Shown: piece after piece, positions 1 to 64,000 of the stretch | Layout: each line of letters begins with the position of its first letter | Position numbering within the stretch: the stretch's first letter is position 1 | Notes under the pieces: model-generated | Told to the model about the DNA's origin: nothing | Databases searched by the model: none | Seen by the model: the letters and a program-made list of their open reading frames with translations, nothing else | Program-made: the position numbers and the translations under genes | Assembly (NCBI GenBank): GCA_023380475.1 | Contig: JAMCRD010000005.1 | Span: forward strand, 16,087 to 80,086 | Length of the DNA: 64,000 bases | DNA from: Patescibacteria group bacterium | GTDB lineage: Bacteria; Patescibacteriota; Minisyncoccia; UBA6257; Colwellbacteraceae | Direction of reading: 5' to 3'

Positions 1-480
1 GTGTTTCTGGGACAGTACCTCGTTTATCTTTTGGCCATAGCATTCTTGTATTTGGTGATTAAAACCCCGCCAGGTCGGCGGCTGTATTTGTTTTCACTCG
101 CAACTCTCTCAGTCATCTTATCAGCGGGCATACTCAACCAGATAATCCAGTTCATTTCCCATAGGGCTGGGCCGTCTATAATATTATCCTTCACGCCATT
201 AATCAGCTCTGGCGCTAATTCAGTCTTCCCATCAGGATACATGGCCTTCCTGGTGCCTCTGGGCTTGGCCGTCTGGCAGTTTAGTCGTAAAAAAGGAGTC
301 TGGTTTATGGGACTCACCTTTGTAGCTGGCGTATTTATGGTTGTCGCTGGCGTCAATTGGCCTGGCGACATAGTTGTAGGTATGATTGTCGGCGTCGTAA
401 GTTTTACTTTAATCAGATTATTTTTTCGTGAGCAGGCGAGCACTCCCGCTTTTACCAGCAAGGACTCTCTGTTAGCATAA
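1..480 (+). CDS. PAP2-superfamily-like integral membrane protein, C-terminal part (5' end outside window)
   Basis: Multi-TM hydrophobic protein. FPSGY and GVNWPGDIVVG resemble PAP2 motifs PSGH and GxHWPxDVxxG, but both catalytic His positions are substituted (Y, N). The ORF runs to the window edge. Confidence 0.4.
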   Translation: MFLGQYLVYLLAIAFLYLVIKTPPGRRLYLFSLATLSVILSAGILNQIIQFISHRAGPSIILSFTPLISSGANSVFPSGYMAFLVPLGLAVWQFSRKKGVWFMGLTFVAGVFMVVAGVNWPGDIVVGMIVGVVSFTLIRLFFREQASTPAFTSKDSLLA

Positions 481-642
481 ATATCCCTAGCTAAGAGATC
501 CTTATCCAGTATTCGGAGTTATTCACCTTTTCTTAGTGCTGGACAAGTTATTTTTTGCTATAATTCAAAGTAATAATAAAAAACAGGTTTAGCAAAACTG
601 GTTCCCAGTAAAGGTCGAATCAAATTCTCAAATTGAGAACAA

Positions 643-720
643 ATGGCTAAGAAAGCAAAGAAAGCAAAGAAAGCAACCAAGAAAACCAAGAGAGCTGCCA
701 AGAGAGGCAAGAGAAGGTAA
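643..720 (+). CDS. small Lys/Ala-rich basic peptide (25 aa, MAKKAKKAKKATKKTKRAAKRGKRR)
   Basis: ATG at 643, stop TAA at 718-720. Not in the ORF track (below the 60-aa cutoff). Followed by a hairpin plus T-tract. Could be spurious. Confidence 0.25.
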   Translation: MAKKAKKAKKATKKTKRAAKRGKRR

Positions 721-740
721 TATTCTTGGATCATGTTTGC

Positions 741-783
741 GACAAAGCCCGCTGTACAAGTGGGCTTTGTCTTTATTTATTTG
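741..783 (+). terminator. rho-independent terminator-like hairpin (gacaaagccc ... gggctttgtc + T-rich tract)
   Basis: 10-bp inverted repeat at 741-750 and 762-771, followed by ctttatttatttg. Confidence 0.45.
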
Positions 784-864
784 TGCCGGAGGAGGGACTT
801 GAACCCTCATGAGTTGCCTCATACGATTTTGAGTCGTACGCGTATGCCATTCCGCCACTCCGGC
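783..864 (-). tRNA. tRNA-Leu(CAA)
   Basis: The reverse complement folds as a cloverleaf: acceptor GCCGGAG/CTCCGGC, anticodon loop CTCAAAA (CAA), long variable arm, T-arm GGTTCAAGTCC. Confidence 0.8.
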
Positions 865-914
865 AGTTAACAAAATTGATGGTGCCATATTCTTGGGCTA
901 TAGTAAAGGCAGTA

Positions 915-1697
915 ATGGCCAGGGTTATAGCTATTTGTAATCAAAAAGGTGGTGTTGGCAAGACTACGACAGCAGTTAATCTCGGTGCCTATCTAGCAGC
1001 TCTCGGTCGGAAGGTCTTGTTGGTAGATTTCGATCCTCAAGCTAACGCCACCTCTAGTCTCACTGGAACAAGATCTGCTGTTAATACCATATACCATGGT
1101 CTCACTGGATCTATACCTTACACTCAGCTGGTCAGGCCAAGTGAGATTTTGAATTATTACTATATTCCTGCATCGGCCGATCTCTCCGGTGCCCTAGTTG
1201 AACTAGTTTCCATGCCGGGTAGAGAATACTATCTACGTAATTTTGTCCATAACTTACGGCAGCAATACGATTACATAATAATAGACCTGCCTCCTTCTTT
1301 AAGTTTGTTAACCCTGAATGGTCTTATCGCGGCCGATGAAGTTATTATTCCGGTGCAAGCGGAATATTACAGTCTTGAAGGATTGAGTGAACTTCTACAG
1401 ACGGTAGATCTATTGCGGGAACGTTTGCATCACCCCATTCGTGTTGCCGGGGCATTGGTGACCATGTATGATAGACGTGAACGTTTAGCACGGGAGGTGG
1501 CCAAAAATCTGCGAGCCCATTTCCCATACAAAGTGTTTAATACAGAAATACCACGGGCTGTATCACTGGCCGAGGCTCCGGGATTTGGGAAACCGATATT
1601 GATTTATGATCCCGAATCAGTCGGAGCTAACGCTTATCGTCGCTTGGCGGAAGAAGTGATAGCCCTAGAAAGTGAACTGCATAATCAAGTAACTTAA
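915..1697 (+). CDS. parA: ParA/Soj chromosome-partitioning ATPase
   Basis: Deviant Walker A motif CNQKGGVGKTTTAVNLGAYLA. Start placed at MARVIAI (ATG 915) rather than the ORF-track start at 876. Confidence 0.9.
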   Translation: MARVIAICNQKGGVGKTTTAVNLGAYLAALGRKVLLVDFDPQANATSSLTGTRSAVNTIYHGLTGSIPYTQLVRPSEILNYYYIPASADLSGALVELVSMPGREYYLRNFVHNLRQQYDYIIIDLPPSLSLLTLNGLIAADEVIIPVQAEYYSLEGLSELLQTVDLLRERLHHPIRVAGALVTMYDRRERLAREVAKNLRAHFPYKVFNTEIPRAVSLAEAPGFGKPILIYDPESVGANAYRRLAEEVIALESELHNQVT

Positions 1698-1701
1698 TCT
1701 C

Positions 1702-2697
1702 ATGTTAGGTAGGGGCCTAGAAGCACTTATTCCGCAAAATGGGCAAGGTAACGGTGATCCATCCGAACCGCATGATTTCGGGACGGGTGGCGATAGCCCA
1801 GCCGAGCCGATGGATAAAGGCGACCTTGTTGTAGGCCACTCTGAGCCAAAGTTGCCAACACCGATTGAATCGGTGTTCCAGATAGAAGTTGATCATATCA
1901 CCCCTAATCCCCAGCAGCCACGGCGGCAATTTAACCCCGAGGCTCTTAAGGAATTAGCTGAATCGATACGTGAGTTCGGCGTCCTCCAACCGCTCATCGT
2001 TACCAAGATAGAAAAAGAAACGGAAGAGGGGACAACCGTTAGCTATGAACTGATAGCTGGTGAACGCAGGCTGCTGGCAGCTAGAATATCTGGTTTGCGT
2101 ACCGTGCCGGCTATAATACGCCGCACCTCGCTGGACCGTGATAAGTTGGAACTGGCGGTAATCGAAAATATCCAGCGTGAAAATCTTAATCCAATAGAAG
2201 AAGCTAGGGCTTACTCACGCCTACAGGACGAATTTAAGCTGACCCAACGTGAGATAGCTTCACGGTTAGGCAAGAGCCGCGAGGTTGTGGCCAACCGGAT
2301 GCGTCTGCTGAACCTGCCTTCAGAAATTCAGGAGGCGATCGCCTCCGGCAGGGTTAGTGAGAGCCAGGCTAGATTACTGCTGTCGGTCGATGACATAGCC
2401 AGACAAAGACAGCTGTTCTCCGAACTGATGCGCAGCGAGATGAGTGTTCGCGAGCTAAAGGCGAAGGTTTCAGGAACAAGAGTCGCCAAAGATGTCAGTC
2501 ACGAGGAGAGCGGACCGGTGTTCTTAGACCCAGAGACAGAAGCGATGAAAGAGCAACTCGAGGAATTCTTGGGTACGGAGGTTGATCTTAACCGCAAAGG
2601 TGGCAGTGGTAAAATAAGCATCAATTTTTACTCGGCTGAAGAGCTGAACGGTATACTGAGCAAGATCCTTAAACAGGACGATGCTCAATCTCTTTAA
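1702..2697 (+). CDS. parB: ParB/Spo0J partition protein
   Basis: ParB N-terminal box LIAGERRLLAARISGLRTVPAIIR plus an HTH region. Directly downstream of parA. Confidence 0.9.
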   Translation: MLGRGLEALIPQNGQGNGDPSEPHDFGTGGDSPAEPMDKGDLVVGHSEPKLPTPIESVFQIEVDHITPNPQQPRRQFNPEALKELAESIREFGVLQPLIVTKIEKETEEGTTVSYELIAGERRLLAARISGLRTVPAIIRRTSLDRDKLELAVIENIQRENLNPIEEARAYSRLQDEFKLTQREIASRLGKSREVVANRMRLLNLPSEIQEAIASGRVSESQARLLLSVDDIARQRQLFSELMRSEMSVRELKAKVSGTRVAKDVSHEESGPVFLDPETEAMKEQLEEFLGTEVDLNRKGGSGKISINFYSAEELNGILSKILKQDDAQSL

Positions 2698-4351
2698 TTT
2701 GTCTTATCTTCTTCAATTTAAGAACGAGCTTTGACATTTTGTCTCGGTCAGCTGTATCGCAGATTATCTTCATGGTACTGAAGCGTCCACCCTTTTCTTT
2801 ATTGGATTGAATTTGCAGGATATTGATATGTGACCTGGAAATAGTTGCTGTTATGTCTTTGTAGATACCAATACCTTCCTCAACCACTATTTTAAGTTCC
2901 GATTTTGGGTTCTCTTGAAGCATGCCCCCTCTACGCTCCTTTAGAGCCGCCCTTATTTTCTTCTTGGTGAATCCGCCGACAACGAAGTTCAGCCAAGAAG
3001 GAGATGGTTTTTTGCCCTTCTGGGTTATTATTTCCACTATGTCCTGTGACTGCAGCTTGTAGTCCAACGGGACTATCTTGCCGTTGACTTTGGCTCCGCT
3101 GCATTGATTGCCCAAGTCGGTGTGAATCATGTAAGCAAAGTCAACGGGCGTCGCCCCGCGAGGCAGGTCAATGACCTCACCACGGGGGGTTATCACAAAT
3201 ATTCTGTCTTTGAAGAAGTCTATCTTGAGTGATTCCATGAACTCCTTCGGATCTGTGAATTCTCCTTGCCAGCTGCGAAGTTGCTGAACCCATCGTAGTT
3301 CCTTGGCATCGGCGAAGCTAGTACGCTTTTCGTTTTTGCCTTTGGTCTGATCATACGCCCAGTGGGCGGCTATGCCGTTCTCGGCCTGATCATGCATCTC
3401 CTGTGTTCGTATCTGGAACTCGACGAATCTCCCTTCATCAGCTATGACCGTGGTGTGCAAACTGCGGTAGCCGTTAGGTTTGGGGGTGGCGATATAATCT
3501 TTAATGCGTCCGGGCACCGGCGGCCAGATTTTGTGGATTATACCCAGTGTCTCATAACATTCGCCGATGCTGCTGACTATTATCCTGAAAGCAACAAGAT
3601 CGTATATCTTGTCCAAGTCCGTGCCGTAACGCTGCAGTTTTTTGTAGAGGCTGGCGTAGCGTTTTGCTCTGAAGTCTATCTGGATCGGTTTTATGCCCGC
3701 CTCCCGCAAGGCCCTTTCCACCTTGGGTCGAATAGACCGCAGGTACTTGTCGCGGTCTTCGTATCTGTCTCGGACGTGTTCAATCAGCCAGCGATACTCT
3801 TCGGGATGGGTGTAAGGAAAGGCAAGATCTTCTAGTTCTCCTGATAGATTTTGCATCCCCAGCCGGTAGGCTAAAGGAGCATAGATTTCAGCTGTCTCTT
3901 CAGCGACCCTTTTTTGCTTCTGAGGGGGTAGGGCCGATAGAGTCAGCATGTTGTGGCGGCGATCAGCCAACTTTATAAGTATGACCCTTATATCCTCAGC
4001 CATTGCCAGAATCATTCGCCGTATATTGTTAACTTGCTCGGCTTCGCCGCGATATTTGACGTGGCCGAGTTTGGTGACACCTTCCACCAAGAAGCGTACA
4101 TCGCTGCCAAACTTCCGTTCTATTTCTTCAGGTGTTTCGGGTGTATCTTCGATAACGTCATGTAGCAAGCCGGCGGTTACCGTTACCTCATCCATGCCTG
4201 CCTTGGCCAAGTATTCAGCTACGGCCACCGGGTGGCTGAAGTACGACTCGCCGCTAACGCGCTTCTGATTGGCATGCGCTGTCTTGCTGAAGTCGTAGGC
4301 TCGGCCGATAAGGCTTGATTTGTCCTGGATAGTTTTTGCGAAGTTTATCAA
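2669..4351 (-). CDS. rel: bifunctional (p)ppGpp synthetase/hydrolase Rel (RelA/SpoT family)
   Basis: HD hydrolase motif HDVIEDT, synthetase motifs (RYGTDLDKIYDLVAFRIIV, YRSLHTTV), C-terminal TGS/ACT-like region. Convergent 29-nt overlap with the parB 3' end. Confidence 0.9.
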   Translation of the reverse strand: MINFAKTIQDKSSLIGRAYDFSKTAHANQKRVSGESYFSHPVAVAEYLAKAGMDEVTVTAGLLHDVIEDTPETPEEIERKFGSDVRFLVEGVTKLGHVKYRGEAEQVNNIRRMILAMAEDIRVILIKLADRRHNMLTLSALPPQKQKRVAEETAEIYAPLAYRLGMQNLSGELEDLAFPYTHPEEYRWLIEHVRDRYEDRDKYLRSIRPKVERALREAGIKPIQIDFRAKRYASLYKKLQRYGTDLDKIYDLVAFRIIVSSIGECYETLGIIHKIWPPVPGRIKDYIATPKPNGYRSLHTTVIADEGRFVEFQIRTQEMHDQAENGIAAHWAYDQTKGKNEKRTSFADAKELRWVQQLRSWQGEFTDPKEFMESLKIDFFKDRIFVITPRGEVIDLPRGATPVDFAYMIHTDLGNQCSGAKVNGKIVPLDYKLQSQDIVEIITQKGKKPSPSWLNFVVGGFTKKKIRAALKERRGGMLQENPKSELKIVVEEGIGIYKDITATISRSHINILQIQSNKEKGGRFSTMKIICDTADRDKMSKLVLKLKKIRQIKEIEHRPV

Positions 4352-4363
4352 TGCACCTCCTTT

Positions 4364-6604
4364 TTATTCCCTTTGGGAATCTTTGTCCAGATTGGTTTTG
4401 ATCCTGGCTTTTTTAGTTTTAGGCGGGTTGGCCTTCCAGTTAACGTAGGCCTCGTCGAGTTCGGCTTGAGTTTCCGGTTTCTTGTTCATCACGAAGTTGC
4501 ACTCTGGAAATCTGGTGCAGGCATAAAACGGTTTGCCTCTGCCCCGTCCGCGCTTTTCGACGATATCGCCGGGATTGTCCTTGCGCTCAGGCGATGTCAT
4601 ACAGTTGGGACATTTAAATCCAGTTTTATTCCATATTTTTTTAACTCCCTTGCACTTAGGATAATCGGTGCATCCCAAGAAGTATCCGAAGCGGCCTCGT
4701 TTAATTTCCATCGGTTTGCCACATATCGGGCACAATTCGCCTTTGGTCTTTTCTTGAAGCTCTTTGATTTTAGCTGCCTCTTCGGGAAGGGGCATGGTCA
4801 CTTTAGATTCGGGGTCTGGACAAGCCAAGAATTTCCCCATCCGCCCGAACTTGATAAGCATCAGCTTGCCACAATGAGGACAGGGAACGTCCGATACCTC
4901 GACTCGTTTCTCGACGCTGGCCTCACGTTCTTCAAGATGCTTCTTGAAGGGCTTGTAGAATTCACTGCAGACCGTCGTCCATTTGGTTTTGCCGTCGGCT
5001 ATTTCATCCAGTTCTTCCTCGATGTGTGAGGTAAAATTGATATCGACGATTTCCGGGAAATTTTCTACCAGCATGTCGTTGACGATTGTCCCTATCTCTG
5101 TGGGGTGATACTTCTTATCTATCTTTTCGACATAGTCCCTGCTTTGGATAGTGGACAAAGTCGGGGCATAGGTCGACGGCCGTCCCACGCCATAACTCTC
5201 TAGGGCTTTGATTAGCGTAGCGTCAGTATATCGTGGGGGTGGTTCGGTAAAGTGCTGTGAGGGTAGGATCTCTACAGATTTGACCTTGTCCCCGGTCGCG
5301 AGTTTCGGCAAGACCATTTCCTCTTCTTCGCCTCCCGGTTCATCGCGGCCCTCCGTGTAGACCCTTATGAAACCATCGAAGATTATTACTTGGCCACTGG
5401 CCCTGAATACAAATCTTTTGTCTCCGGATTGGATATCGGCCGAAGTTTGTTCCAAAGCTGCGGATTGCATTTGGGAAGCAATAGTCCGTTTCCAGATCAG
5501 GTCGTACAGCCGTTTCTGTCCTCGGTCCGATAATTCGAAGCTGTCTCCGACTTTTTTGCTTATATCGGTGGGGCGGATAGCTTCATGGGCTTCTTGGGCG
5601 CCTTTGGATTTGTTGGTGAAGTAACGAGGGACGTTTAAGGCATATTTATCTCCGAACTGCTCCTTGATAACTTCCTGGGCTTGAGCCAAGGCGCTACTCG
5701 CAAGATTTAGACTATCCGTGCGCATGTAAGTGATGTACCCATTTTCATACAGCTGCTGGGCTACGGTCATGGTCTGTTTGGCCGAGAATCCCAACTTGCG
5801 CGCAGCTTCCTGTTGCAGGGTGGAAGTTGTGAAAGGCGGCGCCGGATTCCTGGAAAGCTGTTTGATCGCAACCTCACCTACGCTATAGGTAGCGCCATCC
5901 AGTTCAGAGAGTATCCCCCTAGCCGCACTTTCATCTGGGACACCCATTTTGCCGAGTGGCTTACCATCTACCGCATAAAGTTTGGCCTGGAATTCTTGTT
6001 TATCCTTTCGGAACGTGCCTTCGATTGACCAATATTCATCTTTGCGAAAAGATTGGATTTCCCTTTCTCGTTCTACTATCAGACGTACGGCCACGCTTTG
6101 AACCCGCCCGGCCGATAAGCCGTAACGTATCTTCCGCCACAAGAAAGGGGATAGTTCGTAGCCGACCAGCCTGTCCAAAACCCTTCTGGCTTGCTGGGCA
6201 TCAACCAGGTTTAGATCTATGTCGCGGGGGTGCTCCAAAGCCGCGAGAATCGCATCTCTGGTTATTTCGTGGAACACGATGCGCTCCGTTTCTTTTTTAC
6301 TGTCCCCAAGGTCCAATGCCGTCACAAGGTGCCAAGCAATAGCCTCACCTTCGCGGTCTTCATCTGTGGCCAGTATGACCCGTGACGATCTCTTAGCCAG
6401 TTTCTTGAGGTTGTCTACGACCGGCTTGGCTTTTGGGGGTATGACGTACTGCGGTTCGAAATTGTGCTCGATATCTATGCCTATCTTGCTTTTAGGCAGA
6501 TCGCGGATATGACCGTAGGATGATTCAACTTTGAAATCTGTGCCCAAAAATCGGCCGATGGTTTTGGCCTTGGTAGGTGATTCTACAATTACTAAAGTTT
6601 TCAT
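4364..6604 (-). CDS. topA: DNA topoisomerase I
   Basis: Toprim start MKTLVIVESPTKAKTIGRFLG, catalytic core, C-terminal C4 zinc-ribbon repeats (CPHCGK..., CPICGK...). Tandem with rel on the minus strand. Confidence 0.95.
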   Translation of the reverse strand: MKTLVIVESPTKAKTIGRFLGTDFKVESSYGHIRDLPKSKIGIDIEHNFEPQYVIPPKAKPVVDNLKKLAKRSSRVILATDEDREGEAIAWHLVTALDLGDSKKETERIVFHEITRDAILAALEHPRDIDLNLVDAQQARRVLDRLVGYELSPFLWRKIRYGLSAGRVQSVAVRLIVEREREIQSFRKDEYWSIEGTFRKDKQEFQAKLYAVDGKPLGKMGVPDESAARGILSELDGATYSVGEVAIKQLSRNPAPPFTTSTLQQEAARKLGFSAKQTMTVAQQLYENGYITYMRTDSLNLASSALAQAQEVIKEQFGDKYALNVPRYFTNKSKGAQEAHEAIRPTDISKKVGDSFELSDRGQKRLYDLIWKRTIASQMQSAALEQTSADIQSGDKRFVFRASGQVIIFDGFIRVYTEGRDEPGGEEEEMVLPKLATGDKVKSVEILPSQHFTEPPPRYTDATLIKALESYGVGRPSTYAPTLSTIQSRDYVEKIDKKYHPTEIGTIVNDMLVENFPEIVDINFTSHIEEELDEIADGKTKWTTVCSEFYKPFKKHLEEREASVEKRVEVSDVPCPHCGKLMLIKFGRMGKFLACPDPESKVTMPLPEEAAKIKELQEKTKGELCPICGKPMEIKRGRFGYFLGCTDYPKCKGVKKIWNKTGFKCPNCMTSPERKDNPGDIVEKRGRGRGKPFYACTRFPECNFVMNKKPETQAELDEAYVNWKANPPKTKKARIKTNLDKDSQRE

Positions 6605-6740
6605 AACTAACGTCTTGCCTTCAACGGCTTAACTTTTGAACTCAAATACTAGTTAGTTCACGGAAATTGTCAATTCTCACATGAGCTGAGGTCCGGTCAC
6701 TTTCCCAAACTGCTCAATCTTATTATACTTAATAGTAATA

Positions 6741-7271
6741 ATGCCACGAGAATTCAAGGTCAAGTTTGCGCTTAGTGTGGGAATAACTCTGGCTTTGCTA
6801 GCAGTGATCGTCATCGCCATGCTTTATATTCACGGTGACCTGTCCAATAACTCTGCCGCCATAGCGCAAATAAACCAGGCTATAGCCAGCAAGGACAACA
6901 CCCTTAAGAACCTTAACTTGCTTGAGCAGCAGCAGCCGCTGGCCGCTCCGCTGCTCGCTAAAATGGACGCGGCCGTACCTAGCCAGGATATGCTCTTTAC
7001 GCTTCAGCAGAATATGCAGGCTATGGCCAAGAGTGATAATCTATCTTTCAGTTCGCAGTTTGGGTCGCAGACTCCCAGTACGAATAGCACGCCGGGGTAT
7101 GTTGCCATCTCTATGACGGTACAGGGTAGCTACAGCAGTATCCTAGCCTTCCTTGAAGGTATCGAGGGCAGCACCGGCTTCGTGAGCGTATCGGGGGTGG
7201 ATATAACTCAACAATCTTCCAGTAACAATTTCAATGCTATCATAAGTGGTAACATACCCTTCCATGATTAA
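6741..7271 (+). CDS. membrane-anchored protein, PilO-like (type IV pilus inner-membrane component homolog)
   Basis: N-terminal TM helix, then a Q/L-rich coiled region and a C-terminal beta-rich domain resembling PilO. Located far from the main pil locus. Confidence 0.3.
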   Translation: MPREFKVKFALSVGITLALLAVIVIAMLYIHGDLSNNSAAIAQINQAIASKDNTLKNLNLLEQQQPLAAPLLAKMDAAVPSQDMLFTLQQNMQAMAKSDNLSFSSQFGSQTPSTNSTPGYVAISMTVQGSYSSILAFLEGIEGSTGFVSVSGVDITQQSSSNNFNAIISGNIPFHD

Positions 7272-7461
7272 ACGAAGCTTCGACAGATTAGAGATGTGGG
7301 TTATAAGCGGTGTAGTTATTACGCTTGTTATCACTTTGGCTGTCGTTTTTTACTCTATCAATGTTGTGAGTGGCGATCTTTACGACGCTTTTTCTCCGGC
7401 ACAATCTCCCACGCCCGCGATCAGCTTCAATATAAACGGCTACAATTCTTTGGGACTGTAA
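7264..7461 (+). CDS. small single-TM membrane protein
   Basis: Hydrophobic helix WVISGVVITLVITLAVVFY. Overlaps the stop of the upstream ORF. Start uncertain (7246/7264/7294). Confidence 0.25.
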   Translation: MIKRSFDRLEMWVISGVVITLVITLAVVFYSINVVSGDLYDAFSPAQSPTPAISFNINGYNSLGL

Positions 7462-7534
7462 GACTTGTCTAGTTGTTACTAAAGTTGTACGCTAGGGCAG
7501 TGTCTACCTAGGATTGTTGGTGACTTTAGTGATT

Positions 7535-7858
7535 ATGAAAGCTGGGCTAAGACAAGAAGCAATTGAATTACGTACGGGGGATAGATTAAGCTACAGTGAG
7601 ATTCAGAGAAGACTTAATGTTCCCAAAAGCACCCTAAGCTATTGGCTAAGAGAATATCCTCTAGATGAGGCGGAAATCGTAAAATTGCGCCATCGTGCCT
7701 GGCTTAAAGGAGAAACAAGTCGCGAGCGTTTTAGGAATGCGATGCAAAGAAAACGAGAGCAATTGGAGCAAGAAGCATATTATCAGCAAAGAAAAAGGTT
7801 AATTGGTATTAAAAAAGAAAGATTTGTAACAAAAAACGCGCGCGTAGTTCAGTGGTAG
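7535..7858 (+). CDS. HTH-domain protein (transposase/resolvase-type HTH; possible regulator or transposase N-terminal remnant)
   Basis: LSYSEIQRRLNVPKSTLSYWLREY is a classic HTH resembling IS630/IS3 OrfA N-termini. The basic C-terminal tail runs 21 nt into tRNA-Ile. ATG at 7535 preferred over TTG at 7514. Confidence 0.45.
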   Translation: MKAGLRQEAIELRTGDRLSYSEIQRRLNVPKSTLSYWLREYPLDEAEIVKLRHRAWLKGETSRERFRNAMQRKREQLEQEAYYQQRKRLIGIKKERFVTKNARVVQW

Positions 7859-7911
7859 AACGCCATACTGATAATGTGGAAGTCGTAGGTTCGATTCCTA
7901 CCGCGCGCACC
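7838..7911 (+). tRNA. tRNA-Ile(GAT)
   Basis: Acceptor GCGCGCG/CGCGCGC, anticodon loop CTGATAA (GAT), T-arm GTAGGTTCGATTCCTAC. Confidence 0.85.
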
Positions 7912-7934
7912 GGGATCGTTTTTAAATTGGAAGA

Positions 7935-8009
7935 GCGCGATTAGCTCAGTGGTGGAGCGCGTCGTTGACATCGACGAGGTCGCAGGTTCGATCCCTGCAT
8001 CGCGCACCA
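7935..8009 (+). tRNA. tRNA-Val(GAC)
   Basis: Acceptor GCGCGAT/ATCGCGC, anticodon loop TTGACAT (GAC), T-arm GCAGGTTCGATCCCTGC, encoded CCA. Confidence 0.85.
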
Positions 8010-8325
8010 AAATCAGACTTTCATCAATTTGACCTATTTTTTCACGCGCGGCACGCAGTGCCGCGTAAGGTTTGATGGGGCTAAATTCGATACGGCGGTT
8101 TTTTAACGATAGGTTCGAGCCGAAGATTTTGAAACTTCCGGACTTGAGGGCGATATATCCCAGCTATGTCGAATAAGTCCGGAATCTTAAGACTCTCTCT
8201 AGAGCTCTGATCTTTGGCGTTCCTTTGGAGGAGTTACTGTTTACTTTTGCCATAGGCTTCTTCTGGTCGGCGTGTACGAATATGCAACATCTCGTAAGCT
8301 ATCTCCTTGAGCGTATAATGTAAGC

Positions 8326-8601
8326 ATGATAAAGATCGAGGGCAGGGATATCTGGCGCGATGGTTCGAAAGTGGGCTGGATCGAGGGTGACTACGTACGC
8401 GCCAGCGACGGTAGCCGACTAGGTTACTTCGACAGTCACTACATCTATAATTCGAGTGGTAGCAAGGTTGCCTATGTCCAAGGGGCTTACCTGTGTTCGA
8501 ACACCGAAGACAAAAAGATCCCGCTGGATAAAGTGAATGAGCAGGTGAGCGGTGGCATGATCTCTGATATTGCCAGATGTGCTGTTTATGTATTGCTTTA
8601 A
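8326..8601 (+). CDS. small tandem-repeat protein (three to four ~16-aa WG/KWG-like beta-hairpin repeats)
   Basis: Repeats KVGWIEGDYVRASDGS / RLGYFDSHYIYNSSGS / KVAYVQGAYLCSNTED with consensus [KR][VL]G[WY][IF]xGxY[VI]xxSxGS. ATG at 8326. Confidence 0.5.
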   Translation: MIKIEGRDIWRDGSKVGWIEGDYVRASDGSRLGYFDSHYIYNSSGSKVAYVQGAYLCSNTEDKKIPLDKVNEQVSGGMISDIARCAVYVLL

Positions 8602-8622
8602 ATAAAGATCTACCAGCTAAAA

Positions 8623-9339
8623 GTGTTCAAACTAGAAATACTTTATGAGGACAATAACTTTATCGCGGTTAATAAGCCTGCCGGCGTTTTAGTGCATCCG
8701 ACTGGTTTAAATAGCAACGAGGATACTATAGTCGATTGGCTGCGCCTTAATCGTCCGCAGGTGTTGAAGGTGGGTGATAGCCCCGAGTTGCGCCCCGGCA
8801 TTGTTCATCGTTTAGATCGTGACACCTCCGGCGTTCTTATTATTGCCAAAAACGAGGAATACTTCCGTTACCTGAAATCGCTGTTCCAGGAGCGCGAACT
8901 AGATAAGACCTATCTAGCTCTGGTTTATGGTCGTATCTTGTCTGGGGGAGTGATTGATAAGCCGATAGGGTTACGGAACGGCAGTACCAAAAGGACTGTA
9001 ACGTCTCGGAAAGCCAGAATGATCAAGGAAGCCGTAACCGAATACAAGGTCAGAGGTTACACCCGAATCGATACGGATCGTGGGGCGCAGGATTGCACTG
9101 TCTTGGAGGTCAAACCGCACACCGGTAGGACTCATCAGATCAGAGTACACCTTGCCTCCATTAGTCATCCCGTGGTAGGGGACAGGATGTACGGCGGCGG
9201 ACGCAAGGACGACATCGGCCGGCTGTGTCTTCACGCTTATTCCATTGAATTGCCAGTTGCCTCCGGTAGACGTATTAAGATAGTGGCTGATCCACCGCCG
9301 GAATTGGCGGAGATATTCAAACCGTCGATTTTACCTTGA
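8623..9339 (+). CDS. RluA-family pseudouridine synthase
   Basis: Catalytic motif HRLDRDTSGVLIIAK and RluA-family core. No N-terminal S4 domain. Confidence 0.85.
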   Translation: MFKLEILYEDNNFIAVNKPAGVLVHPTGLNSNEDTIVDWLRLNRPQVLKVGDSPELRPGIVHRLDRDTSGVLIIAKNEEYFRYLKSLFQERELDKTYLALVYGRILSGGVIDKPIGLRNGSTKRTVTSRKARMIKEAVTEYKVRGYTRIDTDRGAQDCTVLEVKPHTGRTHQIRVHLASISHPVVGDRMYGGGRKDDIGRLCLHAYSIELPVASGRRIKIVADPPPELAEIFKPSILP

Positions 9340-9374
9340 CTTTGCACCTTAGCCACCCTACACTTTCCTGCGAG

Positions 9375-9677
9375 ATGGATAAAGCAACGATAGCTAAAAT
9401 AAAGGCTGGCAGTAGAGTGAAAGTGCACGAGAAGGGCGGCAGCGTTTTTGAGGGCACGGTTATTGCCAGAAAACATGGCAACGAAACCGGAGCTACTTTC
9501 ACAGTCAGGACCACGGTCGCTGCGGTGGGTGTGGAAAAAGTGTATCCCCTTAATTCGCCGACAATACTGAATGTTGAGGTACTAAATTCACCGCGAAAGG
9601 TGCATCGCTCGAAGTTGTACTATCTGCGCAATCTTTCCGCAAGAAGTACCAGGCAGAAGCTTAGAACTAAAGAATAG
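9375..9677 (+). CDS. rplS: 50S ribosomal protein L19
   Basis: KVHEKGGSVFEGTVIARKHGNETGATFTVRTTVAAVGVEKVYPLNSP matches the bL19 family. Start placed at MDKATIAK (9375). Confidence 0.85.
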   Translation: MDKATIAKIKAGSRVKVHEKGGSVFEGTVIARKHGNETGATFTVRTTVAAVGVEKVYPLNSPTILNVEVLNSPRKVHRSKLYYLRNLSARSTRQKLRTKE

Positions 9678-9678
9678 A

Positions 9679-9712
9679 AAATCTATCAGCCTATATGGCT
9701 GATAGATTTTTA
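9679..9712 (+). terminator. rho-independent terminator after rplS
   Basis: Perfect 12-bp stem aatctatcagcc / ggctgatagatt with loop tatat, followed by ttttt. Confidence 0.7.
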
Positions 9713-9745
9713 TACAGGCAAAGCTATAATGTAACCGCAGTAAAT

Positions 9746-9828
9746 GCCCAGGTGGCGAAACTTGGTACACGCACTATCTTGAGGTGGTAGCGCCGCAAGG
9801 CTTGGGGGTTCGAGTCCCCCCCTGGGCA
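9746..9828 (+). tRNA. tRNA-Leu(GAG)
   Basis: Acceptor GCCCAGG/CCTGGGC, anticodon loop TTGAGGT (GAG), long variable arm. Overall similar to bacterial tRNA-Leu(GAG). Confidence 0.8.
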
Positions 9829-9903
9829 CACTAGAAATTTATCGTGGAACCTTTGTAAGGAAACCAAAGTTCATAAAAATCGTAACCCATTAGTTAGCAT
9901 CCA

Positions 9904-10716
9904 ATGAAACTGAAAGTTCTCACTTTCAATATATGGGATTTGCCGTTTTGGTTTGTTAAGGACAGAAAAGCGAGGATCATCGGCATCGAGAAATACATCG
10001 AGAGATCCGATGCTGATATAGTCTGCGTTCAGGAATCCTTCGACGTTTATCATAGAACGTTTCTTAAGAAAAAATTGAATGGCCTTTACTACATGGCTGG
10101 CGACGCACGGGAAACCCGCCGCATTCTGTTTATCAAGCTGTTTGATATCACGGGTGGCCTCGCTGTGTTTTCTAAATTCCCGATAATCGAGAGCAAGTTC
10201 GTACCGTACAACCGGTTTCTAAACTCGAGCATAGCCGAAACGTTTGCCCGTAAAGGATTTCTAGAGGTCCTGATAAAAACGCCCCTCGGTAACGTCAGAG
10301 TGGTTAACACTCACATGCACCAGGAGGCGTTCTTTTTCGATAAAAATATACGCTTTAGGCAGACTACCAAAATGATAATGCGTACAAACAGTGATGAAAC
10401 GCCGACTATCTTGGCTGGAGATTTCAACCAGAACCACATGATGCTGGAGGGCGAATTCGCCGAGTTATTTAGATCAACCGGTTTTTCGAGTCCGACTAGG
10501 CTTGGTACAGAGGAACGTACCCCGCCCACTTACCGCCCTAGCAACATGTATAACGGTATCTGGATCAATAAAATCCGCTCTCCCAAAAGATACGATTATA
10601 TTTTCATTAAGAACATTGAGAAATATAGCTTGAGAGTTGTCGCTTATGGGCCACAATATCTTGATCCGCCGCTTTCCGATCACGATCCACTCTTGATGAC
10701 TCTCTCTTCCGACTAG
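9904..10716 (+). CDS. endonuclease/exonuclease/phosphatase (EEP) family hydrolase
   Basis: N-terminal LTFNIW...D, catalytic VCVQE, C-terminal SDHDPL motif typical of the EEP fold. Confidence 0.75.
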   Translation: MKLKVLTFNIWDLPFWFVKDRKARIIGIEKYIERSDADIVCVQESFDVYHRTFLKKKLNGLYYMAGDARETRRILFIKLFDITGGLAVFSKFPIIESKFVPYNRFLNSSIAETFARKGFLEVLIKTPLGNVRVVNTHMHQEAFFFDKNIRFRQTTKMIMRTNSDETPTILAGDFNQNHMMLEGEFAELFRSTGFSSPTRLGTEERTPPTYRPSNMYNGIWINKIRSPKRYDYIFIKNIEKYSLRVVAYGPQYLDPPLSDHDPLLMTLSSD

Positions 10717-10754
10717 ACCAATGACATGTCACACGTCGCAAGTCACAGGCTCGG

Positions 10755-11132
10755 ATGTATAATGCAAAAGTCGGATTAAGGTACTGTCGTAAGCTGAAAA
10801 AGATTAAGTTGCTGACTGTGATATTGATAATCGTTCTGGTTGCCTTGGTAGGGTATGCGGTTTATTGGCTATGGCAGCCGGCTGAGTTCATCGTAGTTTT
10901 CAAAACTGGTACAAGCTCTACGGGCATAACCGGTGCTATGGCCCGATGTGTTTACGGTGCGACACCGAAAATGGCCATAGGTGTTATCCCAGAGGTCGTT
11001 CAGATATCGACCATAAGATTGCAGCGCATTTTTTCGGAAAGGTGCTTGCAGAAAGACAGCTGGGTAGATCACATCTTCACTTTGGATTCGACCAGCGACT
11101 TTATGTTGGCGGCGACCAACATCAATTTCTAG
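10755..11132 (+). CDS. hypothetical membrane-anchored protein
   Basis: N-terminal TM helix LLTVILIIVLVALVGYAVYWLW. No recognizable domain. Confidence 0.4.
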   Translation: MYNAKVGLRYCRKLKKIKLLTVILIIVLVALVGYAVYWLWQPAEFIVVFKTGTSSTGITGAMARCVYGATPKMAIGVIPEVVQISTIRLQRIFSERCLQKDSWVDHIFTLDSTSDFMLAATNINF

Positions 11133-11145
11133 ACTAGTCCTAAAT

Positions 11146-11174
11146 AAAAGATCCCCAATCGGGGGATCTTTTAT
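11146..11174. terminator. bidirectional terminator hairpin between convergent genes
   Basis: aaaagatcccc aatc gggggatctttt: 11-bp stem flanked by A and T tracts. Confidence 0.65.
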
Positions 11175-11608
11175 TAAAGTATTTCGATGTCTGTGTATTT
11201 AACTCCGAAGTCTACCGCCTTGGTAACGCTGGGCATCCACACGTCAACACAGCCATTATCGTATTTGCGATTCATGTGGTCTTCTACCGTGAATACCTTA
11301 TCGCCGAAGATGGCCGGTAGCTTGACCTTGGTGCCGAAGGGGAGCCAGTTAGCGGCTATGGTGCCGTCGTGCACATGGGCGCCGGAAGCGGTTATGAAAG
11401 GGTGGTCTGACGTCTCTTCAGGGACGCTGGCATAGGCAGTTGCCCTTACTTCTTGGTAGGTAACCTTGACGTCGCCAGCCAATAAGGCGCTCTGGTACTC
11501 CGGCTGGACGGCCGGAGGATCGCTGGCACCCTGTATAACTCCTATTTTGGTAGTCCCGATTAAGGCGAGAAAAGCCATCAGGACCAGTCTTTTACTCATT
11601 TTGGGCAT
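11174..11608 (-). CDS. secreted 3D-domain protein (MltA/YuiC-like cell-wall-associated domain)
   Basis: Signal peptide MSKRLVLMAFLALIG. C-terminal TAYASVPEETSDHPFITASGAHVHDGTIAANWLPFGTKVKLP matches the 3D double-psi beta-barrel domain. Confidence 0.6.
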   Translation of the reverse strand: MPKMSKRLVLMAFLALIGTTKIGVIQGASDPPAVQPEYQSALLAGDVKVTYQEVRATAYASVPEETSDHPFITASGAHVHDGTIAANWLPFGTKVKLPAIFGDKVFTVEDHMNRKYDNGCVDVWMPSVTKAVDFGVKYTDIEIL

Positions 11609-11683
11609 TAAAAAACTCCCTTCCGGGAATCATTTAATGTAATCTGATCATACCCCCAGAAGGGTATAATAGTCAATAAGACC

Positions 11684-12220
11684 ATGCTAGAACATTATAC
11701 GACAGCAATTGTGCTGGATTTGGATGATAAGGACGATCTAGATAGAGCAGTGACCTTGTATAGCAAGGATTTCGGCAGGATTAGGGCTAAGGCTAAGAGC
11801 ATAAGAAAAATCACCTCCAAACTGGCTGGACATCTTGTCCCGGGCAATATTGTCTCAATCCGCCTTATTGAGCACGGTGAAGGCGGCAGTTTACAGGTTT
11901 TGGACGCTCTGTCCGAGCGGCCGGCGCAGTTAAACCATGAACTTCTCCGATTTATAGATGTCCTGAATAAAATTACTCCCTTGGGTTTGGCCGATTTAGG
12001 ATTGTGGTATGACGCTGAAAAAGCCGTGAGTCAGGGCGATTTCAGTTCCAGCCGCTACCGCCGTATCCTATCCGATATAGGTTTGGACATTGATTCAGCA
12101 GTTTGCAGAGATTGCGGCAGTCAGCATGTTTCCTATTTCATACCCCGGGATGTAACATTTCTATGCACTGACTGCATGAAGAAACTTCATATTACTGACA
12201 ATGAAATTGTTAAAATCTAA
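11684..12220 (+). CDS. recO: DNA repair protein RecO (short form)
   Basis: N-terminal OB-fold region and C-terminal C-x2-C...C-x2-C zinc motif (CRDCGS...CTDC). Only 178 aa. Confidence 0.55.
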   Translation: MLEHYTTAIVLDLDDKDDLDRAVTLYSKDFGRIRAKAKSIRKITSKLAGHLVPGNIVSIRLIEHGEGGSLQVLDALSERPAQLNHELLRFIDVLNKITPLGLADLGLWYDAEKAVSQGDFSSSRYRRILSDIGLDIDSAVCRDCGSQHVSYFIPRDVTFLCTDCMKKLHITDNEIVKI

Positions 12221-13976
12221 TTCTGGCAGGATAAAACGATCGTCTTTGTGGTTGATGGTTGCCGTTATCGTCTTGATTGTCGGTTTGGGCATATATGTCT
12301 GGTATAGATCCTCGACCGGAGGCATATCGATCTCGGCCGTGACTGACCAGACTACTGCCACAGTGGGTCTGCCGCTGACTATAAGAGTGGACTTGAGCAA
12401 CAACTCTAACAGTGACCTGAGCAACGTTGAACTATCGGTTACTTTGCCCAGCAGTTTACCTCCGGCTGACGGCTCGGGCGCGCTGGTGCTTAATAAGAAC
12501 GTGGGTGATGTTACAAAGGGGTCGATCAACGAGCAGACTTTCCAGGTCATACCTATCCCAGACTCAAACAACAGCCGATCCGTAACGGTCACTGTTTCCT
12601 ACAACGCCGGCTCGCTGAGCGCGCGTCTTCAGACCGAGTATACTCTTAATATAAATGTGCAGAATCTGCCCCTGACCCTGCAACTCAACGCGCCAACCAC
12701 GACTTTTTCCGGCGAGCAGATGCAGGATATAGCAACCTACGGCTGGGCGACAGGTACACCGGATAGCATAAGCAGCAGCACCGGTCTGCCGCCGCTATCA
12801 CTCCAGTTCGTTTATCCCGACACCTTTTCTCTAAACTCATCCGTTCCAGCTTTAAGTGCGGTGGGCGGCAATAGCTGGCCGATAAGCACATTGAACGACA
12901 GCAGTACCGACAAGGTTGTCGTAAATGGAGCAGTGAGTTTGCCTGACCAGACCCAGTTTACGACGACGGCCAATATCGTCGCCAGTATTCTTGGCAATAG
13001 TTATGTCGTTGTATCTACCTCAACTCAGACGACCGTCGCTACGTCGCCTTTGTCTTTGGATATAACGGTAAATGGCGCGACTAGTACAATCGCTCAACCA
13101 GGCGATACCCTAAACTACACCCTGACTTACAAAAACAACACCCAGGTTACTTTTCAGAACATAGTTATCAAGGCCAACATTGCAGGTAGCATGCTTGACT
13201 GGAATACATTACACAGCAGTTCCAGTCCCAATTTTGACTCTAATACCAATACGCTAATTTGGAACTCTAGTTCTGTCCCGGGTTTGGCATTACTTGCACC
13301 TGGTGCCAGCAACAGTGTCACATTCAGCATCGGTCTGGATAAGACTTACCCTATTTACCAACTTAACGACAAGGATTTCTCGGCTAGAGTCAATGCAACC
13401 ATAACATCGCCTACCGTGCCATATCTGATAAATGCTAACCAGACGGTAGGTACAGCATTGTCGTTGACCAAAGTGGCTGGCGAATTAACCCTACAAACAA
13501 GCGGCTATTTTAGAGATGCACCGTCGGGGTTGGTGAACTCTGGTCCTTGGCCGCCGAAGGTAGGAGCACCTACCGAATACACTGTTCACTGGACGCTGAC
13601 TAACTACTCCACCGATCTGACCAACGTGCAGGTCGAAGCTCAACTGCCGCCCGGTGTTACTCTTACCGGCCAGTCAAGCGCGAATATATCGGCCGTGCCG
13701 CAGTACGCTTCCTCAACTAATCAGGTGGTGTGGGACGTCGGGTCTCTTCCGGCGACCAGTGGCCTGCTAACGCCGGCTCCGGAAGCGATTTTCCAGATAG
13801 CGGCTACACCGCAGTCCTCGGACGTCGGTAAGTATATGAACCTACTCGAGCCGACTGTGGTTTCCGCCCAAGACAGTTTTACCAATCTCTCGCTCACTGC
13901 CGGCAGCGATGCGATTTCGACCCTGCTGCCGTCCGATCCGACCGTCAACAGTAGCCAGGGTTTGGTTACCAACTAG
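12201..13976 (+). CDS. cell-surface protein with DUF11/CARDB-like conserved repeat domains
   Basis: N-terminal TM anchor. Ser/Thr/Asn-rich with several repeats of type LNYTLTYKNNTQVTFQNIVIKANI / YTVHWTLTNYSTDLTNVQVEAQLPPGVTL. Confidence 0.6.
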   Translation: MKLLKSNSGRIKRSSLWLMVAVIVLIVGLGIYVWYRSSTGGISISAVTDQTTATVGLPLTIRVDLSNNSNSDLSNVELSVTLPSSLPPADGSGALVLNKNVGDVTKGSINEQTFQVIPIPDSNNSRSVTVTVSYNAGSLSARLQTEYTLNINVQNLPLTLQLNAPTTTFSGEQMQDIATYGWATGTPDSISSSTGLPPLSLQFVYPDTFSLNSSVPALSAVGGNSWPISTLNDSSTDKVVVNGAVSLPDQTQFTTTANIVASILGNSYVVVSTSTQTTVATSPLSLDITVNGATSTIAQPGDTLNYTLTYKNNTQVTFQNIVIKANIAGSMLDWNTLHSSSSPNFDSNTNTLIWNSSSVPGLALLAPGASNSVTFSIGLDKTYPIYQLNDKDFSARVNATITSPTVPYLINANQTVGTALSLTKVAGELTLQTSGYFRDAPSGLVNSGPWPPKVGAPTEYTVHWTLTNYSTDLTNVQVEAQLPPGVTLTGQSSANISAVPQYASSTNQVVWDVGSLPATSGLLTPAPEAIFQIAATPQSSDVGKYMNLLEPTVVSAQDSFTNLSLTAGSDAISTLLPSDPTVNSSQGLVTN

Positions 13977-14018
13977 CTTTGGAGATACCGTGATGTATTT
14001 GCTACAATCAAAGCACTG

Positions 14019-15431
14019 ATGGCAACTACAGAGAGTGTGTCACTTATGGACAAGATTGTAAGTCTGGCCAAGAGGCGTGGTTTTGTTTTCCCTAGCTCGG
14101 AGATATACGGTGGGCTGGCCAATTCTTATGAGTACGGGCCTTTGGGTGTGGAGTTGAAGAAAAACATCCAAGACGAGTGGTGGAATGCTTTTGTTAGGCA
14201 AAGGAGTGATATGGTTGGACTGGATTCTTCAATTATTCTTCATCCCAAGGTATGGGAGGCGTCCGGCCACGTGGCTGGCTTTGCCGATGCGATGGTTGAT
14301 TGCAAAAATTGCAAGACGCGAATGAGGGCTGACCACCTCATCGAAGAATATTTTGAGAGCAAGGGTGAAAAGGTGAGTGTCGAAGGTAAAAGCCCAGCCG
14401 AGCTGGAGCGTTTGATCAAGGACAACAAGATTCCGTGTCCCGTATGCAGTAAGCATGACTGGACGCCGGTGCGTAAGTTTAACCTCCTTTTCGAAACTAA
14501 TATCGGTATAGTTCCCGAAGCCCAATCGAAAGTTTATCTAAGAGGGGAAACAGCTCAAGGGATATTCGTTTCTTTCAAAAATATACTCGACTCTACCAGG
14601 TTGAGTTTGCCCTTCGGAGTTGGCCAACTGGGTAAGGTTTTCAGGAACGAAATAACAAAGGGCAACTTTATTTTCAGGACGCTGGAATTCGAACAGGGAG
14701 AAATAGAGTACTTTTTTGATCCAGCAGTCGATGACTGGCAGAAGCTCTTCGAGTCCTGGAAAAAGAACATATGGGAATTTGCGACCAACAACCTTAATGT
14801 CCGCGCTGAGAATCTGCGTTGGCGGGAACATAGCGATGAGGAACGAAGCTTTTACAGCAAGCGCACCGAGGATCTGGAGTACAAGTTCCCCTTCGGCTTC
14901 AAGGAGTTATGGGGATTGGCTTACCGCACCGACTACGATTTGCAGCAGCATACAAAATATTCTGGTATCGACCTTTCGTATCTGGATCCCGTCTCTGGCC
15001 GGAAGTTCATACCTCACGTAATTGAACCTTCCGTAGGTATAAACCGCTTGATGGCTATGGTTATGCTCGACTCTTACCGCGAGGAGGGCGATAGAGTGGT
15101 GCTACAACTTAAACCGGGATTGGCCCCCTATAAGGCAGCCGTATTTCCGCTATTGGCTAACAAGCCGCAACTGGTTGAAGTGGCTCAGGGCATATATCGG
15201 GACCTGAAGAAGGAAATGACGGTGGCTTGGGATGACAGGGGGAATATCGGCAAGCGCTATTACGCTCAAGACGAGATAGGGACACCGTACTGTGTCACCG
15301 TGGACTTTGACAGCCTGGAGAACAAGGACGTCACCGTCCGTGATCGGGACACCATGAAGCAGGATAGAGTGCCTATCAAAGAGCTCAGCCGTTACATAAA
15401 GGAGGCTGTACGGCCAAACAGCTTACATTGA
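14019..15431 (+). CDS. glyQS: glycyl-tRNA synthetase (alpha2 dimeric type)
   Basis: N-terminus MDKIVSLAKRRGFVFPSSEIYGGLANSYEYGPLG, class II motifs, C-terminal anticodon-binding domain. Confidence 0.9.
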   Translation: MATTESVSLMDKIVSLAKRRGFVFPSSEIYGGLANSYEYGPLGVELKKNIQDEWWNAFVRQRSDMVGLDSSIILHPKVWEASGHVAGFADAMVDCKNCKTRMRADHLIEEYFESKGEKVSVEGKSPAELERLIKDNKIPCPVCSKHDWTPVRKFNLLFETNIGIVPEAQSKVYLRGETAQGIFVSFKNILDSTRLSLPFGVGQLGKVFRNEITKGNFIFRTLEFEQGEIEYFFDPAVDDWQKLFESWKKNIWEFATNNLNVRAENLRWREHSDEERSFYSKRTEDLEYKFPFGFKELWGLAYRTDYDLQQHTKYSGIDLSYLDPVSGRKFIPHVIEPSVGINRLMAMVMLDSYREEGDRVVLQLKPGLAPYKAAVFPLLANKPQLVEVAQGIYRDLKKEMTVAWDDRGNIGKRYYAQDEIGTPYCVTVDFDSLENKDVTVRDRDTMKQDRVPIKELSRYIKEAVRPNSLH

Positions 15432-15646
15432 TATTGAGGTGTTTCTTAGCTGAACAGTGGTGGCGGGTCGAAGCAAAAAAATTAGCGCATATTACCGAAC
15501 GGCAAGCTGCTATTTTTGAGGTGAAATTCGGGATTGGCGGCCCGGCAAAAACTTATGAGGAAGTCGGCCGTAAATTCGGCATTACGGGGACGCGTGTGCG
15601 TCAGCTCTGTGGGTTAATATTACTCAGAATTGGACTTTTTAATTAA
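15428..15646 (+). CDS. small stand-alone sigma-70 region-4-like HTH protein (TTG start; possible gene remnant)
   Basis: ITERQAAIFEVKFGIGGPAKTYEEVGRKFGITGTRVRQL matches sigma-70 region 4.1-4.2. No region 2. Only a TTG start, overlapping the glyQS stop. Confidence 0.35.
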   Translation: MILRCFLAEQWWRVEAKKLAHITERQAAIFEVKFGIGGPAKTYEEVGRKFGITGTRVRQLCGLILLRIGLFN

Positions 15647-15654
15647 TTGGATAT

Positions 15655-15737
15655 TTCCGGCTACTTATGGATATAGTTGAATCTTAGCCGATTATATTTG
15701 CATTATCGGCTACTTTCGGCTATTATTGGATATAGTT
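15655..15737 (+). promoter_or_regulatory. operator-like repeat region upstream of fic (four CGGCTA hexamers, two 24-bp direct repeats, one 8-bp inverted repeat)
   Basis: ttccggctacttatggatatagtt (15655-15678) and tttcggctattattggatatagtt (15714-15737). Between them tagccgat (15686-93) pairs with atcggcta (15705-12). Confidence 0.45.
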
Positions 15738-15766
15738 AGAAATAACCAATAGTTTTTAACGAAAAC

Positions 15767-16828
15767 ATGGCGGAAAACAGATTCAACAAACGAATAAAAC
15801 TTACCCAGGACATTTTGGCGAAAATCGCCAAAATAGACCAATTCAATGGTCTTTGGCAGGGGAGCGTGCGGTTTAGCCCTCAGATTTTGAGCCGCTTGAA
15901 AGCGTGGGTCATTATCACCTCCACGGGCGCGAGTACCCGTATCGAGGGATCGAAAATGACAGACGAAGAGATCGCCCGATTTCTGCGCGGCTTGAAAGGA
16001 AAACGACCGAAGAGCAGGGATGAACAAGAGGTAGCCGGATACGCCGATCTGATCGGCCGGATTTTCGATAATTGGAAAACCATCAAGCTCACCGAGGGTT
16101 GGATCTCGCAATTCCATAGCATCCTTTTGCAGTTTTCGGAGAAGGATAAATCCCATAAGGGTAAATACAAGGATTCGCTGAATACTGTGATTATGCAGAA
16201 CAAGTACGGCGAGCAGGTGGTGCTGTTCTCCCCCACGCCACCGTATCTCGTGAAGGCGGAAATGCAGGCCGCAATCGAATGGGCGAACGAGCAGTTAGAA
16301 AGCGGTGCCACGCACCCGATCCTCGTCATTGCTAACTTCATTTTCGAGTTTTTAGCAATTCACCCATTCAAAGATGGCAACGGCCGTATCAGCCGGGCAC
16401 TTACCAACCTTCTTCTCTTGAGGATGGGATATAATTATATTCCTTACGTCTCGCTCGACGAGATCATCGAAAAAACGAGATCGGAATATTATCTCGCGCT
16501 TCGAGCCACGCAAAAGAATCATAAGACCAAACACGAAGATATCACGCCGTGGGTTGAGTATCTTTTAGGTGCCCTTGTCGAACAGACCGATCGCGCGCGG
16601 GCGCTGATGGAGAATGATCAGCCGGAGAAGATACTCTCCAAGAAGCAATTGGAAATTTATCATTTGTTCGATTCCGGCGAGGAGATCGGCATTGCGGAAG
16701 CCATAAAGCTGCTCAAAGGGAAAACGCCGCGGGCTACGGTCAAGCAGGCACTATCACGCCTCGTAAAATTGAAACTCCTGGAGCAGATTGGCCAGGCGCG
16801 TAGCGCACGCTACAAAAAAATTCAATAA
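15767..16828 (+). CDS. Fic/Doc-family protein (AMPylation-type Fic domain) with C-terminal winged-HTH
   Basis: Canonical Fic motif HPFKDGNGRISR. C-terminal region predicted wHTH (KLLKGKTPRATVKQALSRLVKLKLLEQ). Confidence 0.9.
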   Translation: MAENRFNKRIKLTQDILAKIAKIDQFNGLWQGSVRFSPQILSRLKAWVIITSTGASTRIEGSKMTDEEIARFLRGLKGKRPKSRDEQEVAGYADLIGRIFDNWKTIKLTEGWISQFHSILLQFSEKDKSHKGKYKDSLNTVIMQNKYGEQVVLFSPTPPYLVKAEMQAAIEWANEQLESGATHPILVIANFIFEFLAIHPFKDGNGRISRALTNLLLLRMGYNYIPYVSLDEIIEKTRSEYYLALRATQKNHKTKHEDITPWVEYLLGALVEQTDRARALMENDQPEKILSKKQLEIYHLFDSGEEIGIAEAIKLLKGKTPRATVKQALSRLVKLKLLEQIGQARSARYKKIQ

Positions 16829-16844
16829 TGGGGAGACTAGCTAC

Positions 16845-16877
16845 AAAAATGCCCGCTCATCGCGGGATTTTTGTTTG
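16845..16877 (+). terminator. rho-independent terminator after fic
   Basis: aaaaat gcccgc tcatc gcgggc... atttttgtttg: GC stem flanked by A and T tracts. Confidence 0.6.
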
Positions 16878-17035
16878 CCGCCCATATCTATCATAGCGGT
16901 CTTGGGTTTAAAAGTCCGGTATAAAACGGGGGTAAGAGTTATATGCTTAACATTCACTCTTGTCTTGTACCGTAAGAAAAAAATCATCATGGCTCATTGC
17001 AGCGCCCGCTATTGGTAGGGTAGAATCTGATTGGT

Positions 17036-18061
17036 ATGGAACGTTCTCGCCTGGAAATTTCCTGGGGTAGCTTGTGGAGAGTGGTTGCCATGGCGGCTCT
17101 TATTGCTCTGGTTGTGGCTGCGCGCGAGACGGTCATCATTTTGTTGCTGGCTATACTTATATCTTCGGCTCTCGACCCTCTGGTTGAAAAGCTGGAGAAG
17201 TGGCATATCCCGAGAATACTTGGGACGTTAGCTATCTTCCTGATAGGGCTTCTTGTCTTGGCCCTGATTATGTACACCATCGTGCCGCTTTCGATAATTG
17301 AATTTAAAAACCTGTTTGCCAATCTCGGCGGTGCCATCGGGCAAATTTTTGGTTCCTCCGCGCCCGGTGCAGTCATAAATTCCATAACGCCCCAGCTCAA
17401 TTCTTTTGCTGATTCGCTCCTGGCTGGCAATGCTTCCTTCATTGACATCCTCGGCAATATTTTGGGAGGAGTGGTCTTCCTTGTTGTAACTGTAGTTTTG
17501 TCTTTCTATCTGACAGTCACCCGCGACGGCGTCGGTAAGTTCCTGAGAGCTATCTTGCCGCGCGAGTTGGAGGATAAAGTACTGGCTATGTTTTACCGCT
17601 CCAAGCGCAAGATAAGTCGCTGGCTTAACGGACAGCTGGTGCTGTGTTTCCTGATGGCCGTAGGCGTTTTCTTGGGGGTGCTGTTCTTGGGAATTAAGTA
17701 TGCCTTGATGCTGGCCGTCTTCGCTGGTGTGTTTGAAATTATCCCGATGGTCGGACCGATTTTCGCCGGGGCGTTGGCAGTGGCAGTGGCTTTGGATCAG
17801 TCGACCGGTCTAGCTCTTTCGGCTTTGATTTTCTTCGTGATTCTGCACCAGCTTGAGGCTCACGTTCTGGTACCGCTGGTCATGCGGCGGTCAGTGGACG
17901 TGCATCCGGTACTGGTTATAACGGCCATATTGATCGGGGACCAGGTAGCCGGTATCCCGGGTATGTTCTTGGCTGTGCCGGTAGCCGTTGTATTCCAAGA
18001 GGTCGTGGATGAATGGGTAGCCAAAAAAGACCGTGAACGCAGTGAAACAGTCGAAGTCTAA
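17036..18061 (+). CDS. AI-2E family transporter (UPF0118/PerM-like permease)
   Basis: 8-TM architecture and sequence pattern typical of PF01594 (N-terminal LLLAILISSALDPLVEKL, C-terminal LAVPVAVVFQEV). Confidence 0.8.
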   Translation: MERSRLEISWGSLWRVVAMAALIALVVAARETVIILLLAILISSALDPLVEKLEKWHIPRILGTLAIFLIGLLVLALIMYTIVPLSIIEFKNLFANLGGAIGQIFGSSAPGAVINSITPQLNSFADSLLAGNASFIDILGNILGGVVFLVVTVVLSFYLTVTRDGVGKFLRAILPRELEDKVLAMFYRSKRKISRWLNGQLVLCFLMAVGVFLGVLFLGIKYALMLAVFAGVFEIIPMVGPIFAGALAVAVALDQSTGLALSALIFFVILHQLEAHVLVPLVMRRSVDVHPVLVITAILIGDQVAGIPGMFLAVPVAVVFQEVVDEWVAKKDRERSETVEV

Positions 18062-19502
18062 AAAAATTTATATCACGACGGCCATTGACTACGTCAATGA
18101 CGTCATCCATATCGGTCACGCTTATCAGAAAGTGGTAGCTGACGTATTGAGCCGGCACTACCGCCGGAAGTTAGGGGAGGACAGGGTTTATTTCCTCACC
18201 GGCACTGATGAGCATGGTCAGAAAGTTGAAGAAGCTGCGCGTAAATCAGGTCAAAGCGTTAAAGCCTTCGTCGATGCGATTGCCTTAGCCGATCAGAAGG
18301 AACAGGATGCCTTAAACGTCTCTTACGACCGCTTTATGCGGACGACCGATCCAGACCATATAGCTCTGGTTAACGAGTTTTGGCAGCGTTCATTCGACCA
18401 GGGTGACCTCTATCTAGGCGATTTTGATGGTTTGTACTGCATGGGCTGTGAAGAGTTCAAAACCAAAAGTGAGCTGGTCGACGGGCGTTGCCCGTTGCAT
18501 CCGTTGCAAGAATTGGAAGTTATCCGGGAGAAGAATTATTTCTTCAGGTGGAGCAAGTACCGCGATTTTCTTAGAAAGTGGATCGTCGGTCATCCTGAAT
18601 CTGTCCTGCCGGAGACGCGCCGCAATGAGGTTTTAGCTTTCGTAGACAAGATTGAGGACATTACCGTCTCGCGTAAGAAGGAAAGTGTTGGATGGGGCAT
18701 CCCCGTGCCGGGCGATTCGAGCCAGGTTATATATGTCTGGTTTGATGCTCTGATTAACTACCTGACAGCTGGCTTGCAGAACGGTTTTTGGGACGATGAT
18801 ACCCGGATTATCCATATCCTGGGCAAGGATAACCTGCGCTGGCATGCTCTGCTTTGGCCAGCGATGCTGCAAAGTGCCGGCTATCGGCTGCCAGATACGG
18901 TTTACGCTCACGGTTTCCTGACCCTCAATGGCCGCAAGGTGAGCAAGTCATTGGGTAACATTATCAGGCCTAGCGAATTGGTGAAAGATTTTGGTTGCGA
19001 CCCCATCCGCTATTATCTCCTCAGATATACGGGCCTTAGTGAAGACAGTGACATTTCTGTTGCTAAGATAGCGGACGCTTACAATGCCGATCTAGCGAAT
19101 GGCCTAGGCAATTTCGCGGCGCGGACTCTCGCACTGGGTGAACAGCTTGGTAAAATACCTGCCGAGAAAGTTTCGGCGGAAGTGGAAAACAAAATAAACC
19201 AAACTAGGGAAACTTTGGATACCAAAGCTGAAAGTTTTAATCTTCACGATGCTGTCGGTGCGATCTGGGAGCTTATTGAATTCGGCGATGGTTATGTGAA
19301 CACCAAGAAACCGTGGGCGATTACCGGTCGGGAAGAGAAACTCAGAGTTGTTTTTGATCTGGTTGCTATCCTAGATAACGTCGCTTCGATGCTCATCCCA
19401 TTCTTGCCAGAGACATCTGCTAAGATAACCAAAAGTATCATCTGGGAGGGGAACTCCATCAGTATGAAGAAAACTGAAGTCCTCTTCCCACGCCGCTCCT
19501 AA
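18033..19502 (+). CDS. metG: methionyl-tRNA synthetase
   Basis: HIGH motif (DVIHIGHAY), KMSKS-type motif (KVSKSLGN), zinc knuckle CMGCEEF...CPLH. Confidence 0.9.
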   Translation: MNAVKQSKSKKIYITTAIDYVNDVIHIGHAYQKVVADVLSRHYRRKLGEDRVYFLTGTDEHGQKVEEAARKSGQSVKAFVDAIALADQKEQDALNVSYDRFMRTTDPDHIALVNEFWQRSFDQGDLYLGDFDGLYCMGCEEFKTKSELVDGRCPLHPLQELEVIREKNYFFRWSKYRDFLRKWIVGHPESVLPETRRNEVLAFVDKIEDITVSRKKESVGWGIPVPGDSSQVIYVWFDALINYLTAGLQNGFWDDDTRIIHILGKDNLRWHALLWPAMLQSAGYRLPDTVYAHGFLTLNGRKVSKSLGNIIRPSELVKDFGCDPIRYYLLRYTGLSEDSDISVAKIADAYNADLANGLGNFAARTLALGEQLGKIPAEKVSAEVENKINQTRETLDTKAESFNLHDAVGAIWELIEFGDGYVNTKKPWAITGREEKLRVVFDLVAILDNVASMLIPFLPETSAKITKSIIWEGNSISMKKTEVLFPRRS

Positions 19503-20339
19503 ATGCCAAAGTTGATTGACGTTCATACTCACACTCAGTTCGCAGCTTTCGCGGGCGACTACGCTGAAGTGATCCAGCGTGCTTTAGATAAAGGCATCTG
19601 GCTGGTTAACGCTGGTACCCAGCGTGATACTTCGGCCCGGGCCGTAGAAATTGCGGAGAGCTACCGAGAAGGGGTTTATGCCACAATAGCTTTGCATCCT
19701 ATACATACTGAGAAGTCTCACCACGACTTCAAGGAGCTGGGTGAGGGAGAAGAGGCCAAAGCTTTCATTTCTAGGGGAGAGGACTTCGATTATGGCTACT
19801 ACCTGGAGTTGGGGCGCAGTGAAAAAGTTGTAGGCGTGGGCGAGTGCGGGCTTGATTATTATCGCTTGGAGGCAGAATCCCAAAAAAGGCAGGAAACCGC
19901 TCTCGTGTCGCAGATAAAGCTGGCCAAGGATTTAGGTAAGCCATTGATTATTCACTGCCGCAACGCCTTCGCTGACCTCATCGCTATACTGAAGCGAGAA
20001 AGAGAGTTGTTGCTGGATCGTAATCCTGGAGTTATCCATTTCTTTACGGGCACGCCGCGCGAAGCCGAAGAGATCAAAGAGATGGGCTTCTACTTTTCAT
20101 TCGGCGGCGTAATAACTTTTGCTAGGGATTACGACCAAGCCATAAAGTCTATTGGTCTGGAACGCGTCTTGTTGGAAACCGACGCTCCCTATGTGGCCCC
20201 CGCACCTTACCGCGGCAAGCGCAACGAGCCGGCCTATGTTAGTTACGTAGCTGAAAAAATGGCTGAAATCTTCGGAATTAGTTCGGAAGAGGCTTCTGCG
20301 GTTACAACCGCTAATGCCCGAAAGGTATTGAGGATATAG
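19503..20339 (+). CDS. tatD: TatD-family metal-dependent DNase/hydrolase
   Basis: N-terminal LIDVHTHTQF and the conserved TatD His/Glu/Asp pattern. Abuts the metG stop. Confidence 0.85.
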   Translation: MPKLIDVHTHTQFAAFAGDYAEVIQRALDKGIWLVNAGTQRDTSARAVEIAESYREGVYATIALHPIHTEKSHHDFKELGEGEEAKAFISRGEDFDYGYYLELGRSEKVVGVGECGLDYYRLEAESQKRQETALVSQIKLAKDLGKPLIIHCRNAFADLIAILKRERELLLDRNPGVIHFFTGTPREAEEIKEMGFYFSFGGVITFARDYDQAIKSIGLERVLLETDAPYVAPAPYRGKRNEPAYVSYVAEKMAEIFGISSEEASAVTTANARKVLRI

Positions 20340-20364
20340 CCCTTGGGCGTGTAGGATTAAGGCA

Positions 20365-22803
20365 ATGTATCCGTTTTCCAAAATAGAAAAGAAGTGGCAG
20401 AAAAAGTGGTTTAGCTCCGGAGTATATGAGCCCGATCTGCAGTCGGCCAAGCATCCTTTCTATACTTTGATGATGTTTCCATACCCTTCCGCCGAAGGAC
20501 TGCATGTCGGTAATATGTATGCTTTCACCGGGACGGATATCTACGGGCGTTTCAAGAGGATGCAAGGCTACGATGTTTTCGAACCAATCGGTTTGGACGG
20601 CTTTGGAATACACTCGGAGAACTACGCAATTAAGATTGGCAGGCACCCTGTCGATCAGGCTAAGACTTCAGAGAAGAAGTTCTACAACCAGCTTCACATG
20701 ATCGGCAACGGTTTTGCGTGGCAAGAACATCTCGAGACTTACGATCCGGAGTATTACCGTTGGACGCAGTGGCTATTCGTCCAGATGTTCAAGAAAGGGC
20801 TGGCTTACCGCAAGAAGCAGGCGGTCAACTGGTGCCCTTCTTGTAAAACGGTTCTGGCTGATGAACAGGTTATTGCCGGCGAGTGTGAACGCTGCGGCAG
20901 TCTGGTGGTGAAACGTGAATTGGAACAATGGTTTTTCAGAATTACCGATTATGCCGGCAGGCTTAACGACAACCTATCCAAGATAGATTGGTCTGAGAAA
21001 GTGAAAATCGCCCAGCGGAACTGGATCGGCAAATCGGAGGGGGCGCTGATCAAGTTCCCAATCGTAGACTCAGAAGAATCAATAGAAGTTTTCACGACTA
21101 GACCGGACACGCTGTTCGGTGCGACCTATATGGTTATTGCTCCCGAACACCCGTTTGTTGAAAAAAATAAGTCCAAGCTGACCAATCTGCTGGAGGTAAA
21201 CAAATATCTGAAGGAAGCCAGGGATAAGTCGGAAGCCGAGCGCATCGAGGAAGGAGGTGAGAAATCAGGCGTCGAGCTCAAAGGCGTACAAGCGATCAAT
21301 CCCGCTAACCGCAAGAGCGTGCCGATATGGGTGGCAGACTATGTCCTATCCGGTTACGGCACGGGGGCTATTATGGCTGTTCCAGCACACGATGAACGTG
21401 ACTTGGAATTTGCCCGAAAGTTTAAACTGCCGATTGTGCCGGTTGTGACTACCAAGCTTAACGACGAATTCAACGCCACCGGCCTGTATGTCGGTTACGG
21501 CACGCTTGAAAACTCAGGCCAATTTAACGGCATGGACTCCGAGAAGGCTAAGTGGGAGATCACAAAATTCGTAGGCGGCAAAAAGAAAACCCAGTATCGT
21601 CTCCGTGACTGGCTGATCTCGCGCCAGCGTTATTGGGGACCGCCCATCCCTATGATCCACTGCGACAAGTGCGAGCAAGCTGGGAGGGGAGAGCGGAAGG
21701 ACATGCCCGGCTGGTACGCTGTTCCAGAAAAAGACTTGCCCGTGAAGCTGCCTTATGTAAAAGACTTCCGTCCGACTGGCACCGACAAGTCGCCGCTGGC
21801 CTCGGTAGAGGAATTCTACCGGGCGAGATGCCCAAAGTGCCATGCTTTGGCACACCGCGAGACTGACGTTTCTGACACCTTCCTCGACTCCGCTTGGTAT
21901 TACCTGCGTTATCCGTCGATTAAGGAAAAGAAGCATGCTTGGGACGCAAAGCTTACCAAGAAATGGCTGCCGGTAAACATATATATAGGTGGGGCAGAGC
22001 ATGCCGTGCTGCATCTTCTGTATGTCAGATTCTTAGCTATGGCCTTAAACGATATGAGGCTGGTGGATTTTGAAGAACCATTCCCGAAGTTCCGGGCTCA
22101 CGGTCTTATCATTAAGGATGGAGCCAAGATGTCAAAGTCCAAGGGCAATGTCATTAACCCCGACGACTATATAAAGAATTTCGGCGCTGATGCCCTGCGG
22201 ATGTATCTGATGTTTATAGGTCCGTTTGAAGACGGGGGAGATTTCCGTGACAGTGGCATCCAGGGTATCACCAGGTTCCTGGATCGTGTCTGGAAATTTG
22301 GCAGCAAAACAAAGTTCGCTGTTAAGAGTCAGGAGGGCATAGAGAAAGAACTTCACCGCACTATTAAAAAAGTCGGCGATGATATCGAAAATCTCGCTTA
22401 CAATACAGCCATAGCAGCTCTCATGGTTCAGCTAAACAAATTCGAAGCTGATCCAGGGGCGGTATCCAAAGAACAGTACGCGGCCTTCATAGAATTGCTG
22501 GCGCCGTTTGCGCCGCACCTAACTGAAGAGATATGGAGTAAGCTACACGGCCCGAAAGCGGGATCGGTTCACGTTGCAACTTGGCCTAAGTACGATCCCA
22601 AGTTACTGGTGGACAGTTCGGTGACGGTTATTGTCCAAGTCAATGGTAAGTTTAGATCTACTGTATCCGTAAGTCGGGGATCGGGCGAAAAAGAAGTCGT
22701 TAAGATTGCTTTGGCAGATCCAAAAATCAAGCAGATTATGGGCAGCCGATATGCCAAGAAGGTAGTTTTCGTAAAGGACCGCCTTGTAAATTTCGTGGTG
22801 TGA
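20365..22803 (+). CDS. leuS: leucyl-tRNA synthetase
   Basis: HVGN (HIGH-type) motif, KMSKSKGN motif, CP1 editing domain, C-terminal tRNA-binding domain. 812 aa. Confidence 0.95.
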   Translation: MYPFSKIEKKWQKKWFSSGVYEPDLQSAKHPFYTLMMFPYPSAEGLHVGNMYAFTGTDIYGRFKRMQGYDVFEPIGLDGFGIHSENYAIKIGRHPVDQAKTSEKKFYNQLHMIGNGFAWQEHLETYDPEYYRWTQWLFVQMFKKGLAYRKKQAVNWCPSCKTVLADEQVIAGECERCGSLVVKRELEQWFFRITDYAGRLNDNLSKIDWSEKVKIAQRNWIGKSEGALIKFPIVDSEESIEVFTTRPDTLFGATYMVIAPEHPFVEKNKSKLTNLLEVNKYLKEARDKSEAERIEEGGEKSGVELKGVQAINPANRKSVPIWVADYVLSGYGTGAIMAVPAHDERDLEFARKFKLPIVPVVTTKLNDEFNATGLYVGYGTLENSGQFNGMDSEKAKWEITKFVGGKKKTQYRLRDWLISRQRYWGPPIPMIHCDKCEQAGRGERKDMPGWYAVPEKDLPVKLPYVKDFRPTGTDKSPLASVEEFYRARCPKCHALAHRETDVSDTFLDSAWYYLRYPSIKEKKHAWDAKLTKKWLPVNIYIGGAEHAVLHLLYVRFLAMALNDMRLVDFEEPFPKFRAHGLIIKDGAKMSKSKGNVINPDDYIKNFGADALRMYLMFIGPFEDGGDFRDSGIQGITRFLDRVWKFGSKTKFAVKSQEGIEKELHRTIKKVGDDIENLAYNTAIAALMVQLNKFEADPGAVSKEQYAAFIELLAPFAPHLTEEIWSKLHGPKAGSVHVATWPKYDPKLLVDSSVTVIVQVNGKFRSTVSVSRGSGEKEVVKIALADPKIKQIMGSRYAKKVVFVKDRLVNFVV

Positions 22804-23086
22804 CCAACTGATTAGCCACCGACTCGCCCAAGCCTGAGGCTACGAGGCTATTGACAGGTAACCTATATTATGCTAGTTTTAGGCAATACTTTCACGCTAC
22901 TCAGGTCGGATTGACCACTTTGGACGGCTCGAAGGCGGGCCGTCGAATAGGGAAAATAGGGCCGGTAGAGACTAGATCAAACCACCAAGGCTTATTTTTA
23001 TTTGTTCTGGAGAGACTGATTACAGTAGTTGCTAAAGGGGTAAAGCGGGCGTTTAAGCCTTCAGTTAAGCTAAGTAAGTACAAAAT

Positions 23087-24142
23087 ATGGGGCATATCAA
23101 GTCAATAAGTGGGATTATAGCGTCTGCCGCCGCCGTGGCTGTTCTAGGTTTAGTCGCGCCGATTGCGCATGCGCAGTACACAACTGTACCGCCTAATCTG
23201 AATTCAAACTATTCTGCTTACGCGACCGGTCCATCGGCTTATACCAATATGGCAGTCAACGTGACCGATGTGTCGGCGACCCTTTCGGGAACAGTCTACC
23301 CCAACGGTTTTGATACCGTGGCTTGGTTCCAATATGGTGAGAGTTCCATTCTTGGCCATAGTACGCCAGCTCAGGATGTGGGCTCAGTCTACTCCATGCC
23401 CGGTTTCACCGCTGTTGTTTCGAATCTTTATCCTACCACTACCTATTACTACCGCTTGGTGGCTGAGAACGCTTTCGGCACCAGCTACGGAACGATCCAG
23501 ACTTTCAATACTTTAAACTACTACTCTTCTTATTCGGCCCCTAATGGCACTGCCAACCCTGGGGCCGTTACTGGTTTGGACGCGCCGGCAACACCTTCGA
23601 TACCATCTAATGTAAACTCGACGCTTAATTCTGTACTGGGATCTATGAATAAGATCCTCCTAAGTATGAAAACCATGTATAACGACAGCCAGACTGCCCA
23701 GGGCAGTGAAGCGCCTTCGGTGGCGGTGGCGGTGACCAAGACCTCATCGTTTACTCTTAAGAGTACCGTGTCGCCTAATGGCTCTAATACCATCGCTTGG
23801 TTTGAGTACGGCTCAAGTACATCCTTGGGCTACAAGACTAATGCTCAAAACGTGGGTTCGGGTACCGCTGTGGTTCCTGTGTCGGCGACCTTGACCGGTC
23901 TTACGCCCAATACCACCTACTACTATCGTGTTGTCGGCAGCAATGCTTACGGTTCTAACAATGGTCCCGTCTTAACTTTCGTCACCGGCAACGGTACGAG
24001 CAATATCGCGGGGCAGGGGCTTAATGACTATACCGCCAGCATACTTTCGTCTTTGAACGGAAGCTGGACCATAATCGGGCTTATCATCTTGGTTCTGATT
24101 GGTGCGGGGGTAGTGATATTCCTTAGGTTCGTACTCAAATAA
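23087..24142 (+). CDS. type-I membrane surface protein with two Fn3-like domains
   Basis: Signal peptide, two repeats ...AWF[QE]YG...TTYYYR[LV]V..NA[FY]G..., C-terminal TM anchor IIGLIILVLIGAGVVIFL. Confidence 0.6.
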   Translation: MGHIKSISGIIASAAAVAVLGLVAPIAHAQYTTVPPNLNSNYSAYATGPSAYTNMAVNVTDVSATLSGTVYPNGFDTVAWFQYGESSILGHSTPAQDVGSVYSMPGFTAVVSNLYPTTTYYYRLVAENAFGTSYGTIQTFNTLNYYSSYSAPNGTANPGAVTGLDAPATPSIPSNVNSTLNSVLGSMNKILLSMKTMYNDSQTAQGSEAPSVAVAVTKTSSFTLKSTVSPNGSNTIAWFEYGSSTSLGYKTNAQNVGSGTAVVPVSATLTGLTPNTTYYYRVVGSNAYGSNNGPVLTFVTGNGTSNIAGQGLNDYTASILSSLNGSWTIIGLIILVLIGAGVVIFLRFVLK

Positions 24143-24318
24143 CTCTCGCCAGCGTTAGCGGTTCAGCCCACACTCCCACGCGGCCTTGCGGGCTGTTTTT
24201 GTTGGCTGGGGGATAGCAGCCCTAGTGCAATATACCTATGCCGTCGGCTGTATTTAGTGTTGAGGGTTCGAAACTTGATTGACTCTGAGTCTTAGCTAAA
24301 ATTTATTAGGAAAGGTCG

Positions 24319-25053
24319 ATGAAATATAAAACAAAACTAATGTCTAAAAACAAAATTTTCGCCGTGATGGGGATTGTTGTTATGACAGCGCTGGCGGTGG
24401 TACCGTCATCTTTTGCTCAGACAGCGTCGACGACTGTTGCAACTGCTAGTTCCCCCTCTGAGCAGATGGTTTTGCAAGTCGGGCCGGGAGGCAAGGTGCT
24501 CATGCGGGGCACTATCGCTTCGGCCTCGAGCGGTGCACTCACTGTAAACAGTTGGGGTGGAGTCTGGACAGTTAACGTCGGTTCAGCAGTGCAAGTCTTG
24601 CCGACGGCAGCTGGCAATGATCTTACCAAGTTCAAAGCGGGGGACTTCGTCGGCATCCTAGGAACAGTATCACAGAGCGCGCCTTGGACGATTGACGCTA
24701 CGCTGGTGCGCGACTGGACTTATCGTTCGGCGGTAACGCAACAGGAAAAACAGAACGCTAATGAAGCTAGCCAGATTAAAAAGGCTAGCGAGCCGCGAGA
24801 TTATGTTGGTACGGCGTCGTCGAGCGTGAGCGGCAACTCATTCACCTTCATGGTCGATGGAATGCCCTATACCGTGAACGTTGACCCTAACGCTGAAGTT
24901 GTTAACCGGAATTGGGTTGGCCTTACCCCGGCTGGCATTCAGAATGGAGACAACGTTCGTGTATGGGGGACTAGCGCCAGCGGCACGATTAGCGCGCAGA
25001 TTATCCGCGATGTCTCGATACCTACGACAGCTAAGGCACCGGCTTCGCACTGA
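24319..25053 (+). CDS. secreted protein with two tandem beta-domains (DUF5666-like)
   Basis: Signal peptide ending SSFAQ. Two repeats of pattern GT...G..LTV....WTVNV......GD.V...GT. Confidence 0.5.
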   Translation: MKYKTKLMSKNKIFAVMGIVVMTALAVVPSSFAQTASTTVATASSPSEQMVLQVGPGGKVLMRGTIASASSGALTVNSWGGVWTVNVGSAVQVLPTAAGNDLTKFKAGDFVGILGTVSQSAPWTIDATLVRDWTYRSAVTQQEKQNANEASQIKKASEPRDYVGTASSSVSGNSFTFMVDGMPYTVNVDPNAEVVNRNWVGLTPAGIQNGDNVRVWGTSASGTISAQIIRDVSIPTTAKAPASH

Positions 25054-25202
25054 TCGCAGTTACCTGTAGGGTGCTTACAAGATCCGCCAGTAAGGCGGAT
25101 TTTGTTTTGCGGCGGTAAACGTTCCGACCTTGGGAGAAAGACATCCTTCTTGCCTATTAGTTGTATAATTATCCATAGAGGTCGAGAACCGCTGAGCAAA
25201 CA

Positions 25203-25745
25203 ATGAACAATAAATATCTCTATATAATTATTGCCGTCTTACTCTTGGTGATTGTAGGTGGTGCAGCGTACTTCATCGGCTGGCGACAAGTGAATACAGG
25301 TACCGTCGGTGGCGAACAAACGCCGACTGCCACCCCAGTGGATCACTCTCCTTCTGGACAGATAGACCAAGTGCTGTTTAATGAATATTTCTCGTCCGTC
25401 TCCTTGGTGAATTTACCAGAGGGAACTAAGCCTGGTCCTGGAATGTCCCTGAAACAGTCATCGGCATTCAACCTCTCCGCAGGGGATCAATTCTGTGTCT
25501 CAATGGACGTGGTGAAGACCATTACCACGAATATCATGAGTATAGCGGTATATGACAACGATACTGGATCCTATGCTATAAACAAGCAACGTGCCGGAGG
25601 CCCGCCTACGCTGTCAGTTGGAAATAACTTTGGCTGCGAGTCGCTCTACGTCAGCCAAGACAAACTGCTCGCTGCCGGCAACTACGAATATGAGCTTTAC
25701 TTAGACAATACTCTAGTTGCAGTGCTGCCTTTCACAGTGCAGTGA
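25203..25745 (+). CDS. hypothetical N-terminally anchored membrane protein
   Basis: TM helix LYIIIAVLLLVIVGGAAYFIGW followed by a soluble domain. No recognizable motif. Confidence 0.5.
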   Translation: MNNKYLYIIIAVLLLVIVGGAAYFIGWRQVNTGTVGGEQTPTATPVDHSPSGQIDQVLFNEYFSSVSLVNLPEGTKPGPGMSLKQSSAFNLSAGDQFCVSMDVVKTITTNIMSIAVYDNDTGSYAINKQRAGGPPTLSVGNNFGCESLYVSQDKLLAAGNYEYELYLDNTLVAVLPFTVQ

Positions 25746-25803
25746 CAATCGGCCGTGCGAAGCGTGGTCGCTCGCGGTGGGAAATAATCTTCAACCAAAT
25801 CTG

Positions 25804-25890
25804 CGGAGGCGGAAGGATTCGAACCTTCGATGCCCTTTCGGACATAATGGTTTTCAAGACCATCCGTTTCAGCCACTCGCGCACGCCTCC
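25804..25890 (-). tRNA. tRNA-Ser(TGA)
   Basis: Reverse complement: acceptor GGAGGCG/CGCCTCC, anticodon loop CTTGAAA (TGA), long variable arm, T-arm GAAGGTTCGAATCCTTC. Confidence 0.8.
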
Positions 25891-26117
25891 ACTGGATTAG
25901 CTCTGATAGATAGTAACTGTCTTGCTTAATAATTTAAAGCACGGCAAGTTCAATGTATTGAACACGGGGTCTACTAAAACGGTTCTACAGGGTTCAAATA
26001 GGTCCGAGGACGGTCGGCAAAAGTTCCAGGAAAATAGAATATAAGGGAGTGTGTCGCATTGATTATTTGTCGGCTGATATTTACAATGAGTTGAAAATAA
26101 TTTGAGATTATAAGTAA

Positions 26118-26190
26118 GGGCCGTTAGCTCATTCGGCAGAGCGCTACTATGGCATAGTAGAGGTGACCGGTTCGAATCCGGTACGGTCCA
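26118..26190 (+). tRNA. tRNA-Ala(GGC)
   Basis: Acceptor GGGCCGT/ACGGTCC with a G3-U70-type wobble, anticodon loop ATGGCAT (GGC), T-arm CCGGTTCGAATCCGG. Confidence 0.75.
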
Positions 26191-26197
26191 CAAAAAG

Positions 26198-26878
26198 ATG
26201 GATCTTAAGGATAAAGTGGTGGTAGTAACTGGGGCTAGCAGGGGCTTGGGTAAGGCCATAGCAGCTACCCTTATCACCAAAGGTTCGAAAGTCGTTGTAA
26301 GCTCTCAGTCGGGGGATGAACTTGGACAGATGGCGGCGGAAATAAAAGCGGTTGCAGTTGCTGCTGACGTTACTAGCAAGGTTGCCATCCAAAACCTAGC
26401 AGACCAGGTTATTGAAAAGTTCGGCCGTATCGACATTTGGATAAACAATGCCGGTATCGATGCACCCAGTTCATCCATCGAGAACCTGGATATAGCGCGC
26501 CTGCATGCGATGCTAGAAGTTAATCTCTTCGGAGTCATTTATGGATCGCAGTCCGCATTGGTCCAGATGAAAACACAGCATTATGGCATGATCGTTAATA
26601 TAATCTCCAGAAGTTCACTCGCTGGCCGGCCTGAAACCGCTGGCTACTCTGCCAGCAAATGGGCTGAGAGAGGATTTACGGAATCGTTACGGCTGGCCGC
26701 TAAACCTTACAACATTGAAGTCATGGCGGTGTATCCTGCCGGCATAAAGACGGACTTATTCGGTAGAAACAAACCTGCGGACTACGACACATATATGGAG
26801 CCGCAATATGTCGCCGACAAAATCGTTGAGAATATTGAGAAAGGTACCTCCGAGGAGGAGCTCTTAATTGAGAAATAA
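26198..26878 (+). CDS. short-chain dehydrogenase/reductase (SDR) family oxidoreductase
   Basis: NAD(P)-binding VTGASRGLGKAIA and catalytic YSASKWA (YxxxK). Confidence 0.85.
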   Translation: MDLKDKVVVVTGASRGLGKAIAATLITKGSKVVVSSQSGDELGQMAAEIKAVAVAADVTSKVAIQNLADQVIEKFGRIDIWINNAGIDAPSSSIENLDIARLHAMLEVNLFGVIYGSQSALVQMKTQHYGMIVNIISRSSLAGRPETAGYSASKWAERGFTESLRLAAKPYNIEVMAVYPAGIKTDLFGRNKPADYDTYMEPQYVADKIVENIEKGTSEEELLIEK

Positions 26879-26908
26879 GCCTAAATCCGGTAATCTAAGT
26901 TTTTAGGT

Positions 26909-26979
26909 GGGCCTATAGTTCAGTGGTAGAACACCACATTTGCAATGTGGTAGCGCCAGTTCGATTCTGGCTAGGTCCA
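26909..26979 (+). tRNA. tRNA-Ala(TGC)
   Basis: Acceptor GGGCCTA/TAGGTCC, anticodon loop TTTGCAA (TGC), T-arm CCAGTTCGATTCTGG. Confidence 0.8.
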
Positions 26980-26983
26980 CACT

Positions 26984-28123
26984 CTAGTTATGTATGGCTT
27001 TGGCGACGGTGGCCGCTATACCCTCTTCGAAAATGCTGGGTAGGATACGTTGCGGATCTGGCTTGGCTACGATTGCTGCCAGGGCTTCGGCCGCTGCTAT
27101 AAACATATTGTCATTGAACTGTATAACGCCATTATCTAAAGCGCCTCTGAATATCCCTGGGAAAGCTAGGACATTGTTAACCTGATTAGGAAGATCTGAA
27201 CGGCCAGTCGCAACTATAAACGCCCCAGCTTTAATGGCTAAATCCGGCATGATCTCCGGAACAGGATTGGCTAGGGCGAATACAGCCGATTTCCGGTTCA
27301 TGGTTTTAATCATAGCCTCGTTAAGGATATTACCTTTACTTAAGCCTATAAAAATATCGGCGCCCTTCAGGGCTTCAGCCAATGACCCCGTAACATTGCG
27401 CGGATTGGTTATTTCGGCCAATCTCGTTTTTTCCGGGTTAAGATCGGTTCGGGCCTTGTGTATCGGCCCCTTGCTGTCCAAAATGGTTATATCCTTGAAG
27501 CCGTATCGGGCGAGTAACTTAGTTACTGTTGCTCCTGCTGCCCCTGCGCCATTTACGACTAAGCGCACATTCTCTTTGGCTGAGCCGAGTACCTTAAGCG
27601 AGTTTATCATCCCAGCCAAGACTACGACGGCTGTGCCGTGCTGATCATCGTGCATGACGGGGATAGACAGCTCTTTTTGCAGTTTGCGCTCCACTTCAAA
27701 ACAATGCGGGGCGGCGATGTCTTCCAGATTTATTCCTCCGAACACTGGAGCGATATATTTTACGGCCCGTACTATTTCATCGACGTTTTGAGTAGCCAGA
27801 CAGATCGGGAAAGCATCAACGTTTGCAAACCGTTTAAATAAAACAGCCTTACCCTCCATAACCGGTATAGCCGCTTCCGGTCCAAGGTTGCCAAGGCCCA
27901 ATATGGCCGATCCATCGGACACTATGGCGATCGTATTTCTTTTGAGGGTGTATTCGTTGGCTAAATTAGGATTATTGCCTATTTCGGTGCTTACCGCTCC
28001 GACACCGGGAGTGTAAACAAGGGAGAGGTCTTCCTTGTTCTTTATCGGCATCTTGCTCTTTATCTCGAGCTTGCCGTGGTATTTGCGGTGTAGCTCCAAT
28101 GAATCTTCGTATACCTTGTCCAT
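26984..28123 (-). CDS. NAD(P)-dependent malic enzyme (malate dehydrogenase, decarboxylating)
   Basis: Small-type malic enzyme: LSLVYTPGVG, IAIVSDGSAILGLGNLG, NAD-binding GAGAAG. Confidence 0.9.
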   Translation of the reverse strand: MDKVYEDSLELHRKYHGKLEIKSKMPIKNKEDLSLVYTPGVGAVSTEIGNNPNLANEYTLKRNTIAIVSDGSAILGLGNLGPEAAIPVMEGKAVLFKRFANVDAFPICLATQNVDEIVRAVKYIAPVFGGINLEDIAAPHCFEVERKLQKELSIPVMHDDQHGTAVVVLAGMINSLKVLGSAKENVRLVVNGAGAAGATVTKLLARYGFKDITILDSKGPIHKARTDLNPEKTRLAEITNPRNVTGSLAEALKGADIFIGLSKGNILNEAMIKTMNRKSAVFALANPVPEIMPDLAIKAGAFIVATGRSDLPNQVNNVLAFPGIFRGALDNGVIQFNDNMFIAAAEALAAIVAKPDPQRILPSIFEEGIAATVAKAIHN

Positions 28124-28234
28124 AGTGTTTTACATATTACACCAACTGAAGGATGTATCTATGTCTAATATTTAGTATCGCGGTTATACTTGATCTAAGG
28201 ACTGTCGTAGGTTAAAACTCGTGGAGACGGTTCA

Positions 28235-28321
28235 GGCGAGGTGGCTGAGAGGCCGAAGGCGCCGCACTCGAAATGCGGTATACTCGAAAGGGTATCGTGA
28301 GTTCGAATCTCACCCTCGCCG
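28235..28321 (+). tRNA. tRNA-Ser(CGA)
   Basis: Acceptor GGCGAGG/CCTCGCC, anticodon loop CTCGAAA (CGA), long variable arm, T-arm GTGAGTTCGAATCTCAC. Confidence 0.8.
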
Positions 28322-28381
28322 CTGCGAAACAAATCCGGCAGTGACACTTTCATCCACTCGGAGCCGTGTTCCAATACCATA

Positions 28382-28597
28382 ATGCAAACTGATGAACAGC
28401 TTATTGCGGATTATCTGAGGGGTAACGAGCACGCGCTGCGCTTACTCATTGAGCGTTACCTCAAGCCAATTTACAACTTCGTTTATAGGTACACCGGGGA
28501 GTTCGGCAGTGCTGAAGAGATAGCGCAGGATGTTTTTGCCAAACGTGTTGCCAAAGTGCGAATTGTATATTGTATAATTAAGTGTATATGTCCTTAG
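28382..28597 (+). pseudogene. ECF-type sigma-70 region-2 fragment (truncated; likely gene remnant)
   Basis: EQLIADYLRGNEHALRLLIERYLKPIYNFVYRYTGEFGSAEEIAQDVF matches sigma-70 region 2.1-2.2. The reading frame then degenerates (KVRIVYCIIKCICP) and ends inside the pilin-like gene start. No regions 2.3-4. Confidence 0.4.
28546..28578 (+). promoter_or_regulatory. candidate sigma-70 promoter for the large pilin-like gene (TTGCCA ... TATAAT)
   Basis: TTGCCA at 28546-51 and TATAAT at 28573-78 within an AT-rich TGTATA-repeat tract. The ATG at 28588 is only about 10 nt downstream, so possibly near-leaderless. Confidence 0.4.
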
Positions 28598-29790
28598 TCC
28601 CGAAAGATAAGCGAGGTTTCACTCTTATCGAGCTCCTTTTATATGTGGCTATATTCGCCATTTCGGCCGGGATAATAACCAGCGTTATGGTCAACGCTCT
28701 GCGTATTCAGGGCGGGGAGAACAGCTCCACCGAGGTAAGCAGCCAGCTTAACTACGTGCTGGCGACAGTGCAGCGATTGGTCCAGCAATCCAGCGAAATA
28801 GAGTATGCATACGAAGGTACTTCTACTAGCACCCCTTGCACGACGTTTTGCACACTCGAACTTAGAAATGCCAGCAGCACCCTTGATCCAACTTGGATAA
28901 CGTCCAATGCCAACGGAGTTTATGTCCAGCAAGGTGGGGGAACGCAGGGAGGAGGTACGGTAACGGCTATAACCAATAGCTTGATTACGGTTAATAATCT
29001 CAAATTCACCATTTACACTTTCCCTGGAGGCAATACCACTGTCCAAGTAAATGGATCCTTCGCATATAACACTTCTAATTCCGAACTGGCGGTGACCAAG
29101 ACGCTTGAATCAGCGATAGGGCGTGTTTCCGCCGCAACCTTTGACTCGGCGATATTGCCCACAGTTGATAACTCGCTGAGCATAGGACAGGGCGGTTCTT
29201 CCAATCTTAGGTGGCAAAATATTTATCTTGGTGGCACATTGTATCTTTCTACATCTAGCTTGTTGGGTCTAGGAACCAACTCTACAGACACAAGCGGCCT
29301 TTCATCGCCAGGATTCCTTTACTATAACACAGCGTCGAATACCCTTAGAGTTTTCAATGGTACGACGTGGAGTAACGTATCGCCGTTCGTGGTCAGTGGC
29401 ACGAGTACATATTTCACGGGCGGCAATGTTGGCATAAACACGTCCACTCCAGCCTCAACCTTAGATGTTAATGGTTCCCTATACAGTGAACTTTACGCTC
29501 CAACCTATTCCTCTTCGATGACAATAGATTGGAGTAAAGGTAACACTCAGAAGATAGTTCTCACCGGCAATGCCACCCTTACCTTTACCAACGGCCAGCC
29601 TGGCGGCAAATACAGTCTGATGCTGGTTCAGGATTCTACGGGCGGAAGAACCATTACATGGCCGTCAAACGTCAAATGGTCGGGAGGTACGGCGCCGACC
29701 CTCACCACTACGGCTAATAAAACAGACTTCGTAGGATTTATATTCGGCGGTAGTAACTACTACGGTGTTGGCACGGTACTGAACTTCTGA
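28588..29790 (+). CDS. large type IV pilin-like protein (prepilin-type N-terminus plus ~370-aa Thr/Ser/Gly-rich beta domain)
   Basis: N-terminus MSLVPKDKRGFTLIELLLYVAIFAISAGI: class III signal with G/F cleavage site and E+5. 400 aa. Confidence 0.7.
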   Translation: MSLVPKDKRGFTLIELLLYVAIFAISAGIITSVMVNALRIQGGENSSTEVSSQLNYVLATVQRLVQQSSEIEYAYEGTSTSTPCTTFCTLELRNASSTLDPTWITSNANGVYVQQGGGTQGGGTVTAITNSLITVNNLKFTIYTFPGGNTTVQVNGSFAYNTSNSELAVTKTLESAIGRVSAATFDSAILPTVDNSLSIGQGGSSNLRWQNIYLGGTLYLSTSSLLGLGTNSTDTSGLSSPGFLYYNTASNTLRVFNGTTWSNVSPFVVSGTSTYFTGGNVGINTSTPASTLDVNGSLYSELYAPTYSSSMTIDWSKGNTQKIVLTGNATLTFTNGQPGGKYSLMLVQDSTGGRTITWPSNVKWSGGTAPTLTTTANKTDFVGFIFGGSNYYGVGTVLNF

Positions 29791-29801
29791 CGTTGGATAT
29801 T

Positions 29802-32800
29802 ATGAGTAAAGATAGGTTAAGAAAACTTTTGGGTGCGGCAACGATTGCGGCAGTACTATTATCTATCGTCTCGTTGGTAATACCTGTTAATTTTACTTTC
29901 GCGAGCAATCCGACGGTTACTTCCATCACTCCCAGTTTAGTTGTAAACAGCGGCACGCAGGCTATCTCGTCTGTCGGAGGAACCGGCTTTACTACTGAGA
30001 CGGGGCTCGTGGGTTTATGGAGCCTTGAGGGTAACGCCAATGATTCCAGTGGCAGTGGGAATAACGCCACCGGTTATAATGTGTCTTACGGAACCGCCTA
30101 TGGCAGGTTCGGACAGGGAGCGAGCTTCAACGGAAGCAGCAGCTACATTCAAACTCCCAACCTGTCAGCTATCAATTCTAATACCCAGCCTTATTCAGTC
30201 GCGGTATGGTTTAAAGCTGCGGCCGCGGGAGTAATCGTCGATGAAACCGGTTCGACGTCCATTAATTCGGGTTGGCACCAAAGCTTCATGGAGATCCTAT
30301 CGAGCGGCAGCGTTGCAGTAAGGGTGTATAACCTAAGTACCTTAACCGCTGGAACTGCAACTTTCAATACATGGAATCAAGTCGTATTGACTTATGACGG
30401 CACCACCGTCCGCAGCTACTTAAATGGTGTAGCCGGTGGGACCACAACCGGCACTAGGTCTAGTCCGGGGGCCAGCAGCTATGGAGAGTACTTGAACTTA
30501 GGAGCGACCGATTCTACCAACTTGGGGAGCGGCGCTTGGTTTAGTGGGTCTATCGATGAGTTCCGTGTGTACAGCCGCGTATTATCATCCACCGAGGTAA
30601 CGTCGCTCTATAACCAGAACGGTTTTATCCAAGTCCAGCTTACCAAAACTGGCCAATCGACAGTGACTTGTAATAGTTTCTTTCCGACGAATTCGACTAC
30701 TTTAAGCAATGGTTGGTGTCCGGTAAACAGCATTGCTACAGGACAGTGGAATGTTGTCGTTACAAATCCCGATAACGGTACGGCAACATTGGCCAACGGG
30801 CTTACTGTCACTGCGCCCACGTTTTCATACCGCCGGCCGATAACTGTAAACAACCAATATCCGGAGAATGGTGTGGTAGGAAACTGGCACCTGGACGGAA
30901 ACTCGCAGGACAGCTCTGGTAACGGAAATAATGGTACAGACACATCTGTCACATACGGAACCCAATACGGCAAATTCGGCCAGGGAGCGAGTTTCAATGG
31001 GAGCAATAGTCTTATTTCCCTTCCGAATGGAACTGGCGCCTCGGGAACAACGTGGACAGGTTCATATTGGATCAATTTTACGACTACAGTAAGTCCAAAC
31101 ATAGCCGTAGTATTTGCCGAAAAAAGTTCGAATACGGGGGCGTTTTTTTCGAACATCAATAGGACAGCGATTGGCGCCATTGAGTGTGCAATATATAATA
31201 ATAGTTCCAATTATTATGTCATTTCTGCATCGTCTGGATATAACGATGGTAAGTGGCACAATGTTGTTTGCGTTGAAAACGGTGCAACGCTTTATTTGTA
31301 TATTGATGGTATTCTAAGTAACTCTGGTCCTTCAAGTGGTTTTTCGGTTGTCTATAATTATGGATACCTGGGGGCAAATGGTGGCGGAACGTCTCTAAAC
31401 GGTTCTCTGGACGAGGTGCGTGTCTACAACCGTGCGCTTTCTCCAGCTGAAGTACAAGATCTCTATAGCTACAATACTTCGAGGGTAGCGCTCTCGAATT
31501 ACCCAGTACTTATTCAAAACCCAATCTACAATGAAACCGGTCTTGTGGGTAGCTGGCATATGGAAGGCAACTCGCAAGACAGCTCTGGCAACGGCAACAA
31601 TGGTACCGATACCAACGTGACCTATGGGACTTCGTACGGCGAGTTTGGAAAAGGGGCACACTTTGTAAATGCCTCGCAATCGAAAATCGTTGTTCCATAT
31701 AATTCGGCAATGAATGGAAACTCATGGAGTGTTTCTTTTTGGTTAAAGATAGATAGCGATGTTCCATCGGGGACCGCGATAGCGCGATGGAATTCTCAAG
31801 GTGGAGATGGCAGCAACATCTTTCTGGTTTATGCGAATACAACTGGTCTAACAGGCTTTGGAAGGAACTCATCTAATACCCAATACAGTGTTTCTTATAG
31901 TGGTTCGTTAACGTCTTGGACATATATTGCGATGGTTTGGGATACTTCTGGCGGTTATTTACGCCTTTATATCAATGGCGCAGCCGTATCACCGACTGCC
32001 ATTTCGGGGAATGCCCTAACTGGCACGAGTCCGCTTTGGATTGGAGACGGTTCTCCTAATCCATCAGACACATACACCATCAATGGTGAAATGGACGAGG
32101 TTCGTCTATACAATCGCGTCCTTACTTCAACAGAAATCGCCAATCTTTATGCAGCTCATGCCGCCTTAAATTACCAGGACGTTAGGTTCGTTGATTCTGA
32201 TGGTATAACTCAGCTAAATTTCTATCGTCCGATGGACGGTAAATTCTGGGTTGCAGTTCCCTCGATACCGGTCGGCGTTAAGACGATATATATAGAATAC
32301 GGGAGCTCAAGCGCGACAGATGCTTCTAATCCCGCGTATGCGCCGATGGGTTTAGTGGCAGATTGGAACATGGACGAACCTCTTGTTGGCACTTCGTATG
32401 ACTCAAGCGGCAATAATTATAACGGCACGGATACAAATACCGCTGTTGTTAGCGGTAAATTCGGCAACGCTCAGAGCTTTAACGGGAGCAGTAGCTATAT
32501 AGGTATACCTAATTTACAAACTGGATTATCGTCCATGACAATGAGTGTGTGGATAAATATAACTAATCTAAGTAATGGCGGTAATTTTATAGATTTTAGA
32601 AGTAATGGTGTTACGGCTACGATTCCCTCTATAGGTTTGGGAGTGCTAAGTAGCGGTGTTTTCTATATCTCAAAAGAAACAGCACCGAATTATACGTGGG
32701 AGCAGCTTAATTCAACATCTACCTACCCCATTAATACGTGGCATCATGTTGTTGGAACATACACCAATATTTCTGGGACAGGATACTTGAATCTTTATGT

Positions 32801-34826
32801 CGACGGCTCGCTTGCCGCAACTCAAATGTCTTTTGCTGACGCTGCGAATTCGGTGCCAGAACAGTATTCTACTATAGGAGGAACGAATCATGCCGCTATG
32901 CAAGAAAGTGCTTACCTAGATGAGATCCGTGTCTATAACACTGCCCTGTCTGCTACCCAGGTTCAGCAACTATATAACAACCCTACACTCACACTCGTAC
33001 TTTCCGAAGAACCCAATCCTACTTCTCCAACAGTGTCGACGGTGACGCCTCTTGTGGGATCTCCTACGGGCGGTACGCCTGTTACCATCGGCGGCAGTGG
33101 GTTCAATCAACTGTATCAGGTCCCGATAACTGTTACTAATAACGGCCCAGCCGTTAATGATTACCAAATCCTTGTCCAGAACCCGATTTATAATGAGACA
33201 GGTCTTGTTGGCAGTTGGCACCTAGAGGGTAACTCACTCGATTCTAGCGGTAATAACAATAACGGTACCGATTCCAACGTGACTTACGGTGCTGCATATG
33301 GCGAATATGGCCAGGGAGCTAGTTTTAATGGGAGTAGCAGCGGAATAAGCCTTGGAGCGCCATCTTCTCTTACTTCTCTTTCGGGCAGTTCGATTGTTCA
33401 ATTCGCGGCATGGATATACCTGAAGGCCGTTCCTACGTCTGGCAATAGATTTTATATTATCCGTCAGGGTCAAGAATCGACATCAATGTGGGGAATGAGT
33501 GTGCTTTCTCCCGATGGAACAAATGCCTATCTTACGTTTCGGTCTGCCGCTCCAGGTCAAAATGGGAGAGAGCAGATGTCAAATACGGCAATAACACTGA
33601 ATACGTGGCATTTTGTAACAGCAGAGGCACAAGGGGGGACCGCAACCGCTACTTTATACATCGATGGTGTACAACAGTCCCTAACCCTTGCCGATGGTTC
33701 CAATGCGAACTATGTTTTTTCGTCTTCTTCTGCAAATATTTACATCGGAAGGGATAGTTCTGGAAACTACTGGAATGGATATATAGATGAAGTCCGTGTT
33801 TATAACCGCGTTCTTTCTTCGACTGAAATTACCAATCTCTATCAAGCTCACGCAGCCCCTAATTATCAAAATGTTAGATTCTACGATTCGGATGGCGTGA
33901 CACCCTTGCCATATTGGATGCAACAAGATGGAATGTTTTGGGTACGCGTACCATACATACCAAATGGGAATAAGACTATTTATATCCGATACGGCAATGC
34001 GAATATGACCAGTGGGAGTAATGGCGACGATACATTTCTTATGTTTGATGATTTTAAAAATAATGTAATAGATACAAGTAAGTGGGTGACCCAAATAGCG
34101 GCCGGCTCAATCACAGAAGCTAACGGCTATCTGTCAATATATAGAAATACCGGCGGTACTAATACCATTCAGACAGTAACGGGGCTGTCTTTATCTAACT
34201 ATACCGTGGATTTCGCAGCAAGTGCCGCCTCCGTCGCCAGCAACATACAGCTTGGAATCATGGATGCTAATCAAGCCGATGGTAACGGCTTTTATCCATT
34301 TTTCACATCTGGGAATGTATTCAACATATACAAAAGAACTCCCGGGACATGGACTTTATTACAGGGCAGTGTCGGTAGTTATAATCCAGGCGTTTTCGCT
34401 AACTATAAGATGATTAAAAATGGTTCAAACTTCAGCTTCTATAATAGTAGTGGCCAGATTGGTTCTACGCAGACTATATCAGTTGGCAATATAACTTATT
34501 TATTGGCTCCGAGGGTCTGGAATGAATCTCCTGGAGAAGGCGGCACGCTTGATATTAATAACTTTAGAGTACGTAGATACGCAGCTGTCGAACCCACCAC
34601 TTCTGTCGGTTCCGAAATGGCCGTAGGACCAACGGTAACTTTCGGTGGTACAGCTGCTACCGGAGTTACTTACAACAGTTCCAGCAGTCTAGGTGCGACC
34701 ACGCCAGCCCATGCGCTTGGAGTTGTTGATGTACTTGTCACCAATCCTGATGGGGGGGTTGGTACGCTGACTGGCGGTTTTACGTACGGAGTTGCGTCCA
34801 ATGGCTTTTTCCTGTTATTCGATTAG
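29802..34826 (+). CDS. giant secreted protein (1,675 aa) of alternating DUF2341-like and LamG/ConA-like lectin modules
   Basis: N-terminal signal/TM. Five repeats of LVGxWHLEGNSQDSSGNGNNGTDTNVTYG..YG.FGQGASFNGS...DEVRVYNRxLSxxEIxxLY (LamG_3-like). Interspersed YRRPITV, NYPVLIQN, NYQ[DN]VRFxDSDG...FWVxVPxIPxGxKTIYIxYG motifs (DUF2341-like). Confidence 0.85.
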   Translation: MSKDRLRKLLGAATIAAVLLSIVSLVIPVNFTFASNPTVTSITPSLVVNSGTQAISSVGGTGFTTETGLVGLWSLEGNANDSSGSGNNATGYNVSYGTAYGRFGQGASFNGSSSYIQTPNLSAINSNTQPYSVAVWFKAAAAGVIVDETGSTSINSGWHQSFMEILSSGSVAVRVYNLSTLTAGTATFNTWNQVVLTYDGTTVRSYLNGVAGGTTTGTRSSPGASSYGEYLNLGATDSTNLGSGAWFSGSIDEFRVYSRVLSSTEVTSLYNQNGFIQVQLTKTGQSTVTCNSFFPTNSTTLSNGWCPVNSIATGQWNVVVTNPDNGTATLANGLTVTAPTFSYRRPITVNNQYPENGVVGNWHLDGNSQDSSGNGNNGTDTSVTYGTQYGKFGQGASFNGSNSLISLPNGTGASGTTWTGSYWINFTTTVSPNIAVVFAEKSSNTGAFFSNINRTAIGAIECAIYNNSSNYYVISASSGYNDGKWHNVVCVENGATLYLYIDGILSNSGPSSGFSVVYNYGYLGANGGGTSLNGSLDEVRVYNRALSPAEVQDLYSYNTSRVALSNYPVLIQNPIYNETGLVGSWHMEGNSQDSSGNGNNGTDTNVTYGTSYGEFGKGAHFVNASQSKIVVPYNSAMNGNSWSVSFWLKIDSDVPSGTAIARWNSQGGDGSNIFLVYANTTGLTGFGRNSSNTQYSVSYSGSLTSWTYIAMVWDTSGGYLRLYINGAAVSPTAISGNALTGTSPLWIGDGSPNPSDTYTINGEMDEVRLYNRVLTSTEIANLYAAHAALNYQDVRFVDSDGITQLNFYRPMDGKFWVAVPSIPVGVKTIYIEYGSSSATDASNPAYAPMGLVADWNMDEPLVGTSYDSSGNNYNGTDTNTAVVSGKFGNAQSFNGSSSYIGIPNLQTGLSSMTMSVWINITNLSNGGNFIDFRSNGVTATIPSIGLGVLSSGVFYISKETAPNYTWEQLNSTSTYPINTWHHVVGTYTNISGTGYLNLYVDGSLAATQMSFADAANSVPEQYSTIGGTNHAAMQESAYLDEIRVYNTALSATQVQQLYNNPTLTLVLSEEPNPTSPTVSTVTPLVGSPTGGTPVTIGGSGFNQLYQVPITVTNNGPAVNDYQILVQNPIYNETGLVGSWHLEGNSLDSSGNNNNGTDSNVTYGAAYGEYGQGASFNGSSSGISLGAPSSLTSLSGSSIVQFAAWIYLKAVPTSGNRFYIIRQGQESTSMWGMSVLSPDGTNAYLTFRSAAPGQNGREQMSNTAITLNTWHFVTAEAQGGTATATLYIDGVQQSLTLADGSNANYVFSSSSANIYIGRDSSGNYWNGYIDEVRVYNRVLSSTEITNLYQAHAAPNYQNVRFYDSDGVTPLPYWMQQDGMFWVRVPYIPNGNKTIYIRYGNANMTSGSNGDDTFLMFDDFKNNVIDTSKWVTQIAAGSITEANGYLSIYRNTGGTNTIQTVTGLSLSNYTVDFAASAASVASNIQLGIMDANQADGNGFYPFFTSGNVFNIYKRTPGTWTLLQGSVGSYNPGVFANYKMIKNGSNFSFYNSSGQIGSTQTISVGNITYLLAPRVWNESPGEGGTLDINNFRVRRYAAVEPTTSVGSEMAVGPTVTFGGTAATGVTYNSSSSLGATTPAHALGVVDVLVTNPDGGVGTLTGGFTYGVASNGFFLLFD

Positions 34827-34891
34827 GATTGTCTGGCGTAAAAAGCCACATTGAGATAACTGTATAATCGCCTGTGTTATAATCTAGGCGC

Positions 34892-35977
34892 ATGTTTAAC
34901 GTTTTTAAGCCGCTGACGTCGTTGGTCAGCCATAAAAGTTATCTGGGGGTTGATATAGGCACCACTTCGATAAAAGTGGTTGAACTCAGCGATGCCAGCG
35001 AGAAACCGACTTTGAGGAACTACGGCGTTCTGGAAAGCTACGGTCACCTAGAGCGCCTTAACAACGCCATTCAGACGCCGACTCTCAAGATGCTGGATCG
35101 GGAAACAGCCGATTTGCTGATGACGCTGGTCAAGCAGCTTAATCTGAAGACAGTTGATGCCGTGGCCTCTCTCCCGTCATTCACAGCTTTTATGGCTCCA
35201 CTGGAAATGCCGGTGATGTCCTCTCAAGAAACTGTCCAGGCTATGCAGTATCAGGCTAGGCAGTTCGTTCCTCTCCCCATATCGGAAATCACCTTGGATT
35301 GGATTCCGGTGGGTGAGTATACCAACGAGAAGGGGAGCAAGATGCAACGTTTTTTCTTGATATCTGTTCCCAACGAGCAAATACGGAAATACCAGCGCAT
35401 CTTCAAAGCCGCTGGCCTTAACCTTATAGCCTTGGAGGTGGAGGATCTCAGTCTGGCCCGCATCCTGACCAGCGGTGATCCGACCCTCACCTTGATAGTC
35501 GATATTGGTGCACGTTCGACAGCAATCATGGTTGCTAAAAACGGGATCCTTAAGGGCAGCGGCCAGACCGACTTCGCTGGAGGTTCGCTGACTCAAGCCG
35601 TGTCAGGCGGTTTGGGCATAAACGTACGCCGGGCTGAGGAGCTCAAGAAACAAAGAGGCTTGATGGGCAGTGGGGGAGAGTACGAACTTTCCACTTTAAT
35701 GCTGCCCTTCTTGGATGTTATACTTAGTGAGGTTAAAAGGGTGCGGGACGATTATGAAAAAACGTATCGCGAGAAGATTGAACGCATCATAGTCTCAGGG
35801 GGAGGAGCTAACCTCTTGGGGATTGAGAAGTATATGGGTGATGCCTTCGGTCTGCCTGTGGCTAAGGCCGATCCGTTTTCTAAAATAATTTCCCCGCCGG
35901 AGGTAGCTCCGTTGGTTAGCGAGCTAGGACCACCTTTTTCCGTAGCAATCGGGCTCGGCATCAGACAATTTATATAG
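34892..35977 (+). CDS. pilM: type IV pilus assembly protein PilM (actin-like ATPase fold)
   Basis: N-terminal LGVDIGTTSIKVVELS, second actin-fold motif IVDIGARSTAI. Two TATAAT boxes (34863-68, 34880-85) just upstream. Confidence 0.85.
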   Translation: MFNVFKPLTSLVSHKSYLGVDIGTTSIKVVELSDASEKPTLRNYGVLESYGHLERLNNAIQTPTLKMLDRETADLLMTLVKQLNLKTVDAVASLPSFTAFMAPLEMPVMSSQETVQAMQYQARQFVPLPISEITLDWIPVGEYTNEKGSKMQRFFLISVPNEQIRKYQRIFKAAGLNLIALEVEDLSLARILTSGDPTLTLIVDIGARSTAIMVAKNGILKGSGQTDFAGGSLTQAVSGGLGINVRRAEELKKQRGLMGSGGEYELSTLMLPFLDVILSEVKRVRDDYEKTYREKIERIIVSGGGANLLGIEKYMGDAFGLPVAKADPFSKIISPPEVAPLVSELGPPFSVAIGLGIRQFI

Positions 35978-35989
35978 GGACGCATAAAA

Positions 35990-36532
35990 ATGGCATACAC
36001 GCGGGATACAAACGAACAGTTTATGCAAGATCGTGTATCAGTAAGTTGGCCATGGAGGCTACTCCTCACAACCGGCGTTCTCTTGGGGTTCGTCTTGGTT
36101 GTATACGCTGGCCTGACATTGGGCTACGAGACTTATCTCAACAGCTCGATAAGTTCTCTGAATTCTAAACTTGATTCGCTAAGCTTGCAGGTGTCACCCG
36201 CGGATCGCCAGGGATTCACATCTTTTTATTCTCAGCTTACCAATCTCCAAAAATTGCTCGGTTCGCACGTGGTGTCCTCGCAGGTGTTTCCGCTGTTCGA
36301 AGGCATGACGGATCCGAATGTCGTGTACAATTCCTTCAACTTGTCCGTTCCAGACAACGCCGTGAGCATAAGCGGCACGGCTCAAGATTATGCCACGCTG
36401 GCCAACCAACTCTATCTATACAAACAATCCCCTCAAGTCAGCAGCGTTATTTTGGAAAGTTCTTCGCTGTCAGGTAAGGTCGTCGCCTTCACCATAAAAT
36501 TAACTCTCAACCATGCGGGCCTCAACTTATAG
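35990..36532 (+). CDS. pilN: type IV pilus assembly protein PilN-like
   Basis: Short cytoplasmic N-terminus, one TM helix, periplasmic coiled/beta region. Position after pilM. Confidence 0.6.
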   Translation: MAYTRDTNEQFMQDRVSVSWPWRLLLTTGVLLGFVLVVYAGLTLGYETYLNSSISSLNSKLDSLSLQVSPADRQGFTSFYSQLTNLQKLLGSHVVSSQVFPLFEGMTDPNVVYNSFNLSVPDNAVSISGTAQDYATLANQLYLYKQSPQVSSVILESSSLSGKVVAFTIKLTLNHAGLNL

Positions 36533-37082
36533 GTTAGCTTCCATATTGGGTAGTCTGGTTTTTCTCGTATTGGCGATCGTGTGTTATACGAGCTTGGTTG
36601 TGCCGGCTTATGATCAGGTCCAGAACTTGCGCGGCGAACAGACAGGTATCCAAACGACCATAGCTCAAGATCAGCAGGCGGTGTCTGTCGTCAACAACCT
36701 CTTGGGTCAGTATCAGAGCTTATCTCAATTCAGGGATAGTATATCGCAGGTACTGCCGACCGCGGACAACATGGACACGGCAGGCATTGTGTACCAGATT
36801 CAGGGCCTAGCTGGCTCGCGAGGGCTGACCCTGCAATCGCTTACCTTGCAGAATCTACCGACGCAGGCTATTTCGTCCGATCAGCTGGTCAGCCCCGTCG
36901 GATCCATCCAGATATCCCTGACGTTGAGCGGTCCTTACCAAAATTTCAAAGCATTCTTGGGAGACTTAGAAACTAACATCCGCCTTATGGATGTATCCTC
37001 TATAAATATCTCCGGTGGTGGTTCGGCTACCAACAGTAACCTTGTTTATGCGATGGTCGTTAAGACATATTATCAACAATAG
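36513..37082 (+). CDS. pilO: type IV pilus assembly protein PilO-like
   Basis: TM helix plus coiled-coil and a C-terminal beta domain. Gene order pilM-N-O. Confidence 0.55.
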   Translation: MRASTYRLASILGSLVFLVLAIVCYTSLVVPAYDQVQNLRGEQTGIQTTIAQDQQAVSVVNNLLGQYQSLSQFRDSISQVLPTADNMDTAGIVYQIQGLAGSRGLTLQSLTLQNLPTQAISSDQLVSPVGSIQISLTLSGPYQNFKAFLGDLETNIRLMDVSSINISGGGSATNSNLVYAMVVKTYYQQ

Positions 37083-37084
37083 CC

Positions 37085-37381
37085 ATGGCCATAGTCGTCG
37101 AAGGCGAGAAGCAAAAAAGTCCCATAACCACTGTAGTGGTCGTGATTATCGTATTGATCATAGTGGCTTTCGGCAGTTACTATCTTTTCTTTAGCCCGGC
37201 CCCGGCTATTCAAAACATCGTAGTCCCGGCCGATCTCCAGTCGATAGATCAAACATCCAAGATCGATATAAGTGTGGTTCAATCTCTGGCGTCGTCGACT
37301 GCTTACACTAATCTGAAGGTACTGGTCCCACCCCAACAAGTTAATGGGTACGGTCGCTCTGATCCGTTTCAACCGTACTAA
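37085..37381 (+). CDS. small single-TM pilus-locus protein (possible PilP-like)
   Basis: TM helix VVVVIIVLIIVAFGSYYLFF, short periplasmic tail ending GRSDPFQPY. Translationally coupled to pilB. Confidence 0.4.
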   Translation: MAIVVEGEKQKSPITTVVVVIIVLIIVAFGSYYLFFSPAPAIQNIVVPADLQSIDQTSKIDISVVQSLASSTAYTNLKVLVPPQQVNGYGRSDPFQPY

Positions 37382-39114
37382 TGGACGACAAAACGTTGAT
37401 TGAGGCGCTGATCAAGAAGTCGTTGCTGCTTCCGGAAAGCGGTCAAAAGTTGCTGACCGAGGCAGCCCAAGTAAAACAGCCGGTCGAAGCTCTAATTTAT
37501 GGTCGCCGCCTAGTTGACGAAGTCGAGGTGGCCAAGGTTAAGAGCGAACTTTTAGGCATACCTTACAAGCCGGTTGATTTTGATAAGATCCCGGACGATC
37601 TCCTTAAACTGATACCGGAAGAGACGGCTCAAACTTACCGCGTCATTCCGCTTTCGCGCGACGCCAAAATGCTGGTAATCGGTATGGTTAATCCCAGCGA
37701 TACGAGAGCTCAAGAGGCGTTAAGGTTCATCGCCAAGCAGAACCGGATAAGCTTGGGGGTTTACATAGTTACCCCCTCCGATCTTGAGCTCGTTCTGCAG
37801 CGGTACCACCCCTATCAATCGGAGGTACAATCGGCGCTCAGTTCCTTGAATATAAAACCTGGTAAAAATGAGGTACAGCGGATAATCCAGATCGAGGAAG
37901 GATCGTCGGTTTCAGAGGACGCTCCTATCATAAAGATAGTAGCGTCTACCCTAAGATCGGCGGTCGAGGAGAACGCATCAGATATTCATATTGAGCCGCA
38001 GCGTTCTAGGCTGCGCATCCGTTTCAGGACAGACGGTATATTGAAGGAGGTGGCTTCGTTGCCGCTAGAGCTGGCGCAGCCGGTGGTCTCGCGGGTGAAG
38101 GTGCTGTCCAGCTTGAAGATAGACGAGACAAGAATCCCGCAGGACGGACGTTTTCGGACGGTGGTTTTCGGCCGAGACATAGACTTTCGCGTTTCTACTT
38201 TTCCGACGCCGGCCGGTGAAAAAGTGGCCATACGTGTTTTGGACCCAACGGTAGGATTGAAAGGCGTAGATAATCTAGGCCTGGTCGGACGCAACTCGGA
38301 TCTTGTTACTTCGGCTCTCAAGAGGCCTTACGGAATGATTTTGGTCACTGGGCCCACTGGTTCAGGTAAGACAACCACTCTTTACGCCTTGCTCCAAGTT
38401 TTGAACACAGAAGCAGTCAACATTCTGAGTTTGGAAGACCCGGTTGAGTATTTTGTTGACGGCTTGAACCAATCGCAGGTGCGGCCGGAGATTGGCTATG
38501 ACTTCGCCTCAGGTTTGCGGCAGATTGTACGTCAGGACCCGGATGTCATAATGGTCGGAGAAATACGTGATACCGAAACGGCTAAGTTGGCTGTGCAGGC
38601 AGCTCTGACGGGACAGATAGTTCTATCCACCTTGCATACCAACAATGCCGTTGGTGTCATCCCGAGGCTGGTTGATATGGGGGTCGAGTCATTCCTTTTA
38701 CCGACATCTCTTAATCTTATGGTGTCACAGCGCCTGGTGCGCCGTTTGTGCGATTCGTGTAAAAAAGCAGAGGAAGCGACACCAGACATGCAGGAGTTAA
38801 TTGAAAAGGAGTTAGGGTTGTTGCCGACTGAGGCGCGTAAGAACATTAAATACAGCAAGCCGTTTAAGATATACCACGCTCCGGGTTGTAAGGTTTGCAA
38901 GGGGAAGGGTGCCATCGGACGTATTGCCCTCTTTGAGGTGATGACTATGACTAGAGAGCTAGAGGAGGCTGTGGCTTCAGGCGTAGAAGAAAGCAAGATA
39001 ATCGACGAAGCCAAACGGCAGGGGATGATTACTCTTCGTCAGGACGGAATACTCAAGGCCTTGGATGGCGTGGTAAGCATGGAGGAAGTGCTCCGCGAGA
39101 GCACGGAGTCGTGA
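37381..39114 (+). CDS. pilB: type IV pilus assembly ATPase PilB (GspE family)
   Basis: N-terminal GSPII_E_N-like domain, Walker A GPTGSGKTTT, Asp/His boxes, C-terminal tetra-Cys zinc motif (CDSCK...CKVCKGKG). Confidence 0.9.
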   Translation: MDDKTLIEALIKKSLLLPESGQKLLTEAAQVKQPVEALIYGRRLVDEVEVAKVKSELLGIPYKPVDFDKIPDDLLKLIPEETAQTYRVIPLSRDAKMLVIGMVNPSDTRAQEALRFIAKQNRISLGVYIVTPSDLELVLQRYHPYQSEVQSALSSLNIKPGKNEVQRIIQIEEGSSVSEDAPIIKIVASTLRSAVEENASDIHIEPQRSRLRIRFRTDGILKEVASLPLELAQPVVSRVKVLSSLKIDETRIPQDGRFRTVVFGRDIDFRVSTFPTPAGEKVAIRVLDPTVGLKGVDNLGLVGRNSDLVTSALKRPYGMILVTGPTGSGKTTTLYALLQVLNTEAVNILSLEDPVEYFVDGLNQSQVRPEIGYDFASGLRQIVRQDPDVIMVGEIRDTETAKLAVQAALTGQIVLSTLHTNNAVGVIPRLVDMGVESFLLPTSLNLMVSQRLVRRLCDSCKKAEEATPDMQELIEKELGLLPTEARKNIKYSKPFKIYHAPGCKVCKGKGAIGRIALFEVMTMTRELEEAVASGVEESKIIDEAKRQGMITLRQDGILKALDGVVSMEEVLRESTES

Positions 39115-39127
39115 TACAATAACAAAT

Positions 39128-40198
39128 ATGGATTACAAGCAAAAACTTAACGATTTGTTGCTAACCACCGCCAGACAGAATGCGTCCGATTTGCACATAG
39201 CCGTAGGACGCAAGCCAACCCTCAGGGTTGATGGTGTGCTGATCGGTCTACAGAAAGAGGATATTCTCACTCCCGAGGACGCTCAGGGATTAGTCTTGAC
39301 CATGCTGACCGAGGAGCAGAAGCAAAAGCTTGTAAAGTACGGCGACGTCGATTTTTCATACACCTTTGAAGACAAGGCCCGCTTCAGGGTGAACGCCTTC
39401 TTCCAGCGCGGCTTTATGGCCGCGGCGCTGAGGCTAATACCGGCTGGCATACGTACGGTAGAAGAATTGCGTTTGCCGCCAATCCTGCATGAATTTACCA
39501 AAATAAATCAGGGCTTCGTCCTGGTTGTCGGTCCGGCTGGCCAAGGCAAGTCAACGACGCTGGCGGCACTCTTGGATGAGATTAACCACAAGCGGACTGA
39601 CCACATTATCACCATTGAGGACCCAATCGAATATCTTTTCGTGCAGGATCGGTCTATCGTCTCGCAACGCGAGATAATGACCGACAGCCCTTCTTTCCAT
39701 CGCTCGTTGCGGTCGCTTCTAAGGCAAGATCCGGACGCGGTGATGATAGGGGAGATGCGCGACCCGGAAACGATGTCCACGGCGATGACGGCGGCTGAAA
39801 CAGGCCACTTGGTTTTTTCGACTTTGCACACCAACTCGGCAGCGCAGACAATAGACCGCATTATCGATTCGTTCCCAGCCGAGCAGCAGGGTCAGATCAT
39901 GTCCCAGTTGGCAGCGACCTTGGTGGGCATAGTCTCGCAGCGTCTCATTCCGCGCATTGATGGCGGCCGTACGCCGGCTTGCGAAGTAATGTTCACCAAT
40001 TCGGCCATTCGCAATCTCATTCGTGAGCGCAAGGTTTACCAGATCGACTTGGTTATTGAGACCAGCCTGCAGGAGGGCATGACAAGCTTGAACCGCTCGC
40101 TGGCGGAGTTGATCAAGCGCAAGGAAATTTCTTTGGAAAATGGGGAACTTTATTCACTTAACCCCTCCGAACTCAGGATACTGCTGGAGCGTATGTGA
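39128..40198 (+). CDS. pilT: twitching-motility retraction ATPase PilT
   Basis: Walker A GPAGQGKSTT, PilT N-terminus (DLHIAVGRKPTLRVDG), AIRNLIRE motif. Confidence 0.9.
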   Translation: MDYKQKLNDLLLTTARQNASDLHIAVGRKPTLRVDGVLIGLQKEDILTPEDAQGLVLTMLTEEQKQKLVKYGDVDFSYTFEDKARFRVNAFFQRGFMAAALRLIPAGIRTVEELRLPPILHEFTKINQGFVLVVGPAGQGKSTTLAALLDEINHKRTDHIITIEDPIEYLFVQDRSIVSQREIMTDSPSFHRSLRSLLRQDPDAVMIGEMRDPETMSTAMTAAETGHLVFSTLHTNSAAQTIDRIIDSFPAEQQGQIMSQLAATLVGIVSQRLIPRIDGGRTPACEVMFTNSAIRNLIRERKVYQIDLVIETSLQEGMTSLNRSLAELIKRKEISLENGELYSLNPSELRILLERM

Positions 40199-40225
40199 TC
40201 CCCGTGATAGGGAAGATTGTAAGCA

Positions 40226-41434
40226 ATGAAGCTTAATTATAAGGCTCGAACCAAAGAAGGTGAGCTACAAGTTGGCTCAATTGAGGCTGCTTCACGGGAG
40301 GCAGCCATGAATATCCTGTCCAGCCACGATCTCTTTATCCTTTCACTGGAACAGGAAAAACAAGGTCGCTGGTACGACCAGATCATGGCCTTTATGAATC
40401 GGGTCAAGGCCAAGGACATGATGGTTTTCACCAGGCAGTTTGCCACCCTGCTCTCGGCGCAGGTTCCATTAGGTGAGGCTCTGCGCACTCTCCAAAAGCA
40501 GACCAAGAACCAGATACTCAAGGAAACCATCTTCGAGGTTGCCTCGGATATCGATGCTGGCCTGTCTCTGTCCCAATCGCTGGAGAAGTATAGCAACGTG
40601 TTCTCGCCGTTTTATGTGAACATGATCCGATCAGCTGAAGTCACGGGCCGGATGGAACAAACCACTGGTTTCTTGGCGGATTACATTGAGAAGGAAGTCG
40701 CCATAACTTCCCGGGTTTATAATGCCCTGCTTTACCCGGCGTTCATGATCGTTTTGTTCGTAGTTGTCGCGGCTATCATGGCCATCTTTGTACTGCCTCA
40801 GATTGAACCAATTTTTAGCCAGGCCGGTGTGCCGACGCCTCTGTTTACTCAGGTGATAATCGATGCCGGCAATATCCTAGCTAACTGGTGGTACATAGTG
40901 ATAATTGCCATTGTCGCCTTGGTTGGGTTCGTGGCCGACTATCTTAGGACCGAAGAAGGACGAGTGGTCTTGGACGAAGTGGTCTTGCGCATACCAGTGG
41001 TAAACAACCTTTTGAAAAAAATGTACGTATCACGTTTCGCCGAGTCGGTGAGTATCCTCACCCGCGGCGGTATTCCTATAGCCCAAAGTTTAGAGATAGC
41101 CGGGCAAACGATAGGTAGCATCATTTATCGCGACACACTCCACCAAACAGCCGAGGATGTAAGGCGGGGAGAACTGTTATCCCAGTCTTTGGCTAAGAAT
41201 GAGGAATATTTTCCGCCGCTGGTGTCGCAGATGGTGGCGGTAGGCGAATCAACTGGGCGGCTCGACGACCTGCTGGAGAAGATAGCCGCGTTTTACACCA
41301 GGGAAGTTGATGGAGTCGTGGCTAATTTAGTAGAATTAATACAGCCTGTATTGATGTTGATAATCGGTATTTTGGTCGCAGCGATGTTCGCTTCCATCCT
41401 TGTGCCGATATATAATCTATTGCATACCTTCTAA
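40226..41434 (+). CDS. pilC: type IV pilus inner-membrane platform protein PilC (GspF family)
   Basis: Two GspF repeats and three TM segments. Typical length (402 aa). Confidence 0.9.
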   Translation: MKLNYKARTKEGELQVGSIEAASREAAMNILSSHDLFILSLEQEKQGRWYDQIMAFMNRVKAKDMMVFTRQFATLLSAQVPLGEALRTLQKQTKNQILKETIFEVASDIDAGLSLSQSLEKYSNVFSPFYVNMIRSAEVTGRMEQTTGFLADYIEKEVAITSRVYNALLYPAFMIVLFVVVAAIMAIFVLPQIEPIFSQAGVPTPLFTQVIIDAGNILANWWYIVIIAIVALVGFVADYLRTEEGRVVLDEVVLRIPVVNNLLKKMYVSRFAESVSILTRGGIPIAQSLEIAGQTIGSIIYRDTLHQTAEDVRRGELLSQSLAKNEEYFPPLVSQMVAVGESTGRLDDLLEKIAAFYTREVDGVVANLVELIQPVLMLIIGILVAAMFASILVPIYNLLHTF

Positions 41435-41440
41435 TTAACT

Positions 41441-41947
41441 ATGAATAAGGGCCAGCGAGGTTTTACGCTTATCGAAATGCTGATCGTCATCGCAATCATC
41501 GCGATCCTTTCGGCCATAGTATTGACCAGTGTAAGCAGTTTCCAGGCCAGTGCCAGGGATACGGCGAGAGTAGGCAATCTCAAGAACATTGAGAGTTATC
41601 TAGAACTCTTCTACAACAAATGCGGTTACTATCCTGGCTATCAAGGCGGTAGCTCCAGCTGCAATGCGACGCTACAGGGTTGGGGCGACCTATCCACCCT
41701 GATGGCCAACGTTGGCGTAACTAGCCAACTTCCCAAGGATCCGTCGGCCGGAAGGTCATTCTGCTATGGGGTAAGCAGCGACGGTAACAGTTATATAGTC
41801 GGTACGGTACTGGAGAGTAGCAACAGTGTTCTCAATAACAACGGTACTGGCCCAAGCAGCACTAGCAGTGTTACCTCCTTGCAAATACTAGGTAACCCTA
41901 CCTGTGGTGGTAACAATAGTGCAACCACCTATTGGATTAACTCTTAA
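41441..41947 (+). CDS. pilA: type IV pilin (candidate major pilin)
   Basis: MNKGQRGFTLIEMLIVIAIIAILSAIVL prepilin signal. 168 aa. Immediately upstream of pilD. Confidence 0.8.
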   Translation: MNKGQRGFTLIEMLIVIAIIAILSAIVLTSVSSFQASARDTARVGNLKNIESYLELFYNKCGYYPGYQGGSSSCNATLQGWGDLSTLMANVGVTSQLPKDPSAGRSFCYGVSSDGNSYIVGTVLESSNSVLNNNGTGPSSTSSVTSLQILGNPTCGGNNSATTYWINS

Positions 41948-41979
41948 GCCGTTGATATAAAGCTCTGCTGAATACTGTA

Positions 41980-42843
41980 TTGTACATACTGCTGTTTATC
42001 TTTGGGCTGGCTATAGGCAGTTTTATTAACGTTGTCGCTTTGCGCTACCGGGAGGGTAAAAGCATCTTCGCAGACATCTACGGACGATCGCATTGTCCAC
42101 ATTGCGGCAAGACGCTGCGTTGGTACGAACTGATGCCGCTCGTGTCCTTCGTCATCCAAGGCGGCCGCTGCCGTTCCTGCCACGAGCGTATATCTTGGCA
42201 GTACCCGATAGTGGAACTTATCGCCGGACTTATATTGGTCTTAGTGCCTTATCGCCTGATGTCTTTCTATCACGGCATTTATTCTCCCTATCTGCCTATA
42301 TTCATCTGGGTGATAGCTTTCCTGACACTATTACTGATCGCAGCGATAGATTTCAGAAAAAGAATCATCCCAGATAGCCTGACGATATTCATTGCCTCAC
42401 TCGGGGTGGCCATGTTCTTCATCCACGCGTCTTTAGGCGACTTTGGACTTAGCAATGGCCTGATCGGTGGGACGTTTTTAGGTAGCTACGCTTTGATTCT
42501 CTTCTGGGGCAGTTCGTTGCTGGTCAATACTCTATTGGGGCTAGCCTTTGGTTTGGTCTTTGTAGGCTTGGTCTATATTTTGTCGCGCGGTCGGGGTATA
42601 GGTTTTGGCGATGTTAAGCTTGCTGCAGCGACCGGCTTGCTTATGGGCTGGCCGGATATAGCGTTGGCTCTGATCTTGGCCTTTATAATTGGAGGGATAA
42701 TCGGAGGCCTGCTTATGTTGCTGCGCCATAAATCAGGACAAGATTCGGTACCATTCGGACCGTTTATCGCCGCAGGTATTACCTTAGTCTTCTTTTTGGG
42801 GTACGATATTCTTAATGCGTACTTCTATCTATTTAAGCTCTGA
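41980..42843 (+). CDS. pilD: prepilin peptidase PilD (A24 family) with N-terminal zinc-binding CxxC pairs
   Basis: CPHCGKTLRWYELMPLVSF...GRCRSC, catalytic Asp-containing TM regions. Apparent TTG start at 41980. Confidence 0.85.
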   Translation: MYILLFIFGLAIGSFINVVALRYREGKSIFADIYGRSHCPHCGKTLRWYELMPLVSFVIQGGRCRSCHERISWQYPIVELIAGLILVLVPYRLMSFYHGIYSPYLPIFIWVIAFLTLLLIAAIDFRKRIIPDSLTIFIASLGVAMFFIHASLGDFGLSNGLIGGTFLGSYALILFWGSSLLVNTLLGLAFGLVFVGLVYILSRGRGIGFGDVKLAAATGLLMGWPDIALALILAFIIGGIIGGLLMLLRHKSGQDSVPFGPFIAAGITLVFFLGYDILNAYFYLFKL

Positions 42844-43420
42844 GACGCAGGTTAGAAGCCGCAGAACTGCGGGTTTTACTCTGATAGAAATACTCGTTAC
42901 TCTGGGCATCTTGGCTGTTCTATCCGCAGTTATGATAGGTTATTCGGCCGAGACCGGCCGTCAGACGTTCATGCTCCTTACTAGGGAACAGATAATACAG
43001 CTATTAAACAGGGCCAAGGCTAACTCGCTGGCGGCATATTCATCAGGCAACGGCGTCCAGAATATGACCACCTGCGGCTACGGAGTGCATGTCGATAGAT
43101 CATCAGGCACACTGTTTGTGTTTCAGAGCAGCTCGGCGGATTGCAACGCCCGGAGCGACTATAGTTTCTCTTCAAGTACCGATACTGTTTTAAGTGGCTC
43201 GATAGACTCATACCAGATCGATCCAACCAAGTTGCAACTTATATCCAACGCTACCACTACTCTGTTGCAGGACGTTGTTTTCACTTCGCCCAACGAGCTG
43301 ACGTATATAAACGGTGGCGATACGGTTACAGCAGCCGGCATTAAGCTGGAGCTTGTAAGCGATCCCAACGAAAAGATAGAGGTTGACGTAAACAATGCGG
43401 GACAAATTAGCTGGCAATAA
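42815..43420 (+). CDS. minor (pseudo)pilin
   Basis: AGFTLIEILVTLGILAVLSAV prepilin-type N-terminus. The long N-terminal extension suggests the true start lies downstream of 42815. Confidence 0.65.
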   Translation: MRTSIYLSSETQVRSRRTAGFTLIEILVTLGILAVLSAVMIGYSAETGRQTFMLLTREQIIQLLNRAKANSLAAYSSGNGVQNMTTCGYGVHVDRSSGTLFVFQSSSADCNARSDYSFSSSTDTVLSGSIDSYQIDPTKLQLISNATTTLLQDVVFTSPNELTYINGGDTVTAAGIKLELVSDPNEKIEVDVNNAGQISWQ

Positions 43421-43934
43421 CCAGGGACAATTGCTTATCGAAGCCATGGTGGCCATGGGCGTGATATCAGTGGGGCTACTGGGCGTATTCTCGGTGCTAT
43501 CCAACTCTCTTGGTATAAGCAAGATTACTTCCAATCAGTATGTCGGCACCTACTTAGCCGCCGAAGGGATCGAGGTTGTGAAGAACATAATCGACAACAA
43601 TGTCTACAATCAGGTCTCGGGTGGGTGGAACGCCGGCTTAGTCCAAAACGGTGGCTCGCCCTACACCTTCGCCGTTGAGTATGATAGTCCAGCTCCAAAT
43701 CAATCTGAGTCAAGGAGATCTTTCCAGTCGACCGATTTTCTTAGATTCGATTCCAGTACGGGCCTTTACGACTATAACCCCTCAGACAGTCAGACTACAT
43801 TCAAAAGGGCGGTGACTGTTACTAGTTTGGATTCTAACAACGAACTACAGGTGGATTCAGTTGTGAGCTGGGTCGACCAAGGAGGAACGCCGGACTCGGT
43901 AAAACTAGAAGACGTCTTCTATAACTGGCGATGA
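43395..43934 (+). CDS. minor pilin (PilV/GspI-like)
   Basis: GQLLIEAMVAMGVISVGLLGV prepilin-like N-terminus. Confidence 0.6.
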   Translation: MRDKLAGNNQGQLLIEAMVAMGVISVGLLGVFSVLSNSLGISKITSNQYVGTYLAAEGIEVVKNIIDNNVYNQVSGGWNAGLVQNGGSPYTFAVEYDSPAPNQSESRRSFQSTDFLRFDSSTGLYDYNPSDSQTTFKRAVTVTSLDSNNELQVDSVVSWVDQGGTPDSVKLEDVFYNWR

Positions 43935-44470
43935 GCATAAATAAATCTGTCCCCAAATCAGGTTGGCAAAGTGGTTTCACTCTCATTGAGCTGATGGTAG
44001 CTATGGCTATATTTCTTATACTTATCTCTTTGTCGACGGCGATATTCATTCAGACGTTGCGTACGCAGCAGGAAATTACAAACATAACTGGGAACAACGA
44101 AAGCGCCTCGGAGGTCTTGGAGCAGATATCGCGCGATGTACGCACGGGAACCAATTTTTCCATACCTGATCAGCACACCCTGACGTTTCTTAGTGCGCAA
44201 TTTCTTGGTAAGCAAGGAAATTACCAGATAGTAGGATACAAACTGGTGGGGGATGCCATCGCCCGCTGTTTAGGCGGAAAGTGCCAGCAGGGTACGTATG
44301 ATCCTATTACTCCTCCGGGGGTTAACATAGCCGATATGAGTTTCTGGGGTATGAATTTGACCTCGGGTATTCCGCGCATAACCATTACCATTGCTGTAAC
44401 AACCCCGACCGGCGCACAGCCGCAAGTTGATACCTATCTTGAGACGACAATCAGTGCCAGAAACTACTAA
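43931..44470 (+). CDS. minor pilin (PilW/GspJ-like)
   Basis: SGFTLIELMVAMAIFLILISL prepilin N-terminus. Overlaps the upstream gene by ATGA. Confidence 0.65.
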   Translation: MSINKSVPKSGWQSGFTLIELMVAMAIFLILISLSTAIFIQTLRTQQEITNITGNNESASEVLEQISRDVRTGTNFSIPDQHTLTFLSAQFLGKQGNYQIVGYKLVGDAIARCLGGKCQQGTYDPITPPGVNIADMSFWGMNLTSGIPRITITIAVTTPTGAQPQVDTYLETTISARNY

Positions 44471-44472
44471 CC

Positions 44473-44859
44473 ATGATAATCCGCGCTAAGACAAAAGCTG
44501 AGGGAGTTAAAGGACAAGTTATGTTGCTTACGGCTATGCTGGTATCGGCCATAGTCATCGCCGCTACATCTTTAGCTGGGTTGCTTACTCTTTACCAGTT
44601 GCGCCAAGTGACAGACGTGAAGGGATCCGGCGCAGCTATCTTTGCGGCTGACGCTGGTGTGGAGTGCCTGGCCTATGACAGGTTTGCTAGCGGTACAGCC
44701 GAGTGCAGCAGAGGTGTTTTAAACAACGGGGCTTCTTTCGTTACCACCAGCACCGCTCCGGGGGTGTACGTTTCCATTGGTACCTCCGGCAGATCCAGCC
44801 GTGCTCTGCAGATAAATTTCAACAACATTGCTAGTTCGACTGCTAGTTCCACTCCATGA
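44473..44859 (+). CDS. PilX-like pilus assembly protein (N-terminal domain)
   Basis: GQVMLLTAMLVSAIVIAATSLAGL resembles PilX_N. Small (128 aa). ATGA overlap with ligA. Confidence 0.45.
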   Translation: MIIRAKTKAEGVKGQVMLLTAMLVSAIVIAATSLAGLLTLYQLRQVTDVKGSGAAIFAADAGVECLAYDRFASGTAECSRGVLNNGASFVTTSTAPGVYVSIGTSGRSSRALQINFNNIASSTASSTP

Positions 44860-46880
44860 TTCTAAAAGAAGCCAAAGAGCGTGTTGACCATCTCAAAAAA
44901 CTGATTGATAAGTACCGCTACTCGAGGCTGGTACTTAACAAGGAGCTCATTTCCCCCGAGGCTGAAGACACTCTTAAGAAAGAACTTTTCGATTTAGAGC
45001 AGGAATTTCCAAAACTTGTCACACCCGACTCGCCGACGCAGCGCGTGGCCGGCAAGCCATTGGCTAAATTCAAGAAAGTCAGGCACGAGATGCGTATGCT
45101 TTCCTTCAATGACGCCTTCTCAGAAGACGACATGAGGGACTGGTTGAAACGGCTGAGCAATTCCGTCGGCCGAGAAGTAACCGGGCCGTTTTATGCTGAA
45201 TTGAAGTTCGACGGCTTATCGATAGAACTGGTATATGAAAATGGCGCATTCACCCAGGGGTCAACTCGCGGCGACGGCCAGACAGGTGAAGATGTCACCC
45301 AAAACTTAAAAACAATCGAGGCTATCCCGCTTAGTCTCAAGCCCGGCGAAGCTGGGCTGACCGCCCCGAAGCATCTGGTGGTACGGGGCGAGATTCTGAT
45401 GACCAGACGAGAATTCGCGCGGGCCAACAAAGAACAGGCCAAGAAAGGGGAGAAAGAATTTGCTAATCCGCGCAATATGGCTGCCGGCTCGATTAGACAG
45501 CTGGATCCTAAAGTGACCGCTGTCCGGAAGCTGACCACCAATGAATATGACATTGTGAGTGGCTTTGACGTGCCTACCCATAGCGAGGAGCACAAAATAC
45601 TCCGCGGCTTGGGTTTCAAAACTAACCCTGATACAAAACTCTGCAGCAACTTGGAAGAAGTTTTCGAATTTCATAAATACTGGGAGCAGCATCGCGAATC
45701 GCTGGACTTCGAAATAGATGGCATAGTGGTTATCCTGAATGACAACGAGCTTTATGACCGCGCCGGAGTTGTTGGTAAGGCTCCGCGGGCGGCAATCGCC
45801 TATAAGTTCTCTCCGCGAGAAGCTACAACCGTCGTTGAAGATATAAAAGTCCAAGTCGGGCGCACCGGGGCGCTGACTCCGGTTGCAATCCTAAAGCCGG
45901 TGCAGGTAGGAGGGGTAACTATAACCCATGCCACTCTGCATAACTATGACGAGATAGGACGCCTCGGTGTCAGAATCGGTGACACTATCGTTATCAGCCG
46001 GGCTGGCGATGTCATTCCTCAAGTGACCAAGGTGCTTAAGGAGCTGCGTACGGGCAGGGAACGACAGTTCAAGATGCCCAATATATGCCCCGTCGATGGT
46101 TCCAAGGTTATAAAAGATGGCGTTATTTACCGCTGCTCCAACAAATCGTGTGGTGCCAGGTTGCGCGAGACACTTAGGCACTTTGTCTCGGCTTTGGACA
46201 TCCAGGGTCTGGGTCCTCAAATTATCGACCGCTTCCTCGATGAGGGCTTGGTTAGCGACGCCGCTGATTTCTTCACCCTCAAGGGAGGCGACATAGCGGC
46301 GCTGGAGCGGTTTGGTGAAAAGTCTGCCGGAAATATTCTGGCAGAGATAAACAGCAAGAAGCGAGTTAGTCTCCCCAAATTTATTAACGCCTTAGGCATC
46401 CTCCATATCGGAGAGGAAACAGCTAGATTGCTGGCAGTGTTCTTTTCAGAAAAGATCATTGTTAAAGCGCCGAGCGACTTGCTTAAGGCCTCTGTTTCTA
46501 TTTCAGCGGAAGAACTGCAGAGTATACCCGATATTGGTCCCAAGGTAGCGGCGAGCATAGTCGATTGGTTTAAGAGCAAGAGTAACCGCTCGCTGCTAAA
46601 TAAACTGGACGGTGTTGGGATAACACTGGTTTCTGAAACCGCATCCAAGAAAGGTAAACTTAGCGGCATGACTTTTGTTTTGACCGGCACACTTGAGACC
46701 CTTACCAGGGAAGAGGCCAAAGATAAGATAAGATCGTTGGGAGGTGATACGGTGGAGTCAGTCAGCAAAAACACCGCTTACCTTGTGGCTGGCGCTGAAC
46801 CAGGTTCTAAATATGCCAAGGCTGAGAGTTTGGGAATTAAGATAATCGACGAGAAGGAATTTTTGAGTATTATTAAGTAG
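44856..46880 (+). CDS. ligA: NAD-dependent DNA ligase
   Basis: Adenylation KxDG motif (ELKFDGLS), OB fold, Zn finger (CPVDGS...C), HhH repeats, C-terminal BRCT. Confidence 0.95.
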   Translation: MILKEAKERVDHLKKLIDKYRYSRLVLNKELISPEAEDTLKKELFDLEQEFPKLVTPDSPTQRVAGKPLAKFKKVRHEMRMLSFNDAFSEDDMRDWLKRLSNSVGREVTGPFYAELKFDGLSIELVYENGAFTQGSTRGDGQTGEDVTQNLKTIEAIPLSLKPGEAGLTAPKHLVVRGEILMTRREFARANKEQAKKGEKEFANPRNMAAGSIRQLDPKVTAVRKLTTNEYDIVSGFDVPTHSEEHKILRGLGFKTNPDTKLCSNLEEVFEFHKYWEQHRESLDFEIDGIVVILNDNELYDRAGVVGKAPRAAIAYKFSPREATTVVEDIKVQVGRTGALTPVAILKPVQVGGVTITHATLHNYDEIGRLGVRIGDTIVISRAGDVIPQVTKVLKELRTGRERQFKMPNICPVDGSKVIKDGVIYRCSNKSCGARLRETLRHFVSALDIQGLGPQIIDRFLDEGLVSDAADFFTLKGGDIAALERFGEKSAGNILAEINSKKRVSLPKFINALGILHIGEETARLLAVFFSEKIIVKAPSDLLKASVSISAEELQSIPDIGPKVAASIVDWFKSKSNRSLLNKLDGVGITLVSETASKKGKLSGMTFVLTGTLETLTREEAKDKIRSLGGDTVESVSKNTAYLVAGAEPGSKYAKAESLGIKIIDEKEFLSIIK

Positions 46881-46882
46881 TT

Positions 46883-47167
46883 ATGGAATTTGACGTTGAA
46901 TATTTTGCGCGCTTGGCGCGTATCAGGCTAACCGATGAGGAGAAGACCAGATTGGCCAAAGAGCTCAGTGATGTCCTAGCTTACGTGGAAGAGCTAAAAC
47001 GAGTGGATACGAAAGACGTTGCTCCTATGACAGGGGGTACAGACCTGCGCAACATCTATCGCGAGGACGAGTCTGTTCGTAATGTCTTTGACGATTGCGG
47101 CAAAGGGCCCGCCAATTTCCCTGATACGAAAGACGGGTTTCTAAAAGTGCCCAAGATTTTTGAATAG
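46883..47167 (+). CDS. gatC: Asp/Glu-tRNA amidotransferase subunit C
   Basis: ARLARIRLTDEEKTRLAKELSDVLAYVEELKRVDTKDV matches the GatC family. Immediately upstream of gatA. Confidence 0.8.
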   Translation: MEFDVEYFARLARIRLTDEEKTRLAKELSDVLAYVEELKRVDTKDVAPMTGGTDLRNIYREDESVRNVFDDCGKGPANFPDTKDGFLKVPKIFE

Positions 47168-48601
47168 ATGATCAAGCTGGAAGAATTAACCATAAAGAAG
47201 TTCCGCGAAGGATTAGCCAAGAAGGAGTTTAGCGCCTCCGAGGTCGCAAGGTTGTTTTTTGACTACATCGAAGTTAAAGATAAAGAGATAGAAGCTTATC
47301 TTTCGCTGAATCGTGATGGAGCTCTTGAAAGAGCTCGCCAGATAGACGCTGCTGTAGCTAGCGGAAAAGAGATACCCTCCTTAGCCGGGGTGCCGATGGC
47401 GATAAAGGATGTCATTCTTATTGAAGGATTACCGGCTACGGCCGCTTCCAAAATATTAGAGAAGTATGTTGCTGCTTACGACGCCGGGGTGATCAAAAAA
47501 CTGAAAGCTGCTGGAGCTTTGTTTTTAGGCAAAACTAACTTGGATGAGTTCGCCATGGGTAGTTCCACTGAGCAGTCGGCTTTCAAAGTTACCAGGAATC
47601 CGCGCGACACTTCCTTGGTCCCGGGTGGTTCTTCGGGTGGCTCAGCGGCAGCGGTAGCTGCCGATATGGCAGTTGCTGCTCTGGGGACAGACACCGGCGG
47701 ATCCGTCCGTCAACCGGCTGCCTTTTGTGGTGTGGTTGGTATGAAACCGACCTACGGGGCAATTTCGCGTTATGGCGTTATTGCGATGGCGTCAAGTCTT
47801 GACCAGGTAGGTACATTCTCTAAAACAGTTGAAGATGCGGCGATCCTGTTTAAAGAAATAGCCGGTCACGATCCTAAAGATGCTACCAGTGCCACTGTGA
47901 CTTACGGCGATGAGTTGGTGAATCCGGACTTTCATAAGATAAGAGAACTGACAGTCGGCGTTCCCGAGGAGTATTTCATTGAAGGGACGGATGCTGAGAT
48001 TATTAGTGCTGTGCAGGGGGTGATGAAGGAGTTTGAAACACTTAAGATAAAGGTTAAAAAGATACACCTTCCTCATACTAAGTACGCTTTATCTGTGTAT
48101 TACATTGTCATGCCGGCGGAAGTCAGCACCAACTTGGCCAGGTATGACGGCATACGCTATGGGGAGCGTGCGAAAAGCGAGAACCTCTTGGACCTATACT
48201 ACCAGGATCGTGGAAACGGACTTGGTTTGGAACCGAAGCGCCGCTCAATTTTGGGTACCTTTGTTCTATCGGCGGGTTATTATGACGCTTACTATGCTAA
48301 AGCCCAGAGAGTGAGAGCGCTAATAAAACAGGATTTCGATGAGGCCTTTCTGGACGTGGACGTTATTCTGACTCCTGTGACTCCAACTCTGCCATTCAAA
48401 TTGGGAGAGAAAGCTTCTGATCCAATGCAGATGTATCTTTCCGATATCTTTACTATTACCCTGAACCTAGCTGGGTTGCCGGGCATATCGATACCGGTGA
48501 AAGGGCGGGGGGATAAGTTACCGATAGGATTCCAGCTTATTGGCAGGCCTTGGCACGAAGCCGATATTTTGGGGTTGGGTAGGTACTATGAGCAAAGTTA
48601 A
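47168..48601 (+). CDS. gatA: Asp/Glu-tRNA amidotransferase subunit A (amidase signature)
   Basis: Amidase signature GGSSGGSAAAVAA, Ser-cisSer-Lys triad context. 477 aa. Confidence 0.9.
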   Translation: MIKLEELTIKKFREGLAKKEFSASEVARLFFDYIEVKDKEIEAYLSLNRDGALERARQIDAAVASGKEIPSLAGVPMAIKDVILIEGLPATAASKILEKYVAAYDAGVIKKLKAAGALFLGKTNLDEFAMGSSTEQSAFKVTRNPRDTSLVPGGSSGGSAAAVAADMAVAALGTDTGGSVRQPAAFCGVVGMKPTYGAISRYGVIAMASSLDQVGTFSKTVEDAAILFKEIAGHDPKDATSATVTYGDELVNPDFHKIRELTVGVPEEYFIEGTDAEIISAVQGVMKEFETLKIKVKKIHLPHTKYALSVYYIVMPAEVSTNLARYDGIRYGERAKSENLLDLYYQDRGNGLGLEPKRRSILGTFVLSAGYYDAYYAKAQRVRALIKQDFDEAFLDVDVILTPVTPTLPFKLGEKASDPMQMYLSDIFTITLNLAGLPGISIPVKGRGDKLPIGFQLIGRPWHEADILGLGRYYEQS

Positions 48602-48602
48602 T

Positions 48603-48628
48603 AAAACCGCCTCTATAGAGGCGGTTTT
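48603..48628. terminator. bidirectional terminator hairpin
   Basis: aaaaccgcctc tata gaggcggtttt: perfect 9-bp stem with flanking A/T tracts. Confidence 0.7.
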
Positions 48629-48636
48629 AAGTTGTG

Positions 48637-48712
48637 CGCAGCCGACGGGATTTGAACCCGTGATCTTCTCCTTGACAAGGAGACATGTTAAACCAGGCTA
48701 CACCACGGCTGC
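48637..48712 (-). tRNA. tRNA-Asp(GTC)
   Basis: Reverse complement: acceptor GCAGCCG/CGGCTGC, anticodon loop TTGTCAA (GTC), T-arm ACGGGTTCAAATCCCGT. Confidence 0.85.
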
Positions 48713-49962
48713 ATTCTTTTGCTTTTTGAAGTATAGCTGCGGAGTAGTTTTTTTACAATCGAGTTGAATTTATTACCTCTATCTTCGTAGTTGTGGAACA
48801 TATCGAAACTCGTAGCTCCAGGAGAGAATACGACAGAGTCACCCTCTTCGGCCTCAGAGATAGCTGATCTTACAGCTTGATCTAGGTTACCGGCGACTAA
48901 CTTCGTTTTAACTGCCGCTTTTGTAGCGTTTTGGATTTTTCTGCGGCATTCGCCGTAGATTATTAATAGCTTAACACTCGACTTTTTAAGAGATTGACCG
49001 ACGGGGCTGAAATCGAGGTTCTTATCTCTGCCACCCATGATGAGAATGGTAGGTTTGGGGGATGCTTTGATCGCGGCAACCGTGGTCATAGGATTAGTCG
49101 AAGCCGAATCGTTATAGAATTTTATGCCCTTGATAGTGCCAATATGCTGCAGTCTGAATGGTAGACCGCGATAACTGCTTATGGTCTTGGAGATTACACC
49201 TTCAGGAATATTTAACTTTTTGGCTACTGTAGCAGCAACTGCAGCGTTGATTAAGTTATGGAACCCGCGGATCTTCATTCTGCTGGCTACAGTTGGAGCT
49301 CCAATCCTGTCTATATTTACTTCTACCTTCTCGCCTCGGCTGATATCGGCGATTCTCTCGGCGTACTTATTTTTAGATACATATATAACCACATCATTTT
49401 TGCTCTGCGACCTAGTTATTTGCGCCTTTGCGTCAATATATTCTTTGAAACTCTTGTGAACGTCCATGTGGTCGGGAAATATGCCTAGCACAACCGCTAT
49501 GTCTGGCGAATGATGTAGACCCTGCAGTTGGAAGCTTGATAACTCTAGTATGGTTACCGAATCGCTATTAAGACGATCAAGAATATCTATTGCTGGCTTG
49601 CCTATATTACCCGCTAGATACGCATCGCATCCCGCGTTTTTTAGGATCTTGTGGATAAGCGTTGAAGTAGTGCCTTTGCCTTTAGTGCCGGTTACGCCGA
49701 TTATCTTGCCATTAGCCTTCTCGAAAAATAGTTCAGTCGCGCTGGAGATTTTGACTCCTTTCTTAATCGCTCGCTGTATCTCTGGGAGGTTGTAGGGTAC
49801 GCCGGGGGAGCGATAGATAATGTCAAACTGGTCTAGGTTTTTAAGGTAATTTGGGTTTGATTCGCGGTCGAGAATCGTGATATCGGATTTGTGTTCGTGA
49901 CGACTTAAACACCTGTAAAGAGATCGTCCCTCGCGGCCTAATCCTAAGATAGCTATTCTCAT
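48688..49962 (-). CDS. murD: UDP-N-acetylmuramoyl-L-alanine--D-glutamate ligase
   Basis: MRIAILGLGREGRS start, Mur ligase P-loop GVTGTKGKGTTS. The 3' end overlaps tRNA-Asp by 25 nt on the same strand. Start placed at 49962. Confidence 0.85.
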   Translation of the reverse strand: MRIAILGLGREGRSLYRCLSRHEHKSDITILDRESNPNYLKNLDQFDIIYRSPGVPYNLPEIQRAIKKGVKISSATELFFEKANGKIIGVTGTKGKGTTSTLIHKILKNAGCDAYLAGNIGKPAIDILDRLNSDSVTILELSSFQLQGLHHSPDIAVVLGIFPDHMDVHKSFKEYIDAKAQITRSQSKNDVVIYVSKNKYAERIADISRGEKVEVNIDRIGAPTVASRMKIRGFHNLINAAVAATVAKKLNIPEGVISKTISSYRGLPFRLQHIGTIKGIKFYNDSASTNPMTTVAAIKASPKPTILIMGGRDKNLDFSPVGQSLKKSSVKLLIIYGECRRKIQNATKAAVKTKLVAGNLDQAVRSAISEAEEGDSVVFSPGATSFDMFHNYEDRGNKFNSIVKKLLRSYTSKSKRMQPWCSLV

Positions 49963-50040
49963 TGTTCTCAATCTACCACGTGTGATAGATACTTGCATTA
50001 AGTATTAGAAATAAAGCAAAATTTAACTGCTCAATATAAA

Positions 50041-50111
50041 GCCGGTGTAGCTTAATGGTAAAGCAGAGCCCTCATAAAGCTCGGAAGGAGGTCCGATTCC
50101 TCCCATCGGCA
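50041..50111 (+). tRNA. tRNA-Met(CAT), elongator type
   Basis: Acceptor GCCGGTG/CATCGGC (1-72 paired), anticodon loop CTCATAA, T-arm GGAGGTCCGATTCCTCC. Confidence 0.75.
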
Positions 50112-50133
50112 CTATAAATAATCAGATAAGTTG

Positions 50134-50204
50134 TTGCGGGGGCGGGAGTCGAACCCACTCCTGAAGCTTATGGGGCTTCCGAGGTACCGTTCCTCTACCC
50201 CGCG
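50134..50204 (-). tRNA. tRNA-fMet(CAT), initiator type
   Basis: The reverse complement begins CGCGGGGTAGAGG and ends CCCCGCAAC, like E. coli tRNA-fMet. C1:A72 mismatch and A11:U24 present. Anticodon loop CCCATAA (C33). Lacks the 3 G-C pairs in the anticodon stem. Confidence 0.7.
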
Positions 50205-50294
50205 GTGCTTTTATTTTCCGCGAGCGACTCAATATTAGGTCGCAAGGCGTGCGTTGTCAAAGATGTATATATTTTATAATATATTTAAGTCGCA

Positions 50295-51461
50295 ATGGAT
50301 TCTATCTACTCGGACCCGCGTTTAGGTAAAAGTGAGTTCAAGATATCGCTAAAGGAGCAAAGCGAGGTTTTAGACAAGCTGAATGGTCGTACTGATGCTG
50401 AAGCGGCGCGCATCAAGCGCTATCTTGCTATGCCGGATCTTTCACGAACCAAGGAAAGTCCCCTTTACGAGATTGTTCAAAACGTTAGGACTCTGCCAGT
50501 TATTAAGAATTTCGACAATATTATTATCCCAGAGATTATCCAAACCAACCTTCTCTTCGATCTTTTTGATTTTGCGCCGGACCATCCAGCTAGGAGTAGA
50601 TCGGATACCTATTATGTTGATGATAAAAATGTTCTGCGCCCGCATGACACAGTCATGTGGTATTACTATCTAAATCTGCCGGAAATAAAGGTAAAGGTGG
50701 CGCGCCGAGAACCGCTTGGCGTCATCTGCTATGGCAAGGTTTATAGGAAGGACGAGATTGACAGCCAACACATGAATATCTTCCATCAGTTTGGGGGGTT
50801 GTATATCTGTCCAGATGAAATGATGGTTCTTAAGATAGATGAACTGAAAGATATCCTTGGGCAAATAGTTAAGGGTCTATTTGGCTCAGATGTGAAGTAT
50901 CGTTTTTTGGAAGACGCCTTCCCGTATACAGACCCATCGCTCCAAGTCGAGGTTGAAGTGAATGGCCAGTGGATTGAGATACTGGGTGGGGGGATGCCCA
51001 AGAAGAGTGTTATGAAAAACTTTGGCGTTGAGGGTTATAACGGCTGGGCTTTTGGTTTCGGGCTCGAGCGTCTCGCCATAATTAGCATGGAACTGCCGGA
51101 CATCCGTCTTCTTTGGTCGGAAGATCCGCGCGTCAAAGAGCAACTGCATATGGGGCATAAATTCGTTGAGGTTAGTAAGTATCCACCCGTTATTCGCGAT
51201 ATCTCCTTTGTTGTAGACAAGAAATTCGCCCCGAACGACTATTTTGATCTAGTGCGCGATATAGCTGGCAATCTAGTCGAACGGGTTGGGCTGCTGGATG
51301 AATATGAGAATGACGAGAGGTTTGGAAAGGACAAAAAAAGCTATGCTTACAGGGTCATATATCGCAGCAGCGACCGCACCCTCACCAACGACGAGGTGGA
51401 TGTTTTGCACCACAATCTGGAGAGAAGAACCGCTGGAGAATTCAGGGCAACGATCCGCTAG
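50295..51461 (+). CDS. pheS: phenylalanyl-tRNA synthetase alpha subunit
   Basis: Class II core motifs including GFGLERLAII and the FPYTDPS region. Confidence 0.85.
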   Translation: MDSIYSDPRLGKSEFKISLKEQSEVLDKLNGRTDAEAARIKRYLAMPDLSRTKESPLYEIVQNVRTLPVIKNFDNIIIPEIIQTNLLFDLFDFAPDHPARSRSDTYYVDDKNVLRPHDTVMWYYYLNLPEIKVKVARREPLGVICYGKVYRKDEIDSQHMNIFHQFGGLYICPDEMMVLKIDELKDILGQIVKGLFGSDVKYRFLEDAFPYTDPSLQVEVEVNGQWIEILGGGMPKKSVMKNFGVEGYNGWAFGFGLERLAIISMELPDIRLLWSEDPRVKEQLHMGHKFVEVSKYPPVIRDISFVVDKKFAPNDYFDLVRDIAGNLVERVGLLDEYENDERFGKDKKSYAYRVIYRSSDRTLTNDEVDVLHHNLERRTAGEFRATIR

Positions 51462-51594
51462 GAAGAACGTTGTCATTATCTAAAATAACCCAGTATTTAA
51501 GCCCTGTTTTAGACTCGTAAGTTCGTCAAGACTGCCTTGTTTTTGGCTCTGTTAAGAGGTATCATTTAGTAGCCCTGAGGAAAGGCTTTTTTAT

Positions 51595-54500
51595 ATGCCA
51601 AAAGATTCTAAAGATTCATACACAGCCAAAAATATCGAAGTTCTAGAAGGCTTGGAACCGGTCAGAAAACGCCCCGGTATGTATATCGGGTCTACTGGAC
51701 CTGATGGTTTGCACCATTTGATATGGGAGTTGATCAATAACTCAATTGATGAAGCCTTGGCTGGTTTTGCTAAAAAGGTGGATGTGGTTTTGCTACCGGA
51801 TGGCAAGAGCGTCCGGGTGAGCGATGACGGTCGTGGCATTCCGGTAGATATACATCCTCACACTAAGAAGTCAGCCCTGGAAACAGTGATGACAACTCTT
51901 CACGCCGGAGGAAAATTCAGCGGAGGGTCGTATAAGGTCTCGGGAGGTCTACATGGCGTCGGGGCATCGGTAGTCAATGCTTTATCGACGGAGATGAAAG
52001 TTGAGGTCTGCCGCGACGGCAAACGGTATGTCCAAGAATATGTTCGTGGGGTGCCGAAACAAAAGGTTAGAGAAGATGGCAAATGTACTCAGAACGGCAC
52101 AATCTCCACTTTTACCCCGGATACCGAGATATTCAAAGAGATAAGTTTCGATCGCAAGAGAATATTGGAATATCTGAGAGAGCAGGCTTTTTTGACCAAA
52201 GGCGTAAGAATAAACTTTTCGGATCTAAGATCGGACGTGCCGTTCTATTACAGCTTTTGTTTTGAGGGTGGCATAAGGTCGTTCTTGGATTACGTCAATT
52301 CCGATGGCGATAAGCCCATCCAAGACCATGTGTTCTATATCGAAAAGGAAAACGAGGGGATAGCGGTGGAGATAGCTCTTTGCTATACCGATGGTGTAGA
52401 AATAAACGAACTAGCTTTTGCTAACAACATTCAAAATCCAGAAGGCGGCATGCACCTAACCGGTTTCAAGACCGCACTTACTCGAGCTTTGAACGATTAC
52501 GCTAGGAGCAACAGCTATCTTAAAGAGAAAGAGGACAATCTGACAGGAGAAGATGTTCAAGAAGGTTTGAGCGCCATAGTCTCGATTAAACTAACCAACC
52601 CTCAATTTGAGGGACAAACCAAAGCTAAGTTAGGTAACCCGGAGGCTAGAACGGCTGTGGACACGGTGATGAGCAATGGATTCCGAGATTTCTTGGAGAA
52701 GTATAAGAACGACGCTGATCACATTATGGCCAAGTGTCTCTTGGCCGCTAAGGCGCGCAAGGCAGCTAAAGCTGCTAAAGAAACAATCCTGCGCAAGGGA
52801 GCCCTGGAAGGATTAACCCTCCCAGGTAAATTGGCCGATTGCCAATCGCGTAAAGCGGAAGACTCGGAGTTGTTTATTGTGGAAGGGGATTCAGCCGGCG
52901 GTTGTTTTTCGGGGGACACAAAAGTAGCACTCACGGATGGCAGGAATCTTTCGTTTAAAGAGCTTGTTGCTGAGGAACAAGCTGGGAAGAGGAACTACAC
53001 CTATGCCATAAGTGGTAGCGGCAATATTGCGGTTGCGCCAATACTTAATCCGCGGGTGACGAAGCAGGACGCGGAAGTTATCCGCGTGACGCTCGATAAT
53101 GGTGAAATGATTACGTGCACACCAGATCATAAGTTTATGTTGCGTGACGGATCGTACCGCGAGGTACAGAACCTCAAGAGTGGAGATTCTTTGATGCCAC
53201 TCTATCGTCGGCTTTCAAAGCGCGGCGGTAGTATTACGATCGAGGGCTATGAGATGGTATATCAGCCCAAGCGGAATTTCTGGGAATTTACCCATATCCT
53301 AGCGGATCGCCATAACATTGAGCGGGGGATATATTCTGAATCAAGTGGGATACAACGCCACCACCTTGATTTCAATAAACTAAACAACAATCCTAACAAT
53401 CTTGTCCGTGTAAGCAATGAGCAGCATTTTGCCATTCACCATGATAATTTGAAAAAAACCATTCATCGTGCTGACGTCGTCCAGAAGATTCGCGAGCTGC
53501 ATAAAACAGATGCATTTCGAAAGAAGATGAGTACCATCATGTCCGCACCTGCCATACGTGCCGGACTTTCGAAACGTGCGAAGAGGCAATGGGAAGACCC
53601 AACGTATAAAAAGTATATGGTTGGAAAGTTCCAGGAGTTTTACCACAAAAATCCAGTCTACCGGGCTGCGAACAATACCTTACTAGATCGTAACCAGAAA
53701 GAGTATTGGAGCAATCCGGAAAATGTGCGGCGACAAGCAGAACATGTCCAGCTTTACTTTGCGAAATACCCAGAGAGGAGAGAATTGTTATCCGCGCTTG
53801 CAAGGAAACAGTGGGACAATCTCGCGTTGCGTTCATGGCGAGCAGACGTTACTCGAGCACAGTGGACGGATGCATTTCGTACAAAACGGAGAGCCTCCTA
53901 CAACAAGACCTATCTTCTGAAAGCGTTAGCGGTTCTTCATGATATTCACGCAAGAAACGGCACAATCGACGCCAATGCCTATGAATCTGTTAGACGCGTA
54001 ACCAATGATAAGAGCTTGCTTCGTTGGGATACACTTGCCGGACGCTTCTTTGGTGGTCATCAAGAGACACTAATGGATGCTGCTGTACATTTCAACCACC
54101 GCGTGGTTTCTGTGGAGCACTTGGCGGAGCGGATGAATGTGTATGATATTGAAATTCCAGAGATACACAATTTTGCACTCGCGGGTGGAGTATTCGTCCA
54201 CAACAGTGCGAAGATGGCGCGAGACAGACGTACTCAGGCCATCCTGCCGTTACGCGGCAAGATACTGAACGTTGAGAAGTCACGCCTGGATAAAATGCTG
54301 GCCAACAAGGAGATCACGGCCTTGATTGTCGCTTTGGGTACCGCGGTTGCCGAAGACTTCGACATATCCAAGCTGCGCTACCATAAGATTATATTAATGA
54401 CCGATGCCGATGTGGATGGTGCCCACATTCGTACCTTGCTACTCAGCCTTTTCTACCGTCATTTTCCAAAGGTTGTAGAAGGTGGTTATTTATATATAGC

Positions 54501-54816
54501 TCAGCCCCCTTTGTATCGGGTTCAAACGGGTAAGACCATATCCTATGCCTGGACCGACGAACAGAAGGACAAGCTGGTTAACGCCAGTAAGGTTTCCAAC
54601 CCCAACGTCCAGCGTTACAAAGGTTTGGGAGAAATGAATCCAGATCAACTTTCAGAAACGACCATGCATCCGGACAACCGTATTTTGTTGAAGGTGACCA
54701 TCGATGATGCGAGGGAAGCGGACCACATGTTCGACGTTTTGATGGGCACCGACGTCATGCCTCGTAAGCATTTCATAATGACCCAGGGTCACCTCGTATC
54801 CAACCTTGATTTATAG
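51595..54816 (+). CDS. gyrB: DNA gyrase subunit B, interrupted in-frame by a 434-aa intein
   Basis: GHKL ATPase N-terminus (LEPVRKRPGMYIGST, ELINNSIDEA), Toprim EGDSAGG...SAKMARDRR split by the insert, C-terminal YKGLGEMNP. Exteins total 639 aa. Confidence 0.95.
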   Translation: MPKDSKDSYTAKNIEVLEGLEPVRKRPGMYIGSTGPDGLHHLIWELINNSIDEALAGFAKKVDVVLLPDGKSVRVSDDGRGIPVDIHPHTKKSALETVMTTLHAGGKFSGGSYKVSGGLHGVGASVVNALSTEMKVEVCRDGKRYVQEYVRGVPKQKVREDGKCTQNGTISTFTPDTEIFKEISFDRKRILEYLREQAFLTKGVRINFSDLRSDVPFYYSFCFEGGIRSFLDYVNSDGDKPIQDHVFYIEKENEGIAVEIALCYTDGVEINELAFANNIQNPEGGMHLTGFKTALTRALNDYARSNSYLKEKEDNLTGEDVQEGLSAIVSIKLTNPQFEGQTKAKLGNPEARTAVDTVMSNGFRDFLEKYKNDADHIMAKCLLAAKARKAAKAAKETILRKGALEGLTLPGKLADCQSRKAEDSELFIVEGDSAGGCFSGDTKVALTDGRNLSFKELVAEEQAGKRNYTYAISGSGNIAVAPILNPRVTKQDAEVIRVTLDNGEMITCTPDHKFMLRDGSYREVQNLKSGDSLMPLYRRLSKRGGSITIEGYEMVYQPKRNFWEFTHILADRHNIERGIYSESSGIQRHHLDFNKLNNNPNNLVRVSNEQHFAIHHDNLKKTIHRADVVQKIRELHKTDAFRKKMSTIMSAPAIRAGLSKRAKRQWEDPTYKKYMVGKFQEFYHKNPVYRAANNTLLDRNQKEYWSNPENVRRQAEHVQLYFAKYPERRELLSALARKQWDNLALRSWRADVTRAQWTDAFRTKRRASYNKTYLLKALAVLHDIHARNGTIDANAYESVRRVTNDKSLLRWDTLAGRFFGGHQETLMDAAVHFNHRVVSVEHLAERMNVYDIEIPEIHNFALAGGVFVHNSAKMARDRRTQAILPLRGKILNVEKSRLDKMLANKEITALIVALGTAVAEDFDISKLRYHKIILMTDADVDGAHIRTLLLSLFYRHFPKVVEGGYLYIAQPPLYRVQTGKTISYAWTDEQKDKLVNASKVSNPNVQRYKGLGEMNPDQLSETTMHPDNRILLKVTIDDAREADHMFDVLMGTDVMPRKHFIMTQGHLVSNLDL
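52903..54204 (+). mobile_element. intein (Hint domain + HNH homing-endonuclease domain) inserted in gyrB at EGDSAGG|SAK
   Basis: Cys1 block A CFSGDTKVALTDG, block B TCTPDHKFM, HNH motif HHLDFNKLNNNPNNLVRVSNEQHFAIHH, block G VYDIEIPEIHNFALAGGVFVHN followed by Ser+1. 1302 nt, in frame. Confidence 0.85.
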
Positions 54817-54863
54817 GCCCTATTTGAGATACTGTTTTAAAGCTTCGATTCTATAAATCAAAT

Positions 54864-55049
54864 ATGTTTCAGCGCATAAATTCGTTTTTGAAGGAATCTA
54901 GGCAGGAATTCCAGCATGTGAATTGGCCTACCAGAAAAGAAACCATTCGCTTGGTCGCGATTGTGATTGGCATGTCCCTCGTTGTCGCGGCTTTCCTAGG
55001 AGCTGTCGATTACTTCTTTTTGTACCTATTAGGGCGTTTAGTTTCATAA
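54864..55049 (+). CDS. secE: preprotein translocase subunit SecE
   Basis: ESRQEFQHVNWPTRKETIRLVAIVIGMSLVVAAFLGAVDYFF: single TM with the conserved SecE core. Precedes nusG. Confidence 0.7.
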   Translation: MFQRINSFLKESRQEFQHVNWPTRKETIRLVAIVIGMSLVVAAFLGAVDYFFLYLLGRLVS

Positions 55050-55055
55050 AGTAGC

Positions 55056-55625
55056 ATGGCAACTAAGAAGAAAGTTTTGGAAGAAGCTGGTAAACAGGGT
55101 TTACGACAATGGTACGCCGTGCATACCTATGCCGGCTATGAGGACGCGGTGGCACGCTACCTTAAGCAGCGTGTTGAATCCTTGGGAGTTGAAGACAAGA
55201 TTTTTAAAGTAATTGTGCCTAAGGAAAAGAAGATCAGGGTTAAAAACGGCAAGCGTACGACTGTGGAAGAAAAAATCTATCCCGGATATGTGTTGGTAGA
55301 GATGATTTTGGATGAAGGTTCGTGGTACGTCGTCCGTAACACCCCCAGAGTCACCGGTTTCGTGGGTGCAGATCCGACCAAGCCAACGCCGCTTTCTTAT
55401 GAAGAGGTTGAGTCGCTGATTACAAGAATGGGGGCCAGCGAACCAAAGTTTAAAGTTGATTTGCGAGTAGGAGATCTGGTCAGGATAACCGATGGGCCGT
55501 TCAGGGATTACGACGGTCGGGTATCCGAGGTCGACGAAGAACGAGGGAGAGTCAAAGTAATGGTCCCAGTGTTCGGCCGCGACACGGCAGTGGAGTTGGA
55601 CTCACTACAGATAAAGAAAATTTAA
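55056..55625 (+). CDS. nusG: transcription termination/antitermination factor NusG
   Basis: NGN domain (WYAVHTYAGYE) and KOW motif (GDLVRITDGPFRDYDGRVSEVD). Confidence 0.9.
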   Translation: MATKKKVLEEAGKQGLRQWYAVHTYAGYEDAVARYLKQRVESLGVEDKIFKVIVPKEKKIRVKNGKRTTVEEKIYPGYVLVEMILDEGSWYVVRNTPRVTGFVGADPTKPTPLSYEEVESLITRMGASEPKFKVDLRVGDLVRITDGPFRDYDGRVSEVDEERGRVKVMVPVFGRDTAVELDSLQIKKI

Positions 55626-55678
55626 ACTTTGCAATTTGAATCAATCTTTTATAGGATTGGTAAGTTAAATTTGAGGAT

Positions 55679-56104
55679 ATGGCTACTAAGAAAGTAAAAA
55701 CAGTATTAAAGCTACAGATAGCCGCAGGGAAGGCGAACCCCGCTCCGCCAATCGGCCCGGCTTTGGGGCAACACGGTGTCAATATTCAGGAGTTCTGCGT
55801 TAAGTTTAATGACGCCACTAAGGATATGGGTAACGATATTATCCCGGCTGAGATAACAATCTACGAGGATCGTACTTTTACCTTTAAGCTCAAAACTCCT
55901 CCAGCCTCCGATCTTATCAGAAAGGCCGCTGGTATCGAGAAAGGTTCGGCCGTGCCCCACAAACAGAAAGTCGGCAGTATTACCAAGGTTGACCTGCGTA
56001 AGATCGCTGAAAGGAAAATGAGCGATCTGAACGCGAATGATATTGAAGCGGCTGAGAAGATTATAGCGGGTACAGCCCGCTCCATGGGGGTAGATATAGT
56101 CTAG
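55679..56104 (+). CDS. rplK: 50S ribosomal protein L11
   Basis: [35 protein letters not shown] is essentially the uL11 consensus. Followed by a hairpin at about 56134-56167. Confidence 0.95.
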
Positions 56105-56188
56105 TAGAACCGTAGGGTTCCTGAATATCAAATATCAGCCCCAGCCCATATAGCCGGGGCTGATTTAATGCCTTATAATTCACTTGCC

Positions 56189-56869
56189 ATGACTAAAGGC
56201 AGATTTTTTGCGATAGAGGGTACGGACGGGTCAGGCAAGAGTGAGCAGATTCTGCGGCTGGTAGATCGCCTGAAGAAAGAAAACTATCCGGTCAGCTCTT
56301 TCGATTTTCCCAGATATAGTGAGCCCTCTGCTTGGTTTGCCAGCCAGTATCTCCAGGGTGGTTTCGGTGCGATGGAAGAGATTAATCCCAAAACAGCCTC
56401 GTTGTTTTATGCTCTAGATAGATACGCCGCTGCGCCCCAAATCCGTGCCGCACTAGCGGCCGGCAGGATAGTCGTGTCTGATCGCTATGTGGCCTCCAAT
56501 CTGGCTCATCAAGGATCGAGAGTAGGAGATGGTAAGGAGCGCCAAAAATATTTCCAGTGGGATTATGAGTTGGAATATGATATCAATTGCATTCCCAAGC
56601 CTGACCTCAATATAATCTTACATGTGCCGGCGGAGGTGGCTGCACAGCTAATCGCTGAACGCAATCGCCGGAGCGGTAAGAGAAAGGATCTGCACGAGTC
56701 AGATCTACCATATCTCAAGCGTACCGAGGAGGCTTACCAACGGGTAGCTCTATCGTTCCCCAGAGACTTTGTCGTTGTGGAATGCGTTGAAGACAGTCAC
56801 TTAATGGGAGTCGATGACATTCACGAGAAAATTTGGGAAATAGTAAAATCGAATTTGAGTAAACAATAA
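56189..56869 (+). CDS. tmk: thymidylate kinase
   Basis: P-loop FFAIEGTDGSGKS, DRY motif (SDRYVASNLAHQ), LID region. Start placed at MTKGRFFA (56189). Confidence 0.85.
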   Translation: MTKGRFFAIEGTDGSGKSEQILRLVDRLKKENYPVSSFDFPRYSEPSAWFASQYLQGGFGAMEEINPKTASLFYALDRYAAAPQIRAALAAGRIVVSDRYVASNLAHQGSRVGDGKERQKYFQWDYELEYDINCIPKPDLNIILHVPAEVAAQLIAERNRRSGKRKDLHESDLPYLKRTEEAYQRVALSFPRDFVVVECVEDSHLMGVDDIHEKIWEIVKSNLSKQ

Positions 56870-58335
56870 TGTCCCGTTTCGTACCAACTATCGGTTTAGA
56901 AATTCACGCCGAGCTTAGGACAGTGACCAAGATGTTCTGCGGCTGTCTTAATGACCCGGAAGAGCATCAGCCTAATATAAACGTCTGTCCGGTTTGTTTG
57001 GGCCACCCCGGTGCATTGCCTACGATCAACCGCGAAGCGGTAAACAAAGTTATCTCTGTTGGCTTGGCTCTGGGCGGGAAGATAGGCAACGTATCTAAGT
57101 TTGATCGTAAAAGTTACTTTTATCCCGACCTGCCAAAGAGTTATCAAATAAGCCAATATGATGAGCCGCTTGTCATAGGTGGTTCACTAAAAGGGGTTAG
57201 GTTAACGCGTATCCACTTGGAGGAAGACACGGGGAGATTGTCTCACCAACTACCCGGGACGGTCGGTCGCGACCAAGATTATAGCTACGTTGACTTTAAC
57301 CGTTCCGGCATGCCGCTGATGGAACTAGTTACAGAACCGGACATAAAGTCGGCTGAACAAGCTCTGGAGTTCGCTAAGGAACTCCAGCTTATCTTGCGCT
57401 ACTTGGGAGCATCGGACGCTGACATGGAAAAGGGTCAGATGCGAGTGGAAGCCAACCTTTCAATAGCTGAGCCTGGCGCTAAGCTGGGTACGAAAGTGGA
57501 AGTTAAGAATCTGAATTCCTTCCGGGCGGTAAGAGATGCCATAAAGTACGAAATAGAGCGGCAAACGAAGATACTTGAAGGCGGCGGGAAAGTTATTCAG
57601 GAAACGCGCGGCTGGGATGAGCGAGGAGTCACAGTTTCACAGCGGCTCAAAGAGCAGGCTCATGATTACCGCTATATGCCAGAGCCTGATCTGCCGCCCA
57701 TGCTGATAAGCGATAAGGAAATTGAGGAGCTGCGGACTAATATACCGGAATTGCCTGAAGCGAGACGAGTAAGGTTTATAAACGAGTATAAGCTCGACGA
57801 GGTCCAGTCAGCTACTATCGTCGACGATCTGTCATACGCTGAGTTTTTTGAAGAAGCAGCTTCAGAGCTGAAAGCCGCGGCTGAGGATATTAATGCTAGG
57901 CAAGCTTCTTTTCAACTGTTAGCTAATTACTTGCTTAGCGATCTCAGAGGCCTGATGCAAAAGAAGGGTGTTGTTGATATGCCCGCTGTCCGCGATAAAG
58001 TACCACCAGCTAATTTCGCTTATCTCATAGCTTTAGTTGCTGCGAATAAAGTATCCAGTCGGACTGCAAAGGACACGCTTGCCGAGATGTTGGAGAAGGG
58101 GATAGACCCCCGTGAAATTCTGGAGAGTAACAGCCTGTTACAAATCCAAGACGAGAGTCAACTTGCCAGTGTAGTAGACAAGATCGTTGAATCGGCACCT
58201 AGAGCTGTAGCTGACTATAAGCGGGGCAGGACTACGGCCATTGAAGCTCTGGTCGGGAAAGCTATGGGCGAGTTGAAGGGGCGAGGAAATCCTGAAGTCT
58301 TGCGTAAGCTTTTCGCGGATCGTCTATCCAGATAA
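56869..58335 (+). CDS. gatB: Asp/Glu-tRNA amidotransferase subunit B
   Basis: N-terminus PTIGLEIHAELRTVTKMFCGC and a C-terminal GatB/YqeY domain. The stop overlaps the tmk stop codon (ATAATG). Confidence 0.9.
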   Translation: MSRFVPTIGLEIHAELRTVTKMFCGCLNDPEEHQPNINVCPVCLGHPGALPTINREAVNKVISVGLALGGKIGNVSKFDRKSYFYPDLPKSYQISQYDEPLVIGGSLKGVRLTRIHLEEDTGRLSHQLPGTVGRDQDYSYVDFNRSGMPLMELVTEPDIKSAEQALEFAKELQLILRYLGASDADMEKGQMRVEANLSIAEPGAKLGTKVEVKNLNSFRAVRDAIKYEIERQTKILEGGGKVIQETRGWDERGVTVSQRLKEQAHDYRYMPEPDLPPMLISDKEIEELRTNIPELPEARRVRFINEYKLDEVQSATIVDDLSYAEFFEEAASELKAAAEDINARQASFQLLANYLLSDLRGLMQKKGVVDMPAVRDKVPPANFAYLIALVAANKVSSRTAKDTLAEMLEKGIDPREILESNSLLQIQDESQLASVVDKIVESAPRAVADYKRGRTTAIEALVGKAMGELKGRGNPEVLRKLFADRLSR

Positions 58336-59203
58336 TACTCTTGTCTCTCTTAAACCAGGTCATCTGCCGCTTGGCATACTGCCATATCTCTTTTTGTAAC
58401 TGGCTGCGCATCTCGTCGTAGGATATTAGACCGCGCAGGTAACGTGATATATATCTGTACTCCAGACCTAGATTATCCAGGCGTTTCCAGCTTAATTCTT
58501 GTTTATGCAGCTCCGTCACCTCTTTTATAAGTCCGGTTTTTAGACGCCTTTTCAATCTTAGGTTAATACGCCTTCGTAATTCTGATGGCGGAAGTTTTAT
58601 ACCTACTTTTAGTACGTTATACTCGCTATTCCTGCTGAGAACTGGCAGCGGTTTACCGGTGGTAAGCGCTATTTCCAGGGATCTGATTAGCCTGCGCCGG
58701 TTGTGGCGATCGATATTGCGTGCTCTCCTGAGGTCTACTGTAGCCAGTTTTCTAAATAATTCGCTGGTTCCCAACGCCTCAAGTTTGGCACGGAGTTTGT
58801 TTTGGGGCGGTACTGACGGCAAGGACAAGTTGTAGATAAGCGCGTCGATGTAGAAACCGGTACCGCCGCAGATTATTGGTACCTTACCCTTAGATATGAC
58901 TCCACCAATGTGTTTTTGAGCCGCCCGCTGGTACTGCGCTGCGGTGAAGACTCTTTTAGGAGATGCGACCCCAAGCAGGTGATGGGGAATGCCGTGCATC
59001 TGGCTTCTGGTTATTTTGCCGCTGCCTATATCTAATCCCCGGTATACCTGCCTGGAGTCGGCGGATATTATTTCAGCTCCCTTGACCCTTAGCTCTCTGC
59101 GCCATTTAGGACTGCCTACCTTCTTGGCGATGTTTACGGCCAAATCAGATTTACCGCTTGCAGTTGGCCCAAGCACGACTATAACTCTAGGTCGCTCCTT
59201 CAT
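58262..59203 (-). CDS. miaA: tRNA dimethylallyltransferase
   Basis: P-loop VIVVLGPTASGKS and the IPT-family core. 74-nt convergent overlap with the gatB 3' end. Confidence 0.85.
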   Translation of the reverse strand: MKERPRVIVVLGPTASGKSDLAVNIAKKVGSPKWRRELRVKGAEIISADSRQVYRGLDIGSGKITRSQMHGIPHHLLGVASPKRVFTAAQYQRAAQKHIGGVISKGKVPIICGGTGFYIDALIYNLSLPSVPPQNKLRAKLEALGTSELFRKLATVDLRRARNIDRHNRRRLIRSLEIALTTGKPLPVLSRNSEYNVLKVGIKLPPSELRRRINLRLKRRLKTGLIKEVTELHKQELSWKRLDNLGLEYRYISRYLRGLISYDEMRSQLQKEIWQYAKRQMTWFKRDKSIIWIDDPRKAYARLQDFLAPSTRP

Positions 59204-59232
59204 CCTACTAAGTTGATCCTTATTCGGACTTA

Positions 59233-60990
59233 TCAGATGGTCTTATCTCTCACTTCCTGTTCTACTTTACGGACGAATTCGCTGAGCTTCATACTGATTT
59301 GTTCCTTACTCTTCCGGGTTCTCACAGTCACTGTCCCATCTTTGGCTTCCTTTTCTCCTACCACGATTATGTACGGCAGCTTCGCCAGCTCCGCTTCACG
59401 GATCCGTTTGTTGAGTGATTCATTAGTGTAGGGAAGTTCCGTTCTTATATCTGCCTTTTTGAGAGCAGTCGCCACTTCCTCGCCATACTTTAAGAATTTT
59501 TCTCCTATTGGTAAGACGGTGACCTGTACAGGTGCACACCAGACTGGGAAGGCGCCGGCGAAGTGTTCAATAACGACAGAGAGGAAACGTTCTATCGAAC
59601 CCATGATAGCGGCGTGGATCATCGCTATGCGTTCGTGTTCACCATTCTCGTTTATGCAGAAGAGATCGAAACGTTCTGGCATGTTCATATCGAGTTGAAT
59701 TGTTGCTACTTGCCATTCACGCCCCAAAGAGTCTTTGGCCATGAAGTCGAGCTTTGGGCCATAGAACGCCGCTTCACCCGGTGCTTCCGCAGCTGTGACT
59801 CCTCTTTCTTTAATCAACGAGCGGAGTTTTGATTCGGCATCATCCCACAGTTCAGCTGTGCCTAAGTATTTCTCCATGTGTGCCGGGTCGTGCAGTGAAA
59901 GTCTCACTGATAGTTTAAACCCGAACGCTCCATAGAATTCCTGTATTATGTCCCATATTTTTGATATTTCATCCTTGATCTGAGACTTACGGGCAAATAC
60001 ATGCGCATCGTCCTGTGTAATAGCGCGAACGCGCGATAAACCAGCGAGCTCGCCTGACTGTTCATCGCGATACACCTTGGTAGTGTTGGCATAGCGTTGC
60101 GGTAAGTCGCGGTAACTCCACTGGCGGCGGGCGTATATTTGGGTGTGGTGGGGGCAGTTCATGGGTTTCATAGCGAACAGGTGCCCTTCTCGTGTCTGTA
60201 TTTTGAAAAGTTCGTCCTTAAACTTCTCCCAGTGTCCGCTTTTCTCGTATAGATCCTTTTTGGTGATATGAGGGATATCTACTTGCACGTACCCACGCGC
60301 TTTCCTTAACTGCCATACAAAGTCATCAAGGAGGTTGCGGAGGGTAGTCCCTTTGGGGGTCCATAGCGGAAGGCCAGCTCCAACTAGATCGGAAAACGTG
60401 AAGAGATCCAGCTGTAGCCCTAGTATTTTATGGTCACGCCGTTTGGCTTCTTCCACAAATTTGAGATAGTCGTCCAGCTCTTTTTTGTTGGTAAAAGCTA
60501 GACCGTATATTCGCTGCAGCATAGGGTTTTTCTCATCGCCATGCCAATACGCCCCGGCTATCTTATCCAACTTAAATGCATCTGCCGGTATTTCTTCGGT
60601 GTTGTTAACATGTCCGCCGCGACATAAGTCCATAAACACATTACCGGTGTGGTATATGCTTAGGTTCTCGTTCTTATCCGAAAGCTCTTTTATAAGCTCG
60701 AGTTTGAAAGGCTGTTTGGCAAAAAGTTTTTTAGCTTCAGCCAACGATATTTTTTCGCCGGAGAAGGGGAGACGCTTCTTTATCAGCTCCCTCATCTTTT
60801 TTTCGAATCCCGTCAGATCTTCCGGGGTTAGATTGCGTGGAAGCAAAAAGTCATAGTAGAAGCCGTTGTCTATGACCGGACCGATAGCCAATTTGGCATC
60901 AGGGAACTTCTCTAAAACTGCCGCGGCTAAAAGATGGGCTAGCGAATGACGTATGTTCTCTATAGACTGAGTGCTGCTGCTTCCTGACAT
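59233..60990 (-). CDS. thrS: threonyl-tRNA synthetase (lacking N-terminal TGS domain)
   Basis: Editing-domain HxxxH (HSLAH), class II core (MNCPHHTQIY...), C-terminal anticodon-binding domain. 585 aa. Confidence 0.9.
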   Translation of the reverse strand: MSGSSSTQSIENIRHSLAHLLAAAVLEKFPDAKLAIGPVIDNGFYYDFLLPRNLTPEDLTGFEKKMRELIKKRLPFSGEKISLAEAKKLFAKQPFKLELIKELSDKNENLSIYHTGNVFMDLCRGGHVNNTEEIPADAFKLDKIAGAYWHGDEKNPMLQRIYGLAFTNKKELDDYLKFVEEAKRRDHKILGLQLDLFTFSDLVGAGLPLWTPKGTTLRNLLDDFVWQLRKARGYVQVDIPHITKKDLYEKSGHWEKFKDELFKIQTREGHLFAMKPMNCPHHTQIYARRQWSYRDLPQRYANTTKVYRDEQSGELAGLSRVRAITQDDAHVFARKSQIKDEISKIWDIIQEFYGAFGFKLSVRLSLHDPAHMEKYLGTAELWDDAESKLRSLIKERGVTAAEAPGEAAFYGPKLDFMAKDSLGREWQVATIQLDMNMPERFDLFCINENGEHERIAMIHAAIMGSIERFLSVVIEHFAGAFPVWCAPVQVTVLPIGEKFLKYGEEVATALKKADIRTELPYTNESLNKRIREAELAKLPYIIVVGEKEAKDGTVTVRTRKSKEQISMKLSEFVRKVEQEVRDKTI

Positions 60991-63900
60991 ATCAATTTTG
61001 TATCACCGTTCCGTTTGGAGATGTGTCCGATCAGGGCTATGGTATTGCCCTCTGCCCATATCGCCGGCTTCTTCTTCAGTATTTCCGAGAACACCAATAC
61101 TTCTATAGTATTGCTCAAATCCTCGATTTTAGCAAAAACCATCGAGCTGCCGTTTTTAGTAACAACTTTTTGTACTTTTGTGATTACACCGTAAGTTTTT
61201 ATGAGTTTACGTTCGCTTTCCTCTTTTAGCACAGTTTGGATCGGACTGTACCCCTTAGCGGCAAGAGTACTCAGGTACTTTTTGAGAGGGTGATCGGTGA
61301 CGTAAAGGCCGAGCAGTTCCTTTTCCCAAGCCAGACGTTGGACATGCGTAGCTGGCGGTACATCAGCCATTTTTATTTTCACTGTCGGCGTTTCGGCGCC
61401 AAATAGTCCTATTTGTGGACTGCCGTTAATCTTTTTAAGACCGTTCGATACTTTAAGTATTTCATCCAGGCTGGCTAGAGCAGACGCTCTTTCTATGCCC
61501 AATGAGTCCATGGCGCCCGACTTTATAAGAGCTTCCATAGCCTTACGATTCAGATCATGATGGCTGATCCTCGATGTTAGGTCGGCGATATCCTTGTAAG
61601 GGCCGCCTTTAAAGCGCTCTTCCACTATGGCTTCTGTAACATTGGCTCCGAGATTCTTTATAGCCAAAAGGCCGAAACGGATACTTTTACCCTCGGGCAC
61701 GAATTGGGTCGTGCTCTTGTTTACATCGGGCGGCAAGACTTCTATGCCCATCTGTCGCGCCTCGTTGACCAAGAAAGATATGCGCTCGACGTCGCCCGAG
61801 TCGTTGTTCAGGAGAGCCGTCATGAATTCGATTGGGTAATGCGCTTTAAGATATGCTGTCTGGTAGCCAATCAGGGCGTAACAGGCCGAATGTGCACGGT
61901 TGAATCCGTAGCGAGCGAATGGTTCTATAAGTTCCCAGGCTTGATTGGCGATTTTCTGCGGTATGTTGTTTTTTATGCAACCGTTGATAAATTTTTCTTT
62001 TTGGGCATCCAGCAGGGATTTTATTTTCTTGCCGACAGCTTTTACTAATAGGTACCCCTCGCCGCGTGTTAAGCCAGCCAGCTTGGTCGCTAGATCCATG
62101 ACCTGTTCTTGGTAGACGATGATGCCGTAAGTGCTTTTAAGAGTTTCTTCCATGATGGGATGGATGTACTTAATCGGTTCTTTGCCCTGCCTGCGGTTTA
62201 TATAGCTGGGTATAAGTTCCATGGGGCCTGGACGGAATAAAGCGACCAAAGCGATAAGATCATCGATCTTAGTCGGTTTCATGTCTTTCATGTAGCGTCG
62301 CATGCCACTGGATTCGAATTGGAATACGCCTGTTGTTTCGCCGTCCTGCAAGAGTTTATATGTGTCTTTATCGTCCATGGGTAGTTTGGATACGTCCACA
62401 TTTACGTCCTTCCCATTTTCTCTGATTAGTTTGACCGTTTCCTCGATGATAGTCAGATTTTTTAGCCCCAAGAAATCCATTTTCAAAAACCCTAAGTCTT
62501 CGACGGCATGCATCTCGTATTGGGTTATTATTCTTGACTCATCTTGCGGCGCCCGTTGCAAGGGGATGTTACCGATTAGGGATTCATTAGACACAACGAC
62601 ACCGCAAGCATGCACCGATGCGTGCCTAGCCACGCCTTCCAGTTTTAAGGCTGCGTCGATAAGTTTTTTCGCATCCGGATTGGTGTTGTAAAGCGATCTA
62701 AGGTCAGGTATGTCTTTAAGACACTGCTCTAGCCACCCCTCTTTCATACCTTGGGTGGGGTTAAAAGGAATAAGTTTCGCAATCTGATCGCAGAAGCCGT
62801 AAGGATATCCCATGGCACGGCCAGCATCACGTATCGCCGCCCTGGCAGCCATGGTTCCAAAAGTGATAATTTGGGCGACATGGTTCTCGCCATATCTATC
62901 TTTTACGTAACCTAGAACCTCATCGCGACGGTGGTCGGCAAAATCGATGTCTATATCAGGCATCGAGATACGTTCTGGGTTCAAGAAACGCTCGAAGAAC
63001 AGCCCGTAGGCCATCGGGTCTATTTCAGTTATTTTAAGTATGTAGGAAACTATGCTGCCGGCAGCCGAGCCGCGGCCAGGGCCGACGGCTATGCCATGTT
63101 CTTTGGCCCAGTTAACAAAGTCTTGGACTATTAGGAAATAATCGGCAAATCCGGTTTTTTCGATGACGCCTAGCTCGTAATCGACTCGTTTTCGGATCTC
63201 AGTTGTAGCATGTGGGTATCGCAAGGGTAATTTCTGTTCTACCAATTTGCGAAAGTATTCCATACTGGAGGTCTCTCCCTCGGGGAGGGGGTACACCGGT
63301 AGACGTGTCTTGCCGAGTTCAAGTTCAAAGTTGCATTTGTCAGCGACTTTAACCGTGTTGGCAATTGCCTCGGGAATATCCTTGAACAATTCTTCCATTT
63401 GTTCGGGAGAAGTAAGAGAGTTGTCGAACTTCTTGAAACTGAACCGGTCTTCTGATTCCAAACTGCTGCCGGTTTGTATGGCTAGAAGTATCTCGTGGAT
63501 AGGTTTCTCGTCTGGAGTTAGATAGTGCGAATCTTGCGTGGCGACGAGGGAGATATCTAGTTTGTGAGCAATATCTATTAGATGCGGTTTTAGTTCGGGA
63601 GTGTGCTGCTGTATCTCGATGTAATAATCTTCACCGAATATGTCGCGGTAGTACTTGGCTATGTTTTCGGCTTCAGCTAGTTTGCCGTCCATAACGGCTC
63701 TGGCCAGTTCTCCTGAAAAGCACCCCGACAGACAGATTAGACCCTCGTGATACTTTTCCAGCAGCTCGTGGTCTATCCTCGGCTTGTAATAAAAACCTTC
63801 GAGGTGAGCTTTGGTAACTAACTCTACTAGGTTGTGGTAACCCTGCTCATTTTTGACCAGCAAAATGGAATGGTAGCGTGCGCCGTCGACCCTGGGGTCG

Positions 63901-64000
63901 CGTGAGGTTCTTGACCCCTTGGCTATGTACATCTCGACCCCGATGATGGGCTTGATGCCCGCCTTCTTGGCCTTCTCGTAAAACTCAACTGCACCGTACA
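60960..64000 (-). CDS. dnaE: DNA polymerase III alpha subunit (N-terminal ~100 aa lie beyond the window end)
   Basis: PHP-domain remainder, palm/fingers motifs (GFLKMDFLGLKNLTII), OB fold. The frame stays open upstream of 63932 (…EFYEKAKKAGIKPIIGVEMYIAKG) to position 64000. Confidence 0.9.
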   Translation of the reverse strand, partial: YGAVEFYEKAKKAGIKPIIGVEMYIAKGSRTSRDPRVDGARYHSILLVKNEQGYHNLVELVTKAHLEGFYYKPRIDHELLEKYHEGLICLSGCFSGELARAVMDGKLAEAENIAKYYRDIFGEDYYIEIQQHTPELKPHLIDIAHKLDISLVATQDSHYLTPDEKPIHEILLAIQTGSSLESEDRFSFKKFDNSLTSPEQMEELFKDIPEAIANTVKVADKCNFELELGKTRLPVYPLPEGETSSMEYFRKLVEQKLPLRYPHATTEIRKRVDYELGVIEKTGFADYFLIVQDFVNWAKEHGIAVGPGRGSAAGSIVSYILKITEIDPMAYGLFFERFLNPERISMPDIDIDFADHRRDEVLGYVKDRYGENHVAQIITFGTMAARAAIRDAGRAMGYPYGFCDQIAKLIPFNPTQGMKEGWLEQCLKDIPDLRSLYNTNPDAKKLIDAALKLEGVARHASVHACGVVVSNESLIGNIPLQRAPQDESRIITQYEMHAVEDLGFLKMDFLGLKNLTIIEETVKLIRENGKDVNVDVSKLPMDDKDTYKLLQDGETTGVFQFESSGMRRYMKDMKPTKIDDLIALVALFRPGPMELIPSYINRRQGKEPIKYIHPIMEETLKSTYGIIVYQEQVMDLATKLAGLTRGEGYLLVKAVGKKIKSLLDAQKEKFINGCIKNNIPQKIANQAWELIEPFARYGFNRAHSACYALIGYQTAYLKAHYPIEFMTALLNNDSGDVERISFLVNEARQMGIEVLPPDVNKSTTQFVPEGKSIRFGLLAIKNLGANVTEAIVEERFKGGPYKDIADLTSRISHHDLNRKAMEALIKSGAMDSLGIERASALASLDEILKVSNGLKKINGSPQIGLFGAETPTVKIKMADVPPATHVQRLAWEKELLGLYVTDHPLKKYLSTLAAKGYSPIQTVLKEESERKLIKTYGVITKVQKVVTKNGSSMVFAKIEDLSNTIEVLVFSEILKKKPAIWAEGNTIALIGHISKRNGDTKLICQEAAALSL

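Follow-up and report, generated by a model that had tools for sequence, protein, structure and literature searches.

Little is settled about how ultrasmall episymbiotic bacteria locate and keep their hosts, and a giant gene that stands at the head of a type IV pilus gene cluster in a small Patescibacteria genome bears on the matter: does its product serve the pilus, or is it only a neighbor? In the 64,000-nt stretch of DNA that was analyzed (the window), an earlier note had placed this ORF at 29802-34826, between a 400-aa pilin-like gene and pilM, and had taken the product for a pilus-presented or pilus-assembled adhesin or lectin. The ORF was borne out, with a length of 1,674 aa plus a stop codon, as was its position between a 400-aa prepilin-type gene (28588-29790) and pilM. 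At NCBI, an identical protein (P0001) goes by the name [quoted passage not shown]. The episymbiotic lifestyle that the note ascribes to the bacterium has taxonomy as its only ground. The main features of the locus are as follows.

28588-29790, + strand: minor pilin (pilinX), modular, 400 aa, with an N_methyl motif
29802-34826, + strand: the giant, a multi-domain protein with predicted export
34892-44470, + strand: type IV pilus machinery and pilins, in the order pilM, pilN, pilO, a 98-aa ORF, pilB, pilT, pilC, major pilin, prepilin peptidase and three minor pilins

The giant starts 11 nt past the stop codon of the upstream pilin. On inspection, its N-terminus reads MSKDRLRKLL, followed by 19 hydrophobic residues and NFTFA/SN, and neither a prepilin GFTLxE motif nor an N_methyl match was found in it by sequence inspection and Pfam; by these marks the upstream gene encodes a type IV pilin and the giant does not. 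Its composition is of the extracellular type, as Gly, Ala, Ser and Thr make up 41% of residues, a share like that of pilins (PilB/PilT, 25%). The layout of the protein is given below.

29802-29912, + strand: putative Sec-type signal peptide or signal anchor, aa 1-37, read by eye
29991-30617, + strand: LamG1, free-standing, aa 64-272
30822-32336, + strand: DUF2341 domain 1, split in the sequence by LamG2 and LamG3, aa 341-845 (Pfam match and splice-out alignment)
30858-31472, + strand: LamG2, inside DUF2341 domain 1, aa 353-557
31542-32156, + strand: LamG3, inside DUF2341 domain 1, aa 581-785
32337-32981, + strand: LamG4, free-standing, aa 846-1060
33108-34091, + strand: DUF2341 domain 2, split in the sequence by LamG5, aa 1103-1430
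33204-33848, + strand: LamG5, inside DUF2341 domain 2, aa 1135-1349
34092-34601, + strand: beta-rich region, aa 1431-1600
within 34620-34823, + strand: C-terminal TIG/IPT domain, aa 1607-1665 (weak match, TIG E 6e-04)
C-terminal end of 34620-34823, + strand: conserved tail SNGFFLLFD, aa 1666-1674

The domain families named in the earlier note were confirmed by strong Pfam matches, to Laminin_G_3 (PF13385) in five stretches (E 3.8e-106, 352 bits) and to DUF2341 (PF10102) in two (E 2e-33, 115.1 bits, where the gathering score is 23.4). Their arrangement is another matter. The note had described a DUF2341 segment paired with a LamG segment in each of five modules, whereas Pfam sees two DUF2341 domains only and leaves LamG1 and LamG4 alone. 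The N-terminal DUF2341 strands (Y-R-x-P-I-T-V and L-x-D-Y-Q-V-x-V) are present, parted from the Pfam core by the LamG insertions. Once the LamG sequences were spliced out, the YRRPITV, NYPVLIQN and NYQxVRF pieces became colinear with the uninterrupted DUF2341 domains in P0258, P0281 and P0257; the pieces belonging to DUF2341 domain 1 itself are YRRPITVNN, NYPVLIQNPIYNETG and AHAALNYQDVRF...IYIEYG. At the sequence level this colinearity shows two interrupted DUF2341 domains rather than five modules, one with two LamG insertions and the other with one, and the split DUF2341 strands are confident in an AF2 model.

The modules are also far from the near-identical units of high nucleotide identity that had been reported. 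LamG pairs share just 32-46% of residues, the longest exact DNA match between modules is 9-12 nt, Tandem Repeats Finder returned no tandem repeats in the giant, and a direct-repeat search found a single family, a 119-nt stretch at 61-71% identity. The view that the gene is a hotspot of repeat-driven recombination and phase variation, or else a mis-assembled repeat array, draws on the five paralogous LamG modules held in one gene, on the varying module number of the orthologs (the window protein has one LamG more than P0002) and on a G7 tract at 34752-34758. With no inter-module DNA match longer than 12 nt and no tandem repeats, the recombination and phase-variation idea fails, and the direct- and tandem-repeat searches gave nothing to support it. 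The G7 tract is not kept in the orthologs and lies 24 codons before the stop. An assembly artefact is unlikely: the same protein was recovered, identical, from three contigs, and the gene has no long internal DNA repeats that an assembler could collapse. At the sequence level we regard this explanation as refuted.

The LamG domains have the jelly-roll fold. Their model resembles carbohydrate-binding modules found in glycoside hydrolases and in sialidases, and also the lectin module of the Streptococcus sanguinis minor pilin PilC. The former resemblance, together with a faint 3-keto-disaccharide-hydrolase-like match in an ortholog, could be taken to indicate a secreted protein that binds or degrades glycans for nutrient scavenging and has no part in attachment. 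We consider this improbable: neither Pfam nor NCBIfam gives a catalytic domain in the giant, binding and spacer modules run throughout, and the gene is linked to a pilin. The beta-rich region at aa 1431-1600 is possibly ConA-like; it has no match in the local Pfam copy, and its one faint match, to PF06439, comes from ortholog P0002.

The upstream neighbor is itself a composite protein. PilinX opens with a class III signal (KRG/FTLIELL) and an alpha1 helix; a GspJ/XcpW-like head, a linker and a beta stalk follow, and its C-terminus (approximately aa 286-400) is PF26209 (Phage_phiTE_241_C), a C-terminal domain of phage tail fibres. PF26209 was assigned from the precomputed Pfam annotation of an identical protein, PHROG tail-fibre matches and Foldseek matches to viral proteins; the local Pfam copy gave no match. 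Pilin heads of the GspJ/XcpW-like kind are located at the filament tip. No pilin N-terminus was found on PF26209 proteins outside the clade.

In related genomes, surveyed by individual locus look-ups, the pilin and the giant are adjacent in all four loci where the giant was found (the window, L001, L002 and L003/L004), with a gap of 0-35 nt, and the pilin bears PF26209 in each. Linkage to the pilus machinery is looser: the pair lies 6.7 kb from pilM in L002, and the flanks retrieved for L003 hold no pil genes. An equally close relative, L005, has the pil operon (PilT 93% and PilB 85% identical) and no giant. In both L005 and L010 the pilin carries another C-terminal module and the giant is absent; the L005 module was considered as a fused giant and rejected, as it has no similarity to the giant. 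On the synteny check proposed in the earlier note, linkage to pilM-pilB is confined to part of the clade. The pair that stays together is the giant and the 400-aa minor pilin in front of it, rather than the giant and pilM-pilB. A profile search of the genome collection with the four-ortholog alignment returned one locus, on the same contig as L001; the clade has one species representative in that collection.

The giant is also the fastest-evolving gene in the locus. Between the window and L001, PilT is 95% identical and PilB, PilM and PilC are 85-86% identical, compared with 46% for the giant. Inside the giant, conservation is 52-80% for the DUF2341 and TIG parts and mostly 24-46% for the LamG bodies, one pair of which reaches 70%. 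The SNGFFLLFD tail is kept in all four orthologs; among 291 collected proteins scanned it occurs in three (P0001-P0003 only), and the L003 ortholog has it too.

These comparisons bear on the idea of a PilY1-like priming factor, a non-pilin that becomes part of the minor-pilin complex and without which pilus assembly would not begin. PilY1 is encoded alongside minor pilins (PMC8179133, PMC4858521), and the giant is likewise a large, predicted Sec-exported non-pilin beside a GspJ-like minor pilin. The PilY1/PilC proteins of diderm type IVa pili are further similar in being thought to sit on the minor-pilin tip complex and in having variable adhesive N-terminal modules. The giant differs from them in lacking the C-terminal beta-propeller carrier domain (none by Pfam or NCBIfam), on which ground membership of the PilY1/PilC family was rejected, and in being dispensable in the pilus locus of a close relative: L005 has the whole pil locus, with PilM/B/T/C 84-93% identical, and no giant, from which we infer on genomic grounds that the giant cannot be required for assembly. 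Its rapid divergence also speaks against such a role, which we judge very improbable.

A closer parallel was found in phages. Among 141 phage and metagenome loci drawn from the best 80 PF26209 matches per collection, 31 have a LamG ORF that starts between -200 and +600 nt from the stop codon of the PF26209 ORF. Chance would give approximately 0.8, and the P value takes no account of kinship among the loci; the 31 LamG proteins form 27 clusters at 60% identity. No LamG ORF lies upstream of the PF26209 gene (0/112), and just eight others occur in 1,175 kb of flanks. In L106, PF26209 and LamG are fused in a single ORF, and DUF2341 is present in the downstream partner of L012, L024 and L041. The giant matches PHROGs of phage partner proteins (phrog_8510, E 4.5e-49; phrog_3545, E 2.8e-44). 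The window has the same layout, namely a PF26209 end upstream and a LamG protein downstream on the same strand after an 11-nt gap, so that the phage pair and the pilin-giant pair share domain families, order, strand and near-zero gap. They differ in the upstream member, which is a virion fibre in phages and a type IV pilin here, and in the partner, since the giant adds a putative Sec signal, DUF2341 and TIG to what phage partners have (1-5 LamG) and is 2-7 times larger. Approximately 78% of PF26209 fibre genes have no downstream LamG gene, which makes the pairing frequent and not obligatory and counts against a docking interpretation.

Our preferred reading, to which we give a probability of about 0.5, makes the giant a rapidly diverging, exported multi-lectin adhesin, docked on the fibre tip of the pilin and displayed on the retractable pilus. 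The giant, with five LamG jelly-rolls, three of them nested in two DUF2341 sandwiches, and Ig/TIG spacers, would be exported by Sec; together with the minor pilin encoded upstream it makes up a two-gene cassette. By analogy with the phage pair, it would dock on the PF26209 tip of that pilin and would thus be presented at the end of a pilus driven by PilB/PilT. The variable LamG domains may then bind surface glycans on a substrate or host cell, and the cell would be drawn onto its target as the pilus retracts. In favor of this reading, a homology search with one module, which otherwise returned chiefly short LamG proteins, brought up P0258, a true pilin to which DUF2341 and LamG are fused. Against it, the giant lacks a prepilin signal and a PilY1-type carrier domain, and the pilin-PF26209 fusion with the giant is confined to one narrow clade, in four loci that are not independent. 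The giant is physically linked to type IV pilus genes, and the pilus-linked adhesin or lectin of the earlier note holds as the best reading, with the partner corrected from pilM-pilB to the minor pilin.

The more distant DUF2341/LamG giants of Patescibacteria (L007-L009) have no pil neighbors and stand in tandem arrays instead. As these giants sit far from pil genes, the class can evidently work without a pilus, and the giant of the window might be a free-standing surface adhesin or envelope protein, exported by Sec and held by its N-terminal anchor or C-terminal tail, that shares regulation or selection with the pilin and stays off the pilus. The Sec-type N-terminus without a pilin motif and the conserved C-terminal tail agree with such a protein, and Patescibacteria DUF2341 giants are generally discussed as adhesion or host-interaction proteins (PMC11809585). 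It would leave unexplained why the giant travels with the PF26209 pilin outside the pil operon, why it is absent beside pilins with another C-module, and why phages show the same gene order (31/141 loci) and a PF26209-LamG fusion. We hold the free-standing adhesin to be a serious candidate, albeit a less likely one than the docked adhesin. Were docking wrong, the giant would simply join the variable DUF2341/LamG surface proteins of Patescibacteria, as its present annotation has it.

The giant forms a conserved pair with a pilin tipped by a phage fibre domain, in the order of a phage gene pair, and a phage-style device for host recognition may thus be carried on the pilus. More tentatively, and at less than even odds, we propose that a tip minor pilin of the type IV pilus has acquired a complete phage receptor-binding cassette by grafting, fibre tip and cognate LamG partner together. 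The pilus would serve as a reusable "tail fibre", and the docked giant would recognize host glycans through its diversifying LamG domains. The L005 variant suggests that a swap of pilin C-module and partner could retarget host range. Were the giant indeed carried on the phage-fibre-tipped pilin, host recognition in the clade would depend on a swappable two-gene cassette shared with phages, which would provide a concrete, testable host-range determinant and a case in which phages and cellular pili have exchanged receptor-binding hardware. The LamG proteins that follow PF26209-tipped fibres are a lead for phage receptor-binding biology in their own right.

Both DUF2341 proteins encoded among type IV pilus genes and pili that bear LamG lectins have been described before. 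The DUF2341 proteins of archaeal Epd-type pilus loci (Methanococcus; arCOG03508) were predicted to be tip adhesins by Makarova et al. 2016 (PMC4858521), so that the earlier note's account of DUF2341, which tied the domain mostly to MotA/TolQ/ExbB-type systems, is incomplete. One such gene in Methanococcus maripaludis turned up repeatedly in a transposon screen on pilus-dependent transformation (PMC10133366). Like the giant, the archaeal proteins are large non-pilins whose genes lie in a type IV pilus cluster or border on one; compared by description, the giant differs in being bacterial, in its nested LamG domains and in its phage-fibre-tipped pilin partner. DUF2341 also occurs as an N-terminal appendage of MotA/TolQ/ExbB-type proteins (PMC12505986), which have that domain in common with the giant; assignment to this class was rejected, as neither the giant nor its neighbors have a MotA/ExbB domain. 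Modular pilins with PF13385 or S74 modules are known (PMC8179133), and S. sanguinis PilC is a minor pilin with a ConA-like module (PMC9934059, PMC8179133). In Saccharibacteria, the lectin-like minor pilins PilX1 and PilX2 of TM7x mediate host binding, and type IV pili and lectin-like minor pilins were recently found to be important for host binding in cultured members (PMC11623550). In PilC and PilX1/PilX2 the lectin is fused to the pilin, whereas here the lectins lie on a separate, putatively Sec-exported protein and the pilin has a phage-fibre tip in their place. TafC is a LamG-bearing tip subunit of haloarchaeal Tat-fimbriae (PMC11821415), hence a case of LamG at the tip of a surface filament, and the NCBIfam TafC model (NF052521) matches the LamG parts of the giant (E 2.4e-32). 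Family membership was rejected at 112.5 bits against a 410-bit cut-off, for the LamG part only, and the giant lacks both a Tat signal and a TafA-like donor-strand domain. Proteins of this class are known, but the giant forms a conserved pair with a pilin tipped by a phage tail-fibre domain, and a literature search turned up no account of pilin/tail-fibre/LamG cassettes.

Promoter-like elements had been noted on both sides of the giant.

28573-28578, + strand: promoter-like TATAAT box, approximately 10 nt 5' of the pilin ATG, read in the sequence
34874-34882, + strand: extended -10-like box, TGnTATAAT (TGTTATAAT), 9 nt 5' of the pilM ATG

The TATAAT-type boxes are indeed present, but a consensus scan called neither a full promoter and found no enrichment of promoter-like sites in the region (11, versus 22 in shuffles). 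The position of the extended -10-like box, 9 nt from the pilM ATG, suggests that pilM opens a separate, near-leaderless transcription unit.

The earlier note described a large modular protein with DUF2341 and LamG domains at the head of a type IV pilus locus. The ORF is unbroken, and Pfam searches matched both families strongly, with five stretches of Laminin_G_3 (E = 3.8e-106; LamG1 to LamG5 from the N-terminus) and two of DUF2341 (E = 2e-33), along with weak hits to TIG and to overlapping models of the ConA superfamily. An identical NCBI entry, 'MAG: DUF2341 domain-containing protein [Patescibacteria group bacterium]', occurs on three contigs. Together, the ORF, the domain matches and this entry show that the core observation is real and that existing annotation already covers its domains. 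Pfam and NCBIfam searches gave no catalytic domain for this giant protein, leaving an enzymatic role with no domain support. The neighboring genes agree with a pilus locus, as follows:

28588-29790, minor pilin gene (partner pilin), 400 aa, prepilin N-terminus MSLVPKDKRG/FTLIELL, 11 nt upstream of the giant gene
29802-34826, + strand, giant gene, 1,674 aa
From 65 nt downstream of the giant gene, pilM, pilN, pilO, a conserved 98-aa ORF, pilB, pilT and pilC, in this order
After pilC, a 168-aa pilin, a prepilin peptidase and three minor pilins

A TGnTATAAT box lies 9 nt ahead of the pilM start codon, and this predicted promoter would be compatible with the machinery forming its own transcription unit; promoter-like sites were not enriched in a consensus promoter scan. 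The 98-aa ORF (37085-37381), located between pilO and pilB, recurs at the same place in three related loci (L001, L002 and L005), with 52-72% sequence identity. It matches no family and may be an unrecognized component of the pilus machinery.

The note's picture of five near-identical modules, each with its own DUF2341-like segment, did not survive closer comparison. The five LamG domains share 32-46% pairwise residue identity, and the pairs have exact nucleotide matches of at most 9-12 nt. Tandem Repeats Finder detected nothing, and direct repeats are confined to one family, a 119-nt stretch with 61-71% identity. There is thus no basis for the proposed recombination or phase-variation hotspot, nor for a collapse of repeats in the assembly. 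The supposed per-module motifs (YRRPITV, NYPVLIQN / DYQILVQN and NYQxVRF...IYIxYG) are successive parts of just two DUF2341 domains, the first interrupted by LamG2 and LamG3 and the second by LamG5, with LamG1 and LamG4 free-standing. When the LamG domains were spliced out, both rebuilt DUF2341 domains aligned colinearly with the uninterrupted ones of three collected proteins (P0258, P0281 and P0257). P0258 (490 aa, on a 1.8-kb contig) is itself a fusion in which a true type IV pilin (GFTLIELL) carries an uninterrupted DUF2341 and a single LamG. AlphaFold2 modeled aa 1100-1440 with confidence (pLDDT 82, pTM 0.75), and this confidence extends to two N-terminal strands that precede the remainder of the DUF2341 domain by 220 residues; from this and from the spliced alignment we infer that the split strands pair. 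The composite LamG-in-DUF2341 module is not rare, as matches spanning the whole of it (~residues 6-330 of the query) occur in approximately 35 of the 150 top representative clusters. In structure comparison, the LamG part of the model resembles the lectin-like Hc-N domains of clostridial neurotoxins as well as pentraxins, a predicted fold consistent with carbohydrate binding.

Linkage of such giants to pilM-pilB, the check that the note suggested, gave a mixed result. In the loci of the two nearest homologues (47% and 43% identical) and of a third one reached via the pilin, a pilin-like gene lies directly upstream of the giant, at a gap of 0-35 nt. Gene order in L001 equals that of the window up to pilC, and in L002 the pilin-giant pair and the downstream pilM are 6.7 kb apart, separated by unrelated genes. 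In L003/L004 the pair is flanked by Rnf/NQR-type genes and a PaaX-like gene, and pil genes are absent from the fetched flanks. The conserved unit is therefore the pilin plus the giant. The L005 machinery is as close to the window's as that of L001 (PilT 93%, PilB 85%), and its pilin shares the head (63% over aa 1-296), lies directly ahead of pilM and ends in a different, glycine-rich C-terminal module of 360 aa; the giant is absent from this locus. A role as a PilY1-like pilus assembly factor is therefore unlikely. The main rival explanation is an adhesin that stands free on the cell surface and has the pilin only as a genomic neighbor. In its favor, distant DUF2341/LamG giants of other Patescibacteria (L007, L008 from Dojkabacteria and L009 from Komeilibacteria) have no pil neighbors, and two of these three stand in tandem arrays of paralogues; it is at odds with the correlation between pilin module and giant. 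The arrays, at L008 10001-24443 and L009 1-20992, hold two to four paralogous giants of 1,661-2,676 aa.

The AlphaFold2 model of the partner pilin (pLDDT 84.5) consists of an alpha1 helix, a pilin head, a low-confidence linker, a beta stalk and a C-terminal beta-sandwich (aa 300-399) of very high confidence. By precomputed annotation of an identical protein, this C-terminal module is PF26209 (Phage_phiTE_241_C), and almost every protein containing it has it at the very C-terminus. The module matches PHROG tail-fiber families (E = 1e-7 to 1e-11), and a viral structure library yielded 264 proteins similar to the pilin model (E<=0.001), with cores of ~110 residues superposing at 1.6-2.7 A. Relatives of the pilin head across Patescibacteria carry swappable C-terminal modules of phage-fiber type, namely Peptidase_S74, glycine-rich, beta-helix and C1q (P0127, P0134, P0135, P0142, P0146, P0147, P0151, P0224; L005 7188-9161), and this looks like a family of 'fiber-tipped' minor pilins. 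Peptidase_S74 pilins were known previously (PMC8179133).

Our main new result is that genes for PF26209 fibers are recurrently followed by LamG genes in phage and metagenome loci. The module was searched in metagenome and viral contigs, giving >540 confirmed matches in each; the best 80 loci of each collection were kept, and LamG and DUF2341 were sought by HMM in all of their ORFs. A LamG partner was defined as an ORF on the same strand starting -200 to +600 nt relative to where the PF26209 ORF has its stop codon. Such a downstream partner was present in 31 of the 141 loci with enough downstream sequence, and an upstream LamG ORF in none of 112 loci of the same set. Only eight other LamG ORFs occurred in 1,175 kb of flanks; the chance expectation was ~0.8 (Poisson P ~1e-38, with loci treated as independent). 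Clustering at 60% identity splits the 31 partners into 27 groups. They have one, two, three or five LamG domains; three examples were upheld by Pfam. Example pairs are L137 5982-8282 then 8296-10338, L105 983-1579 then 1593-3659, and L163 3970-4815 then 4782-8306. The giant shares PHROG families with the phage partners (phrog_8510, E = 4.5e-49; phrog_3545, E = 2.8e-44). This gene order, too, is at odds with a free-standing adhesin. In three loci the downstream partner contains DUF2341, and the upstream PF26209 proteins are non-pilins:

L012, 1891-2961 and 2969-3874, partner DUF2341+PA14
L024, 4032-8267 and 10554-14888, partner four DUF2341 domains and LamG
L041, 6786-8306 and 8725-9858, partner DUF2341+LamG

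A single viral ORF (L106 7497-9005) fuses PF26209 (aa 180-269) to LamG (aa 280-485). Since none of 160 PF26209 proteins outside the clade (best 80 loci per collection) is a pilin, the graft of this tip onto a pilin looks specific to the clade.

Between the window and L001, identity is 95% for PilT, 85-86% for PilB, PilM and PilC, 62% for the pilin and 46% for the giant, the minimum of the locus. Among giant orthologues, the DUF2341 and TIG parts are 52-80% conserved and the LamG bodies mostly 24-46%. Gly+Ala+Ser+Thr content, which has served as a criterion for exposed pilus proteins (PMC11623550), is 41% in the giant, 40-44% in the pilins and 25-26% in PilB/PilT. Divergence, composition and the P0258 fusion support an exposed, ligand-binding role.

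In 2016, large DUF2341 proteins encoded in pilus loci of Methanococcus were suggested to be tip adhesins (PMC4858521), and one such gene was struck recurrently in a pilus-dependent transformation screen (PMC10133366). LamG or ConA-like lectins are established on type IV pili for S. sanguinis PilC (PMC9934059, PMC8179133) and suggested for Saccharibacteria PilX1/PilX2 (PMC11623550), and haloarchaeal Tat-fimbriae have a LamG tip subunit (PMC11821415). The giant differs from TafC in that its NCBIfam match is restricted to LamG and far under the cut-off; identities as a pilin, PilY1, TafC or a MotA/ExbB-associated DUF2341 protein were each rejected. What appears to be new is the cassette of a phage-fiber-tipped pilin with a separate multi-LamG/DUF2341 partner, mirroring the phage gene pair. 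Neither this cassette nor the phage pair was found described in the literature searched.

The note's pilus-linked adhesin is plausible and, although unproven, now better grounded. Most likely, the giant would leave the cytoplasm via Sec (its signal was judged by eye), dock onto the phage-fiber tip domain of the GspJ-like minor pilin and be displayed at the end of a retractable pilus driven by PilB/PilT, where its diversifying LamG domains may bind glycans of host or substrate surfaces. Docking, tip location and sugar binding are what we infer here.

The giant ends in a tail, SNGFFLLFD (34797-34823, aa 1666-1674), kept in four of four orthologues; among 291 collected proteins it was found in P0001-P0003 only (the giant and two orthologues), and the fourth orthologue (L003) carries it in the alignment. 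The tail is below membrane-helix length and matches no recognized sorting signal. One of just two G/C runs of at least seven in the window is a G7 homopolymer at 34752-34758, 24 codons upstream of the stop; it is unconserved (NPDGGVG versus NPDGTLG / NPDGSVG in orthologues).

Upstream of the pilin, a remnant of an ECF sigma-70 gene (28382-28540) keeps just its first 53 codons, with 81% identity to the intact L001 copy. Compared with L001, the window lacks ~6.6 kb between the tRNA-Ser gene and the pilin promoter region, comprising the remainder of this gene, two small ORFs, a membrane-fusion protein, an ABC ATPase, a MacB/FtsX permease and two further small ORFs. The remaining window consists of housekeeping genes and eleven tRNAs. 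GyrB (51595-54816) contains an intein (Intein_splicing, aa 446-870) between its GyrB and Toprim domains, and at 50041-50204 a pair of tRNA-Met (CAT) genes is encoded on opposing strands, with 20 nt between them.
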